This document shows positions 1 to 54,361 of a DNA stretch of 54,361 nucleotides, piece after piece. The stretch is taken from positions 1 through 54,361 of the forward strand of contig BTQQ01000001.1 in NCBI GenBank assembly GCA_036985955.1, read 5' to 3'. The translations under genes were made by a program, and so were the position numbers. The notes beneath the pieces were generated by a model that saw only the letters and a list, made by a program, of their open reading frames with translations, made no database searches and was not told the DNA's origin. The first letter of the stretch is position 1; each line of letters opens with the position of its first letter. Origin of the DNA: Zetaproteobacteria bacterium. Its GTDB lineage: Bacteria; Pseudomonadota; Zetaproteobacteria; Mariprofundales; Mariprofundaceae.

Positions 1-121
1 AGCTGTTGTGGTGGGGGATACGGTTGGTGATCCGTTCAAGGACACTTCCGGCCCATCCATGAATATCCTGATCAATGTGATGGCCATTGTATCGCTGGTG
101 ATTGCACCCTTGCTGAGTTAG
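1..121 (+). CDS. hppA: 3' end of membrane proton-translocating pyrophosphatase (partial, runs off the left edge)
   Basis: The frame from nt 2 reads [39 protein letters not shown], then TAG at 119-121. [19 protein letters not shown] is the hallmark C-terminal PPase motif. It is absent from the ORF track because it has no start inside the window. Confidence 0.85.
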
Positions 122-400
122 TGCCCCATCCTGTAAATTTGTGCGCCATCAGAGCCGCGCCAAGGAGCCAAGGCAAGGCGCGTCCCGAAGGCAATGACGC
201 GCCCTTGGCGAGGGATGCAATACCCCAGGGCACCCTCTCTCTCGCAAGCTCGATTCACCTTGCACCGCATTGGTTTCTTGGGACGGCTCCCTTCGGGCGA
301 GTACTGGCGGGCGTGCAGCTGCGTTGCACTCGTTTGAATTGGCTATGGCCAGTCCTGCACTCGCACGCCTTGCCGCACATCCCGCCAGTACTCGCTGATA

Positions 401-1579
401 GTGTACGAATTCACGGGATGGGACACTAGCCCGCTGCAGATACAGGAGGAATTTCCGCTACGTGATGGTCTGATTTATCTTAATCACGCCGCTGTGGGCG
501 TGTGGCCAAGGCGCACCTGCGAAGCGGTCAAGGCTTTTGCCGGGGAGAACATGCGGCAAGGTGCGGCGGATTACCCTCACTGGATGCAGATTGAGCGTGA
601 ACTGCGGAGCAAGCTGCAACGTTTGGTGAATGCGGCCAGTGTGGATGATATTGCGCTCGTTAAAAATACATCCGAAGGATTGTCGCTACTGGCTTACGGG
701 CTGGAATGGCAGCCGGGTGATAATATCGTTTCCACCAACCAGGAATTCCCATCCAATCGCATCGTCTGGGAATCGTTGAAAGGCAAGGGTGTTGCATTGC
801 GTCTTGCCGATATTGTCACCGATAATCCCGAGGCGGTGATATTGGCGCTTTGCGATAAGAATACCCGTCTTCTGACGGTCAGTTCCGTGCAGTATGCTTC
901 CGGCCTTCGGTTGAACCTTGAGCGTTTGGGCGCATTCTGCAGGGATAATGGAATTGTCTTCTGTGTCGATGCCATACAAAGCCTTGGCGCGCTTTGTTTT
1001 GACGCCCAGGCTTGTCGTGCGGATGTGGTGGTGGCGGACGGGCATAAATGGATGCTCGGACCCGAAGGCCTGGCCTTGCTTTACATCAAACCGGAATTGA
1101 GTAGCCACCTGAAACTGAAACAGTATGGCTGGCATATGGTTGAGCACCCCGGTGATTTTGACCGGCGCGACTGGCAGCCGGCAAAAAGTGCCCGCCGTTT
1201 TGAGCCGGGCAGCCCCAATATGCTTGGAATTCACGCACTCAATGCCAGCCTTTCATTGCTGGAAGATGTGGGGATGCAGGAGATTGAACGACGTGTGCTG
1301 GACCGTGCCAAGGTATTGATGGATATAATTCGGGAAGCACCAGAATGTGAACTTTTGACACCGCATGAATCCAGCCGTTTCGGCGGTATCGTGAATTTCC
1401 GATTCAGGGATATCAGCTATGCCGGCCATGAATATGTTTACAGACATCTCATGCAGCAAAAGGTGATTTGTGCTTTCAGGAGCGGTGGTATCCGTTTTTC
1501 ACCACATTTCTATGTTTCTGACGAACATCTTGAAAAGTCAGTCAGGATGGCGGTTCAATTTTCAGCTGCTGCATCATGA
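401..1579 (+). CDS. Class-V (cysteine desulfurase/selenocysteine lyase-like) PLP aminotransferase
   Basis: 392-aa ORF. It has IYLNHAAVG near the N-terminus and the PLP-lysine motif ADGHKWMLGPEG. GTG start at 401 with no clear SD. Confidence 0.8.
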   Translation: MYEFTGWDTSPLQIQEEFPLRDGLIYLNHAAVGVWPRRTCEAVKAFAGENMRQGAADYPHWMQIERELRSKLQRLVNAASVDDIALVKNTSEGLSLLAYGLEWQPGDNIVSTNQEFPSNRIVWESLKGKGVALRLADIVTDNPEAVILALCDKNTRLLTVSSVQYASGLRLNLERLGAFCRDNGIVFCVDAIQSLGALCFDAQACRADVVVADGHKWMLGPEGLALLYIKPELSSHLKLKQYGWHMVEHPGDFDRRDWQPAKSARRFEPGSPNMLGIHALNASLSLLEDVGMQEIERRVLDRAKVLMDIIREAPECELLTPHESSRFGGIVNFRFRDISYAGHEYVYRHLMQQKVICAFRSGGIRFSPHFYVSDEHLEKSVRMAVQFSAAAS

Positions 1580-1658
1580 TTCGCATCTGCTTTTGCGCTT
1601 TGCATGGCATGGTCTGAAGGGTAGGCTGCGCCGCCTTTATTTTCGGAGGTTCTCAGCG

Positions 1659-3443
1659 ATGACACAGCGCACCCGATGTGGTGATTTCGATGCCAAGCAG
1701 ATCGGCCAGAATGTCCGGCTTCATGGCTGGGTTCAGACCAACCGGGACCATGGTGGCGTGATATTTCTCGATGTGCGCGACCGCTTTGGGCTGGTGCAGG
1801 TGGTGGCGCATCCGGATACGCCTGAAATCCATAAGCTGGCCCATAGTCTGCGGCAGCAGGACGTCATTGAAGTGCTGGGAGAAGTCATCCCGCGATCACC
1901 GGAAACCGTCAATTCCAAGCTGGCAACCGGCGCGATTGAAGTGAAAGCCATCGAAATCCTGGTGCTGAACCGGGCAGAAACGCCGCCATTCCAGATTGAA
2001 GATGACTGTGACGCAGGTGAACAGCACCGGCTGGAATATCGCTATCTGGATTTGCGGCGTCCACGGATGCAGTCCAATATGATCCTTAGGCACAAGGTCA
2101 CGCATGCGGCCCGCAACTATCTGGATTCACAGGACTTCATCGAAGTTGAAACGCCGATACTGAACAAGTCGACGCCGGAAGGCGCGCGCGACTATCTGGT
2201 CCCTTCGCGTGTTTATCCGGGATCGTTTTATGCGTTGCCGCAAAGTCCGCAAATCTTCAAACAGTTGTTGATGGTGGCGGGGATGGACCGCTATTATCAG
2301 ATTGCACGCTGTTTTCGCGATGAAGATTTACGTGCGGACCGCCAGCCGGAATTCACTCAGGTTGATCTGGAAATGTCCTTTGTAACGCAGGATGATGTCA
2401 TGAATGTCGCCGAAGGGCTGATATCGACCATGTTTGAGGCAGGGATAGGCACGAAGCTCGAAACACCGTTTTCCCGGATTACCTATCACGAAGCGATAGA
2501 AAAGTATGGTCTGGACCGTCCGGACGTTCGTTTCGGACTGGAACATACAAATATCACTGATTTAATGAAACAGGTTGAATTCAAGGTATTCCGCGACCCT
2601 GCCGACAAGGGTGGGCTGGTGAAAGTGTTACATGTGCCCGGTGGCGGCTCCCTGACGCGCAAACAGATTGACGGTTATACCGATTTTGTCGGTATTTATG
2701 GCGCAAAGGGTCTGGCGTGGATCAAGGTGAATGACGTAACTGATATTCCCGGCGGTTTGCAGTCGCCCATTGTAAAATTCCTGCCGGATTCAGTGTTGGG
2801 CGATTTGTTATCCCGCTGCAACGCGAAGGATGGTGATATTCTATTCTTCGGCGCCGGAGATGCGAAAGTCGTGAATGATGCGCTGGGACACTTGCGGGTA
2901 AAACTTGGCCATGATCTCGGATTGTTTCATGAGGGTGATCACAGTTTTGTATGGGTGGTGGATTTCCCGATGTTCGGGTGGAACAGTGACGAAAAACGTC
3001 CGGAAGCATTGCACCACCCCTTTACCGCACCGGTTCCGGAGGATATGCATTTTCTGAAATCCGAACCTTTGAAGATGCGTTCGCAAGCTTACGATCTGGT
3101 ATGGAATGGAACCGAAATCGGTGGCGGGTCTATTCGTATTCATGATCGGGAAACACAGTCAAAGGTGTTTCAGGCGCTGCAAATCAGCGATAATGAAGCG
3201 GAGAGTAAATTTGGTTTCTTGATGAATGCGTTGCGATATGGCGCACCGCCGCATGGCGGTCTGGCCTTTGGTCTGGATCGTGTACTGGCATTGATGCTGG
3301 GTACGGAATCGATCCGGGATGTCATTGCTTTTCCGAAGACACAACGGGCAGCTGATCTGATGTGCGAAGCGCCATCGGAAGTGGATGATGAGCAGCTAAA
3401 GGAGCTTGGGCTAAGAAAACGCCGGACGGTTGCACCCGCCTGA
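1659..3443 (+). CDS. aspS: Aspartate--tRNA ligase
   Basis: Class II aaRS motifs are present (FRDEDLRADRQPEFTQVD, GGGSIRIH, GLDRV). The ATG at 1659 is preceded by GGAGG at 1646-1650. The track ORF (1470) is an upstream extension that overlaps the previous gene. Confidence 0.95.
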   Translation: MTQRTRCGDFDAKQIGQNVRLHGWVQTNRDHGGVIFLDVRDRFGLVQVVAHPDTPEIHKLAHSLRQQDVIEVLGEVIPRSPETVNSKLATGAIEVKAIEILVLNRAETPPFQIEDDCDAGEQHRLEYRYLDLRRPRMQSNMILRHKVTHAARNYLDSQDFIEVETPILNKSTPEGARDYLVPSRVYPGSFYALPQSPQIFKQLLMVAGMDRYYQIARCFRDEDLRADRQPEFTQVDLEMSFVTQDDVMNVAEGLISTMFEAGIGTKLETPFSRITYHEAIEKYGLDRPDVRFGLEHTNITDLMKQVEFKVFRDPADKGGLVKVLHVPGGGSLTRKQIDGYTDFVGIYGAKGLAWIKVNDVTDIPGGLQSPIVKFLPDSVLGDLLSRCNAKDGDILFFGAGDAKVVNDALGHLRVKLGHDLGLFHEGDHSFVWVVDFPMFGWNSDEKRPEALHHPFTAPVPEDMHFLKSEPLKMRSQAYDLVWNGTEIGGGSIRIHDRETQSKVFQALQISDNEAESKFGFLMNALRYGAPPHGGLAFGLDRVLALMLGTESIRDVIAFPKTQRAADLMCEAPSEVDDEQLKELGLRKRRTVAPA

Positions 3444-3533
3444 TTTGTAACGGCTCGCCATCCTGTTCACGGTGCGCAGCATCAATGAAAGCTCCATCCT
3501 GGATGACCTTTGACAAAGTGTTCCCAACGTCCG

Positions 3534-3824
3534 ATGATGCAAGGTATGCGATGGGGATTATGCATTATAGTGCTCATGCTGGCGGCCTGTGCAACAAGTC
3601 CGCCGGTACAGGAAATGGCGGCTGCGCGTTCGGCTATCAGCATGGCCAGGAGCATTCCCGATGGCGGGCCTAAATCTGCTGCTTCGCTGAAGAGTGCGGA
3701 ACAGGCGCTTGAAGAAGCCGCACGCTCCATTGACGAGGAACGTTATGAAAGGGCGCGCCATCTGGCGGTAGAAGCCAAGCATAAAGCCCAACGGGCGGCA
3801 AAACTCAAACAAAAAGGGCGGTAG
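3534..3824 (+). CDS. Small lipoprotein, DUF4398-like
   Basis: Signal peptide with lipobox LMLAAC, followed by a helical Ala/Glu/Lys-rich domain. The start is ambiguous (TTG 3510, ATG 3534/3537/3546). Confidence 0.6.
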   Translation: MMQGMRWGLCIIVLMLAACATSPPVQEMAAARSAISMARSIPDGGPKSAASLKSAEQALEEAARSIDEERYERARHLAVEAKHKAQRAAKLKQKGR

Positions 3825-3869
3825 CAAGCTATATCAAAATGCTGAATATCATTAGCAGAAGAGGAACAT

Positions 3870-5630
3870 ATGAGTCATCCGGAGATCCAAGCACCTGAAT
3901 TCGGCAAAAAAATTACCATGGGTAAAGATGGGAAATTGAAGGTGCCCGATCAACCCATCGTCACCTTTATCGAGGGTGATGGTATCGGACCGGATATCTG
4001 GCGTGCCACGCAGCGCATTCTTGATGCGGCTGTAGAGAAAGCCTACGACGGCAAGCGTAAAATTGCCTGGATGGAGACCTATGCTGGCGAAAAGGCATGG
4101 AATCGCTATGAGCAGACGGATGATGCCTGGCTGCCGCAGGAAACCCTGGATACTTTACGTGAATATATGGTGGGTCTCAAAGGACCGCTAACCACACCCA
4201 TCGGGGGCGGTATGGGTTCGTTGAATGTCGCGATTCGGCAAGCACTGGATTTGTATGTATGCCTTCGGCCCGTAAAGTATTATGCGGGCGTACCGTCACC
4301 GGTGAAGCGCCCGGAAGACGTGGATATGGCAATTTTTCGTGAGAATACCGAGGATATCTATGCCGGTATTGAGTGGCCGGAAGGTTCCGATGAAGTCAAA
4401 AAGATGATTGCTTTCCTGCAGAATAAAATGGGTGTGAGCAAAATCCGTTTCCCCGATACATCCGGCATTGGCATCAAGCCCGTCAGCCGCGAGGGCACGG
4501 AACGTCTGGTGCGCGCGGCCATTCAGTATGCTATTGATAACAAGCTTGGATCGGTCACGCTGGTTCACAAGGGCAACATCATGAAATACACGGAAGGCGC
4601 GTTCCGTAACTGGGGGTATGAACTGGCCAAACGCGAATTCGATGCCAAAGAGATTGATGGCGGGCCGTGGTGCAAATTGCCAAACGGAATCATCATCAAG
4701 GATGCGATTGCGGACATTGCGTTGCAGCAGGTACTGACACGCGCCAAAGAATTCGATGTGATTGCCACCCTGAACCTGAATGGTGATTATTTATCCGATG
4801 CCCTAGCGGCACAGGTTGGCGGCATTGGTATCGCGCCGGGTGCGAATATCAATTACGACACGGGTTGTGCGGTTTTTGAAGCCACCCACGGAACAGCACC
4901 GAAATATGCTGGCAAGAATATGGTGAATCCTTCCTCCATGTCACTTTCCGGAGCCATGATGCTCCGTTACATGGGATGGGAAGAGGCGGCGGATATGGTC
5001 GAGAAAGGCATTACCGGGGCCATTGCCGCGAAGACGGTGACCTATGATTTTCATCGCTTGATGGAAGGCGCGACCAAACTTTCTACATCGGAGTTTGGAG
5101 ATGCTATTATAGAACATATGGAGGACGACATGGGTAAAAAAGTGGAAGAGGAACAAAAAAAGGAAGAAGACCAATACGACCAGCTGGCAGCACGATTTAA
5201 AGAGCTGTTTGAGTCCGGCACCGAAAAGAGCGCCGAGTTTGCCCATACGGCTCTGGAGAAGGCGCGTCAGCAGTTAACGGCTGCTGGTGCCTTCAGCGAA
5301 GAACAGGGGCAAAAACTCAAAGGTTTTATGGAACGTGATTTTGCACAACTTGCAACGTCCATGCGTGACGAAGCGCGTGAGCGGTTGAATCCGGCGCGTC
5401 TCGGCGCGGGTGCATTGGCATCCATTTCTTCACTCTTGCATGTAGCCAGTTCTCTTTTATCCGATGCGGCCGGGCGTGCTGAAAAAGGCCTTCTCTGCCG
5501 TTCGGGCGAGGTTACCAGCGCGGGCACGCTTAATTGCATTGCCTGTGGGCATGAAATTCATATGAGGAAAACAGGGCGGGTGCCACCATGTCCGAAATGC
5601 CATGCCACGGAGTTTAAGAAGAGTTATTGA
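3870..5630 (+). CDS. icd: NADP-dependent isocitrate dehydrogenase fused in frame to a DUF1451-like zinc-ribbon domain
   Basis: Residues 1-417 match prokaryotic IDH ([31 protein letters not shown] ... [11 protein letters not shown], the usual C-terminus). About 166 further residues follow, with coiled-coil character and a C-terminal CIACG...PPCPKCH pattern. Confidence 0.9.
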
Positions 5631-5633
5631 TTC

Positions 5634-6449
5634 ATGCATGGGGGCTTCGTAAAAAGACGATGGACGGGCTTTTTACGATTTCATGATGTGTTTTTTCCAG
5701 CATTGCTGTGCATCTTGCTTGGCTTTGCGCCAAATGCGGCTTTTGCAGGCTGGATGGATGATGCTTTATCCGGTTTAAACTCGTTTGGGCAGAGCGTCCA
5801 CAGCAAGAAATCAGCATTTTCTCATACGAATACGCTGGCTAACAGCGACATTGCCGAGGGTTTAAAACAGGCATTGCGCAAGGGTGCACGCATTTCTGTC
5901 GATTATCTGGGCCGTGCCGATGGATTCTGGAAACATCCGGATGTGCGAATTCCACTTCCCAGAGCGCTTCAGACACCGGCCCGGTTGCTGCGGCAGGCTG
6001 GTTTGGGATCGTATGCCGAACAATTGCAAAAACGCATGAATCGTGCTGCCGAAAAAGCCGTACCATTGGCCAAGCCCGTGTTCTACGATGCCATTCGTTC
6101 CATGCGTTTTTCCGATGCGCGCCGGATATTGCAGGGGAAGAATGATGCGGCGACGCGTTATTTTGAACGCGAAACAGAATCAAGCCTTACCAGAGCTTTT
6201 TTCCCAATTGTGCACAGGGAGCTTAACCGTTCCGGTGCGGTAAGAAGTTATCGCACATTTTCCAGTCAGTATGCTTCATTGCCCTTTGTGGGCAGCCGCC
6301 TGAATGATAACCTGGATGCTTATGTCACGAAAAAGGCTTTAACTTCGATGTTTGCGGTGCTGGCTCGCGAAGAAGCTAAAATCCGCCAAAATCCTGCCGC
6401 CCGCACGACGCAGCTACTACGCAACGTTTTCAGGCAAACATCACAGTAA
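5634..6449 (+). CDS. Secreted DUF4197 family protein
   Basis: N-terminal signal peptide. Matches the family pattern as I remember it (GLKQALRKG...VDYLGRADGF...VRIPLP...MNRAAEKAVPLAKPVF...YVTKKAL...IRQNPAARTT). Confidence 0.75.
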   Translation: MHGGFVKRRWTGFLRFHDVFFPALLCILLGFAPNAAFAGWMDDALSGLNSFGQSVHSKKSAFSHTNTLANSDIAEGLKQALRKGARISVDYLGRADGFWKHPDVRIPLPRALQTPARLLRQAGLGSYAEQLQKRMNRAAEKAVPLAKPVFYDAIRSMRFSDARRILQGKNDAATRYFERETESSLTRAFFPIVHRELNRSGAVRSYRTFSSQYASLPFVGSRLNDNLDAYVTKKALTSMFAVLAREEAKIRQNPAARTTQLLRNVFRQTSQ

Positions 6450-6573
6450 GTATGTAAAACCTCTACTATACTGAGGTTACGGGTTTTCTGTCGAGGGCAG
6501 CAAGGGATGTCCCGCGAGAGGAACACGCGAATCCATGGGCGAGTTGAAGTTTATACCGGAGTAGCCGCCGCTG

Positions 6574-7812
6574 TTACATTATTTCCTTGGTAAGTGATTC
6601 ACGCAGATGTGTGCTAACTGTGACACCTGTCTGCAAGGTTTTGTGTACCGGACATTTTTCTGCGATTTCCAACAAGCGTTGGCGTTGCGTATCATCAAGA
6701 TTTCCAACCAGTTCCAGTTCCCGATCAATATGATCAAGCATCCCGTTGGTATCCGGGCAATCACGGCAATCGTTGGCATGTACTTTCCGATGTTTTAGAT
6801 GGACATTCACTTCTTTTAAAGGCCACTTCTTGCGATCCGCATACATGCGTAACGTCATGCCGGTGCATGCACCCAGGGCGGCTGCAAGCAGTTCGTAGGG
6901 GCTTGGCCCCAGATTGCCGCCACCAACCGATTCGGGCTCATCTGCATGTAAAACATGTCCGCTGGCGGATATTTCAGTATAAAAGCCCGTGTCTTCCGTA
7001 TGCGTGGAGACCCGGCCTTGTTGTTGCCACCCGGTTGCATTCTGCCCGGAAGGTGTCAGGTACTTGAGCGCCCATGCGGCAATTACAGCGCCGACATAAC
7101 GTGCATCCTCTTCCCGGGTGAGCAGATGATTGGCCCGATCAAGCGAAATAAAGCTTTTGGGATGCATGGCTGCCTCAAAAATGCGGGCAGCGTTGTCCAC
7201 GCCTACGGTATCATCCACGGGTGAATGAAAAACAAGCAGGGCACGGCCCAGTTCGTGAATGACCGTATGCATGTCTACAGCCGCGAAATCCTCCAGTAAT
7301 TGCTTTTTAATGCGGAACTTACGCCCGGCAAGCATTATCTCTGCTTCGCCGTTGCGTTGAATCATTTCATGACTGTCCGCGAACATACGGCTGACATGCG
7401 CGGGTTCAAAAGGGGCTGCAATGGTAGCGACCGCCCGGCATTCCGGAATCCGGCCTGCGGCCATCAGAACCGCCGCACCTCCCAATGAGTGTCCAATCAA
7501 AATGGCCGGTGCTGAATATGATTCACGCATAAAATTAACGGCACTTATTAAATCACTGATATTAGAGGAGAAATTTGTATCAGAGAAATCACCTTCACTT
7601 TCCCCCAAGCCGGTAAAATCAAAACGCAATACAGCGACGCCCTGGCCGGTTAGCGCATGGCTGATGTGGGCAACCGATTTCAAGTTTTTTGAACAGGTGA
7701 AACAGTGTGCAAAGAGAGCGTAAGCACGGGGTTTTTTATCCAGAGGCCAATCCAGCCATGCAGCCAGTTTCTCTCCCTGATTATTTTCAAAATACAGCTT
7801 TTCTCTGCGCAT
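6574..7812 (-). CDS. Bifunctional alpha/beta hydrolase / OsmC-family peroxiredoxin-like protein
   Basis: The N-terminal half has the nucleophile elbow GHSLGG. The C-terminal half is OsmC-like ([19 protein letters not shown]...EKCPVHKTL). ATG at 7812 is preferred over the TTG at 7827. Confidence 0.85.
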
Positions 7813-8150
7813 ACCTTCCACTCTCAATGTTCGTTCATGTTTGGTCTTTGATGCTTACGCCCTTCCGGAAAACAATATATCTCACCGGTTCAAACGGGGA
7901 AGGGTAATACCAGTCTACATCGTTATTGATCACACTTTCGACAACAATATCGTAATAGCTGGTGTCCTGTAAAACCATTGGCCGTCTAAAGCCAGTTTGA
8001 TATATCACCGGGTTTGCCGGAATTGTATCAGGAGGTGCGCCAGCAAACGGAGGCGATTTGTGTGCCGCTGGAGACCGAGGGTTATAGGTTATACTATCCG
8101 TTATGTCGGATGTTGCTCCGACAAAATAGAATCTGGCAGCTTGATCCGGG

Positions 8151-9179
8151 TTAACGATTATTGACAGGAAGAAGGGGGACGGTGGTTTCCTTCCGTTGAC
8201 CGGTGAGGCTGCGGAGGAACATGAGTAAATCCTGTTTTTCCTGCGTATTCAGGTTCAGGGGCAAAAGTTCATTGCCTCTACCAATCCTGTCGCCTCCCCG
8301 ATTATAAAAATCAATGATTTCTACCAGTGATTTCTTTGATCCGTTATGCATATAAGGGGGCGTTATGGCAACGTCTCTCAGTCCTGGCGTCTTGAATGCG
8401 TTGCGGTCCGCCTTCTTACCCGAAATCTCAAAATGCCCGGGGTCAACACTGTTAAGGCCTGTGTTATGAAAAAGTGAGTCCGTAAAGGCCGGGCCGGTAT
8501 GGCAACGTATACAGGCAGCTTTACCCGTAAATAAAACAAACCCTCTTTTGGCGGCATCAGGAATCGCCGTAGCATCGCCATTCAACCAGTGGTCGAATGG
8601 GCTGGAATTTGAAACAACACCACGAAGAAATGTCGCAAGTGCTGCGGAGATACGTTCAAAATTTACCCCCTCCGACCCGAAAGCCAGCGAGAATTCTTTA
8701 CGATATCCGGGCAGAGACGCAATACGGATGACGATATCGCGTGGTGTTTTGGCATTCGACATAGCTGGAGAAAGTATATCCTGACTGACGGCATCCTCCA
8801 GGCTGTTGGCGCGTCCGTCCCAGAAGAATGCCCTGACATAACCGATGTTGATAAGACTTGGCGTATGACGGCCCAGAGCATGTCCTTCTTCTATGGTCCG
8901 TGCCATTGCGTCCGCCCAGCCAAGGCCGGGATGATGGCAAGTGGCGCAAGTTTGTGCCGGGTTTCCGGAAAGGCGTGGGTCGAAAAAGAGTTTTCGGCCT
9001 AATTGTGCCTTAGCGGCGCTGTAGGGATTGGATGAAGGGTAGGAAACCGGAGGAAGTATCCATGCAGCTGCATCAACCGGAGGTCCTGCTACTGCATATG
9101 GGATAGTAAGTATATAAAACAGCAAAAAAGTGGCGGTGCGCAGCAAACATTCCTCCGTATGATAAATTGTTCCCACCAC
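8151..9179 (-). CDS. Di-heme cytochrome c peroxidase (CCP/MauG family)
   Basis: Two CxxCH motifs (CATCHH, CIRCHT). The likely true start is the TTG at 9146, after GGAGGA, which gives the signal peptide MLRTATFLLFYILTIPYAVA. Confidence 0.88.
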   Translation of the reverse strand: MVGTIYHTEECLLRTATFLLFYILTIPYAVAGPPVDAAAWILPPVSYPSSNPYSAAKAQLGRKLFFDPRLSGNPAQTCATCHHPGLGWADAMARTIEEGHALGRHTPSLINIGYVRAFFWDGRANSLEDAVSQDILSPAMSNAKTPRDIVIRIASLPGYRKEFSLAFGSEGVNFERISAALATFLRGVVSNSSPFDHWLNGDATAIPDAAKRGFVLFTGKAACIRCHTGPAFTDSLFHNTGLNSVDPGHFEISGKKADRNAFKTPGLRDVAITPPYMHNGSKKSLVEIIDFYNRGGDRIGRGNELLPLNLNTQEKQDLLMFLRSLTGQRKETTVPLLPVNNR

Positions 9180-9262
9180 CCATTTAACGAAACGCTAATC
9201 GGATTGGGCACGAACGCAAGCATGACTTGTTCTTCGCTGGCGGCTCAGGCGTATGCAATGCT

Positions 9263-9961
9263 TTAATCCGGATAGGAAAGAGGGTCCTTTTCTCCAAGTT
9301 CGGCAAATCCCTGTCGCCGGAATCGGCAGGAATCACAGTGGCCGCATGGCTTACCATTGGGTGCCGGATCATAGCAGGAATGGGTAAGACTATAGTCCAG
9401 CCCCAGACTCAGCCCCAAGGCGATGATTTCGGATTTTTTCATCCCGATAAGTGGCGTTTCGATACTGAAAGGTTGTCCTTCAACTCCCGCTCTGGTTCCC
9501 AATTGCACAGCTTTGCAAAAAGCGTCGAAGAATTCGGGACGGCAATCGGGATAACCTGAATAATCAATAATATTAGCACCGATAATGAGGCGGAATGCTT
9601 TGATACGTTCGGCAAATCCCGCAGCGATGGAAAGAAAAATGAGGTTGCGGGCCGGAACATAAGTCACCGGGATGCCATAGGTATTTTCCTGATCCTTGGG
9701 GACGGCGATTTCACTGGTCAGGGCTGAACCACCGATGGCTGCGAGGTTAACGTGCAAAACACGATGATCCGCAACATTCAGGGATGTTGCTACGCGGGCT
9801 GATGCTTCCAACTCAATACGGTGACGCTGGCCGTAGTCAAAGGCTACACTATGACATTCCCATCCCTGTTTTTTTACAGCCCAGGCGAGAGCAGTGCTAG
9901 AATCCAGACCGCCGGATAGCAATACCACGGCCTTGGTGTTTTGGGATAGAATACGAGTCAT
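9263..9961 (-). CDS. queC: 7-cyano-7-deazaguanine synthase
   Basis: PP-loop VVLLSGGLDSST and C-terminal zinc cysteines CGHCDSC. The ATG at 9961 overlaps the queE stop (ATGA). Confidence 0.93.
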   Translation of the reverse strand: MTRILSQNTKAVVLLSGGLDSSTALAWAVKKQGWECHSVAFDYGQRHRIELEASARVATSLNVADHRVLHVNLAAIGGSALTSEIAVPKDQENTYGIPVTYVPARNLIFLSIAAGFAERIKAFRLIIGANIIDYSGYPDCRPEFFDAFCKAVQLGTRAGVEGQPFSIETPLIGMKKSEIIALGLSLGLDYSLTHSCYDPAPNGKPCGHCDSCRFRRQGFAELGEKDPLSYPD

Positions 9962-10617
9962 ACGCCTGTAGTCTCCGCACCCCAGATGTACTTGTGCAAT
10001 TGTAACTGCATTCGCGCAGGCACGTGATCCTCCAGCATCCACAAGGCCAGATCAGGTGGCTCGACATTGCCCCATGCGGGTGAAAACAGAACGGGTATAA
10101 CAGGCTGGTATTTTCTCAGAATTTTAACAGCCCACACGTAATCATCATGACTGGTAATGACAACCTTGATTTCGTCGCCGTCCTTCAGAAAACGAAAGTT
10201 TTCCCAATGATTGCGTTGACTCTCGCCGCTTCCCGGCGTTTTAATATCCAGTATCCGGCGCACCCTGGAGTCGGTCTGACTGATGTTAAATGCCCCTGAT
10301 GTTTCCAACTGCAGAATGGGACTGACATTTGCCAGCGCAGATAGCAGAGGAAAACATGATTTTTGCGCCAGCGGTTCGCCCCCGCTGACCAGGGTCAGCG
10401 GGCGGTTGTGTTGGCGCACCTCATCAGTTACCTGCTCAATACTGTATTCTTTACCACTGTCAAAAGGCAGTGCTTGTGGTGTATCGCAATAGTTGCAATG
10501 TAAGGGACATCCGGCCAGCCGCACAAGGGTGCATGGCATGCCTGCCAGGGTACTTTCACCCTGAATGCTGTCGTATATTTCGTAAATTCGTACCGGGGAA
10601 GTATCAGAAACAGGCAT
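9958..10617 (-). CDS. queE: 7-carboxy-7-deazaguanine synthase (radical SAM)
   Basis: IQGES motif and a CPLHCNYC CX3CX2C cluster motif. It lies next to queC. Confidence 0.9.
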   Translation of the reverse strand: MPVSDTSPVRIYEIYDSIQGESTLAGMPCTLVRLAGCPLHCNYCDTPQALPFDSGKEYSIEQVTDEVRQHNRPLTLVSGGEPLAQKSCFPLLSALANVSPILQLETSGAFNISQTDSRVRRILDIKTPGSGESQRNHWENFRFLKDGDEIKVVITSHDDYVWAVKILRKYQPVIPVLFSPAWGNVEPPDLALWMLEDHVPARMQLQLHKYIWGAETTGV

Positions 10618-10627
10618 GGCTCCCAGA

Positions 10628-11434
10628 CTACAGCTTCTTTTTCTGCATGAGCCTCAATTGGCTGCGTGCCTGTTCCGCTGCCGCGCTGTCGGAATGTTCC
10701 CGAACAAGGCGCTGCAACGTGGCTCTGGCATTCCGCATACGGGATGCATCCTGATAGGCAAGGCCTAATTTAAGCAAGGCCGCAGCATGTTTGGCGCTCT
10801 TGGGGTAGTGCTTGGCGATTGTTTCAAATGCGTGAATGGCCTGCTTAAGGTTGCGCTGGGCATAATAGCTTTCACCCAGCCAGTACCATGCCTGATCCGC
10901 ATATTCTCCCTTGGGGAATGTCTTCAGCAAGCTTCGAAAACTCCGGGTGGCCTCCTCATAGCGCCCACTTTTGAGTGCCAGATACGCGGCTGTATAATGA
11001 TTCTTTTCTTTTTCTCCACGTTGGACAGGGGATGCTACAACAGATTTTGAAATGGATTTAGCAATTTTATCGAGTTTTTTGACCAGTTTGCGCTTGGTGA
11101 TCTGGCTTGATTTCTTTGATTTGGCGGCAACCGCTTTCAAACGAGTCGTTCTGGTTTGCAATTGCCGGATACTGGCATTCTGGGCATCTATCATGGAAGA
11201 CTGTGCCGTCTGTATTTGTTCAAGCTCAATCATACGTTTTCGCAGATTGTCGATCTTATTCTTCATGGACTGCTGCTCATCCTGCAATTTCTGCATGGAT
11301 GCAATCACAATCTGCTTATCCTGTTGCCATGCATCGGGTTGTTTATTACTCGCACAGGCGGAAATTCCAAGGCATGATACGAACGCAACGGCCACCGGAA
11401 GTACCGGTGGCCGCCTTTTTACTTCATGCCGCAA
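10628..11434 (-). CDS. cpoB: Cell-division coordinator CpoB/YbgF (coiled coil plus TPR)
   Basis: The C-terminal TPR region is typical of YbgF (YTAAYLALKSGRYEEA...YWLGESYYA...LKLGLAY). TTG start at 11434, just after the pal stop, gives a signal peptide/lipobox ISAC. The track ORF is an upstream extension through pal. Confidence 0.85.
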   Translation of the reverse strand: MRHEVKRRPPVLPVAVAFVSCLGISACASNKQPDAWQQDKQIVIASMQKLQDEQQSMKNKIDNLRKRMIELEQIQTAQSSMIDAQNASIRQLQTRTTRLKAVAAKSKKSSQITKRKLVKKLDKIAKSISKSVVASPVQRGEKEKNHYTAAYLALKSGRYEEATRSFRSLLKTFPKGEYADQAWYWLGESYYAQRNLKQAIHAFETIAKHYPKSAKHAAALLKLGLAYQDASRMRNARATLQRLVREHSDSAAAEQARSQLRLMQKKKL

Positions 11435-11438
11435 TGGT

Positions 11439-11942
11439 TTAACGGGCGACAATATCCGCGTGCCGGTTCTGTGCCCAGCAAGCTTCACCTGTTCCCTGAC
11501 AGACAGGGCGTTCCTCACCAAATGAAACGGTACCGATGCCGTCAGCCGGTATGCCCTGGCTCGCAAGGTAATCGCGGACGCTGTCAGCGCGACGCTGACC
11601 CAAGGCCAGATTGTACTCACGACTGCCCCGTTCATCGCAATTGCCCTCAATAGTGATGGAGCTAACAGTATGTGTTTTCAACCATGCTGCATTGGCATCC
11701 AGGATGCCACGCGCAGCCGCATCCAGTTCTGAACTGTCAAATGCGAAATAAACGGTATGCGAGGATGGTTCCTGTGCCGTCGATACGCCTTGAGTTGTTG
11801 CTTCTCCACTTTCTGCGCTGACAGGTGTGCTTTCTTCAACTGTTGTTTTCTTGGCGCAGCCCGCGAATAGCAGGCCTGCGGCGGCCACAAAAGCCAAACC
11901 GATGCTTGAGTATTGTTTTAATTTTAATTGTTTTGATTTCAA
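11439..11942 (-). CDS. pal: Peptidoglycan-associated lipoprotein
   Basis: Lipobox LFAGC and an OmpA-like domain (TIEGNCDERGSREYNLALGQRRADSV). The TTG start at 11942 is preceded by GGGAGG. Confidence 0.9.
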   Translation of the reverse strand: MKSKQLKLKQYSSIGLAFVAAAGLLFAGCAKKTTVEESTPVSAESGEATTQGVSTAQEPSSHTVYFAFDSSELDAAARGILDANAAWLKTHTVSSITIEGNCDERGSREYNLALGQRRADSVRDYLASQGIPADGIGTVSFGEERPVCQGTGEACWAQNRHADIVAR

Positions 11943-11980
11943 TTGGGGTTCCTCCCATTTTTTATAATATCCGCATGGTC

Positions 11981-13240
11981 TTAATGCGACCATGCGGGAT
12001 CTGATGCATCCTCAGGCGGAGTTGTAATGGCTTGTGCCTTTCCACCCCAGCTGGGAACTCTATACACCTTGCGTATACCTTTCACCTCTTTGGAGAATAA
12101 CAGCATTTGCGCATTTGGCGACCATGCAGGTGATTCAATGCGCCCACCCGTAGCGAGATAGCGCACATCGCTTCCATCCAGCCGCATGGTGGCCAAAGCA
12201 TATTCCCATCCCTTACGTGTAATCAAGGCAATTCTGTCTCCGGCGGGCGACCATGCCGGTGAAGTGTTATACGGGCCATTCGTACTGATGCGTTGCACTT
12301 GCCCGTCACTGATGCGAATACGGTAAATCTGGGGCGAACCGCTACGGTCGCTGGTAAAGGCAATCCATTGACTGTCCGGTGACCATGTTGGCGTAGTATC
12401 AATGTCGGGATTGTGTGTGAGTTGCCGCCATGTACGGGTTTTGATATTAAAGATATGGATTTCCGCATTGCCAGTGTGGGACAGGGTTGCGGCGATGAAG
12501 CGGCCATCCGGTGACCATTCCGGTGTGCTGTTCAGTCCCGGAAATGCGCCGAATGTACTGCGCTTGCCATTGGAAAGTTTGAAGGTTTCCAAACGTGGGC
12601 GGTTGCCTACATAGGTATTCAGGGCCACCAGACGATTGTCCGGCGACCAGTCCGGCGAGAGCAGCAGGGTGAAATTACGCCCAACCGCCTGACGGTTTGC
12701 GCCATCCTGATCCATATAAATCAAATCCGCCTTGTCACCATGTTTGCGCACATACAGGATATGACTGCTGAAATAACCGGTGATGCCGGTCGCCGCATGG
12801 TAGATATGGTTGGCGATCTGATGCGCCAGCGGGCGAAGAATCTTACCGGAATAGTCGAGGGTTATTCGGGAAAGCACTTTATTGCGAAAGGGATCATGCA
12901 CTTCGATATAGGCTTTCCAGCCATCCGCACTCTTGTGAAGGCGGGTAATGGCTAGAATATCGGTGCCGATGATACGCCAGTCGCCATAATCAATGTGTGA
13001 CTCCGTTTGCTCGGTATCCGCAAGAAAACTTAAAGGGTTGAGTATCACGAAGGACTGACTGGACTCCAGGTCATGCCGTACCACATTGCGGATCAGATTC
13101 GATGTTACTGTATCTTCAGGTGGCGCATTGACCATCCATGCCAGCTTCAGGGGCTGATATTTGGACTGAAAGATTTCAAATTCAGCAGCCTGTGCCACGT
13201 AAGGGAACAACATGGTAAGGCATACAAGAAAGTTTCGCAT
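11981..13240 (-). CDS. tolB: Tol-Pal system beta-propeller protein TolB
   Basis: Signal peptide plus repeated P.WSPDG-type propeller blades (PEWSPDGRF, PTWSPDSQW, PAWSPAGDR, PAWSPNAQM). Confidence 0.93.
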   Translation of the reverse strand: MRNFLVCLTMLFPYVAQAAEFEIFQSKYQPLKLAWMVNAPPEDTVTSNLIRNVVRHDLESSQSFVILNPLSFLADTEQTESHIDYGDWRIIGTDILAITRLHKSADGWKAYIEVHDPFRNKVLSRITLDYSGKILRPLAHQIANHIYHAATGITGYFSSHILYVRKHGDKADLIYMDQDGANRQAVGRNFTLLLSPDWSPDNRLVALNTYVGNRPRLETFKLSNGKRSTFGAFPGLNSTPEWSPDGRFIAATLSHTGNAEIHIFNIKTRTWRQLTHNPDIDTTPTWSPDSQWIAFTSDRSGSPQIYRIRISDGQVQRISTNGPYNTSPAWSPAGDRIALITRKGWEYALATMRLDGSDVRYLATGGRIESPAWSPNAQMLLFSKEVKGIRKVYRVPSWGGKAQAITTPPEDASDPAWSH

Positions 13241-13410
13241 GGGGGCGGTTTCTAGCTGTGGAAATGAAGGAATGCAAGCGGCAAAGGAGATTTGAACGGT
13301 ACTCCTGATCTGTTGTTGTTAGTATTTGAATTAATCACCGTGTTTATTGGCCCGTGCTTCCATCTCTCAGGGCTTGTGCCGCTCTTGCAAGCGTTCAAAT
13401 TACATGTTTC

Positions 13411-13424
13411 TTGATCTAGATCAA
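13411..13424. promoter_or_regulatory. Perfect FNR/Dnr/NnrR-type (CRP-FNR family) binding box
   Basis: TTGATCTAGATCAA matches the consensus TTGAT-N4-ATCAA exactly. It lies 130 bp upstream of the cytochrome c/HCO operon start, and an AT-rich -10-like stretch follows at about 13439-13450. Confidence 0.6.
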
Positions 13425-13536
13425 ATAAACACTTGAAATATTTATTTTACGGATGCACAGTTCGGCGCGCGGTTGGGTAACGCTAACCATGACGTACCGA
13501 TTTATTAGAAAGATTTATAAGAACTAAATAAATCCT

Positions 13537-13547
13537 GGGGGGGGGGG
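13537..13547. repeat. G11 homopolymer tract
   Basis: Eleven consecutive G residues, counted directly. The tract ends 6 nt before the TTG start at 13554. Confidence 0.95.
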
Positions 13548-13553
13548 TCAAGA

Positions 13554-13934
13554 TTGAGAAAACCATTATTGATTGCTAGTGCGGCAGCTCTGTTACTTGC
13601 GGCATTTCCTGTTCCCAGCGTCCATGCTGGGGCGGAAGCGAAATGCAAGGCGTGCCACAAGTTTACCACCAAAAACAGCGTAGGCCCCGGCTTGCAGGGC
13701 ATTGTAGGACGCAAGGCCGGCACCAATCCCGGCTTCAAGTATAAATTCACCAAGTATATCAAGGGTGATGCATGGACGTGGGATGAAGAAAACCTGCGTG
13801 CATGGATTGACAACAGCAAGAAAGCGGTCAAGAAATTGACCGGCAACAAGAAGGCCAAGACCAAGATGCCGCCGCAGCATGTCAAGGGTGCCACGGCTGA
13901 TGCGGTTATCGTGTTTTTGAAAGGCTTGAAATAA
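13554..13934 (+). CDS. Periplasmic class-I c-type cytochrome
   Basis: Signal peptide (cleavage at ..SVHA/G), a single CKACH heme motif and a distal Met region (KTKMPP). Confidence 0.85.
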   Translation: MRKPLLIASAAALLLAAFPVPSVHAGAEAKCKACHKFTTKNSVGPGLQGIVGRKAGTNPGFKYKFTKYIKGDAWTWDEENLRAWIDNSKKAVKKLTGNKKAKTKMPPQHVKGATADAVIVFLKGLK

Positions 13935-13964
13935 ATTATGGAAATCACAAGAGGAGGGTATTAA

Positions 13965-14720
13965 ATGAGCGAAGAAATCAAACACTATACTATCCACTGG
14001 CATGGCAGTCCGTTCCCCCTAATGGTGGGATTCGGTACGGGTCTGTTTCTGCCGTGGGCGTTTATGCTGCAATTTAACTATACACAGCCAACCGCCGCGC
14101 TGGTTTGTCTGGTTATTGGGGGCGCATTGACCATCGCCGGAGGACTTGGCTGGGCCAGTGAGACCATTGGCGTGATTGATGATGAGAACTGGAGCCCGTC
14201 AGCCATGTTAATGTTTATTGGCACCGAGATTATGACCCTTGGTGCTATTCTGGCCGGTTACTGGGTTGCCCGTCTGGGCGCAGACGTATGGCCGCCTGCG
14301 GGTACGCCGGAGATTGGTGCGTCAGGACCGTTGATTGCAACCATTATTCTGATTACTTCCAGTATCACAATTGGTCTGGCGCGCAAACGGGAGATGGAAG
14401 GCAACTCATCCGGTTTTGCCATGATGGTATTGTTATCAGCCGCGATCTGGGTGGTCTTCATGGTGATGACCATTTCCGACTGGAGTGTTCTGGGAAGTGA
14501 GGGCTTTACCATTGGTGTGAATGCCTACGCAACCGCGCTTTACGGCTTTACCGGTATCCACATAGCCCATATCGTGATTGGTCTGCTGGTGATGTTGACC
14601 TGCGTGCCGAGCGCCTTTAAGGGAAAGCTGAGTTTTTCCTACACGCGCGCCATGACGATGTATGTCCACTTCGTGAACGTACTCGGCATCTGGGTGCTGT
14701 TACAGATTTACTACTGGTAA
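13965..14720 (+). CDS. Heme-copper oxidase subunit III-like membrane protein
   Basis: Polytopic, with subunit III-like motifs (LYGFTGIHIAHIV, MYVHFVNVLGIWV). RBS GAGGAGGG lies upstream. Confidence 0.8.
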   Translation: MSEEIKHYTIHWHGSPFPLMVGFGTGLFLPWAFMLQFNYTQPTAALVCLVIGGALTIAGGLGWASETIGVIDDENWSPSAMLMFIGTEIMTLGAILAGYWVARLGADVWPPAGTPEIGASGPLIATIILITSSITIGLARKREMEGNSSGFAMMVLLSAAIWVVFMVMTISDWSVLGSEGFTIGVNAYATALYGFTGIHIAHIVIGLLVMLTCVPSAFKGKLSFSYTRAMTMYVHFVNVLGIWVLLQIYYW

Positions 14721-14740
14721 GTACTGGACAGCCTGTAGCT

Positions 14741-15649
14741 ATGCGGAATTCACTCATGCCTTCCATACGGAACGGGGCCATACTGTACTGGAGCCGGCTT
14801 CGGCTGGTTCCGGCTCTGGCCTGCCTGTTTGCAGCCTTGGGGGCTGGATCAATCATGACTCCCGGAACTGCTCAGGCAGCCTATGGCAATGTGACCAAGG
14901 ATTCACAGATTGATCCGGCCATTTTCCGCATCAATGAGAAGAAATTTCTGGGCGGAAAGACTGACGGGAATTACGTACTTGAGGACGCATTTGGGAACAA
15001 TTTCAAGCTGAGCGATCTGTTCGGTAAGCCGCTGATTCTGGTGTTGTCCTACTTTACCTGTGATGGCGCCTGTTCGGTGATCAATCGTACGCTGGCCAAT
15101 ACCCTGAAAGGGGTGGATCGCTGGAAGATCGGCAAGGACTACAATGTTCTGACCGTATCCTTTGATCAGCATGACACGCCGGCAACGATGCGTGAATTCC
15201 GGGAAAAGATGGGGTTTGAGAAGTTGCCGCAAGGATGGCGCATGGCAACCATGCGGAACAGGAAGGATATTGACCGGCTTGCCGAATCGATCGGTTTCAA
15301 GTTCTTCTGGTCACCAAGGGATCGTATTTTCCTGCATCCCAGTGTTTATACAGTGCTGTCTCCCACGGGTCAGATTACGCGCTATCTGTATGCAGGCAAG
15401 GTGGATGCGGATGATGTGAAACTGGCGCTTACCAAAGCAATGGGCGGGGAAGTTTCCCCGGTAAACATCATTGATTTTGTGGTGGCCGCCTGTCACAGCT
15501 ACAACTACAAGGATGGAAAATACAAGCTCAACATTCCCCTGTTCGTGGCTCTTGGCGGACTCGTGGCCGGAGTGATACTGATGGTCGGGGGGTTCATGAT
15601 TATAAAACGCAAGAGAGGCAGAATCAGGAAGGATATGGTTACTGTATAA
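14741..15649 (+). CDS. SCO1/SenC-like thioredoxin-fold protein (variant CDGAC motif, C-terminal TM anchor)
   Basis: SCO-like core (LILVLSYFTCDGACSVI ... TVSFDQHDTP ... HPSVYTVLSPTGQI) and a C-terminal hydrophobic helix followed by KRKRGRIRK. Confidence 0.75.
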   Translation: MRNSLMPSIRNGAILYWSRLRLVPALACLFAALGAGSIMTPGTAQAAYGNVTKDSQIDPAIFRINEKKFLGGKTDGNYVLEDAFGNNFKLSDLFGKPLILVLSYFTCDGACSVINRTLANTLKGVDRWKIGKDYNVLTVSFDQHDTPATMREFREKMGFEKLPQGWRMATMRNRKDIDRLAESIGFKFFWSPRDRIFLHPSVYTVLSPTGQITRYLYAGKVDADDVKLALTKAMGGEVSPVNIIDFVVAACHSYNYKDGKYKLNIPLFVALGGLVAGVILMVGGFMIIKRKRGRIRKDMVTV

Positions 15650-15709
15650 ATAGTTGTATGAAGTAAGTTGAAGATATTATGAAATGACAAAAACACAGGA
15701 GGGAAAGAG

Positions 15710-16522
15710 ATGAAAATAAAATCGTTCAGCTATAAGGCGCTGGGAGCGTTGCTTGCACTACCTTTAATTCCCACGCTGGCCTATGCATTCCAGATGGAGA
15801 TAGCGACCAGGAATAATTATAAGGGTTTGACACCGCAGGCCCACTGGGAGGAGATGTGGACAGAGGTGATGTGGGATATCACGATTCTCGGCGTGGTTTA
15901 TTTTATCATAGCCCTGTTTTTTCTATTCAGGTACAGGAGGACAGGCCATGATCAGGTTGGCGAATCACCCAAGCTTTCCGCACAGGCTATCCTTGGCTGG
16001 GTCATCATTCCCTGCATGTTGTTCCTAGGGGATGACCTGTTCCTGTATGCCAAGGGTTTCGCGCTGCACAAGCATATGCGTCAGGTGCCGGCCAATGCCC
16101 AGACCATCAAGGTGACTGGTTCCATGTGGAACTGGAATTACGATTATGGCAATGGCGTGGATACGGACAATGAACTGCGCGTGCCGGTTGGCAAGCCAGT
16201 CGTATTTCGTATGACCAGTGACGATGTCGTACATTCCCATTACCTGAACGGTTACCACGTTACTGAAGATGTGATGCCGGGCCGTGTGACCTGGGAATGG
16301 ATCATGCCGGTCAAGGTTGGCGAATCGGTGATTACCTGCCGTGAATACTGCGGTGCGAATCACTCCAAGATGTACGGCAAGCTCATCGTAATGAAACAGG
16401 CCGATTACGATGCCTGGATGACCCAGGCTCTTGCTGATGCCAAGGCTGAATCAGGGCGTCAGATTGCCATGGTCAGTAAACCAAGAATTTCAAGTAATAC
16501 TAATAATGGAGGGAAACTATGA
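15710..16522 (+). CDS. Heme-copper oxidase subunit II with CuA centre
   Basis: Two N-terminal TM helices and the CuA ligands DVVHSH ... CREYCGANHSKM. Confidence 0.9.
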   Translation: MKIKSFSYKALGALLALPLIPTLAYAFQMEIATRNNYKGLTPQAHWEEMWTEVMWDITILGVVYFIIALFFLFRYRRTGHDQVGESPKLSAQAILGWVIIPCMLFLGDDLFLYAKGFALHKHMRQVPANAQTIKVTGSMWNWNYDYGNGVDTDNELRVPVGKPVVFRMTSDDVVHSHYLNGYHVTEDVMPGRVTWEWIMPVKVGESVITCREYCGANHSKMYGKLIVMKQADYDAWMTQALADAKAESGRQIAMVSKPRISSNTNNGGKL

Positions 16523-18216
16523 CTGGTGAACATTTTATGGGTTTTGTAGGGCATGAGCCAAAGGGCAAGCCCGGTTGGCCGAAAACAGCCAAGGAGTGGC
16601 TGTTCACGATTGATCATAAGGTTATCGGTGTCTGGTATCTAATCGGCTCCCTTGCATCCTTTGCCGTGGCCGGTCTTGCCGCCATGTTGATGCGTATCGA
16701 ACTGGGCAGCGTGGGTCCGGATATTACCAGTGACGGCAACGTCTATAATTTGTGGCTGACCATGCACGGCGCGGTGATGATTCTGGGGTTCCAGATTCCG
16801 GCTCTGCTGGGCTTTGTCGCCAACTATGCCGTACCCATCATGATTGGGGCCAAGGATATGGCCTTTCCGCGCGTCAATGCGCTGAGCGTATGGCTATTGT
16901 GGTCCGGCATTCTGCTGGCCCTGGCTAACCTCGTCATTCCGGATTCCTTCAACGGCATGTGGACCGGCTATCCGCCCTATTCCACTTCGGATGCTGCGGG
17001 CAATACGGCGCTGTATTCACTGGTGGTCATCGTGCTTGGCATGTCCTCCGTATTTGGTGCGGTAAATCTGGCTTGTACGGTGGTTTTCATGCGTTGCAAG
17101 GGCCTGGGTTGGTTCCAGTTGCCGATGACGGTTTGGTGCGTGTTCACGGCCAATATCATTCAGTTGATCTTTGTACCGGTACTGGCTGCTTCGGTGCTGC
17201 TGCTCTCACTGGATAAATATCTGGGCTTTGGCTTCTACAATCCGGAAACGGGCGGCGACGTGCTGCTATATCAAAACCTGTTCTGGTTCTATTCGCATCC
17301 GGCTGTGTACGTAATTTTGCTGCCGTTTTGTGGCATCATTTTTGAGCTATTCTCGGTATCAGCCAAAAACATGGTGTTCAGTTACAAGGTGGCGGTCCTG
17401 TCCGTACTGGCCTTTATTCCGGCCAGCGCCGACGTCTGGGCGCATCATGCCTTCGTAGCGGGTCTGCCGGACTGGTTTAACATGCTGATGTCGTTCACCA
17501 CATTGCTGATTTCATTGCCCTTTGGTCTGATGATGCTAAGTATGGTGGGTACGCTGTACAAGGGTGCCATCCGCTATTCCGGCCCGATGATCTGGGCTCT
17601 GGGTGCTTGGGTGATGCTTATTTTCGGTGGTTTGACCGGCATTCCGAACGCCCTAGCCGCTGTGGACTACGGTATTTCGGATTCTTATGCCATCATGAGC
17701 CACTTTCATTATGTGATGGCGGTAGCCGGAGCCATGGCTACCTTTGGGGGCGTGTTCTACTGGTTCCCGAAGCTGACCGGTCGGATATGCAGCGAAATGT
17801 TGACCAAGCTCTCGGGCATTAGCTTCTTTATCGGCATGAATGTGGTGATGGCGCCGCTGTATATCGCCGGTGTCGAGGGTATGCCGCGCCGCTATATGGA
17901 TTATCAGCAGTTTGCCGATAATGCCACCATCGTCGGTGCGCAACACTGGTCCACGATCGGTGCCTTTATTACCTTCCTCAGCGTATTGCTGATGCTGGTG
18001 GCGTGGATTCACGGCATGCTCAAGGGTGAGAAGTCATCTCAGAACCCCTGGGGATCGCAATCGCTGGAATGGACGTCTACTGCACTTATTGCCGGACAGG
18101 GTAATTTCCCGACTCCGGTGGAGGTTGCCGAAAACTGGCATCCGTACAATTACATTGATAATCCGAAGCCGACGTTCGAGGCTCACCCGTGGGGTCAGCC
18201 TGACCCAGCAAAGTAG
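16519..18216 (+). CDS. Heme-copper oxidase subunit I (A-family-like, YS variant)
   Basis: Heme/CuB ligands TMHG, FWFYSHPAVY, AHHAFVAG and SHFHYVMA. The ATG overlaps the subunit II stop (ATGA). Confidence 0.93.
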   Translation: MTGEHFMGFVGHEPKGKPGWPKTAKEWLFTIDHKVIGVWYLIGSLASFAVAGLAAMLMRIELGSVGPDITSDGNVYNLWLTMHGAVMILGFQIPALLGFVANYAVPIMIGAKDMAFPRVNALSVWLLWSGILLALANLVIPDSFNGMWTGYPPYSTSDAAGNTALYSLVVIVLGMSSVFGAVNLACTVVFMRCKGLGWFQLPMTVWCVFTANIIQLIFVPVLAASVLLLSLDKYLGFGFYNPETGGDVLLYQNLFWFYSHPAVYVILLPFCGIIFELFSVSAKNMVFSYKVAVLSVLAFIPASADVWAHHAFVAGLPDWFNMLMSFTTLLISLPFGLMMLSMVGTLYKGAIRYSGPMIWALGAWVMLIFGGLTGIPNALAAVDYGISDSYAIMSHFHYVMAVAGAMATFGGVFYWFPKLTGRICSEMLTKLSGISFFIGMNVVMAPLYIAGVEGMPRRYMDYQQFADNATIVGAQHWSTIGAFITFLSVLLMLVAWIHGMLKGEKSSQNPWGSQSLEWTSTALIAGQGNFPTPVEVAENWHPYNYIDNPKPTFEAHPWGQPDPAK

Positions 18217-18253
18217 CCTCACCAAAGGGGCACTGAAGCTAGAACGAACCTGA

Positions 18254-18300
18254 GGATGTGCACCCCCCCAGTATGTCGGGGTGTGCATCCTTGCGGTTTT
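18254..18300 (+). terminator. Putative intrinsic terminator after HCO subunit I
   Basis: 13-bp stem GGATGTGCACCCC / GGGGTGTGCATCC (two G.U pairs), followed by TTGCGGTTTT. Confidence 0.45.
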
Positions 18301-18307
18301 GCATAAA

Positions 18308-18321
18308 TTGATTCAGGTCAA
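18308..18321. promoter_or_regulatory. Near-consensus FNR-type box upstream of ctaB
   Basis: TTGATTCAGGTCAA matches 9 of the 10 consensus half-site positions. It lies about 75 bp upstream of the ctaB ATG. Confidence 0.4.
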
Positions 18322-18395
18322 TGCCAAATTGGCAATCAACAGGAGAATGCGCCTAGTTAGAAGCCAGCGAAGCTGGGCAGATCGTGGGGGGATCA

Positions 18396-19307
18396 ATGCG
18401 AGAACAGTCGCTAGAAATAGAAAATACCGCAACCGGTAAAAATAGCCGAGTAAAGACTGCTATCGCCGGGTTGTTCGAATTGGCCAAGCCCGGCATTGTC
18501 GGCCTGACGCTGGTGGCTGCATTAACAGGTGTTTATTTCGGCAACCATGGTGTGATGCCTCACTGGGATCTTATCTTCTGGACTTTTTTGACCTTGGGAC
18601 TGGCGACTGCCGGATCCTGTATGCTAAACAATTATTACGATCGTGACATTGACAAGCTTATGCGCCGTACGCGTTCGCGGGCACTGGCGGCCGGACTGGT
18701 ATCCAATCGGCTTGTACTGAGTGTTGCATTAATTCTGGCAGTTCCATCGCTTGCCCTGATGGCCTGGATGGTCAATCCGCTTGCAGCGCTGGTAACGGCA
18801 GTGGGCGTGATTGGTTATGTTGGCGTCTATACCATGTTGATGAAGCGTTCGACGCCGTGGGCCAACCAGTTTGGCGGTATTGCGGGCGCTGTGCCACCTA
18901 TGGTCGGCTATGCTGCGGTGACAGGAGATTTGGGCGCCCCGGCATGGATTCTATTTGCCATCATGGTGGTCTGGCAGCAGCCGCATGCCTTGAGTCTGGC
19001 TTTGAAGTATCGTGAGGATTATGCCCGAGCCAACGTGCCGGTTATTCCCGTGGCCTGTGGCGTCCAGGCAACCAAGATACGTATTGTTGCTTATGCGCTT
19101 GCATTGATTCCCGTGGCCATACTGCCTTATGTGTTTGACATGGCAGGTATCTGGTATTTGGTGACTTCAATTCTGTTGGGCTCCATGTTCCTGTTTATGG
19201 GTGTGCGTTTTCTGCGTTCGGAACGGGATTGTGATATGCGTGTGTTTGCATTCTCCATCGTGTATTTGATTCTTCTGTTCGGCGTGATGGTACTTGATTC
19301 GATATAA
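18396..19307 (+). CDS. ctaB: Protoheme IX farnesyltransferase (heme O synthase)
   Basis: UbiA-family motif NNYYDRDIDKLMRRT in a polytopic protein. ATG at 18396, after a G-rich SD, is preferred over the GTG at 18384. Confidence 0.9.
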   Translation: MREQSLEIENTATGKNSRVKTAIAGLFELAKPGIVGLTLVAALTGVYFGNHGVMPHWDLIFWTFLTLGLATAGSCMLNNYYDRDIDKLMRRTRSRALAAGLVSNRLVLSVALILAVPSLALMAWMVNPLAALVTAVGVIGYVGVYTMLMKRSTPWANQFGGIAGAVPPMVGYAAVTGDLGAPAWILFAIMVVWQQPHALSLALKYREDYARANVPVIPVACGVQATKIRIVAYALALIPVAILPYVFDMAGIWYLVTSILLGSMFLFMGVRFLRSERDCDMRVFAFSIVYLILLFGVMVLDSI

Positions 19308-19356
19308 ATCTTTACCGAGAATCTACATTCAAATGCAGGAAATCACATCGTTCCAG

Positions 19357-20253
19357 ATGAAACGTAGCATAGCCCTTTTTCTCGTATGCACTGCGATGGC
19401 TTGGTATATCAACCCGGCATATGCTGGAGTGAGCGTTGAACATGCATGGGTGCGCATCCCGCCACCGGTTGCTGACACGGCTGCAGCCTATATGACTTTG
19501 CGCAACGGGGGTGACCGGGACGTTGTGATTGTCCGTGTCAGTTCTGATGTATCCAAAACCTCTGGAATTCACTTGATGCGGAAGCAGGGTGCAGTGATGC
19601 GTATGTCGGTGGTCAACAATATAACCGTTCCCGCGCATGGTTTTGTGGAACTGGAGCCTGGCGGCATGCATCTCATGCTTACCGGTCTGAAGCGGGTACT
19701 GAAACAGGGCCAGAGGGTAAACCTTGCATTGCATTTCACGAATGGTAAAACAGTCGAGATTGTTGCTCCCGTCCGCGGCCCAGGGTCAATACAGGAACCC
19801 GCTAGCCAGATCTATAAACAGGCCATGAGCCTTGTCAGGAAGGAAAACACTACGGATGCGGCCACGCTATTCCAACAGGCCGCCGAGAAAGGGAACAGGC
19901 GAGCTCAATATCAGCTGGGCTTGTTGTACGCGCGTGGCGACGGTGTGCAAAAGAACCTGGTAAAGGCGAGGGAATGGCTACGCAAGGCTGCGATGCAGGG
20001 CCATCCCAAAGCACAATTTTACCTTGGCCAGATGTATGTGTTTGGTGACGGGGGCGAGAAGGATAATGTGAAGGCGACTACGTGGTTCTGGCTTGCCAAG
20101 ACGCTGGGCGATCGTTTTGCCGGGGATAGCCTGCAGGTCATGAGCGGCAAGGTTTCTCCGCTTGAACTGGCCGAAGCGGAAAAGCGGGCCAAAGCCTTGT
20201 GGCAGAAAATGCCACACGATATGAAAATTGAACACAGTGCGGCGATGCATTGA
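19357..20253 (+). CDS. Copper chaperone PCu(A)C domain fused to Sel1-like repeats
   Basis: Signal peptide, then a PCuAC-like domain (AAAYMTLRNGG ... HLMRKQGAVMRM ... EPGGMHLMLTGL), then Sel1 repeats (AQYQLGLLYARGDGVQKNLVKAREWLRKAA, AQFYLGQMYVFGDGGEKDNVKA). Confidence 0.8.
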   Translation: MKRSIALFLVCTAMAWYINPAYAGVSVEHAWVRIPPPVADTAAAYMTLRNGGDRDVVIVRVSSDVSKTSGIHLMRKQGAVMRMSVVNNITVPAHGFVELEPGGMHLMLTGLKRVLKQGQRVNLALHFTNGKTVEIVAPVRGPGSIQEPASQIYKQAMSLVRKENTTDAATLFQQAAEKGNRRAQYQLGLLYARGDGVQKNLVKAREWLRKAAMQGHPKAQFYLGQMYVFGDGGEKDNVKATTWFWLAKTLGDRFAGDSLQVMSGKVSPLELAEAEKRAKALWQKMPHDMKIEHSAAMH

Positions 20254-20284
20254 TAATGGCCATCAGCTGGAAGAAGGATGAAAT

Positions 20285-20407
20285 ATGAATGACCCACTTA
20301 AGGAAGAGAAACAAAGGGAACGTAAAAAAGTGATTGGAGGGCTGGTGCTCACCCTCATTATTTTTGTATGGTTTCTGTATTACCTGATTTCCCATATTCC
20401 GGGTTAA
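20285..20407 (+). CDS. Possible 40-aa single-TM protein (cytochrome oxidase small assembly protein-like)
   Basis: MNDPLKEEKQRERKKVIGGLVLTLIIFVWFLYYLISHIPG. It is too short for the ORF track. GAAGGA lies upstream. A charged N-terminus plus one TM helix resembles small proteins found in oxidase operons. Confidence 0.4.
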   Translation: MNDPLKEEKQRERKKVIGGLVLTLIIFVWFLYYLISHIPG

Positions 20408-20480
20408 CCATATATTCAGGGTGTCCTGATTTTCCGCTAGATTTTTACATGGAAGGATTTCGTTCTTTGGAGGTTTTTTA

Positions 20481-21074
20481 ATGCGTATCAACGCAACTAC
20501 GCGCGTATTGCATTATTGCCTGATTATGACAGTTGTATTTCAACTGCTTAGTTCAGAGTTTATGAGGGTGTTGGAGCCGGGAAAAATGGAAGGCTTTGAT
20601 ACAGTGCTTTTTACACTGCATATAATGATTTTTGGCTGGGGAGCATTTCTGATCAGTTCAGTTTATATCCTTATCCTGCATGATGATAAGGATGCTTGGG
20701 CGCGAATGGTGCCCTGGTTTTCAGCCAGTCACCGCGCAGCATTATTCAAATCGGTACGTAAAGATATTTTCGCCATGTTCCAGGGATGTCTGCCTCATCC
20801 TGAGGAGAAAGGAGCCATAGCCGGTGTGACGCATGGGCTTGGTATCCTGCTGCTGCTTGCTCAGGGATTTACCGGCGCCTATGTAATGTTCGGCGTTCGC
20901 TCGGATGGCACCATGCGCACTGATACACTGCTGGTACTTGATTTTCATGCGATCTTTGCAAAGCTGCTTTGGATATTTCTGATTGGGCATATTTGCATGT
21001 TTATTATTCATCTGATGTTTGGCCATCGTGAGATTCTGGATGTATTCCGGCGCGTACATATCCCATGGAAATAA
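20481..21074 (+). CDS. Cytochrome b561 family protein (CybB-like)
   Basis: 197 aa, four TM helices with conserved His residues (VLHY, TLHIM, VTHG, GHICM..HLM). Confidence 0.8.
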   Translation: MRINATTRVLHYCLIMTVVFQLLSSEFMRVLEPGKMEGFDTVLFTLHIMIFGWGAFLISSVYILILHDDKDAWARMVPWFSASHRAALFKSVRKDIFAMFQGCLPHPEEKGAIAGVTHGLGILLLLAQGFTGAYVMFGVRSDGTMRTDTLLVLDFHAIFAKLLWIFLIGHICMFIIHLMFGHREILDVFRRVHIPWK

Positions 21075-21081
21075 AAAACAC

Positions 21082-21942
21082 ATGAATACTAAGTTTCCTA
21101 CACTCTCCGCGATGATATTGTTTGCGTTCTCAATGTTGTCCCCTTCCTTGGGTATGACTGCTGGTGAAAACTCGGATCATCAGGCAGACATCTCATCAAA
21201 TCAGACTGAACGGCTGCAACATCCCCGGTTTGGTGACAAAATGACTGAGCCAGTGCTGGGGATGCAGTTTGTCTATATTGAGCCAGGTAGTTTTGTGATG
21301 GGTAGCCCCGAGAGTGAACTCAATCGTTACCCGGATGAGAAGCAGCACAAGGTGCAGATCAAGTCCGGATTCTGGATGGGTAAATATGAGGTGACGTTTG
21401 AACAGTACGATGCTTTTGCCAAGGCCACACACCATGCAAAACCGCTTGATGAGTTATGGGGACGCGGTAAACGGCCTGTGATAGATGTCAAATGGTTCGA
21501 AGCCACAGATTTTGCCCGATGGTTAAGCAAAAAATCAGGGTATCATTATCGTTTACCTACCGAAGCGGAGTGGGAATACGCGGCGCGTGCAGGTACAACA
21601 ACGGCCTATTCATGGGGTGACAACCCCTCAGATTTTCCCGATTATGCCTGGAACACTACCAATGCGAACAATCAGACACATCCTGTCGGGCTGAAGAAGC
21701 CCAATCCGTGGGGGCTGTATGATATGCATGGCAATGTATGGGAATGGACTGCATCGACATATGCCAGGGAGTACGATGGCAGCGAACTAAAAGGCAGTAG
21801 CCAAAAATCAAAAGCACTACGCTCTGTACGCGGTGGTTCCTGGTATTTTTACCCCAAAGGCATGCGCTCTGCGGATCGCCGTATTTACAGTCCGTGGTTG
21901 CACTGGTCCTACATAGGATTTCGTCTGGTTCGCGACCCGTAA
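21082..21942 (+). CDS. Formylglycine-generating-enzyme (SUMF1/FGE) family protein, NirV-like
   Basis: Signal peptide and FGE motifs (RLPTEAEWEYAARAGT, HGNVWEWT, RGGSW). The ATG at 21082 lies 8 nt after the b561 stop. Confidence 0.85.
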   Translation: MNTKFPTLSAMILFAFSMLSPSLGMTAGENSDHQADISSNQTERLQHPRFGDKMTEPVLGMQFVYIEPGSFVMGSPESELNRYPDEKQHKVQIKSGFWMGKYEVTFEQYDAFAKATHHAKPLDELWGRGKRPVIDVKWFEATDFARWLSKKSGYHYRLPTEAEWEYAARAGTTTAYSWGDNPSDFPDYAWNTTNANNQTHPVGLKKPNPWGLYDMHGNVWEWTASTYAREYDGSELKGSSQKSKALRSVRGGSWYFYPKGMRSADRRIYSPWLHWSYIGFRLVRDP

Positions 21943-21970
21943 ATCTAATGCAAGAGCATAAGATATTTTA

Positions 21971-22244
21971 CCACAAAGACATCAGGTGAATTTCGCTGGC
22001 GAAAGAGAGCATCCCCTAGGGGACAAAGGCACGAAAAAATTAGACGCTTATAAAAGCTCACCATAGGGATACAGAGGAAGAATTTCAGACACAGATTAAC
22101 GCAGATCAGGTTTCACCATATAGGCATAAAATATGATGACAAGGATAGATTGATTCAGAGATGACGATTGGAAGCATCGTCAGATGATGCCTCCGCAGAT
22201 CACTAAAAAATTGGTTATACCTTTGTGTCTTGGTGCCTTTGTGG
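21971..22244. repeat. Non-coding segment bounded by imperfect inverted copies of a CCACAAAG(A/G)CA(T/C)CA motif (MITE-like?)
   Basis: CCACAAAGACATCAGG at 21971-21986 matches the reverse complement of 22229-22244 (CCACAAAGGCACCAAG) at 13 of 16 positions. Further copies lie at 22022-22035 and 22218-22230. A 12-bp palindrome, TCCCCTAGGGGA, lies at 22012-22023. Confidence 0.4.
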
Positions 22245-22301
22245 TGCAATCTTTTCTTGTTTGGTTCCGGCTATCCGTGTTCGTCTCTTCCCTGCAAAAT
22301 C

Positions 22302-22853
22302 TTACTTGCGGATGCCCAACTGATATTCCTTGACGCCATTCGGGTGATAGATTTCCAAGGCTGGCAGCACGAGTGTGTAATGGTTTGTTTTCGCCCATTC
22401 TTTCATGGCTTCATAGGCTTTGTATGAGCCGAGCAGTGTTCCTCCCGAGAATGTCGCAACAACGGCTTCCCGCTTTGGGAATATTTCTTCGTCAAGTGGC
22501 GCGGGTACAAAATCACTATGTTTAAGCAAATACCCGACTTTAGCCCGGCGCTGGCTTTCAGGAGTCTTCCCGGTATCGTCGAGAAACAGGGCGCACGGGG
22601 TGTCTGCTTCGATACCGGCTTTTTTCAAATATTTCCCGGCTTTTTCAATAGAGGGTTCGATACTGTTATAGGCCCCGGTATGAAATAGATATGCGATACG
22701 GTATGGAGGGGCGGAAATCTGGGCAACCGTAACTTCCGAAAACATTCCCAGATAATACATGACCCCAACGCCACCGAAGAGTGTCGTGAGTAATCCGACA
22801 ATGATGATGCTGAGAAATTTGTTGGAGGGATGTTGGGGTTGTTCCGGCGGCAT
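22302..22853 (-). CDS. Membrane-anchored GyrI-like/SOUL-like small-molecule-binding domain protein (tentative)
   Basis: N-terminal TM helix, then about 140 aa with a GyrI-like pattern (YRIAYLFHTGAY ... GSYKAYEAMKEWA ... ALEIYHPNG). The assignment is by eye only. Confidence 0.5.
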   Translation of the reverse strand: MPPEQPQHPSNKFLSIIIVGLLTTLFGGVGVMYYLGMFSEVTVAQISAPPYRIAYLFHTGAYNSIEPSIEKAGKYLKKAGIEADTPCALFLDDTGKTPESQRRAKVGYLLKHSDFVPAPLDEEIFPKREAVVATFSGGTLLGSYKAYEAMKEWAKTNHYTLVLPALEIYHPNGVKEYQLGIRK

Positions 22854-22985
22854 AAAGGTTTCCTGTATGGTTTAGTCTTGACGGCATACTGTTTGCGCTA
22901 TGATATTTCACCTGCCTGTGCGGGTAAAGGGATACAGGATGGTGCGTGCAGTGCCGCCATATAAGTCGTATCGTTGAGGTTATTA

Positions 22986-23522
22986 ATGGAAACAAATTCA
23001 GTACCAGAAAAGAAGCGGGTGAATAAAGGCCTTTTTCTCCTGATCGCAGCGCTGGCAACCGTAGTGATCGGGGCGTTTACCATGAAAGTAATTACCAGCA
23101 GGCCGGATATAAAAGTGACTAAACAGAAAATCACCCGTGCCGAACGGGCTGGATTCAAGGAAAAGGTCGACTTGATGGTGGCGCGTTACACGGTTCGCAG
23201 AGAAGGGGATATGCCCATTATCCATCCCCCGGCCGGCTCCGATATTTATCTGCTGGCACGAAACTATGATTGGGGAAAGTTCATCCTTGAACTGGAAAAA
23301 GGGAAATCGTACCGCCTGCACTTGGCAAGCCTGGACATGCGCCATGCCATTGTTGTGCATGAACTGGAACTGATGAACCGCATTAAACCTGATGAATTCA
23401 AGGTTATCGAATTTACGCCCGGCAAGGCGGGGCGTTTCAGGTTAATCTGTGGCGAATGGTGCGGTACGGGACATGCCGGCATGGTGGGTACAATCATTGT
23501 TACCGAACCTGCCGGCAAATAA
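22986..23522 (+). CDS. Single-TM cupredoxin subunit II-like protein with CuA ligands (ba3/B-family-like)
   Basis: One TM helix, then HAIVVHE ... CGEWCGTGHAGM, which fits the CuA signature C.E.C...H..M. ATG at 22986 follows GAGG. Confidence 0.8.
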   Translation: METNSVPEKKRVNKGLFLLIAALATVVIGAFTMKVITSRPDIKVTKQKITRAERAGFKEKVDLMVARYTVRREGDMPIIHPPAGSDIYLLARNYDWGKFILELEKGKSYRLHLASLDMRHAIVVHELELMNRIKPDEFKVIEFTPGKAGRFRLICGEWCGTGHAGMVGTIIVTEPAGK

Positions 23523-23554
23523 AGATTCGTTGAGCCAGAGCCTGTTAACAGACC

Positions 23555-24148
23555 CTAGTCTCCGTGGTTTTTTCCTAATCTGAACATTTCGTGCAATATC
23601 TTATGGCCTTTAAGTTCATGTACCAGGGCCATTCCGGCATGTCCGGCTACAAAAACCAACATCATTGTGGCCATAATACTATGATATTCCCAGATCATCT
23701 TGATATCGGGAGTCATATCTCCATGAGGCCCGATGCCCAGAAATAACATGGACCCGGTGAGCCCCAGAAAGAGCGCAAGCGTGATGCCTGTTCCATGAAT
23801 CGCGCCAGAAATGAAATGGCGTTCCCCGGGGGGGAGAAGCTTGCCATGCAGCCAGCCCGGAATGTCCCGGCGTATTTCCAGCCAGAGGCTATTGCGTCCT
23901 GCTGCATTCATCCACGGAAACAGCCGTTCCCGGCCTGCAACTTCATCCAGAACTACAATTAAATAAACACAGACAAGAACTAAAGAGATCGAACCGATAC
24001 CTTCATGAATGCCGATGAAAAGCGTTTCAATGACATGTCTGGGATGCCCGGGTTCCGGAAAGCCCACCAGTTTTTCGCCAAATATTTGTAACAGTACGGA
24101 TGCCATGATACCAAAGTGCAGGATGCGTATGGTGCGATCATATTTCAT
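23555..24148 (-). CDS. Cytochrome b561 family protein (paralog of 20481-21074)
   Basis: 197 aa with the same His/TM layout as the first copy (ILHF, GIHEG, AIHG, GHAGM..HEL). Confidence 0.8.
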   Translation of the reverse strand: MKYDRTIRILHFGIMASVLLQIFGEKLVGFPEPGHPRHVIETLFIGIHEGIGSISLVLVCVYLIVVLDEVAGRERLFPWMNAAGRNSLWLEIRRDIPGWLHGKLLPPGERHFISGAIHGTGITLALFLGLTGSMLFLGIGPHGDMTPDIKMIWEYHSIMATMMLVFVAGHAGMALVHELKGHKILHEMFRLGKNHGD

Positions 24149-24267
24149 GGGCGAATAGTCTCATAAATAAATCTTGTGGGGAACGCCGACCTGCACGATA
24201 AACCTGCTGCATCGGGAAAGAACCAGTGCTAAGGTTCGCCGCGAAATGCCGCATCAAGGATACATCT

Positions 24268-25635
24268 ATGACAACAAAATATACATTACCACTTACTGAT
24301 ACACCACAACTCCGGCTTGCGGTCGGCTGGTTATGTGTCGCAGTGGGTTTCCTGCTGGCTTCGGGTATTTATCCACTCCTGTTGGCATTGGCACGCACCA
24401 CTTACGAAATGCCATGGAAGGATTTTTTCTATACGGCGCTGGTGCTGCATGTGGATTTTACCGTGTTGTGGTGGCTGTTGGCGATTGCCGGGGTGTTCTG
24501 GAGTCTGAATTCGACATCCCGTGCCATTTCAACGGGGTGGGCTGCTCTGATGCTGGTCGTGGCGGGGGGGATACTCGTCGGCATCTCGCCATTGACCGGG
24601 GCTGCCAATCCGCTCACCAACAATTATGTGCCAATGTTGGAAAACCATTATTTTATCAAGGGGCTGCTTGTTTTCGGTGGTGGCATTTTACTGCTGGTTT
24701 TACGCAGCCTTATGGCAACGCCCATGTCTCTTGTTTTTGCTTCAAATCATGAGGCAGCGATGCGCTTTGGTATATGGAGCGCTGCTGTCGCAACGCTGGC
24801 TGCGCTGCTGGCCCTGTTATGGAGTTTTGGCCACATGCCGGAAGGACTGGAACATCGCGCCTATTATGAGCCCCTGTTCTGGGCCGGGGGTCATATCCTT
24901 CAATTTGCGCATACGATATTACTGTGCATCTGCTGGCTGTGGTTGGCACAGGTCTGTGGCGTTGCAACGCCTGTTCATCCCCGCGTGGTGATAGCTGTAT
25001 TTGCCATTGCCATAACCTCTGTGCTGTTTGCCCTGATTCCCTTTATTCAACATAAGGTGGGGGATGCTGAATTTGCCCGCTGGTTTGTATGGTTAATGCG
25101 TGACGGAAACGGTATCGCCCCCTTTGTTATTGGTATCGCAGTCATGTGGGGGATTGTCAGTGGCGGGGTGCCGACAAAGGATCAGCGGCATCTGTATCTC
25201 GCACTGCTATTTTCAATCATTCTTTTTGCAACGGGTGGTATTCTGGGGTTGTTTATTGGTGAAAGCAGCACCCTGATTACGGCCCATTACCATGGTTCGA
25301 TTGTTTCAGTGACCATGGCTTTCATGGCCATGACCTATTACTGGCTGCCCCGTTTCAGCTTCGCCACGCCTAACCTGAAATGGGCCAGGATTCAGGTGTA
25401 TGCTTATGCCGTCGGTCAAATGCTTCACATTATCGGCCTGGCGTGGGGCGGCGGTCATGGCATGAAGCGTAAGGTCGTGGGCACGACGCAGGATATCGGC
25501 GTTCACGCCTGGCTTACACCGCAGGATTTGGTCGGACTGGGCGGCGTCATCGCTGTGTTGAGCGGAATTCTGTTCGCCATCGTGGTGTTGCCCGTGATGT
25601 TTAAAGGAAGAAGCGAGGGAAGAGCGCATGCCTGA
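24268..25635 (+). CDS. Divergent heme-copper oxidase subunit I-like protein
   Basis: About 12 TM helices. It has HCO-like landmarks: LVLHVDF (helix II His), LFWAGGHILQF (helix VI His) and AHYHGS (helix X His-x-His). FIQHK stands where the HH pair is expected, and there is no Tyr after the helix VI His. ATG at 24268 follows AAGGA. Confidence 0.75.
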   Translation: MTTKYTLPLTDTPQLRLAVGWLCVAVGFLLASGIYPLLLALARTTYEMPWKDFFYTALVLHVDFTVLWWLLAIAGVFWSLNSTSRAISTGWAALMLVVAGGILVGISPLTGAANPLTNNYVPMLENHYFIKGLLVFGGGILLLVLRSLMATPMSLVFASNHEAAMRFGIWSAAVATLAALLALLWSFGHMPEGLEHRAYYEPLFWAGGHILQFAHTILLCICWLWLAQVCGVATPVHPRVVIAVFAIAITSVLFALIPFIQHKVGDAEFARWFVWLMRDGNGIAPFVIGIAVMWGIVSGGVPTKDQRHLYLALLFSIILFATGGILGLFIGESSTLITAHYHGSIVSVTMAFMAMTYYWLPRFSFATPNLKWARIQVYAYAVGQMLHIIGLAWGGGHGMKRKVVGTTQDIGVHAWLTPQDLVGLGGVIAVLSGILFAIVVLPVMFKGRSEGRAHA

Positions 25636-26656
25636 CGAAACCCGAAAAAACAGACAGATTGCCATCTGGCTGCTGTGTGTCTGTGCCGCAATTTTTGTCA
25701 TGCTGGTGATTGGTGGCGCCACTCGCTTAACACATTCAGGTTTGTCGATGATGACCTGGGATCCGTTGATGGGCTGGATTCCACCCTTAAATCAGGCGCA
25801 GTGGCTCGATTCCTTTGAACACTACAAAAAAATTCCCGAATTTTATGAACTGAATCCCGATATGGATGTGGAAGGATATAAGAATATTTTTATGCTCGAA
25901 TATATCCACCGCGTCTGGGGCCGGTTAATCGGGCTCTTCTTTTTGCTGCCGTTTCTGTATTTCCTGATGGCCGGGAAGATAGCAAAATCATTCCGTCCCA
26001 AACTGATCATAATGTTTGTGCTGGGCGGCATGCAGGGCGTACTGGGCTGGTACATGGTCAGCAGCGGCTTTGATAATCCCCATGTTAGCCAGTATCGGTT
26101 GACAGCACATCTGTCGGCGGCTTTCATCATTTACGGATATATATTGTGGGTAGCGATGGGTCTGCTTTTCCCAGACAGGGATGCTTCCCTGTATGATGTC
26201 AGACCGCTAAGACGGCTGGCATTGGGCCTAACCGGCCTGATTGCGCTAACAGTCGTGGCTGGAGGTTTGGTGGCAGGGCTGAAGGCGGGATTCGCCTACA
26301 ACACATTCCCGTTAATGGAAGGGCACTTTATCCCGGAAGGCTATGCCATGCTTACCCCTTTTTACCTCAATTTCTTTGAAAACATTGCAGCGGTTCAGTT
26401 CGATCATCGCATTCTGGCCGAGACGCTGTTGTTGTGCGTATTCGGGTTGTGGTGGTATGCGCGAAAATTTACGCTATCGGACCGGGCGCGCATGGCATTC
26501 AATTTACTGTTGGGCATGGTTGTGCTGCAAGTATCTTTGGGTATCGCCACGCTGGTGATGGTGGTGCCCACATGGCTTGCCGTAACACATCAGGGTAGTG
26601 CCATGCTTTTGTTTACTGCCGCACTGTTTACCAATCACACACTACGCAGGAACTGA
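25628..26656 (+). CDS. ctaA: Heme A synthase (COX15/CtaA)
   Basis: GGATRLTHSGLSM, EYIHRVWGR and a HQGSAM region. The gene overlaps the preceding one by 8 nt. Confidence 0.9.
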   Translation: MPDETRKNRQIAIWLLCVCAAIFVMLVIGGATRLTHSGLSMMTWDPLMGWIPPLNQAQWLDSFEHYKKIPEFYELNPDMDVEGYKNIFMLEYIHRVWGRLIGLFFLLPFLYFLMAGKIAKSFRPKLIIMFVLGGMQGVLGWYMVSSGFDNPHVSQYRLTAHLSAAFIIYGYILWVAMGLLFPDRDASLYDVRPLRRLALGLTGLIALTVVAGGLVAGLKAGFAYNTFPLMEGHFIPEGYAMLTPFYLNFFENIAAVQFDHRILAETLLLCVFGLWWYARKFTLSDRARMAFNLLLGMVVLQVSLGIATLVMVVPTWLAVTHQGSAMLLFTAALFTNHTLRRN

Positions 26657-26660
26657 GGGT

Positions 26661-28010
26661 ATGCAAAACAGCGGATTAAGAAACATGTTGCCACTGGTTG
26701 GAATCTATGCCCTGCGTATGCTCGGCTTGTTTATGATTTTGCCTGTGTTTGCACTGTATGCCGAACATTTGCATGGCAGCACCCCCATGCTGGCCGGCTT
26801 GGCACTGGGTGCATACGGCCTGACCATGGCCTTACTGCAGATTCCATTTGGCATGCTATCGGACCGTTTCGGGCGAAAGCCGGTGATTGCCGCCGGGTTA
26901 CTGTTATTCGCGTTGGGCGGGGTGGTTGCGGCTATGTCCGATTCGGTGACTGGCGTAATTGCAGGCAGGTTGCTGCAAGGCTCAGGAGCCATTGCAGCGG
27001 CTGTGATGGCGCTGATTGCCGATCTGACTGATGAATCTCAGCGTACCAAGGCCATGGCGGTATTCGGTATAGGAATTGGCGCTTCATTTACCTTCGCCCT
27101 GATCCTTGGTCCCATGCTGGATAGCTATATCGGCGTGGATGGTTTGTTCTGGCTTGCATCTGTATTTGGTATCGTCGGTATCGTCATTCTCTATCTGTTT
27201 GTGCCAAATCCTCAACACAGTCATATGCATCGTGATGTTGAAGTAGAGCCGATGAAACTCAAGCAGATATTAGCCAACCGGCAATTGCTACGTATGGATT
27301 CCGGCATCTTTTTTCTTCACACGATGATGACATCCACGTTCATTGCTTTGCCCTTTGCCCTGCGCAATGATGTGCATTTGCCAACGGAAGCGCATGTGTG
27401 GTTCTACCTCCCCATTCTGCTGGCTTCCGTAGCCGGTATGATTCCTCTGATTATTGTGGCAGAGAAATACGGGAAGATGAAACAGATTTTCACGGGATGT
27501 GTTGTTGCCCTGATTGTGGCGGAAGGGTTACTGGCGACGACACATCATTTCATGGCCGGACTCGTGGCCGGTACGTTTATCTATTTCGTGGCTTTCAATG
27601 CGCTCGAAGCAAGCCTGCCATCGCTGGTATCACGTATGGCCCCCGCGGCAGGAAAAGGGACTGCCATGGGTGTGTATTCTACCTCCCAGTTCTTCGGTGC
27701 ATTCTGCGGAGGTGTTTCCGGTGGCGTGATGTACGGAGCATTTGGTGTTGGCGGCGTATTCATGGTTAGCGCTGGCCTGGCGCTGATCTGGCTACTGGTT
27801 TGTCGTGGCATGCGTTTTCCCATGAACCTATCAAGCAAAATGATTCCTGTCGGTAGCATCAATCAGGTGGAAGCCGAAGCACTTGCTGGAAAGCTGAAGC
27901 AGGTACGCGGTGTCGAGGATGTTACGATAGCTCAGGAAGAGGGTGTGGCCTATCTGAAGGTGGATGAAAATCAGTATAACCCGGATGTAATTCCCGAATT
28001 GCTTAAGTGA
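26661..28010 (+). CDS. MFS transporter with a soluble C-terminal extension of about 60 aa
   Basis: MFS signature GMLSDRFGRKPVI and 12 predicted TM helices. The C-terminal tail reads INQVEAEALAGKLKQVRGVEDVTIAQEEGVAYLKVD. ATG at 26661 follows GAGGG. Confidence 0.85.
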   Translation: MQNSGLRNMLPLVGIYALRMLGLFMILPVFALYAEHLHGSTPMLAGLALGAYGLTMALLQIPFGMLSDRFGRKPVIAAGLLLFALGGVVAAMSDSVTGVIAGRLLQGSGAIAAAVMALIADLTDESQRTKAMAVFGIGIGASFTFALILGPMLDSYIGVDGLFWLASVFGIVGIVILYLFVPNPQHSHMHRDVEVEPMKLKQILANRQLLRMDSGIFFLHTMMTSTFIALPFALRNDVHLPTEAHVWFYLPILLASVAGMIPLIIVAEKYGKMKQIFTGCVVALIVAEGLLATTHHFMAGLVAGTFIYFVAFNALEASLPSLVSRMAPAAGKGTAMGVYSTSQFFGAFCGGVSGGVMYGAFGVGGVFMVSAGLALIWLLVCRGMRFPMNLSSKMIPVGSINQVEAEALAGKLKQVRGVEDVTIAQEEGVAYLKVDENQYNPDVIPELLK

Positions 28011-28100
28011 TGGTGATTTTCCAAAAAAACACCATTACATGCACGGACGGACTTTTTATGATGGAATCAAATGATTAGTTTGTATGGGGATTTGTGAAAA

Positions 28101-29276
28101 ATGCAGGTTAGCGCGTTCGCACTGTTTCGGCTCGGGTTTCGACCGTTTTTTCTGACTGCGGTATTGTTCTCGGTTATAGTCATGAGTATCTGGATGCTGC
28201 AACTTGTTTTTTCTATCAAAGTTCTTCCATCCGATATTACGCCAATGTTCTGGCATGCGCATGAAATGATTTATGGCTATGCGTTGGCGGTTGTGGCGGG
28301 TTTTCTCCTCACCGCTGTCAGAAACTGGACCAGGATTCAAACCATCCATGGCCTGCCTCTGCAATTGTTGCTTCTGTTCTGGGTTCTGGCCCGAATTGCA
28401 TCGCTGATTCCCGGTCCGCATGCCCTGATTGCAGGAGTGATTATGGATAATATATTCATCGCTTCTCTGTCACTTGCCATCACGATACCGGTTGTCCGGG
28501 CAAGGTTATGGAAGAATATGAGTGTGGTGTCCAAAATTTATTTTCTTCTGATTGGGAATATTATTTATTCTCTTGGCCTTCTCGGTATGTTTTCCGGCGG
28601 GGAACGCATCGGGATTTATATTGGGCTGTATATGATTCTCTCTCTGATTCTTGTGTTGTCACGCAGGGTTATGCCGATGTTCATTGAGGGAGGAGTGGGT
28701 TATACCGTATCCCTGAAAAATCATTTATGGGTGGATATCTCAGGATTCCTTCTATTTCTCACTTTTGCGGTCTCCGATACTTTCTTTACTACCCCCGCGT
28801 TGACCGCATGGCTGGCGGCCGCATTATTTATTCTACACTGTATTCGACTTTGGGGATGGCATACACATGGTATATGGGATAAACCATTACTGTGGGTGCT
28901 GTATCTTGCTTATGCATGGATCATCCTCGGTTTTGGGCTAAAATTTGTTGCTTTCATAGCCGGTATTCCGCCCTCGCTGGCGGTTCACGCGTTTACTGTT
29001 GGAGGCATCGGCATGATGACGCTGGGCATGATGGCGCGGGTGTCTCTGGGGCATACCGGAAGAAATATCATGCAGCCGCCATCCGGGCTTGGCCCGATAT
29101 TTTTCATGTTGTTTCTCGGCGCATTCGTGCGGGTTGTTTTTCCGCTGATGTTCGCGGGTCACTACCTGTTATGGATTGGAATATCGCAAGTGTTCTGGAT
29201 CGGGGCCTTTTCATTATTCCTGTATATCTATGCACCCATCCTGATACGCCCGCGTATCGATGGACAATGGGGTTAA
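28101..29276 (+). CDS. nnrS: NnrS family heme/copper membrane protein
   Basis: FRPFFL, WHAHEMIYGYALAVVAGFLLTAVRNWT and HAFTVGGIG, typical of NnrS. Confidence 0.85.
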   Translation: MQVSAFALFRLGFRPFFLTAVLFSVIVMSIWMLQLVFSIKVLPSDITPMFWHAHEMIYGYALAVVAGFLLTAVRNWTRIQTIHGLPLQLLLLFWVLARIASLIPGPHALIAGVIMDNIFIASLSLAITIPVVRARLWKNMSVVSKIYFLLIGNIIYSLGLLGMFSGGERIGIYIGLYMILSLILVLSRRVMPMFIEGGVGYTVSLKNHLWVDISGFLLFLTFAVSDTFFTTPALTAWLAAALFILHCIRLWGWHTHGIWDKPLLWVLYLAYAWIILGFGLKFVAFIAGIPPSLAVHAFTVGGIGMMTLGMMARVSLGHTGRNIMQPPSGLGPIFFMLFLGAFVRVVFPLMFAGHYLLWIGISQVFWIGAFSLFLYIYAPILIRPRIDGQWG

Positions 29277-29410
29277 CGTTACAACCATCCGGTGAGCCGT
29301 TTACTGACTATCTGCTCCCGTTGTGGTTTCTTGCAAGAAGAGCAAGCATTACTGCGGGAGCGCACCTTGTACCTGACCGGCTTGCAACTCGTTGAAGAGC
29401 GATTTCAGCG

Positions 29411-30004
29411 CTAGGTCCAGCGCAGCCAGTGGCGAATCGTGTTTGCGATATCTTCCGGTTTACTGGTGTGGCTCATGAGTTTGTCGAGGTTGCCATCCGG
29501 GCGGACAATGATGATGAAGGAAGCATGGCTGACGGTATAGTTACCCTTCTTGTCCGGTGCTTCTTTTTTATAGCCTGATAAAAAAGATTTCGCGGCGGCC
29601 TCAATCTCTTTTGAGTTACCGCTTAGCCCCACGATATGAGGATTAAAATGCCGGGCATATTTTGCCATCACTTCAGGAGTATCACGATCCGGGTCCGTGG
29701 TGATAAATACCGGTAGAACTTTGGCCAATTCATCTGAATCCAGCAACTTGAGTGCTGCTCCGATTCTAACCAGTGTGCCAGGGCAGACGTCGGGGCAATG
29801 GGTATAACCGAAGTAAATCACGCCAACCTTGCCCAGCATATCCTTGGAAGTGACTGGGCCATCGACACTATGTAGGGAAAATTTACCATGGATATCAGGA
29901 TAATGGCTGGGAGGCATCCTGTTCATGCTGTATATACCGAAGCCAAAAAAAGCTGCGGTAAGTCCGAGAAGGATGAAAGGAAAAATGTTGCGTTTGCGGC
30001 TCAT
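29411..30004 (-). CDS. SCO family copper chaperone/thiol-disulfide protein
   Basis: Canonical FGYTHCPDVCP motif, a distal His (VSHAS) and an N-terminal TM anchor. Confidence 0.9.
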   Translation of the reverse strand: MSRKRNIFPFILLGLTAAFFGFGIYSMNRMPPSHYPDIHGKFSLHSVDGPVTSKDMLGKVGVIYFGYTHCPDVCPGTLVRIGAALKLLDSDELAKVLPVFITTDPDRDTPEVMAKYARHFNPHIVGLSGNSKEIEAAAKSFLSGYKKEAPDKKGNYTVSHASFIIIVRPDGNLDKLMSHTSKPEDIANTIRHWLRWT

Positions 30005-30127
30005 AAATAGATGGCTCCATTGATAGTGGAATGGTATTTGCGACGAAGCATATCATCGGGGATGGTTTGTTACAGGGAATGCAGCTTCGGCTAAAATAAA
30101 TGTATTATCTAATGCAGGTGAAATTCT

Positions 30128-30541
30128 CTAAAATTGTTTCAGATATTCGATAATTTCCGTTCGTTCTTTCTCAGATTTAATACCCGGTATTGCCATAAGC
30201 GTGCTGGGCTTGATTCCGGTCGGGTCTTTCAACCACTGTCCCAGAGATTTTTCATCCCATTTTTTAAAGGGGACGCCTGATATGCTGGGGGCACGGCCAA
30301 CGATGCCCTTCAGGGGAGGCCCTACTTTGCTGATATTTCTGTCCATATAATGGCACGTGCCACATTTCTCATGGGCCAGTTTAGCGCCGGGAAGTGATTC
30401 TCTTGCCAAATTTTCAAGGGTTGAACTGATAATGCCGCTTGACGGGTGTTCTTCTTTATTCTGGCCGCATGCGGCCACATTCATGACCAGTATGACAGGC
30501 AGGATTCTGATAACAAAACGGCACATGAATAACCCTCTCAT
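30128..30541 (-). CDS. c-type cytochrome lipoprotein
   Basis: Lipobox NVAAC, heme motif CGTCH and a distal Met (STLMAIPG). It resembles the cytochrome at 13554. Confidence 0.8.
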   Translation of the reverse strand: MRGLFMCRFVIRILPVILVMNVAACGQNKEEHPSSGIISSTLENLARESLPGAKLAHEKCGTCHYMDRNISKVGPPLKGIVGRAPSISGVPFKKWDEKSLGQWLKDPTGIKPSTLMAIPGIKSEKERTEIIEYLKQF

Positions 30542-30600
30542 CTCTTGATAACAATGTTCATGATGAATGGTAGCACAAAGATATCCTACATATTAGAGGT

Positions 30601-30628
30601 TTGCTTTTGGCTGTGGAGGTGCTATAAA
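30601..30628 (+). promoter_or_regulatory. Putative sigma-70 promoter of the riboswitch-led operon
   Basis: TTGCTT, a 16-nt spacer, then TATAAA. It lies about 20 nt upstream of the riboswitch P1 stem. Confidence 0.4.
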
Positions 30629-30651
30629 TCGCAGTTGAAAATTTGATCCGG

Positions 30652-30780
30652 CTTTATCAAGAGCAGTGGAGGGTTTCAGGCCCTGTGAAACTGCGGCAAC
30701 CGGCCAACGATGTTAAAGTAAAACGTCCGAGGCGTCCGGTGCCAATGCCTGCTTCCTGATTGAAAGGAAGAGCGATGAGG
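30652..30780 (+). promoter_or_regulatory. SAM-I (S-box) riboswitch aptamer
   Basis: CUUUAUCAAGAGCAGUGGAGGGUUUCAGGCCCUGUGAAACUGCGGCAACC ... GGUGCCAAUGCCUGC ... AGCGAUGAGG matches the conserved S-box blocks (UAUCAAGAG, GGAGGG, GGCCC..UGAA, GCAACC, GGUGCCAAU.CC.GC, AG.GAUGAG). P1 closes as CUUUAUC/GAUGAGG. Confidence 0.9.
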
Positions 30781-30816
30781 TGCGGTTGTCAATGTTCGTG
30801 GATTTTACGCGCATAC

Positions 30817-30848
30817 AACCTCGCTTTATTCAGGCGGGGTTTCTTTTT
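30817..30848 (+). terminator. Riboswitch expression platform: intrinsic terminator
   Basis: Stem CCUCGC / GCGGGG with loop UUUAUUCAG, followed by UUUCUUUUU. The 5' arm (ACCUC) can alternatively pair with the P1 3' strand (GAGGU), which gives an anti-terminator logic. Confidence 0.75.
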
Positions 30849-30889
30849 GCCTGTTCTTCTTGATATCTCCGGTATTGGAGCTGTTTAAA

Positions 30890-32143
30890 ATGAGCAAGAG
30901 TATTGCGCGGGCACTGAAATGCCGGGAATGCGGCCAGGAATATGACATTGCGCCGGAGCATGTGTGCGAGTTCTGTTTCGGGCCGCTGGAAGTGGCCTAT
31001 GATTACGATAAGCTGGCCGGAAAATTCACCCGTGAATTGATTGAGTCACGCCCGCAAACAATGTGGCGCTATAAGGAATTGCTGCCGGTGGACGGCGATC
31101 CGACAGTGGGCGTACAGAATGGATTCACGCCACTGGTGCGTGCCCGTAACCTGGAAAAGGCGTTGGGCGTATCCGAGTTGTATATCAAGAATGATTCCGT
31201 GTGTTATCCAACACTGTCGTTTAAGGATCGTGTGGTTTCCGTGGCGTTGTCCAAGGCGGTGGAGTTTGGCTACAAAACCGTAGCCTGTGCTTCTACGGGC
31301 AATCTGGCCGGTTCGGTGGCGGCCAACGCAGCAGCTGCCGGACTCAAGTCCTATGTGTTCATTCCGCATGATCTGGAACGGGGTAAAGTGCTGGGCGCTG
31401 CCATTTATGGAACCACGATGATTGGTATCAAAGGCAATTATGACGATGTGAACCGCCTTTGCTCCGAAATCGCCGGAAAGTACGACTGGGCCTTTGTAAA
31501 CGTAAATGTGCGGCCATTCTATGCCGAAGGATCGAAAACGCTCTGTTATGAAGTGATGGAACAACTGGGCTGGCGCGCGCCGAAACATGTGGTGGTGCCG
31601 ATGGCATCGGGCTCGCTGTGCACCAAAATTCATAAGGCCATTAAGGAATTTGTTCAGCTCGGGCTGGTGGAGGATGTCGAGACCAGAATGTATGGTGCGC
31701 AAGCTACGGGTTGTTCACCAATTTCCAAATCGGTCAAGGAGGGGACGGACCTGATTCATCCGGTACGGCCTGATACCATTGCCAAATCGCTGGCCATTGG
31801 TAATCCGGCAGATGGTTATTATGCCAATCGGGTGATACGTGAAACCGGTGGATGGTCCGAGGATGTATCTGATGATGAAATTGTGGCAGCAATGCGCCTG
31901 CTGGCCGAAACCGAGGGCATCTTCACGGAAACTGCCGGGGGCGTTACCCTTGGTGTGGCGAAGAAGCTGATTGAGCAGGGCCGTATTCCGCGTGACGAAT
32001 CAATTGTCCTGTGTGTGACGGGCAACGGCCTGAAGACGCAGGAAGCGATTGCCGGTAAGGTGGCGGAACCACGTATTATAGGTCCAAGCCTGGATGAGTT
32101 TGATGCGCTGGCTGAGGCGGATGCGGCGCAGCTGGCGGCATAA
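30890..32143 (+). CDS. Threonine synthase-like PLP enzyme with N-terminal zinc ribbon (MetM-like candidate)
   Basis: CRECGQEY...CEFCFGPLE zinc ribbon, PLP-lysine motif LSFKDRVVSVAL and a fold-type II PLP core. ATG at 30890 follows GGAG. Confidence 0.85.
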   Translation: MSKSIARALKCRECGQEYDIAPEHVCEFCFGPLEVAYDYDKLAGKFTRELIESRPQTMWRYKELLPVDGDPTVGVQNGFTPLVRARNLEKALGVSELYIKNDSVCYPTLSFKDRVVSVALSKAVEFGYKTVACASTGNLAGSVAANAAAAGLKSYVFIPHDLERGKVLGAAIYGTTMIGIKGNYDDVNRLCSEIAGKYDWAFVNVNVRPFYAEGSKTLCYEVMEQLGWRAPKHVVVPMASGSLCTKIHKAIKEFVQLGLVEDVETRMYGAQATGCSPISKSVKEGTDLIHPVRPDTIAKSLAIGNPADGYYANRVIRETGGWSEDVSDDEIVAAMRLLAETEGIFTETAGGVTLGVAKKLIEQGRIPRDESIVLCVTGNGLKTQEAIAGKVAEPRIIGPSLDEFDALAEADAAQLAA

Positions 32144-32176
32144 TGTTAAGAAACAGCGAATAACAGGAGTGATAAC

Positions 32177-32458
32177 ATGAGTGTAACCGTACGTATCCCA
32201 ACCCCGTTGCGTAAGTTGACAGGTGGCACCGATGAGGTATCGGTTGATGCGGCCAACGTGGGTGAAATGATTGAGAATCTGGAGAGCGCACATGCCGGGT
32301 TGAAGGAGCGATTATGCGATGAATCCGGCGATATTCGACGTTTCGTGAACATTTATGTGAACGACGAAGATGTACGTTTCCTTCAAGGTAAAGATACGCC
32401 GCTGGCAGACAATGATCAGGTGTCCATTGTGCCCGCCATTGCAGGCGGGAACGCCTGA
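32177..32458 (+). CDS. CysO/MoaD/ThiS-family sulfur-carrier protein
   Basis: MSVTVRIPTPLRKLTGG ... RFVNIYVNDEDVRF ... VSIVPAIAGG-NA. It closely resembles CysO-type carriers. The Gly-Gly is followed by two extra residues. Confidence 0.85.
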   Translation: MSVTVRIPTPLRKLTGGTDEVSVDAANVGEMIENLESAHAGLKERLCDESGDIRRFVNIYVNDEDVRFLQGKDTPLADNDQVSIVPAIAGGNA

Positions 32459-32474
32459 GTATTCGGAGAAAGCT

Positions 32475-32714
32475 TTGAAACAGCGTGTTTATCTGACGTT
32501 TTCAAGAGAAACGGTACGTGAACCTCTGATCTGGAAGGTAGGGCGGGAGTTTGACGTGATTACCAATATCCGCACCGCTGAGGTGAAAGAGGACATGGGT
32601 CTCGTCGGACTGGAGCTTGAGGGTACACAGGATACCGTTGAGCAGGCTCTGGCCTGGCTTAAAGCACAGGGCGTACACGTCGAACCCATCGAGCAGAACA
32701 TTATCGAAGGCTGA
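32475..32714 (+). CDS. Stand-alone NIL-domain protein
   Basis: 79 aa, starting at a TTG after GGAG. The pattern EPLIWKVGREFDVITNIRTAEVKEDMGLVGLELEG..DTVEQALAWLKAQGVHVE is typical of the NIL (MetN C-terminal) fold. It contains no Cys. Confidence 0.7.
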   Translation: MKQRVYLTFSRETVREPLIWKVGREFDVITNIRTAEVKEDMGLVGLELEGTQDTVEQALAWLKAQGVHVEPIEQNIIEG

Positions 32715-32802
32715 GCATACATTATGGCTCGGGGTTTCCTTGTGCTATAAAGTACAGTAATATTGTTGTTGAAATAATTATTTACAGCATATGAGGTGTA
32801 TT

Positions 32803-33735
32803 ATGGTTATATTTAATAATATCGCGGAAACAGTGGGGCATACCCCCCTGGTGCGCTTGCAACGCATGGGTGGTGAGTTAAAGGCTGAAATTCTATTGAA
32901 GCTGGAATTCCGAAATCCACTGAACTCCGTTAAGGACCGTATTGGCAAGGCAATGATTGAGGCTGCCGAAGCGGATGGAAGCCTCAAACCGGGTGGCGTG
33001 ATTGTCGAACCGACCAGTGGCAATACAGGGATTGCGCTGGCATTCGTTGCGCGCGCCAAGGGGTATCGCTGTATATTGACCATGCCGGAATCCATGAGTC
33101 TGGAACGGCGCAAGTTGTTGAAATTACTGGGTGCGGAACTGCAATTAACACCGGCGGAAAAGGGCATGAAGGGTGCAATTGAAAAGGCAACTGAGATTGT
33201 CAGCAAGACCGAGGGCGCATTCATGCCACAGCAGTTTGAAAATCCGGCCAATCCGGAGATCCATCGCAAAACGACTGCGGAGGAAATCTGGGCGGATACG
33301 GATGGGAATGTCGATGCGATTATCGCGGGTGTAGGCACGGGTGGCACCATTACCGGTGTGGCCGAAGTGATTAAATCGCGTAATCCCGATTTTCAGGCTA
33401 TTGCGGTAGAGCCTGCTGATTCGCCTGTCATTTCCGGAGGCAAACCGGGACCGCACAAAATACAGGGTATTGGCGCGGGCTTTATTCCGAAGAATCTGAA
33501 CGTGGATATCGTTGATAGCGTGGAACAGGTCAGCAACGAAGATGCCTTGAGTACGGCACGTCGCTTATCGGATGAGGAAGGCATTGCCGGTGGCATTTCC
33601 TCCGGTGCGGCTATGGCCGCGGCACTGAAAGTGGCGGCAAGACCGGATATGGAAGGCAAACGTATCGTGGTCATCCTGCCATCCATGGCAGAACGCTATA
33701 TGTCCACGGATTTGTTTAAAGGAATTGAAGTTTAA
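32803..33735 (+). CDS. cysK: Cysteine synthase A (O-acetylserine sulfhydrylase)
   Basis: NSVKDR PLP lysine, [20 protein letters not shown] and C-terminal ERYMSTDLF. It is collinear with E. coli CysK. Confidence 0.92.
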
Positions 33736-33754
33736 CAGTAACCGGAGGGTGTAA

Positions 33755-34579
33755 GTGATTGATTTTACAGAAGAACAAATTGAGCGCTATTCGCGCCATA
33801 TTATCCTGCCAGAGGTTGGCGGTGAGGGACAGTCAAGGTTGCTTGAGTCCAAGGTGTTTATGATTGGTGCAGGTGGACTGGGCAGTCCCGTGGCCTATTA
33901 TCTGGCGGCAGCAGGCGTGGGAACCATTGGCATCGCCGATGCCGATGTGGTGGATATGTCCAATCTCCAGCGCCAGATTATTCATAACAATGAACGTATT
34001 GGCATGGAAAAGGTGGAGAGCGCGAAAAAGACCATACAAGCGCTGAATCCGGATGTGAATGTTATTACCTACACCGAGCGTGTCACCGAGGAAAATGTGC
34101 GCGAGATTATTCGTGATTACGATCTGATTGTGGACGGTTGTGATAATTTCCCGACCCGTTTTCTGGTCAACGATGCCTGTTTTTTCGAGCAGAGAACACT
34201 GGTTTCAGGCGCGATGTTCCGCTTCGAAGGGCAAGTGACGACATTCAAGCCCCATACGGACAGGGAAGGCCCGTGCTATCGCTGCCTGTATCCCGAGCCG
34301 CCTCCGGCAGGTCTGGTACCAAGCTGTTCCGAAGCCGGGATTCTGGGCGCATTGGCCGGATCTGTAGGCACAATTCAGGCTGTGGAAGTGATTAAGGAGT
34401 TATTGGGTATTGGCAATTCCCTGTCCGGCTATCTTATGACCTTTGATGCGCTACGCATGGAGTGGCGTAAACTGAAGCTTCGCAAGGATCCGGCCTGCCC
34501 GTTGTGCTCGGAAAAAGCGACCATCAAGGATTTGATTACTTATGATGAGGCGTGTGAATTGCGCGCCGCTCAAGCCTGA
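33755..34579 (+). CDS. ThiF/MoeB-family E1-like adenylyltransferase (no rhodanese domain)
   Basis: RYSRHIILPEVG, GAGGLGS and two CxxC pairs (CYRC, CPLC). The GTG start follows GGAGGG. Confidence 0.88.
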   Translation: MIDFTEEQIERYSRHIILPEVGGEGQSRLLESKVFMIGAGGLGSPVAYYLAAAGVGTIGIADADVVDMSNLQRQIIHNNERIGMEKVESAKKTIQALNPDVNVITYTERVTEENVREIIRDYDLIVDGCDNFPTRFLVNDACFFEQRTLVSGAMFRFEGQVTTFKPHTDREGPCYRCLYPEPPPAGLVPSCSEAGILGALAGSVGTIQAVEVIKELLGIGNSLSGYLMTFDALRMEWRKLKLRKDPACPLCSEKATIKDLITYDEACELRAAQA

Positions 34580-34590
34580 GGAGCAGGAAC

Positions 34591-36924
34591 ATGGCAGCAG
34601 CTGAACCGATAAATTTCGCCAGTGAAGGCGATATTGAGGAATATGAAGCAGGATTAAAGGCATTCCTGGACGGGCGTATGCCCGAGGAACGCTTTACGCC
34701 GTTCCGGTTGCAAATGGGTGTGTATGGCCAGCGGCAGGATGGTGTGCAGATGATGCGCATAAAACTACCCGGTGGCTGTTTGACGCCCGCGCAACTGGAT
34801 GTGATTGCTGATATTGTGGACCAGTATGCTGGTGAGCTTGGCGCACCCAAGCTGGCACATGTGACAACGCGGCAGGATATTCAGGCGCATTTTCTGCGTC
34901 TGGAGGATACGCCTGCCATCCTGCGTAAGCTGGCCAAAGCTGGTATGACCACGCGCGAGGCTTGCGGCAATACTGTACGCAACGTGACATCATGTTTCCT
35001 GTCCGGTGTATGCCCCGCCGAACATGCCAATGTTAATGTGCATGCTCAGCGTTTTGCCGATTTTTATTTACGGCATCCATTGACGCAGCAATTTCCACGT
35101 AAATTCAAGGTTACCTTTTCAGGTTGTGCCACGGACTGCGGGCTTTCGGCTATGCATGACATCGGCTTTATAGCGAAAACGGAAAACGGCAACCATGGTT
35201 TTGAGGTCTGGGCGGCCGGTGGGTTGTCCACCCATCCGGTTTCGGCCATTAAACTCGAAGACTTTATCGAGGAGAAAGAACTCCTGCTGGTTGGTGAAGC
35301 GCTGATGCGCATTCATTTCAAGTATTCGGACCGCAAACATCGTGCGCGGGCGCGCATGAAATATGTATTGATGAAGCTCGGCGCTGAAGGCTTTATTGAC
35401 CTGTATCGCAAGGAACGTGCGGCTGTGGAAAAGGCGCACGGTACTGATTCGGGGTATCCCGAAGCGAACTGGCGTGAACCGTCCGGCCCGCTTCCGTTTC
35501 ATGGTGACCCAGTAGTGGATCAGCATGATAGTCGCAAGGCTGTGCTGCTCAATCTGTTCCGTGGTGATCTGACACCGGCGCAGTGCCATGCCGTAGCAGA
35601 GGCGGCACGTGTGGGTGGTAGCAATGATATTCGCGTTACGCCCGAACAGGGCGTGGTCGTTACCGGTGTTGTACCGGAAAAAACGGATGAGGTAATAGCT
35701 ATTCTGGATGCCGCCAGGATTACAACCAGGCATGCACGTGGTATTTCCGATGTGACGGCGTGCCCCGGTGTGGAATCCTGCCGGTTGGCCATTACCAATT
35801 CCTATGGACTGGCCGATACCATTAAACCGGAGCTTGAAAAGTTGACCGTGAACTATCCCGATCTTGCCGGGATACAGGTTAAAATTTCGGGGTGCCAACA
35901 CTCCTGTGGCCAACATCATATCGCCGATCTCGGGTTCCACGGCCTGGCGAAGAAGATCGAGAGCAGGGCCGTGCCACATTATCAATTGCATGTTGGCGGT
36001 TCAGGTAAGGCGGGCGAGGCTTTTGGTTATGCCACGAATCCCGTACCAGCCAAGCGTGCGCCGGAAGCGGGAATCGCCGTGCTTCGTACCTATCAGGAGG
36101 AGCGGGAAACGGATGAAAGCGTGCATGATTGGGCGGCCCGCGTTGGCAAGGATGGCATCAATGCTATTTTGGCACCATTTTCCGCCGGTGAGGGCGAGGT
36201 TGAAGGGTTGATGTATGACTGGAGCGAGAATCAGCCCTTCTCGACCAAAGATAACAAGCCGGGCGAGTGCGCCGCCGCCGTGGTTGGCATGACCGATGCG
36301 CTGGTCGCCGAGGCTCAATATGAATTGCGTGTCGGCACTGCCCATCTGGATTCCATGTTCTGGGCTGAGGCATTGGAGGGCTACAAGCAGTCCGCCATCT
36401 CTGCCGCACGAGCCTTTCTGGTCGTCTACGGTGAAAAGCCGGAGGATGATGCGCAAGTTTTTGGCCTGCTGGCTGGCCTTGCCGTGGCCGACAAGGAGGT
36501 CTCCGGCGGCTTGGCCAAGGCAACATCGGCATTAATGAACGTCAATATCGCCGATCCTGCGCCGGGTGTCACCGCCTTGCGGGATGTGGTTGAAGCATTT
36601 GTTGATCTTGCGTCCGTCCGGTTTGCACCGGTGCCTCAGGAAGAATCCAAAGCACCGGATGCACCTGCCGCGAAACAGACATCAGCCGGAGATGGAGAAC
36701 CGATTCTGCTAGACCTCACAGGTGTGGCCTGTCCGATGAATTTCGTCAAGACTAAACTGAAACTGGAAACGCTGCCGGCTGGCGCGCGTCTGTCAGTGAT
36801 TCTTGATGATGGCGAACCCATCGAGAATGTTCCGCGTTCCCTGGAAGAACAGGGGCAGAAGGTACTTGCGCAGGAGAAAATTTCTGACAGCCAGTGGAAG
36901 ATTCTGGTGGAGAAGTCTGCCTAA
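34591..36924 (+). CDS. Ferredoxin-type sulfite (nitrite) reductase fused to a helical linker domain and a C-terminal TusA/SirA domain
   Basis: Siroheme/4Fe-4S motifs are CPGVESC and GCQHSCGQH. The last 73 aa (36703-36921) read LDLTGVACPMNFVKTKLKLETL..., which is TusA-like. Confidence 0.85.
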   Translation: MAAAEPINFASEGDIEEYEAGLKAFLDGRMPEERFTPFRLQMGVYGQRQDGVQMMRIKLPGGCLTPAQLDVIADIVDQYAGELGAPKLAHVTTRQDIQAHFLRLEDTPAILRKLAKAGMTTREACGNTVRNVTSCFLSGVCPAEHANVNVHAQRFADFYLRHPLTQQFPRKFKVTFSGCATDCGLSAMHDIGFIAKTENGNHGFEVWAAGGLSTHPVSAIKLEDFIEEKELLLVGEALMRIHFKYSDRKHRARARMKYVLMKLGAEGFIDLYRKERAAVEKAHGTDSGYPEANWREPSGPLPFHGDPVVDQHDSRKAVLLNLFRGDLTPAQCHAVAEAARVGGSNDIRVTPEQGVVVTGVVPEKTDEVIAILDAARITTRHARGISDVTACPGVESCRLAITNSYGLADTIKPELEKLTVNYPDLAGIQVKISGCQHSCGQHHIADLGFHGLAKKIESRAVPHYQLHVGGSGKAGEAFGYATNPVPAKRAPEAGIAVLRTYQEERETDESVHDWAARVGKDGINAILAPFSAGEGEVEGLMYDWSENQPFSTKDNKPGECAAAVVGMTDALVAEAQYELRVGTAHLDSMFWAEALEGYKQSAISAARAFLVVYGEKPEDDAQVFGLLAGLAVADKEVSGGLAKATSALMNVNIADPAPGVTALRDVVEAFVDLASVRFAPVPQEESKAPDAPAAKQTSAGDGEPILLDLTGVACPMNFVKTKLKLETLPAGARLSVILDDGEPIENVPRSLEEQGQKVLAQEKISDSQWKILVEKSA

Positions 36925-36939
36925 ACAGCGGCCAAAATC

Positions 36940-38166
36940 ATGACGATTTTTGATAATTCCGGCCGTACCAAGTTGGCCCTGGTGACGCACGGCGTAACGC
37001 TTCCCGATGGTTTGCCACAGGCCTCTCACTGGATTTCCCAGGCCAATGCCGTGGAAACGGTACTGGATATGCGCCTTCCCAGTGGGCACTTTGCAACCGT
37101 TCCTGTAGCCCAGCCGTTTACGGAGAAGAGTCCGATTGCACTGCATGTTACGGAAGATGGATGTGAACTGGCACACGAAGGTGAGAGGCTGCACGTGGAA
37201 TTGCTTGCGGCGCCTAAATATTACCATCGGACGACACGCGCCGGTGCCCGTATGGGGAGCTTCTCGTCGCTGCATGATAAATTACTGATTTTGCATCCGC
37301 TGATGGGCTGTGGGTTTTTCGCCGATCAGGGGAAGGCCTGCCAGTACTGTCAGTATGATTCGATGCTGAATGAAGCGATCCCACCGTTACGCGATCCGCT
37401 GGAACTGGTGGAGGTGGTGCGGGCGGCGCTGGCCGAGCGTGAAGTGGACACGGTGTATCTGTACAATGGTCATGTGCCGGGGGATCAGGCGGGACTGGAT
37501 CGTCTGATTTCGCTAATTGCACTGTTGCGCCGTCACCTGGGGCATCGTCAAATTGCATTGGAAACCGTAGCGCCACGCGATACCTCCATGATCGACGACC
37601 TGTATGCCGCAGGGCTGGATGTGCTGATTTGCAATCTTGAATTATTCGATGAAGAACGATTTGCCACTGTCTGTCCCGGCAAACAGGCCGAAGGCGGTCA
37701 GGAAGCGATATGGCGCGCGCTTGGGCATGCTGCTTCGGTATTCCGCGAGGGAGCGGTTGTCAGCCACCTGATTTTGGGTCTGGAACCGGTGAAATCGACG
37801 ATTTCCGGCATGGAAGCCCTGGTGGAACATGGCGTGGTGCCGTTGTTGATTCCCTTTCGCCCATTGCCAGGGACGCCTTTGGAACATACGGCCCTTCCGG
37901 ATATGGATGCCGCCGAGGAAGCCTTTCTCGCATTGTATGACATTCTGGCGGCATCCGGTTTGCCGACGCATCGTTTGCGCGATATGGGGCGTGTGCTTAC
38001 GCCAATGGAAAGCAGGGTGCTGGTAGGGCGAGAGGTATCCTTGCCGGAACGCCTGACGTTGACTCCTGTGGGCAGAAAGATGGGTGGATGGTTCGATGCC
38101 TTGCGGCGTACACTCAGAGTACAATATACCGATTCAGAAACGGGACGGGGCGGGACAGGACACTAG
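36940..38166 (+). CDS. Uncharacterised radical-SAM-like protein with a C-X9-C-X2-C motif
   Basis: CGFFADQGKACQYCQY (C124, C134, C137), followed by TIM-barrel-like alternating segments (VYLYNG, ALETV, VLICNLELFDE, HLILGL, PLLIPFRP). No family could be assigned by eye. Confidence 0.55.
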   Translation: MTIFDNSGRTKLALVTHGVTLPDGLPQASHWISQANAVETVLDMRLPSGHFATVPVAQPFTEKSPIALHVTEDGCELAHEGERLHVELLAAPKYYHRTTRAGARMGSFSSLHDKLLILHPLMGCGFFADQGKACQYCQYDSMLNEAIPPLRDPLELVEVVRAALAEREVDTVYLYNGHVPGDQAGLDRLISLIALLRRHLGHRQIALETVAPRDTSMIDDLYAAGLDVLICNLELFDEERFATVCPGKQAEGGQEAIWRALGHAASVFREGAVVSHLILGLEPVKSTISGMEALVEHGVVPLLIPFRPLPGTPLEHTALPDMDAAEEAFLALYDILAASGLPTHRLRDMGRVLTPMESRVLVGREVSLPERLTLTPVGRKMGGWFDALRRTLRVQYTDSETGRGGTGH

Positions 38167-38167
38167 G

Positions 38168-39595
38168 ATGCCAGTCATTTTTGATAACCGGCCCATGCAC
38201 GTATTGCTGGCGCAGAAGGGACTGCCGTTTGCGGCACTGGCTTTCCTTGCGGTGATAGCATGGTGGGCGGTGGGACAAGAGGTGCCTGCCGGATTGAGTC
38301 ATTCTGGCTGGCGCGCCATCATTGTTTTTACCCTTTGTCTTGTTCTCTGGATATCCCAATTATTGCCATTAGCGGTTACTGCTATCCTGGGACTGGCTTT
38401 GCTGCCCTTACTGGATGTGATGCCGGCTAATGAAACCTTTGCCTTGTTCGGTAACCCTGCCGTGTTTTTTATTCTGGGCGCATTTATGCTGGCTGCGGGC
38501 GTGATCAAGTCCGGGCTCTCCGAACATCTTGCTCTGGCCTTGCTGGAACGGGTGGGATCAAGTCCCCGGCGATTACTGCTGGCAATGCTGTTGTTGCCCG
38601 CATTCATGGCTTTCTTTATGCCTGAACATGCCGTGGCAGCGGTATTTCTTCCGCTTGCATGGGAGGTTGTCCGGGCGCTTGGGCTCAAGCCGGGAGACCG
38701 GTATGCACAATCGGTGTTTCTTGCTATGGCATGGGGCGCCATCGTAGGCGGCGTTGCCACCTTGCTGGGTGGTGCACGCGGACCGCTGGCCATGGCGCTG
38801 GTACAGGAATTAGCCGGTAAATCATTTTCGTTCCTTGACTGGACCATCGCCGCAGCACCACTGGTTGCCGGTATGCTGGCCGTCGGTGCTGTATTGCTTC
38901 TTTTGGTTACGCCAGTTCATGGGATTGATGTTGGGTCCGTCCGCGAAACAATTGAGAAGAAACGGCTGGAATCCGGTTTGCTTAATTGGCAAGGGCGTAT
39001 CATGGCTCTGTTGATGGTTGTGACCATCATCGCATGGCTGTTTGCAGGGCATGCGGTCGGACTTGCCAGTATTGCTCTAATCAGCGTCGTATGCATGTTT
39101 GCACTGCGGCTGGTTTCATGGAAAGAAATTCAGGCAAACGTAAGCTGGGATGTGGTCTTGCTATACGGTGGGGCGATAGCCATCGGCAAGGCGATTGCCG
39201 TGACGGGCGCGGGCGCATGGTTGGCTTCATGGTTGTTGCCAGTGGGTGCAGCGGGTTTGGGATTATTATTTCTGATGGCGTTGGCGACTTTGCTGTTAAC
39301 CGAGGGGGTAAGCAATTCTGCCGCCGTGGCCATTATGTTGCCTGTGGCGATTCCGGCAGGGCTGGCTGCAGGCATGAATCTCGTGACTGTATCCATGGCC
39401 GTTGGAATTGTTGCGGGATTTGCCTTCATGTTACCCATGGGAACGCCGCCCAATGCCATGATTTTTGCTACAGGCTACGTGAAAACTGCCACAATGTTGC
39501 GCTATGGAGCTCTCATGTCTGTCGCGGCATTCACCCTGTTTGCATTGACGGTCTGGTTGTGGTGGCCTCTTGCAGGCATTGGAGTGATGAAGTGA
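38168..39595 (+). CDS. SLC13/DASS-family anion permease (probable sulfate transporter)
   Basis: Polytopic 475-aa protein with DASS-like repeated hairpin regions (TEGVSNSAAVAIMLP, MLPMGTPPNAMIF). The ATG lies 1 nt after the preceding stop. Confidence 0.8.
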   Translation: MPVIFDNRPMHVLLAQKGLPFAALAFLAVIAWWAVGQEVPAGLSHSGWRAIIVFTLCLVLWISQLLPLAVTAILGLALLPLLDVMPANETFALFGNPAVFFILGAFMLAAGVIKSGLSEHLALALLERVGSSPRRLLLAMLLLPAFMAFFMPEHAVAAVFLPLAWEVVRALGLKPGDRYAQSVFLAMAWGAIVGGVATLLGGARGPLAMALVQELAGKSFSFLDWTIAAAPLVAGMLAVGAVLLLLVTPVHGIDVGSVRETIEKKRLESGLLNWQGRIMALLMVVTIIAWLFAGHAVGLASIALISVVCMFALRLVSWKEIQANVSWDVVLLYGGAIAIGKAIAVTGAGAWLASWLLPVGAAGLGLLFLMALATLLLTEGVSNSAAVAIMLPVAIPAGLAAGMNLVTVSMAVGIVAGFAFMLPMGTPPNAMIFATGYVKTATMLRYGALMSVAAFTLFALTVWLWWPLAGIGVMK

Positions 39596-40314
39596 ACACA
39601 TCGGCATTGATTGAGTCCACCGTAGCACTACTGCGGCAAGCCAGAGACAAACATGGCGACCGTCTGATTTACCCCTGTGCCATGGGTTCGGAAGGAATGG
39701 TTCAGATTGATCTGATCTGCAAACAGGTCACCGGAATTCGTATTATGACGCTGGACACGGGTCGCCTGCCACAGGCTACCTATGAATTGATGCAGAAAGT
39801 GCGCGAGCATTATGGTATTGATCTGGAAATCATGTTTCCAGACCGGGATGAGGTTGAGGCCATGGTGCGCGAACGCGGAGTGAACCTGTTTTATCACTCG
39901 GTTGAAAACCGCAAACTTTGCTGTGGTATACGCAAAGTGCACCCGCTTAAACGGGCGCTTACCGGTATGGAAGCATGGATCACGGGACGACGCCGGGATC
40001 AATCGGAGAACCGTGCGGTAGTTCAACCGGTTGAGGATGATCCGGTTTTTGGCCTGATAAAGTATAATCCCATGCTTGACTGGACGGAAAGCGATATCTG
40101 GGCCTATATCCGGGAGCATGATGTGCCTTATAACCGCTTACACGATGAACATTATGTCTCGATTGGATGCGAATGTTGTACCCGTGCCATTACCGCCGGA
40201 GAAGACCCGCGCGCCGGGCGCTGGTGGTGGGAGAACGAAGACACCCTGGCTGAATGCGGGCTGCATGTCAGTTCACTGAATGCGGGTGAAGGAGAGGCGG
40301 GTGAGGGGATATAG
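39592..40314 (+). CDS. cysH: Assimilatory adenylyl-sulfate (APS) reductase, Fe-S type
   Basis: KLCCGIRK plus GCECC cysteines and the C-terminal ECGLH. The GTG start overlaps the permease stop (GTGA), after GGAG. The track ORF (38986) is an artefactual upstream extension. Confidence 0.9.
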   Translation: MNTSALIESTVALLRQARDKHGDRLIYPCAMGSEGMVQIDLICKQVTGIRIMTLDTGRLPQATYELMQKVREHYGIDLEIMFPDRDEVEAMVRERGVNLFYHSVENRKLCCGIRKVHPLKRALTGMEAWITGRRRDQSENRAVVQPVEDDPVFGLIKYNPMLDWTESDIWAYIREHDVPYNRLHDEHYVSIGCECCTRAITAGEDPRAGRWWWENEDTLAECGLHVSSLNAGEGEAGEGI

Positions 40315-40323
40315 GAGAAACAA

Positions 40324-41232
40324 ATGAGTGAACACAGACTCACGCAACTCAAGACGCTGGAAGCGGAGTCCATCCACATCATGCGGGAAGTGGTGGCCGA
40401 GTTTCGCAATCCGGTCATGCTTTATTCCATTGGTAAGGATTCCAGTGTGATGTTGCATCTGGCACGCAAGGCTTTTTATCCTGCGCCGTTGCCATTTCCA
40501 CTGTTGCATGTGGATACTGCCTATAAGTTTCCCGAGATGTATGAATTTCGTGAATGGTTTGTGAAGGAAATTGGTGCGGAGTTGATTGTCAGGCGTAATG
40601 AAGACGCTATCAATAAGGGAATGAATCCCAAGGAATACGGCGTGGCGCGATGCTGCGGTGCATTGAAGACGCAGGGTCTGCTGGATGCGCTGGAAGAGGG
40701 GAATTACGATGCCGCTTTTGGCGGTGCGCGGCGCGACGAGGAGCGCAGCCGTGCCAAGGAGCGCGTGTTTTCCATTCGTGATGAATTCGGTCAGTGGGAT
40801 CCGAAGAACCAGCGGCCTGAATTGTGGGATATCTACAATGGCCGTATCCATGAGGGCGAGAGTGTACGCGTATTCCCCTTGTCCAACTGGACGGAAATGG
40901 ATATCTGGCTCTATATCCGCGAAGAAAATATCCCGATCGTGCCGTTGTATTATGCCAAAAAGCGGCCGATGGTGGAACGGGGAAGTCTGCTGATTCCGTA
41001 TTATGAAGAAACAAAGGATCAGCTTTTGAAAGGCGAAGAACCAACAATGGTGATGAGCCGTTTCCGAACACTGGGCTGTATGCCATGCACGGGGGCTGTG
41101 CGTTCCAATGCTACTACGATTGATGAAATCGTGGCGGAGGCCGCTGCTGCGCGCAGAAGCGAGCGCGAAACACGCATTATCGATCATGGCGCCAATACCA
41201 TGGAAGACAAGAAGAAAGAAGGGTATTTTTAG
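40324..41232 (+). CDS. cysD: Sulfate adenylyltransferase subunit 2
   Basis: 302 aa with PAPS-reductase-fold motifs ([23 protein letters not shown]). Confidence 0.95.
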
Positions 41233-41234
41233 AG

Positions 41235-42509
41235 ATGACAGCAAATATCAATTTTAAACTCAGCCAGACTATCCAACTGCTGCGACTGGCTACGGTAGGC
41301 AGTGTAGATGATGGCAAATCAACCCTGATTGGCCGTCTTCTGGTGGATACCAAAGGAGCTTTTGAGGATCAGTTGCTTTCAGTAACGCGCAAGAAAGGTG
41401 CTGCATCAGAGGCTGAAGTAGATCTTGCCATGTTGACGGATGGTTTATCCGCCGAACGCGAACAGGGCATCACGATTGATGTCGCATACCGTTATTTTGC
41501 TACGCCGAAACGAAAATTTATCATGGCTGACTGTCCAGGCCACGAGCAATACACACGCAATATGGTAACAGGGGCTTCTACGGCCAATGCCGCCATCATC
41601 CTGATTGACGCTCGCAATGGGGTCATGCCGCAAACCAAAAGGCATACGCATATCCTGGGCCTGCTGGGAACGCCTCATCTGGTTGTTGCCATCAATAAAA
41701 TGGACATGGTGGAGTATGATCAGGGTATATTTGAGAAAATTCGTACCGATATCAACGCTTATTGTGAAAAACAGGGGATCAAGGATCTGAGTTGTATTCC
41801 AATATCGGCTTTGCATGGCGATATGGTAGTTACGCGCGGCGATTCCATGCCCTGGTATAAAGACAGAACATTGCTGGAAACACTTGAATCGATTGAAGTA
41901 ACCGACCATATCGAGCGCTTGCCGTTCCGTTTTGCAGTGCAATATGTCAATCGTCCGCAAACAGAAAATCTACCAGACTTCCGGGGTTATTGCGGCCGCA
42001 TCAATTCCGGCACTGTACGTGTCGGTGATACGGTAGCGTTATTACCAAGCGGCAAGACATCCCGCATTAAGGAAATTGTCACGTTTGACGGAAATCCGGA
42101 TGAAGCATTTGCACCACAGAGTGTAACACTGACATTGGCGGATGATATTGATATTTCACGTGGTGATATGATTGTACATTCAGACCCAATACCTGAAATA
42201 CGCAAGGAAATTGAAGGAATAGTCTGCTGGATAGGTGATGAACCGTTGGAAGTACGCAAAAAATATATCATTAAGCAAACTACGAACTCAGTGCGGGCCG
42301 TTGCAACGGATATTGTTTATCGCACCGATATTCACACCTTGAATCGAGATGATGCAGACGAACTGGGAGTCAATGAAATTGGCCGGGTGAGCTTTAAACT
42401 GGCACAGCCAATTTATTGCGATACGTATGCGGACAATCGCGCCACCGGCAGCTTTATCATTATTGATACGTTTACCAATATTACGGTTGGCGCCGGCATG
42501 ATTTGTTGA
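41235..42509 (+). CDS. cysN: Sulfate adenylyltransferase subunit 1 (GTPase, no APS-kinase domain)
   Basis: G-domain motifs GSVDDGKST, DCPGH and NKMD. At 424 aa it lacks a CysC fusion. Confidence 0.93.
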   Translation: MTANINFKLSQTIQLLRLATVGSVDDGKSTLIGRLLVDTKGAFEDQLLSVTRKKGAASEAEVDLAMLTDGLSAEREQGITIDVAYRYFATPKRKFIMADCPGHEQYTRNMVTGASTANAAIILIDARNGVMPQTKRHTHILGLLGTPHLVVAINKMDMVEYDQGIFEKIRTDINAYCEKQGIKDLSCIPISALHGDMVVTRGDSMPWYKDRTLLETLESIEVTDHIERLPFRFAVQYVNRPQTENLPDFRGYCGRINSGTVRVGDTVALLPSGKTSRIKEIVTFDGNPDEAFAPQSVTLTLADDIDISRGDMIVHSDPIPEIRKEIEGIVCWIGDEPLEVRKKYIIKQTTNSVRAVATDIVYRTDIHTLNRDDADELGVNEIGRVSFKLAQPIYCDTYADNRATGSFIIIDTFTNITVGAGMIC

Positions 42510-42516
42510 CTGTATC

Positions 42517-42566
42517 TTGACAACAACGGGATCTGACCTAAAATCCTGACCGATTGGTTGGTCAGG
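42517..42566 (+). promoter_or_regulatory. Near-consensus sigma-70 promoter plus palindromic candidate TetR operator
   Basis: TTGACA (42517-42522), a 16-nt spacer, then TAAAAT (42539-42544). An inverted repeat CCTGACC/GGTCAGG (42545-42551 / 42560-42566) overlaps the leader and SD of the TetR gene. Confidence 0.5.
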
Positions 42567-42574
42567 AGAAAGCG

Positions 42575-43192
42575 ATGGTACGGGTATCAAACGGTGAAAA
42601 GCGCATTCTGGAAGCGGCGGAAAACTTGTTTTCCAGACATGGCTTTGATGCTGTTTCCATCCAGAAAATCGCTACGCAGGCAGGCGTGTCCAAGGCTACG
42701 ATCTTCCATCACTTTTCCAGTAAACAGGAACTTTATATCACCATATTGAAGCAGGCCTGCCTCGATATTGGCACTATTTTGCAATCTCTGGAGAAAGAAC
42801 CCTGTACATCCGTTAAGCCACTGCGCGACTTCGCCAGCGCCCATTTGAAAAATATGTTCGACCAGCAGGATGTGTCCCGCCTGATTCTGCGCGAGATGAC
42901 GGATGGAGATATCAAACAGGGCCAGGCATTGGCTGTTGAAGTGTTTGGTGAACATTTTTCACGGCTGATTGTGTTGATTCAAAGCGGACAACAGGAAGGG
43001 GTGTTGCGCAAGAATATGGATGCGGCTGACGCAGCGGCCGCTATTGTGGGATTGAATGTTTTTATGTTCCAGTCATGGTCGGTGCTTCAGCATTTGCCGG
43101 CAACATCTTTTACAGATCCGGCTCATACCGGGGAACGCTGGCTCCGTTTATTGCTTCTGGGCATTACGGACAAGGAAGAAACTGCAGCATGA
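42575..43192 (+). CDS. TetR/AcrR family transcriptional regulator
   Basis: HTH VSIQKIATQAGVSKATIFHHFSSKQELY. ATG at 42575 follows AGGAG. Confidence 0.9.
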   Translation: MVRVSNGEKRILEAAENLFSRHGFDAVSIQKIATQAGVSKATIFHHFSSKQELYITILKQACLDIGTILQSLEKEPCTSVKPLRDFASAHLKNMFDQQDVSRLILREMTDGDIKQGQALAVEVFGEHFSRLIVLIQSGQQEGVLRKNMDAADAAAAIVGLNVFMFQSWSVLQHLPATSFTDPAHTGERWLRLLLLGITDKEETAA

Positions 43193-44289
43193 TATGGCGA
43201 GTGGCGCTGATCATGTTCATTTCGTTGATCTCTGCATGTGGAAGTGAAAAAACGGATATTCCGGCAACGATAAGAACCGTCAATATTACGACTCGGACGG
43301 CAGAGCTTCGGGATGTGCAAATCATGGAATCCGCTGTCGGCAGGATACTGAATCCACGTTCGGTCACCGTATCGGCTGAAGTGCCGGCGAAGGTCGCGTG
43401 GATTGGCGTGGATGTTGGTAGCCCCGTTAATAAAAACGATGTGCTGGTACGTCTGGTCAGCAACGATTTCAAGGAGCAGGCAACAGCCGCCAAGGCAAAA
43501 ATCGCCAGTCTGGAGGCCAGAATACCAGCCCAGAGACGTCTGGTGCAGCGATACCGGAAACTTGCTGCCGACCAGTTTGTTTCACCTACCATGCTGGATC
43601 AATCGGAAGCGGAACTGGCCACGCTCATACAATCAAAACGTGCCTCTGTGGCCGAATATGCACGAGCCCGGCTGAATGTAGCGCACACCGTCGTAAGGGC
43701 ACCCATATCCGGGCAGGTGCAACAGCGCTTCATTGCCGCAGGTGATTATGTAAAAGTCGGGATGCGACTGGTTGATATTGTGGCTGGTGGCCGACTCACC
43801 ATCAGCCTTCCATTTCCGGAAACCAAAGCAGGCGTGATACGTGTGGGACAAAATGTTCGCCTGATCCTGCCATCGGGCGGGCAGGTTCTGCACGCACTCA
43901 TCCGTGATCTGTCCCCCATGATTGGCCAGAGTTCCGGTGCGTTCGAGGCACGGCTCGAAGTAACAAATCCCGGTGGCTGGCGGCCTGGTGGCAGCGTGTT
44001 CGCTGACGTTCAGGTTGCGGAGCACAAGCAGGCTGTCGTGGTTCCCGATGCCAGTGTGGTTCTGCGGCCGAGGGGTGAGGTGGTGTATGTCATTAGCAAT
44101 GGAAAAGCCTCTGAACGGCCCGTACGAAGTGGCGTACATACAGATGGCGGCGTGGAAATTGTTCGCGGGCTTAAAGCGGGTGAAACCGTTGCTGTGGATG
44201 GTGCTTCATTCCTGAGCAGCGGCGCAGCCGTTCATGTCATCCATGCCGGAAACAGATCTTCGGAAAAAGAAGATAAAGTAAGCGAATAA
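43189..44289 (+). CDS. RND efflux periplasmic adaptor (membrane fusion) lipoprotein
   Basis: Lipobox LISAC and coiled-coil/lipoyl/beta-barrel segments. ATGA overlap with the TetR stop. Confidence 0.88.
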   Translation: MIWRVALIMFISLISACGSEKTDIPATIRTVNITTRTAELRDVQIMESAVGRILNPRSVTVSAEVPAKVAWIGVDVGSPVNKNDVLVRLVSNDFKEQATAAKAKIASLEARIPAQRRLVQRYRKLAADQFVSPTMLDQSEAELATLIQSKRASVAEYARARLNVAHTVVRAPISGQVQQRFIAAGDYVKVGMRLVDIVAGGRLTISLPFPETKAGVIRVGQNVRLILPSGGQVLHALIRDLSPMIGQSSGAFEARLEVTNPGGWRPGGSVFADVQVAEHKQAVVVPDASVVLRPRGEVVYVISNGKASERPVRSGVHTDGGVEIVRGLKAGETVAVDGASFLSSGAAVHVIHAGNRSSEKEDKVSE

Positions 44290-47200
44290 TGACACTGCCT
44301 GAACTGTCCATCAAACGTCATGTACTGGCCTGGATGCTGTCCGGCGTACTGATGCTGTTTGGTATCATAGCGTATAACCGAATCGGGGTGGATCGGTTCC
44401 CTGATATTGATTTTCCGATGGTGTCCGTTACCACGGTGCTGGAAGGCGCGCAGCCGGATGTGGTGGATGCTTCAATTACGTCCTTTATCGAGGAAAAGGT
44501 CAACAGCGTCCCCGGCATTGAGCACGTCATTTCCCAATCCTCTCCGGGCGTATCTATCGTCAATGTGCAGTTTGATCTGAAAAAGGATATAGATGTCGCC
44601 TTCAACGAGGTGCAGGCCAAGGTGAATCAGGTATTGCGCAAGCTGCCCGATGGCGTTGATCCACCGGTGGTCGCCAAAGTCGAAGTGGGTGCCGCACCCA
44701 TCATGTGGCTGGTCCTGACCGGCAACCGTACCTTGCAGCAGCTTAATCAATATGCACGCAATGTGATTAAAAAGCGTTTGGAAAACATTGATGGTGTAGG
44801 CGAGATTCGTATTGGCGGTGAGCGGGAGCGAACCATTCGGATATGGCTCAACCTGGAACGCATGCATGCATTGAATGTAACCGTACCTGATGTGATTCGC
44901 TCCTTTCGCAGCGAACATGTCCAGTTTCCGGGAGGTTTTCTGGTTGGCGGCAGGCGTGAATATCTGATCAGGCTGGATATGGAATTCCATCATATCCGCA
45001 AATTGCGCACTATGGTGATGGCCGCCCATCCGGGTGGCCGGGTCCAGTTGGGCGATATAGCCAGGATCGAGGATGGGCTGGCTGATAACCGCCAATTCTC
45101 ACGATACAACGGTCAACCCAGTGTCGGTCTGGGTATCGTACGAATCACGGGCGCTAACACCGTGGCTATTGCCAGTGAGGTCAAACGCCGTCTTAAGCAG
45201 GAGATTCTTCCTGCACTTCCGCCCGGCATACATCTTGATATTGCGACCAATGATGCTGAAATTGTTGAAGGCATTGTCGATGGTCTGAAAGAACATCTGT
45301 ACGAATCGGTATTCCTGGCGGCATTGATCGTATTTATTTTTCTCAAGAATCTGCGGGCTACGGCGATTATTTCGCTTGCCATCCCCGTATCACTGCTGGC
45401 GGCGATTGCGGCGGCTTTTTTCCTTCACTACACATTAAATTTAATGACCTTACTGGCGCTCTTGTTGCTGATTGGCGTAGTGGTGGATGATGCCATCGTG
45501 GTGTTGGAAAATATTTATCGGCATCGGGAAACGGGATTGGAGCCGGATGCGCGCGAAGCTGCGATCAAAGGAAGCCGTCAGGTGGCCTTTGCCGTTATAG
45601 CGGCCAGTCTTACCCTGGTTGCAATTTTTGCCCCGGTCATTTTTCTGGGTGGTCTGGTCGGACGTTTTTTTCAGGCCTTTGCCGTAGTAGTTGTTTTTGG
45701 TGTTTTGACGTCCATGCTGGTTGCCCTGACATTAACCCCCATGCTTTGCTCGCGTCATCTTAACGTCGAAAAAAAGCATGGGCGTATTTATGGTTTCTTT
45801 GATGCTGCATTCCTTGCTCTGGACCGGTTTTACAGGCACGTACTGGCTTGGGTGCTGGCATATCGCTGGAGCGTATTGGCGCTGGCAGCACTCATCTTTA
45901 TTGCCAGCACCTATCTGTTCTCAATCGTGGGGAAGGGGTTTGTTCCGCAAGAGGACGAAAATCGCTTCATGGTAATCTTTAAGTCGCCGTTGGGCGCTTC
46001 CATTGAAGATACCCGTCATAAGGTACAGGCAATGGAAGTTGTTTTGCGTAGCACGCCGCATGTGGTCAATGTCTTCACTACGGTGGGTTTGGGTACGGCA
46101 GGGCAAGTGAATCAAGGCATTGCCTTCGTGCATTTGACGCCCAAGGCCACACGCACCATTCGCCAATGGGACATCATTGCCGCTGTGCAAAAGAAATTAC
46201 TCAAAATACCGGGTTTGCGCGCCTTTGTTGTTCGTGTGCCGATTATCGGCGGGCAGCGTGGAGAACCGTTGCAGTTTGGTCTCACAGGGCCGAATCTGGA
46301 TAAAACCGCACAACTGTCCTATGCATTGCTGAAGCGATTGCAAGAAACGCCCGGCATCGGTCATGCAGATCTGGATTTGCAACTGAATCTGCCGGAATTA
46401 ACGTTACAGGTGGATCGTATCCGGGCGCGTGACCTGGGGATCACGGCGCAAGATGCAGCGCTGGCCGTGAATGTGCTGGCAGGTGGTTTGAATGTAGCGA
46501 AATACAATGATATTCCGGGCGATGGTAATCGCTACGATATTCGCCTGAAGGCCAACCCTGACGCATTAAGGCACCCTGAGGATTTGAGTAAAATATATGT
46601 GCGTTCCGTTAGCGGCGAACTGATTCGTCTGGATACGGTTGCCCGTTGGGAAAAGCATCTCGGTCCCGCAGTGATTCCAAAAATGGATTTGCGTTATGCC
46701 GGTATGTTTTACAGCAGGCCAACCATGCCGCTCGGCAATGCAGTGGAAATTGTTCGCCAAGAGGCGAAGGAAATCCTGCCTCCCGGCTACGGAATTACAT
46801 TTTTGGGCCAAGCCTCTGAATTTGGCAAAACGCTGAAGAATATCGTGTTTGCCTTCAGCATGGCTATGATTCTTGTTTATATGGTGCTGGCCAGCCAGTT
46901 CAATTCGTTTTTGCAGCCATGGGTGTTGATGCTGGCGCAACCGCTGGCCGTAATAGGTGGTGTAGCGGCTTTGTGGATAAGCGGAAATACTCTGAACATC
47001 TTTTCCATGATCGGACTGGTTTTGCTGGTGGGGCTGGTGGCCAAGAATTCTATTTTGCTGGTCGATTTTACCAATCAGTTGCGCGCCAAAGGCGCAAGTA
47101 TTGACGAAGCGCTCGAACAGGCATGCCCGATCCGGATGCGTCCGGTGCTCATGACATCGCTGACGATTATTTTTGCACTGCTTCCCGCAGCTCTTGGCCT

Positions 47201-47357
47201 TGGCAGGGGTAGTGAGATGACCATTCCCATGGCAGTGGCCGTGGTGGGCGGTATGATTTCTTCCACTTTGTTGACTCTGGTGGTTGTACCCGCAGCTTAC
47301 TCCCTGCTCGAACACGGCATCACCCATTTCAGGCAATGGCGCGGGCGAACCGTATGA
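44289..47357 (+). CDS. RND efflux permease (AcrB/HAE family)
   Basis: 1022 aa with a 12-TM architecture, two large periplasmic loops and the conserved VVDDAIVVLENI motif. Confidence 0.95.
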   Translation: MTLPELSIKRHVLAWMLSGVLMLFGIIAYNRIGVDRFPDIDFPMVSVTTVLEGAQPDVVDASITSFIEEKVNSVPGIEHVISQSSPGVSIVNVQFDLKKDIDVAFNEVQAKVNQVLRKLPDGVDPPVVAKVEVGAAPIMWLVLTGNRTLQQLNQYARNVIKKRLENIDGVGEIRIGGERERTIRIWLNLERMHALNVTVPDVIRSFRSEHVQFPGGFLVGGRREYLIRLDMEFHHIRKLRTMVMAAHPGGRVQLGDIARIEDGLADNRQFSRYNGQPSVGLGIVRITGANTVAIASEVKRRLKQEILPALPPGIHLDIATNDAEIVEGIVDGLKEHLYESVFLAALIVFIFLKNLRATAIISLAIPVSLLAAIAAAFFLHYTLNLMTLLALLLLIGVVVDDAIVVLENIYRHRETGLEPDAREAAIKGSRQVAFAVIAASLTLVAIFAPVIFLGGLVGRFFQAFAVVVVFGVLTSMLVALTLTPMLCSRHLNVEKKHGRIYGFFDAAFLALDRFYRHVLAWVLAYRWSVLALAALIFIASTYLFSIVGKGFVPQEDENRFMVIFKSPLGASIEDTRHKVQAMEVVLRSTPHVVNVFTTVGLGTAGQVNQGIAFVHLTPKATRTIRQWDIIAAVQKKLLKIPGLRAFVVRVPIIGGQRGEPLQFGLTGPNLDKTAQLSYALLKRLQETPGIGHADLDLQLNLPELTLQVDRIRARDLGITAQDAALAVNVLAGGLNVAKYNDIPGDGNRYDIRLKANPDALRHPEDLSKIYVRSVSGELIRLDTVARWEKHLGPAVIPKMDLRYAGMFYSRPTMPLGNAVEIVRQEAKEILPPGYGITFLGQASEFGKTLKNIVFAFSMAMILVYMVLASQFNSFLQPWVLMLAQPLAVIGGVAALWISGNTLNIFSMIGLVLLVGLVAKNSILLVDFTNQLRAKGASIDEALEQACPIRMRPVLMTSLTIIFALLPAALGLGRGSEMTIPMAVAVVGGMISSTLLTLVVVPAAYSLLEHGITHFRQWRGRTV

Positions 47358-48724
47358 GATATGTGCTGATGATGGGCACCGCCTTGTTTTCCTGCATGGC
47401 CATTGCCGAGGCCGGAACCATGCTGAACCTGGATGCGGCGGCGCGCATGGCCCTGGAGCGCGCCCCCGCCTTCGCGGCGGCGCTGGCGGCCAGGGATGCC
47501 TCACTGGAAGATAAAAACCTGGGACTTGCGGGTCTGCTGCCCTTCATCAAGGGTACGGGTGAATTCAGCCATTTCAAGCAGAAGTATTCCTATACCCAGC
47601 CCAAGAGTTTCCTGGCCTCAAACGTGGTGTACAACCGCTTCCAGTTCGGTGCGACGCTTGTACAGCCTTTATACCGCCTGGACCGGTGGGCCGGGTTCGC
47701 GAAAGGCAAACTGGCCGCGGAAATCGGCGAACTCAAACTCTCGCTGGCGCGGCAGGCTTTGTTGATGGATGTGGCCCGGGCTTATACCGACGTGCTTGTC
47801 ACTCTTGAGGATGTGGCCGCGGCCAGGATCCAGGAAAAAGCCGTGTCAACGTTGCGCGTGCAGGCCGCGACCGCCTTTCAGGCGGGTACGGCCACGGTTA
47901 ATGACGCCCTGGAGGCCGACAGCAGGATCGATCTGGTCCGTGCCGACCGGATTCAGTCGGAAAACAATCTGGCTACGGCACGGGCTCGTTTCGAGTCCCT
48001 GGTTGGCAACGCTCATGTTGAACCGGTTCCCTTCGCCCGTCATCTGCATGCGGGTAGGCCCAGACCGGACGACGGCGGGCACTGGCGGGAGGCAGGCATG
48101 CATCATGCCCTGTCCGTGTTGATTTCCGAAAAAAAGCGGGCGGTTGCAAAACAGGAGGTGACACGATCTCTCGGTGTGGCATTGCCGGGGATCGATGCGG
48201 TGGCAAGCCTGGGGAGAGAAAAAGAGACCAACAGCCTGTTTGCTACCGGCTACACAATAAGAACCGAGCAACTGGGTATTCAGATGGAGGTTCCGCTGTA
48301 CGCAGGCGGTGGTACCCGAGCCCAATTGCGCAAGGCCAGAAAGTTGCAGGTGGAGGCGGATTATGAACTGGGAGATACGCGCCGAAAAGCTGGCCTGGTG
48401 GCCAACAATGCATACCTCAGCGTGAAATCCGCGGCGGCGCGTATGCGCGCCTTCGAGCACGGAGTTGTTTCGGCGGAAATGGCCAGACGGGCGGCGCAGG
48501 CGGGATATGAAGTCGGATTGCGTACCATTGTTGAACGCCTGGATGCGGAAGACCGCCTTGCCAGCGCGCGCCGTGATCTGGTCCGGGCCAAGGCAGAATA
48601 TTTACTTGCCAGACTGCAATTGCCTGCCGCCGTAGGCAGGCTGAACCTGACGGAGATTGAGAAAGTAAACAGTATACTGCTGCGGGCGGGAGAGCGTGGG
48701 GATGAAAAAAATGGGGGCGGTTAA
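47354..48724 (+). CDS. TolC-family outer-membrane efflux protein
   Basis: Signal peptide plus a repeated alpha-helical/beta-barrel TolC pattern. ATGA overlap with the RND stop. Confidence 0.88.
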   Translation: MRYVLMMGTALFSCMAIAEAGTMLNLDAAARMALERAPAFAAALAARDASLEDKNLGLAGLLPFIKGTGEFSHFKQKYSYTQPKSFLASNVVYNRFQFGATLVQPLYRLDRWAGFAKGKLAAEIGELKLSLARQALLMDVARAYTDVLVTLEDVAAARIQEKAVSTLRVQAATAFQAGTATVNDALEADSRIDLVRADRIQSENNLATARARFESLVGNAHVEPVPFARHLHAGRPRPDDGGHWREAGMHHALSVLISEKKRAVAKQEVTRSLGVALPGIDAVASLGREKETNSLFATGYTIRTEQLGIQMEVPLYAGGGTRAQLRKARKLQVEADYELGDTRRKAGLVANNAYLSVKSAAARMRAFEHGVVSAEMARRAAQAGYEVGLRTIVERLDAEDRLASARRDLVRAKAEYLLARLQLPAAVGRLNLTEIEKVNSILLRAGERGDEKNGGG

Positions 48725-48744
48725 TTTCCTTCCCACGGAAAGAG

Positions 48745-48772
48745 TGAAACGGTCTCCCGTTTTCGTTCCTTT
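48745..48772. terminator. Possible bidirectional terminator between the tolC-like gene and trxA
   Basis: GAAACGG-TCTC-CCGTTTC hairpin followed by a T-rich run on the plus strand. It sits between convergent genes. Confidence 0.45.
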
Positions 48773-48791
48773 TTCTATATGTGCGGATACT

Positions 48792-49124
48792 TCAGTCGAG
48801 ATGCTCGTTGATGAGTTCGACCAGCTTGGCTTTATTAATGGCGCCAACCTTGGTGCCCTGTACATTGCCACCGCTAAACAGCATGAGCGTAGGGATACCG
48901 CGCACCCCATATTTTCCGGGTGTATTCGGGTTATCATCAATATTTATTTTAGCGATGGTAATCCGGTCGTGCATCTCAGTTGCAACTTCATCCAGTATGG
49001 GCGCGATTTGCTTGCAGGGGCCGCACCACGGAGCCCAGAAATCAACCAGTACGGGTCCAGAGGCTTTCAATACGTCATTTTCAAAGCTGTCATCGCTGAC
49101 ATGCGTGATATGTTCAGATGCCAT
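48792..49124 (-). CDS. trxA: Thioredoxin
   Basis: 110 aa with the WCGPC active site. GGGAGG SD lies upstream. Confidence 0.95.
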
Positions 49125-49149
49125 TTAACATGCCTCCCATTTCAAATCA

Positions 49150-49221
49150 AAAAACGGGAACAGTTTACTTTCTTCCCCGGCAAAGCCGAACACGGGAAAA
49201 AGTGAAACTGTTCCCGTTTTT
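49150..49221. promoter_or_regulatory. Long perfect hairpin (terminator-like) in the trxA/midA divergent region
   Basis: 17-bp perfect stem between 49150-49166 and 49205-49221 (AAAAACGGGAACAGTTT / AAACTGTTCCCGTTTTT), flanked by A and T runs. The 38-nt loop has internal pairing (TTCCC/GGGAA, CGGC/GCCG). Confidence 0.5.
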
Positions 49222-49251
49222 CGATTTGTGATGGTGCATACCGTAGCCGCA

Positions 49252-49261
49252 GGGGGGGGGG
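49252..49261. repeat. G10 homopolymer tract
   Basis: Ten consecutive G residues, counted directly. The tract ends 10 nt before the ATG at 49272. Confidence 0.95.
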
Positions 49262-49271
49262 ATCGTCAACC

Positions 49272-50423
49272 ATGTCCGATACGCTGACTAACAGTATCCG
49301 GAAACGTATCGACCGTGCAGGCGGGTGGCTGCCATTCGATGTATTTATGCGCGATGCCTTGTATGCGCCCGAATCTGGCTATTATGAATCCGCTGAAGTA
49401 TTTGGAGAACCGGGCGATTTTGTTACCGGACCGGATATTGGCCCATGGCTTGCGCTGGCATTGGCTGACCTGATTCACTGGGGTTGGCAACAAATGGGGT
49501 GTCCGGCGGACTGGAGTCTGATTGAGCAGGGAGGCGGGAGCGGGCGTCTGATGTGCGAACTCGTCCACTTACTTGATCGGTTGGGATGCCCGCTGCCTGC
49601 AAGAATTATAACGGTGGAAACCAGTGAACATATGCGCCGCCGACAACACATATTGTATCAGCGCGAAGGCATGGATGTGCACCAGGTTTCGAGCCTGACC
49701 GAACTGGACCCCTGTGAAAATGGCCTGTATTTCTGCAATGAATTGCCCGATGCTTTCCCTGTGCGATGTTTTGTCTGGCGCCAGCATCTGATGTTTGAAC
49801 GGGGTGTCGGCTGGGATGGCGAACGGTTTGCGTGGAGCGAACACTCGCTGGAAGAGCCGCCTGAGATTGGTCCAGCTTATATACAAACGTGGCCGGATGA
49901 TTATATCAGCGAATGGAATCCATATCTGGCTTCATGGCAATCGGATATTGCCGAATGCATGCAAAGGGGCTATGTCTTTTGTGTGGATTATGGGTATGCC
50001 GCGAGTGAATATTACCGTCCGGATCGCCGGGAAGGGACGCTGCTGGCTCACCTGAACCACCAGGCGTTGGAAGATGTGCTCACCGATCCCGGCAGCCGGG
50101 ATATTACAGCTCATGTTGATTTTACCGCTTTGGGTAGAGCGGGTATGGAATCAGGTCTGGATGTGGGTTGCTGGATGACTCAGGGTGCGTGGCTGGCCCA
50201 GAGCCCGTCTGTTCAGAAACATCTTCAGCAATTGGCTGTATCTGCTGATATAAAAAGCGTGAAGGCTATATCAGGGGCTAAACGCATGATGATGCCGCAG
50301 GGGATGGGAGAATTGTTCAAACTGTGCGTTCAGTCACTGAATGTTCCGGCAAAACCACCATTCTTTCTTGCCCGGTTTAATCGGGTGCAGGCACTTGGCC
50401 TGACACCCATGAACCGGTATTGA
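49272..50423 (+). CDS. MidA/NDUFAF7-family (DUF185) SAM-dependent methyltransferase
   Basis: FMRDALYAPESGYY...GDFVTGPDIGPW...EQGGGSGRL, typical of the family. Confidence 0.8.
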   Translation: MSDTLTNSIRKRIDRAGGWLPFDVFMRDALYAPESGYYESAEVFGEPGDFVTGPDIGPWLALALADLIHWGWQQMGCPADWSLIEQGGGSGRLMCELVHLLDRLGCPLPARIITVETSEHMRRRQHILYQREGMDVHQVSSLTELDPCENGLYFCNELPDAFPVRCFVWRQHLMFERGVGWDGERFAWSEHSLEEPPEIGPAYIQTWPDDYISEWNPYLASWQSDIAECMQRGYVFCVDYGYAASEYYRPDRREGTLLAHLNHQALEDVLTDPGSRDITAHVDFTALGRAGMESGLDVGCWMTQGAWLAQSPSVQKHLQQLAVSADIKSVKAISGAKRMMMPQGMGELFKLCVQSLNVPAKPPFFLARFNRVQALGLTPMNRY

Positions 50424-50517
50424 ATGTGGATGCGGCATGCGCCGCATGTCAATGCCGGATCCCGGGTGACACATACGCCTTGACATGGAGTGATACCAGT
50501 TAACAATCAAGCTTGCG

Positions 50518-52488
50518 ATGCATTGTCCATCCTGTAATGCCCAGACTCCCAAAGCGCAAGGCTTTTGCAAGCACTGCGGCACAGCCCTGTTCAGTGGAGA
50601 CGAAGCGCCTCACATAGGCCCCTACAGACTTGAAGCCAAGTTGGGGGAAGGAGGCATGGGCGTGGTCTATCGCGCCACGGATAAAAAATTAAACCGCGAG
50701 GTGGCGGTTAAGATTCTACATCCACAGATGTTGAAACAGGAAAGCCTGATGGAGCGGTTCCGTCGTGAAGCGCGCATGCACGCAAAAATTATTCATCCCA
50801 ATATCGTTACTTTATTATCGCTTTACGAAGACGAAGGACACATGGCGCTGGTCATGGAAATGGTGCATGGACAGAACCTGCGGGAATACCTGCGTCAGAA
50901 CCCCCGGCCCGCGCAGCTTGACGTGATTCGCATTACCGAAGCGGTTTGTTCGGGACTTGAAGCGGCACACAAACTGGGCGTGGTGCATCGTGACCTCAAG
51001 CCCGCCAACATTCTCCTGGCGACAGATGGCGCCATCAAACTGATGGATTTTGGCCTGGCCAAGCCCAAGCAGGGTGATGATGATTTAACCCAAAGTGGTG
51101 CGACGGTTGGATCGTTCCGATACATGGCGCCGGAGCAAATCCTCAATCAGCCGATTGACGCCCGTACGGATCTGTATGCACTTGGCATACTGATGTATCA
51201 GATGACGACTGGAAAACTTCCTTTCAATGCCTCAGCGGAAGGCGGTGGTGAGTTCGAAATTATGGAAAAACAGGTTCGTTATAATCCCGAACCTCCACAC
51301 AAGTTGAATCCTACATTGTCGCCAGCCATGTCCGATCTGATTATGGCTCTTCTTGCCAAGGATCCGAATGAAAGGCCGGCCAGTTGTGAATCAGTGCATA
51401 AAATGTTGGCGAGCGTTGCCCGGCAAGCTGAACATCCGCAGGTAAATATCAGTTATTCCAACAATTCCAGTTCCCAGAATAACGTGGAAATCGCCAAGGG
51501 TTTGCTGCATTCGTGGAGCCGACGGACACTGCGCTTGTTATGGCGGGGATGCTTGTATATCAAAGCCTGTGTGCTGGACATTCCTTTCCGATGGCTTAAA
51601 GGGAAATTGTGGCCACTTCTGGCCAAACGCATGAATCTCCCTGATCGGTTCCAGGCTCCGCTGGTGTGGGGACTGATTTTCATATTGATTGGCGGTCTGG
51701 GATGGGGGTTGACCAGCCTGATCCGGATGTCTGAGCATGCATCACCCGCTTCCGAGGTGAAACGTGAGGCTTCCAAGCCGCCCGTGCCTGCGTCAGCACA
51801 GAAAAAGACCGGTCAGGCTGCCAAAAAGGTACAAACGGCAACGCCACGGCAAGCCTCCGCTAAAGTTAAAGCTGCCCCTGTGAAAAAGAGCGTATCGCCT
51901 AATTTAAAGCACAAAGCAGTTGTTAAATCCCCTCCATCGGTGCAATCAAGTTCACTTCGGAAGAAACCAGTTCAATCAAAAAAGAAGATTCCGGTTAAAC
52001 ATAAAATATCCACCAGGTCCACGCATGTATCCAAGGCTGCCCGAACGACTGCCAAGCCGATTACCTACCGCGTATCACACCGGCTGGTACGCAGTGACGG
52101 TAGCAGAACCAGTGGCGGCAAACATGAATTCCGTGGAGGTAGTCGCGTCTATTTCAAGGGTTTGGCCGATTATATGTTTAAGGATAAGATGCGCTTATTC
52201 AAGAGCGGCTGGATTCGCTTGTACCTGAAAAAGCCGGTTAAACTTTCGAGCATTGTTATTCATCGGGCCAGTGTAGGGAAACGGACGTTCAAGGATGGAG
52301 AAATAAGGCTTGAGGTACAGGATCATAAAGGACATTGGCAGACGCTTCTGCTACGCAAGGATCGCGATATTGACAGTCCGTTGACCATTCGCAAGCCAAA
52401 GAAGGTGCTTGCCGATGTCAAAGGCGTGAAGTTCAAGTTCAAGACGTCCGAACCCATCACTATTGGTCCGATTGATCTGCTTCCCTAG
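50518..52488 (+). CDS. Membrane Ser/Thr protein kinase with N-terminal zinc ribbon, Lys-rich extracytoplasmic linker and an uncharacterised C-terminal beta-rich domain
   Basis: CPSCN...CKHCG zinc ribbon; kinase motifs GEGGMGVVY, VAVK, HRDLKPANILL, DFGLA and APE; one TM helix (LVWGLIFILIGGLGWGLTSLI). Confidence 0.9.
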   Translation: MHCPSCNAQTPKAQGFCKHCGTALFSGDEAPHIGPYRLEAKLGEGGMGVVYRATDKKLNREVAVKILHPQMLKQESLMERFRREARMHAKIIHPNIVTLLSLYEDEGHMALVMEMVHGQNLREYLRQNPRPAQLDVIRITEAVCSGLEAAHKLGVVHRDLKPANILLATDGAIKLMDFGLAKPKQGDDDLTQSGATVGSFRYMAPEQILNQPIDARTDLYALGILMYQMTTGKLPFNASAEGGGEFEIMEKQVRYNPEPPHKLNPTLSPAMSDLIMALLAKDPNERPASCESVHKMLASVARQAEHPQVNISYSNNSSSQNNVEIAKGLLHSWSRRTLRLLWRGCLYIKACVLDIPFRWLKGKLWPLLAKRMNLPDRFQAPLVWGLIFILIGGLGWGLTSLIRMSEHASPASEVKREASKPPVPASAQKKTGQAAKKVQTATPRQASAKVKAAPVKKSVSPNLKHKAVVKSPPSVQSSSLRKKPVQSKKKIPVKHKISTRSTHVSKAARTTAKPITYRVSHRLVRSDGSRTSGGKHEFRGGSRVYFKGLADYMFKDKMRLFKSGWIRLYLKKPVKLSSIVIHRASVGKRTFKDGEIRLEVQDHKGHWQTLLLRKDRDIDSPLTIRKPKKVLADVKGVKFKFKTSEPITIGPIDLLP

Positions 52489-52498
52489 CCTGGACTAA

Positions 52499-53779
52499 GT
52501 GGAGGCGCAGCCGCTGATTTCAGGCTATGCCGAGCGTCTTCTTCCGGGAGGCGAGGCGCTTGTCCGCAATCAGAACAAGCAGTTCCTGATAAGTAATGCC
52601 GTACCGGGTGATACCGTCCAATGCCGGATTGAAGGCAAGCGACGCGGCATGCTTCGGGGCCGTGTGGAGGCCCGGATTCACGCTTCCACAATGCGCGTGG
52701 AGGCCAATTGTGAAGTGGCCGGGAAATGTGGGGGCTGTGCCCTTCAGTTTCTTGACCCGGCCTGTCACGCAGCGGTCAAATCAGCATGGGTCAGGGAGGC
52801 ATTTTCATCCTTTTTTGATCCGGAGACTGTATGGCGCCCTATTCACGGAAAGGCCGAATGCGGGCAGCGCCGACGTGCCCGCTGGTGGAGAGCTGAAGAT
52901 TCCGACGGGATTTTCCTGGGTTTTCGTGCAAGAGGCAGTCATGAGGTTGTACGCGCACCGACCTGTCAAATGGTTAGTCCGGAAATAGATGCGCTTCGCC
53001 TGCATATCCAGCATGGCATTCCGGACAGTGTCGAATCCGTTCAGGTAACGCGGCTTTCGGACGGAATGCATGTGGTCTTTGAAGCACGGGCAGAAGATGT
53101 TGATACCGATACTGCTCGGCATTTGGCAACATCCATGATGGAACTTTCGCTTGCTGTTCCCATTATTCCATGGTGGCGCAGTTCTTCGGCAACCGTTCCA
53201 TTACATCATCCGGTAAAAATACTGCACGACCGGGTTCCGGCAGGCGATACGCTGATTCAACTGCCTGTCGGTCCCGATGATTTTGTCCAGGGGCATGCCA
53301 CAGACAATGCGGATATGGTGCAGCAGGTGCAGGAATGGGCCGGAAGCCCACGCTTTGTAGCAGACTTTTTTTGTGGAATCGGGAACCTGTCGCTGCCACT
53401 GGCTTACCACGCCAACACCGGGGTGCGGGGGGCGGATGCTACTGTATCCAGCATTCGACTGGCCAATGCCAGCGCAAAAAAACTTGGTGTGGATGCACAT
53501 TATGAAGCTATCAATCTCTTTGAGGCCTTTGATATCAGCGCTTTTGCCGGTGCTGACGTGCTGATTCTCGATCCGCCGCGAAAGGGTGCGAAAAGAATTT
53601 GCCGGAGCATGGGCACGTTGCTTCCAGCCAGTATTATCATGGTGAATTGTGATGTGGCTTCCGGCGCTCGCGATGCGAGCGAGCTTTACAAAACGGGTTA
53701 TCGTTTGCGGGCGCTTCGGGCCTTCGATCTGTTTCCCTATAGCGGACATGTGGAAGCGATGAGCTTGTGGCGGCGGTGA
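52499..53779 (+). CDS. rlmD: 23S rRNA (uracil-C5)-methyltransferase, RlmD/RumA family
   Basis: N-terminal TRAM-like region, Fe-S cysteines (C..CGGCALQ), and the SAM-MTase motifs ILDPPRKGA and VNCDVASGARD. GTG start. Confidence 0.85.
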   Translation: MEAQPLISGYAERLLPGGEALVRNQNKQFLISNAVPGDTVQCRIEGKRRGMLRGRVEARIHASTMRVEANCEVAGKCGGCALQFLDPACHAAVKSAWVREAFSSFFDPETVWRPIHGKAECGQRRRARWWRAEDSDGIFLGFRARGSHEVVRAPTCQMVSPEIDALRLHIQHGIPDSVESVQVTRLSDGMHVVFEARAEDVDTDTARHLATSMMELSLAVPIIPWWRSSSATVPLHHPVKILHDRVPAGDTLIQLPVGPDDFVQGHATDNADMVQQVQEWAGSPRFVADFFCGIGNLSLPLAYHANTGVRGADATVSSIRLANASAKKLGVDAHYEAINLFEAFDISAFAGADVLILDPPRKGAKRICRSMGTLLPASIIMVNCDVASGARDASELYKTGYRLRALRAFDLFPYSGHVEAMSLWRR

Positions 53780-53781
53780 TA

Positions 53782-54361
53782 ATGAGGCGTTTTCTGTTTT
53801 CCCTCTCCCTGTTATTGATGGTATCAGCTTGTCAGCAATCAATACCGGGACAAAACGAGATTCGCATCGGGCTGGCGCAAACACCCATGACTCTGGATCC
53901 CCGCTACGCTACGGATGCAGCTTCGCACCGCGTACAGGAGTTGTTGCATCGCGGTCTTGTAAAACTGGATGCGCATTTCGAACCGCAACCGGATGCTGCC
54001 GAGCGATGGGAACATCCTGATGCCTTAGCGTGGCGTTTTTTTATACGTCCCGGACTGAAATTTAGCGATGGTACGCCGGTGCGGGCAGCGGATGCGGCCG
54101 CAACGCTGAACTCCATCATGGATGCGGATAAGGCGAGTCCGCTGCGCGCCGGTTTTGCAGCGATTCGCAAGGTGGAGGCCGTGTCGGAACGGGAGCTTGT
54201 CATCCGGCTCATCAAGCCAGATGCATCACTGCTGACCCGCTTATCTATCGGCATCATTCCGGCACAATTGGCGGCCAAAGCCCAGCAACCGCGTAAGATT
54301 ATCGGCTGTGGACCATGTCATTTAGTAAGCTGGGATCAGCATGGCCTTCTATTGGAGCAAT
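53782..54361 (+). CDS. ABC transporter substrate-binding lipoprotein, family 5 (peptide/nickel type), 5' part (runs off the right edge)
   Basis: The ATG at 53782 gives MRRFLFSLSLLLMVSAC (lipobox), then IRIGLAQTPMTLDPRYATDAASHRV...ERWEHPDALAWRFFIRPGLKFSDGTPV. It is open to the end of the window and is not on the ORF track because it has no stop. Confidence 0.8.
   Translation, partial: MRRFLFSLSLLLMVSACQQSIPGQNEIRIGLAQTPMTLDPRYATDAASHRVQELLHRGLVKLDAHFEPQPDAAERWEHPDALAWRFFIRPGLKFSDGTPVRAADAAATLNSIMDADKASPLRAGFAAIRKVEAVSERELVIRLIKPDASLLTRLSIGIIPAQLAAKAQQPRKIIGCGPCHLVSWDQHGLLLEQ

Follow-up and report, generated by a model that had tools for sequence, protein, structure and literature searches.

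Results

Gene Content of the Locus

The window, i.e., the whole 54,361-nt stretch of zetaproteobacterial DNA analysed here, contains a sulfur-assimilation operon preceded by a SAM-I riboswitch (Table 1). The gene under study encodes a 408-aa protein, hereafter the rSAM protein, which an earlier note on this DNA had described as tightly packed between a sulfite reductase gene and a permease gene. We recovered the same reading frame and the same spacing, with 15 nt separating it from the SiR-TusA stop and the permease ATG lying 1 nt past its own stop. An in-frame GTG at 38084 offers an alternative permease start, but the ATG at 38168 is supported as the probable one because the 'xDxRPxxxLL' N-terminus of homologues and natural fusions corresponds to 'FDNRPMHVLL' in the window.

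Table 1. Features of the operon and of the rSAM protein, with positions in the window.
Feature	Position	Strand	Evidence
SAM-I (S-box) riboswitch upstream of the operon's first gene	30651..30781	+	Rfam RF00162, 74.6 bits (gathering score 44.4), full model
ThrC-like PLP enzyme with N-terminal zinc-ribbon	30860..32143	+	Pfam PALP and NinF-like ribbon; NCBIfam thrC-like; conserved in the cluster
ThiS/MoaD-like sulfur-carrier protein ending in PAIAGGNA	32177..32458	+	Pfam ThiS, 62.7 bits; C-termini compared between loci
NIL-domain protein (mechanical ORF)	32370..32714	+	Pfam NIL, 52 bits, ORF residues 39-105
CysK-type cysteine synthase	32791..33735	+	NCBIfam cysK, 460 bits, over cutoff
ThiF/MoeB-type E1-like adenylyltransferase, no rhodanese domain	33755..34579	+	Pfam ThiF, 279.8 bits; NCBIfam MoeB family
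Ferredoxin-type sulfite reductase with C-terminal TusA domain (SiR-TusA)	34591..36924	+	Pfam NIR_SIR (two), NIR_SIR_ferr (two), TusA at residues 707-775
Variant-motif radical-SAM-superfamily protein (rSAM protein), 408 aa	36940..38166	+	ORF, HMMs, AlphaFold model, Foldseek
N-terminal beta-rich domain, residues 1-120	36940..37299	+	NF045502 coverage in relatives; model pLDDT 87
Cluster-binding loop C124-x9-C134-x2-C137	37309..37350	+	Sequence, conservation, profile alignment
Beta4 'CNLE' ribose-type motif through 'CPGK' motif (C231..K248)	37630..37683	+	Conservation, LIAS alignment
GxIxGxxE-type SAM-binding motif S275-H-L-I-L-G-L-E282	37762..37785	+	Conservation, LIAS alignment
C-terminal basic helix motif R389-R-x-L-R-V394	38104..38121	+	Subfamily alignments, natural fusions
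DASS/SLC13 (Na_sulph_symp) permease	38168..39595	+	NCBIfam dass, 257.6 bits, over cutoff; Pfam; adjacency; fusions
Permease cytoplasmic N-terminal motif 'FDNRPMHVLL'	38180-38209	+	Comparison of paired permeases
CysH-type PAPS/APS reductase; GTG start overlaps permease stop	39592..40314	+	L001 orthologue Pfam PAPS_reduct; phmmer between loci
Probable CysD (40324-41232) and CysN (41235-42509), sulfate adenylyltransferase subunits	40324..42509	+	Named from translations alone

The ThrC-like PLP enzyme is a probable carrier-thiocarboxylate-dependent homocysteine synthase. The true start of the NIL protein probably overlaps the end of the ThiS gene, since the NIL domain occupies only residues 39-105 of the mechanical ORF; orthologues are 72-79 aa long, and NIL is fused to ThiS in loci L030-L033, L058, and L063. 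L029 carries homologues of both CysD and CysN close to the cluster, and L041 one of CysN. The riboswitch is also found ahead of the cluster in all 7 other loci tested (8/8 with the window). The sequencing runs containing the sequence were DNA metagenomes only.

The operon shares a ThiS-like carrier, an E1 devoid of rhodanese domain, TusA/SirA, SiR, PAPS reductase, and PLP sulfhydrylases with the CysO-CysM-Mec-MoeZ and HcyS-HcyF-HcyD systems and with neighbourhood class 4e. In the description of class 4e, the sulfate transporters are of ABC type and a radical SAM gene does not appear (Iyer/Burroughs/Aravind 2006; PMC1779556). The pair formed by the rSAM protein and the DASS permease (rSAM-DASS) is an undescribed addition to operons of this kind, or an alternative module for uptake.

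Fold and Cluster Site of the rSAM Protein

The rSAM protein almost certainly has the fold and cluster site of the radical SAM superfamily. Its scores exceeded the thresholds of Pfam PF04055 (35.4 bits, GA 29.5) and of NCBIfam NF045502 ("variant_rSAM"; 182.2 bits, curated cutoff 125). The AlphaFold model (pLDDT 87.6, pTM 0.87) confirmed the beta/alpha alternation previously read downstream of the cysteine motif, with strands at residues 171-175, 204-209, 228-231, 273-279, and 300-305 and helices between them. Foldseek returned 73 matches to the PDB at E <= 1e-3, and the 50 listed were all radical SAM enzymes or radical-SAM-type proteins; HydE was the best (3e-8), followed by RlmN, BioB, LIAS, PylB, and ThiH. 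In profile matches to ThiH (9.5e-5) and to lipoyl synthase (LIAS), the CxxC, YNLE, and GLE segments lined up with canonical motifs, C134 and C137 falling on the canonical second and third cysteines of both enzymes. We thus place the protein in the BioB/ThiH/HydE-like structural neighbourhood and, at the domain level, in NF045502.

The cysteines of the rSAM protein are at positions 75, 124, 134, 137, 231, and 245, and the only cluster is C124-x9-C134-x2-C137, within 'CGFFADQGKACQYCQY', as stated in the earlier note. The first cluster cysteine is shifted 6 residues upstream, giving CX9CX2C where the canonical motif is CX3CX2C. In 128 diverse representatives C124 was conserved at 86% and C134 and C137 at 93% each, and the triad was present in 55 of the 57 operon-linked homologues, so that the motif lies far beyond chance expectation. 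The spacing between the first two cysteines ranges family-wide from x7 to x18, x8 being the commonest and x9 the second. With HMM cutoffs passed, fold matches, and a conserved triad, the proposal that the protein is radical-SAM-like, uncharacterised, and equipped with a CX3CX2C motif lengthened by an insertion stands; neither a placement outside the superfamily nor a loss of cysteine conservation, the two findings that were to refute it, was encountered.

Conservation extends to the SAM-binding elements. N232, E234, D237, P246, and G247 were conserved both in the 128 representatives and in the 57 loci, and C245, the only extra conserved cysteine (there is no second cluster), was invariant in most of the subfamily. 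In profile alignments the C231..K248 segment corresponded to 'HNVET' of LIAS and S275-E282 to its 'MLGLGE'; G280 and E282 reached 97% and 89% in the 128 representatives and the GxIxGxxE-type motif was invariant in the 57 loci. N232-x-E234, I278-x-G280-x-E282, and P301...F/Y-R/K-P308 were all invariant or nearly so and match LIAS motifs. We tentatively assign the GGE equivalent to YLYNG177 (G177 85%). The protein may cleave SAM reductively to the 5'-deoxyadenosyl radical.

The N-terminal region of about 120 aa is beta-rich. Modelled separately and with confidence (pLDDT 87), it had no significant Foldseek relative among PDB folds (best E 0.11, TM <= 0.27), and a profile of 18 N-domains matched nothing at E <= 10 among PDB sequences. 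This beta domain is family-specific and shared with no PDB fold. A single-sequence match to ATP sulfurylase (1v47, E 0.33, residues 32-114), which would have suited a sulfate operon, was rejected, neither profile nor fold agreeing with it.

Relation to Known Families

NF045502 represents the same variant motif class and in relatives its model spans the barrel as well as the beta domain ahead of it, but it does not capture the extra C-terminal RRxLRV helix and the obligate permease linkage of the window's sub-branch. RadicalSAM.org accepts variant spacings including CX8/9CX2C and contains, in Megacluster-4-6, subclusters with CX8CX2C (4-6-1, -3, -5, -6) and CX9CX2C (4-6-4); Megacluster-4 is the biotin/thiazole-synthase subgroup (PMC9477430). 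The rSAM protein probably belongs to Megacluster-4-6, and placement in Megacluster-4 fits the fold neighbours found. NF045502 and Megacluster-4-6 are both catalogue entries without function, and our literature search, including PMC1779556, PMC5840216, PMC5764234, and PMC9477430, found no described function.

The (beta/alpha)6 core is shared with HydE, BioB, LipA/LIAS, ThiH, and PylB, and CxxC-aromatic, the ribose NxE, and GxIxGxxE can be aligned with them. However, identity to these enzymes is only 14-21%, the first cysteine is displaced (x9 versus x3), the N-domain and C-terminal helix are unique to the rSAM protein, and it has no auxiliary-cluster ligands of BioB, LipA, or HydE type. Nothing specific supported the sulfur-insertion role suggested in the earlier note: models for LipS2, BioB, and LipA scored far below cutoff (LipS2 25.9 bits versus 270) and there is no auxiliary Fe-S cysteine motif, so that the protein does not qualify for the sulfur-inserting class (LipA/LipS2, BioB, MiaB/RimO). 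Identity with HmdB was rejected on the same grounds of score. Nor does it qualify as a ThiH-type tyrosine lyase, the profile match being local (residues 135-249) and no ThiH NCBIfam hit being obtained; the annotations of the neighbouring genes showed no ThiG type.

MSMEG_0568 of the Nit1C nitrilase cluster (TIGR04043) is homologous over residues 49-343 and has the variant motif and the N-domain in common with the rSAM protein. Membership was nevertheless rejected (101.1 bits versus a cutoff of 303.7), and none of the Nit1C partners (nitrilase, GNAT, AIR-synthase-like) lies nearby in the window. The Nit1C branch is the GNAT-fused one, and P0208 passes TIGR04043. An insertion between the first two cysteines is likewise tolerated in QueE, the precedent of the earlier note, as in the Burkholderia multivorans enzyme with its CX14CX2C motif; no specific similarity of the rSAM protein to QueE was detected.

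Association With a DASS Permease

A DASS permease was located directly downstream of the rSAM gene in 44 of the 52 loci with downstream DNA by automatic count, and in about 47 (~90%) after adding L038 and L039, where ORF boundaries had hidden it, and a partial gene in L007. The rSAM-DASS unit occurs in at least 7 phyla, the loci outside Zetaproteobacteria being almost all from metagenome-assembled genomes on short contigs; the cassette groups are Zetaproteobacteria, Thermodesulfobacteriota, Desulfuromonadales, Myxococcota, Binatia, Actinomycetes, Terriglobia, and Margulisiibacteriota. When the large-scale protein search was repeated with a broad profile, almost all it returned was again the Zetaproteobacteria clade. 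Some Zetaproteobacteria carry the two proteins naturally fused; the fusions are P0018, P0044, P0045, and P0074 (881 aa). Distance matrices correlated at r = 0.85 between rSAM and DASS proteins versus 0.42 between rSAM and ThiF, a control weakened by ThiF paralogues.

The C-terminal RRxLRV motif (R389-R-T-L-R-V394 in the window) is an invariant mark of the permease/ThiS-linked subfamily, and in natural fusions some 15 residues separate it from the permease N-terminus; most paired permeases, from several phyla, carry an N-terminal 'EIDxRPxxxxLLxRS'. The window pair shows the RRxLRV helix, the adjacent permease, and 'FDNRPMHVLL', by which we propose to recognise the DASS-linked subfamily. We conclude that this is a distinct, unmodelled rSAM subfamily, recognisable by its beta domain at the N-terminus and its basic RRxLRV helix at the C-terminus, that it forms with the DASS/SLC13 permease a conserved, co-diversifying two-gene unit, and that the two proteins are likely functional partners.

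The unit resides in sulfate-assimilation clusters centred on a ThiS-like sulfur carrier and combining ThiS, ThiF, JAB, TusA, SiR, CysK/M, ThrC-like, CysH, Sat, and CysC behind a SAM-I riboswitch; within or beside these clusters are found the genes for Sat, CysC, CysH, and probable CysDN. Outside Zetaproteobacteria the upstream neighbour of the rSAM gene is ThiF (27 cases), JAB (11), or ThiS (2). In Myxococcota, AhcY adjoins the cassette and a 7Fe ferredoxin gene directly follows the permease. Pairs with neither ThiS nor ThiF inside 10 kb were observed in L054 and L055. The permease is not the sole partner of the rSAM protein, since the latter is tied to ThiS, JAB, or ThiF at loci where no permease adjoins it (L009, L010, L037, L050) and is fused to JAB in one case (P0084). 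The carrier-processing role suggested in the earlier note is possible in view of this ThiS/ThiF/JAB linkage and of the single JAB fusion.

Several members without the Cys triad retain the scaffold, the C-terminal motif, and an adjacent permease (P0072/L007, P0090/L064, P0113/L065). The motif appeared degenerate in 7 of 37 subfamily representatives as judged by regex, several first-cysteine losses seen in alignments being artefacts of variable spacing. Such Cys-less derivatives apparently persist under selection, beside the permease and Sat.

Discussion

Textbook sulfate assimilation has no place for radical SAM chemistry. The rSAM protein is nonetheless a fixed component of a SAM-riboswitch-controlled cassette together with a sulfur carrier, an E1, a peptidase, and a permease, and, since in such operons of many phyla its gene directly precedes that of a sulfate-type permease or is fused with it, the protein may well be a component so far missing from schemes of sulfate uptake or assimilation. 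The CX8-9CX2C clusters were already catalogued at RadicalSAM.org; what is new here is the genomic context of the rSAM gene.

We infer, at somewhat less than an even chance, that the protein is a [4Fe-4S]/SAM subunit docked on the permease, where it links the entry of sulfate with the sulfur-carrier pathway and probably acts as a feedback sensor. It is possible, and we hold the view tentatively, that it is a SAM/Fe-S-responsive regulatory or hub subunit and not the enzyme of a pathway step. That a secondary transporter has taken on a radical-SAM-fold protein as its cytoplasmic subunit, which senses SAM and/or Fe-S/redox state through the [4Fe-4S]-SAM site and gates or organises sulfate uptake and hand-off to a ThiS metabolon, appears rather unlikely. 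A radical reaction and a sensor function are about equally possible.

In the sensor model, the rSAM protein would sit on the cytoplasmic face of the permease, its Arg-rich C-terminal helix packing against the acidic/Pro 'EIDxRP' N-terminal segment. C124, C134, and C137 would hold a [4Fe-4S] cluster with SAM on the unique iron, and SAM occupancy or redox state would tie the entry of sulfate to the ThiS/ThiF/JAB machinery downstream. Such coupling could provide fast end-product feedback by SAM on uptake, on top of slower riboswitch control, by analogy with GlnK-AmtB, and Cys-less members would be a pseudo-enzyme end state. A role independent of radical chemistry is suggested by the Cys-less members, in which scaffold, C-terminal motif, and adjacent permease are all retained. 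The riboswitch ahead of the clusters and AhcY beside the Myxococcota cassette suggest SAM as the relevant signal, and the sulfate-activation genes in or beside the clusters, together with reports that bacterial DASS permeases of the 'PerO' type transport sulfate, point to sulfate as substrate (PMC5840216). GlnK-AmtB is likewise a conserved two-gene unit, sometimes fused, that combines a cytoplasmic metabolite-binding protein with the uptake permease of the same pathway; the two systems are not homologous and the analogy is functional only, regulation by the rSAM protein being hypothetical. To our knowledge, a transporter regulator with the radical-SAM fold is without precedent.

Alternatively, the rSAM protein could be an active enzyme of an unrecognised step of sulfur-carrier-dependent sulfate assimilation, adjacency to the permease reflecting co-expression or a metabolon only; we consider this almost as probable as the sensor model. 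Such an enzyme may aid sulfur loading on adenylated ThiS, resolve a ThiS-TusA acyl-persulfide reductively, or modify the carrier or an adduct together with the JAB peptidase. The near-invariant Cys triad, the ribose, GxIxGxxE, and beta6 motifs, and the extra C245 ('CPGK'), all kept between phyla, form the pattern expected of a working enzyme, which argues against a regulator, as does the 7Fe ferredoxin beside the Myxococcota pair, which suggests that the cluster is reduced, as catalysis would need. The enzyme reading is also favoured by the upstream ThiF, JAB, and ThiS neighbours, the JAB fusion, and locus L009, where the genes run TusA-ThiS-ThiF-JAB-rSAM and the next one encodes a PP-loop ATPase in place of a permease. 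The closest structural relatives of the rSAM protein, HydE, BioB, LipA, and ThiH, perform sulfur or ThiS-linked chemistry, and with an E1 devoid of rhodanese domain the sulfur-loading step has no assigned enzyme (PMC1779556). However, Cys-less derivatives persist beside the permease and Sat, rSAM-DASS pairs occur with neither ThiS nor ThiF nearby (L054, L055, L064), and the protein has no auxiliary-cluster cysteine motif. Moreover, characterised carrier-dependent systems, CysO/CysM/Mec/MoeZ of M. tuberculosis and HcyS/HcyF/HcyD of Wolinella, are not known to need such an enzyme and use other sulfate transporters.

Two further explanations seem less attractive. Tight pairing or fusion of an enzyme with a transporter is typical of substrate-processing modules, and in the YeeE/YeeD system of thiosulfate uptake a TusA-like protein accompanies the permease; with TusA domains present in the clusters and an Arg-rich C-terminal lid that could bind an anionic substrate, one could imagine that the permease imports a non-sulfate sulfur compound (thiosulfate, organosulfonate) and that the rSAM protein cleaves C-S or S-S bonds at the membrane, supplying SiR-TusA and the carrier with sulfite or sulfane sulfur. 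This is improbable, given the full sulfate-activation set of the clusters (Sat or probable CysDN, CysC, CysH), the Cys-less variants still paired with the permease, and the documented sulfate import by DASS/PerO permeases (PMC5840216). The other explanation is a service to the adjacent sulfite reductase, by maturation (as the earlier note proposed) or repair of its siroheme or Fe-S cofactor; the 15-nt spacing after SiR-TusA in the window, and the same gene order in other Zetaproteobacteria, speak for it. We consider this very improbable: SiR is the upstream neighbour in 2 of the 56 fetched loci plus the window, all zetaproteobacterial, many cassettes have no SiR in the available sequence (Myxococcota, Binatia, L054, L055), and the protein has neither similarity to the SPASM-bearing siroheme-modifying radical SAM enzymes nor a SPASM/twitch cysteine motif. 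The constant partner is the permease on the other side.

Should the rSAM protein be a regulator, it would be the first radical SAM scaffold known to control a transporter, and the counterpart of GlnK-AmtB in a sulfur pathway; should it be an enzyme, it might supply a missing step of protein-thiocarboxylate-dependent sulfur assimilation, a pathway in which sulfur loading has no assigned enzyme when the E1 is without a rhodanese domain. The rSAM-DASS context provides a concrete genomic handle on the uncharacterised CX8/9CX2C clusters of RadicalSAM.org, and suggests that uncultured lineages and iron-oxidising Zetaproteobacteria possess a sulfate uptake module of DASS type.

Family assignment and structure of the 408-aa protein

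The gene that follows the SiR-TusA fusion in the window encodes a member of the radical SAM superfamily with a conserved variant cluster site and SAM-type motifs. This agrees with the earlier note, whose account of length, gaps and cysteine motif also proved accurate when re-derived. The open reading frame is real, 15 nt separate it from the end of the SiR-TusA gene, and the permease ATG at 38168 lies 1 nt past its stop; this ATG is favoured over an in-frame GTG at 38084 because the conserved part of homologous permeases and natural fusions starts at the equivalent of 'FDNRPMHVLL'. Among the cysteines (75, 124, 134, 137, 231, 245), the sole cluster is C124-x9-C134-x2-C137, within 'CGFFADQGKACQYCQY'. 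The protein passed the cutoffs of NCBIfam NF045502 'variant_rSAM' (182.2 bits, cutoff 125) and Pfam Radical_SAM (35.4 bits, gathering score 29.5), the latter match omitting C124 because it starts at residue 133. It remained below those of TIGR04043, the MSMEG_0568 family (101 bits only, cutoff 303.7), and LipS2 (25.9 bits only, cutoff 270).

The AlphaFold2 model, built with 21 homologues, was confident (pLDDT 87.6, pTM 0.87) and exhibited a beta-rich N-domain, a (beta/alpha)6 core and C-terminal helices. The top Foldseek matches in the PDB were exclusively radical SAM enzymes, HydE (3e-8) followed by RlmN, BioB, LipA/LIAS, PylB, ThiH and HydG, and the family profile retrieved the PDB sequences of ThiH (9.5e-5) and human lipoyl synthase (3e-3). 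In these two alignments, the canonical second and third cysteines correspond to C134-x2-C137, the first cysteine being therefore shifted 6 residues upstream, while 'YNLE' falls on the ribose motif 'HNVET' and 'GLEP' on 'GLGE'. The ~120 N-terminal residues are covered by the NF045502 model in relatives; the isolated N-domain folded confidently (pLDDT 87), and Foldseek found no relative of it in the PDB (best E 0.11). A weak initial match to the ATP sulfurylase N-domain was lost in the profile search and rejected.

An exhaustive profile search recovered 1,648 cluster representatives of the family at E <= 1e-3. The norm is C-x7-18-C-x2-C, with x8 the commonest spacing and x9 the next, and the three cysteines are conserved in 86%, 93% and 93% of 128 representatives. 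Since RadicalSAM.org has CX8CX2C and CX9CX2C subclusters (Megacluster-4-6-x, in the biotin/thiazole-synthase subgroup; PMC9477430), this motif class is already catalogued, as is the domain family (NF045502); no function for the class was found in the literature searched. Distant branches have other partners: an overlapping upstream UbiA prenyltransferase on an archaeal-looking contig (protein P0100), N-terminal ATP-grasp fusions of ~800 aa (P0128, P0157) and the GNAT fusions of the Nit1C/MSMEG_0568 branch (P0208). All of them lack both a permease and the C-terminal RRxLRV motif.

The operon in the window

Every gene between 30860 and 42509 is on the + strand, and the genes are closely packed in the order ThrC-like PLP enzyme, ThiS-like carrier, NIL-domain protein, CysK, ThiF/MoeB E1 without rhodanese, SiR-TusA fusion, radical-SAM-like gene, DASS/SLC13 permease, CysH, and probable CysD and CysN, the last two named from translations only. 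SAM appears to control the ~11.6-kb operon as a whole, CysH and probable CysDN included. It belongs to the known protein-thiocarboxylate, E1-without-rhodanese, SirA/TusA class of sulfate-assimilation operons, class 4e of Iyer, Burroughs and Aravind 2006 (PMC1779556), although the radical SAM gene and the DASS permease are absent from that description.

The ThrC-like enzyme narrowly missed the equivalog cutoff for threonine synthase (286.6 versus 303); together with its zinc-ribbon, this fits a homocysteine synthase of the MetM type, supplied by the carrier thiocarboxylate, and not a threonine synthase. Elsewhere, NIL domains are known in MetN and in the methanogen homocysteine pathway (NIL/ferredoxin); ThiS and NIL form a single protein in several Desulfuromonadales/delta loci (L030, L031, L032, L033, L058, L063). 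Exposing the Gly-Gly of the window ThiS needs the removal of two residues, as its C-terminus is ...PAIAGGNA, and the entire 54-kb window has no JAB/Mec-type peptidase gene. JAB lies in the cluster in other lineages; in Binatia, without JAB in the cluster, ThiS ends exactly in GG. The SiR-TusA fusion suggests, by analogy with DsrAB-DsrC, that sulfite might be reduced on, or handed directly to, the TusA cysteine. In deltaproteobacterial loci, two neighbouring genes encode SiR (about 320 aa) and TusA, whereas in Zetaproteobacteria the two are fused.

Comparative loci

Close homologues were nearly all from Zetaproteobacteria and kept the gene order, and homologues of 25-32% identity in other lineages retained a common core. 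Scanning GTDB species genomes added 53 loci, nearly all labelled metagenome-assembled genomes, from Thermodesulfobacteriota/'Deltaproteobacteria', Desulfuromonadales, Myxococcota, Binatia, Actinomycetes, Terriglobia, Margulisiibacteriota and Armatimonadetes. The comparative loci are mostly short contigs, and neighbours were annotated by phmmer against a limited reference set, the window's own proteins. Among 56 non-redundant loci, the upstream neighbour was ThiF in 27, JAB in 11, ThiS in 2 and SiR in 2, both Zetaproteobacteria. The seven further loci tested all have a SAM-I riboswitch ahead of the cluster, directly before its first gene in Zetaproteobacteria, deltaproteobacterial and Desulfuromonadales genomes alike.

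Features and gene orders in the window and the comparative loci (L handles; P, homologous proteins; rSAM, radical-SAM-like gene; a position beside a gene order is that of the rSAM or fusion gene)
Locus	Position	Strand	Feature or gene order
Window	30651-30781	+	SAM-I riboswitch, 74.6 bits, directly upstream of operon
Window	30860-32143	+	ThrC-like enzyme; N-terminal CxxC...CxxC zinc-ribbon matching Pfam NinF
Window	32177-32458	+	ThiS-like carrier
Window	32370-32714	+	NIL-domain gene, overlaps ThiS end
Window	34591-36924	+	SiR with C-terminal TusA domain
Window	36940-38166	+	rSAM
L001	2648-2767		SAM-I riboswitch
L002	3804-3905		SAM-I riboswitch
L015	3020-3141		SAM-I riboswitch
L016	4090-4210		SAM-I riboswitch
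L025	1213-1330		SAM-I riboswitch
L031	3195-3306		SAM-I riboswitch
L045	3311-3426		SAM-I riboswitch
L004 (P0100)	7114-9251		UbiA overlapping distant-branch gene
L006			PALP-JAB-ThiF-rSAM-DASS
L008, P0085			ThiF-rSAM-DASS
L009			TusA-ThiS-ThiF-JAB-rSAM-PP-loop ATPase
L010 (P0084)	719-2446		ThiF-ThiS-JAB::rSAM fusion
L007	489-1688		ThiS-rSAM(Cys-less)-DASS, rSAM directly before DASS
L064	4226-5593		Rrf2-ATP sulfurylase-pseudo-rSAM(Cys-less)-DASS
L065	1034-2221		flavoprotein-pseudo-rSAM(Cys-less)-DASS
Deltaproteobacterial consensus			ThrC-SiR-TusA-ThiS-NIL-CysM-JAB-ThiF-rSAM-DASS-(USP, CysC)-CysH
Myxococcota			(AhcY)-ThiF::TusA-ThiS-shortThiF-JAB-rSAM-DASS-ferredoxin
Binatia			ThiF-ThiS-CysM-ThiF-rSAM-DASS
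Actinomycetes			SiR-TusA-ThiF-CysH-TusA-Sat-rSAM-DASS-CysM-JAB
L040	12988-13416		7Fe-type ferredoxin
L041	12819-13292		7Fe-type ferredoxin
L038	6461-7795		S-adenosylhomocysteine hydrolase
L015	12616-13107		USP-like gene
L018	2805-3317		USP-like gene
L027	11424-12911		split permease
L058	2733-3960		split rSAM

Pairing with the permease

The radical-SAM-like gene and the DASS permease form a conserved, sometimes fused, co-diversifying unit within SAM-riboswitch-controlled, ThiS-dependent sulfate assimilation. DASS was directly downstream in 44 of the 52 non-redundant loci with downstream DNA, or ~47 when counting L038 and L039, where stop-to-stop ORF boundaries masked adjacency, and the partial gene of L007. 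Some close homologues from Zetaproteobacteria (P0018, P0044, P0045, and P0074 with 881 aa) are whole-protein fusions onto the permease N-terminus. Most paired permeases have in common a cytoplasmic motif just before TM1, 'E-I-D-x-R-P-[IL]-x3-[LI]-L-x-[RK]-S' (scored by a regex that missed a few loci), with variants in Zetaproteobacteria such as that of the window; about 15 residues separate it from the RRxLRV helix in natural fusions. Pairwise-distance matrices of the two proteins correlated at r = 0.85, also 0.85 as a partial correlation controlled for ThiF (rSAM-ThiF 0.42), a control weakened by ThiF paralogues.

In 57 operon-linked members, the C-terminal R389-R390-x-L-R393-V is invariant and N232/E234, I278/G280/E282, P301 and R/K307-P308 essentially so; C245 of the 'CPGK' motif is kept in 52. 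The cysteine triad is intact in 55, the exceptions being the Cys-less L007 and the frameshifted L058. By motif regex, the triad is degenerate in 7 of the 37 representatives that bear the C-terminal motif, and wherever the context could be read, the next gene is still a DASS permease whose N-terminus carries the shared motif. The permease association can therefore do without the Fe-S cluster. The literature searched appears to contain no description of the subfamily or its C-terminal motif, of its partnership and fusions with the permease, of the JAB fusion or the pseudo-enzyme derivatives, or of control by an S-box.

Possible roles

The transported substrate is likely sulfate, since Sat or probable CysDN, CysC and CysH accompany the unit and sulfate import by bacterial DASS permeases has been demonstrated (PMC5840216). 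The simplest reading is that the 408-aa protein would be a subunit docked on the permease and do its core job there, because Cys-less members keep the pairing, pairs stand alone (no ThiS or ThiF inside 10 kb in L054 and L055), fusions occur and the terminal motifs match. The fold has SAM as its ligand, and SAM is also the end-product signal of this operon; we therefore tentatively suggest a role in coupling or gating that responds to SAM/[4Fe-4S], which we regard as quite possible but short of probable.

Its main rival, to which we would give a real if somewhat doubtful chance, has the protein carry out a true radical reaction as part of the carrier pathway. In its favour are catalytic-type residues that are strictly conserved, the fusion to JAB, loci where ThiS/JAB linkage comes without a neighbouring permease (L009, L010, L037, L050) and the adjoining ferredoxin; coupling at the permease and a radical reaction are not mutually exclusive. 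Processing of a non-sulfate substrate seems unlikely, and maturation of SiR, one of the roles floated in the earlier note, very improbable, SiR being upstream only in those two Zetaproteobacteria loci among the 56.

Other features of the loci

The JAB fusion, a single protein of 575 aa, unites the radical-SAM-like protein with a prokaryotic JAB peptidase domain; its gene comes immediately behind ThiF and ThiS. In Myxococcota, going by the translations, the ferredoxin gene comes directly after the permease, the hydrolase gene lies ahead of the cassette in L038, and the E1, fused to TusA, has a second ThiF-like gene, a short one, beside it. In deltaproteobacterial loci such as L015 and L018, a gene of ~155 aa resembling a universal-stress-protein (USP), recognized by eye in the translation, lies between the permease and CysC and CysH; its product could be a further transporter regulator. 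The permease of L027 is split into three ORFs and the radical-SAM-like gene of L058 into two, either from assembly frameshifts in metagenome-assembled genomes or as decaying copies.
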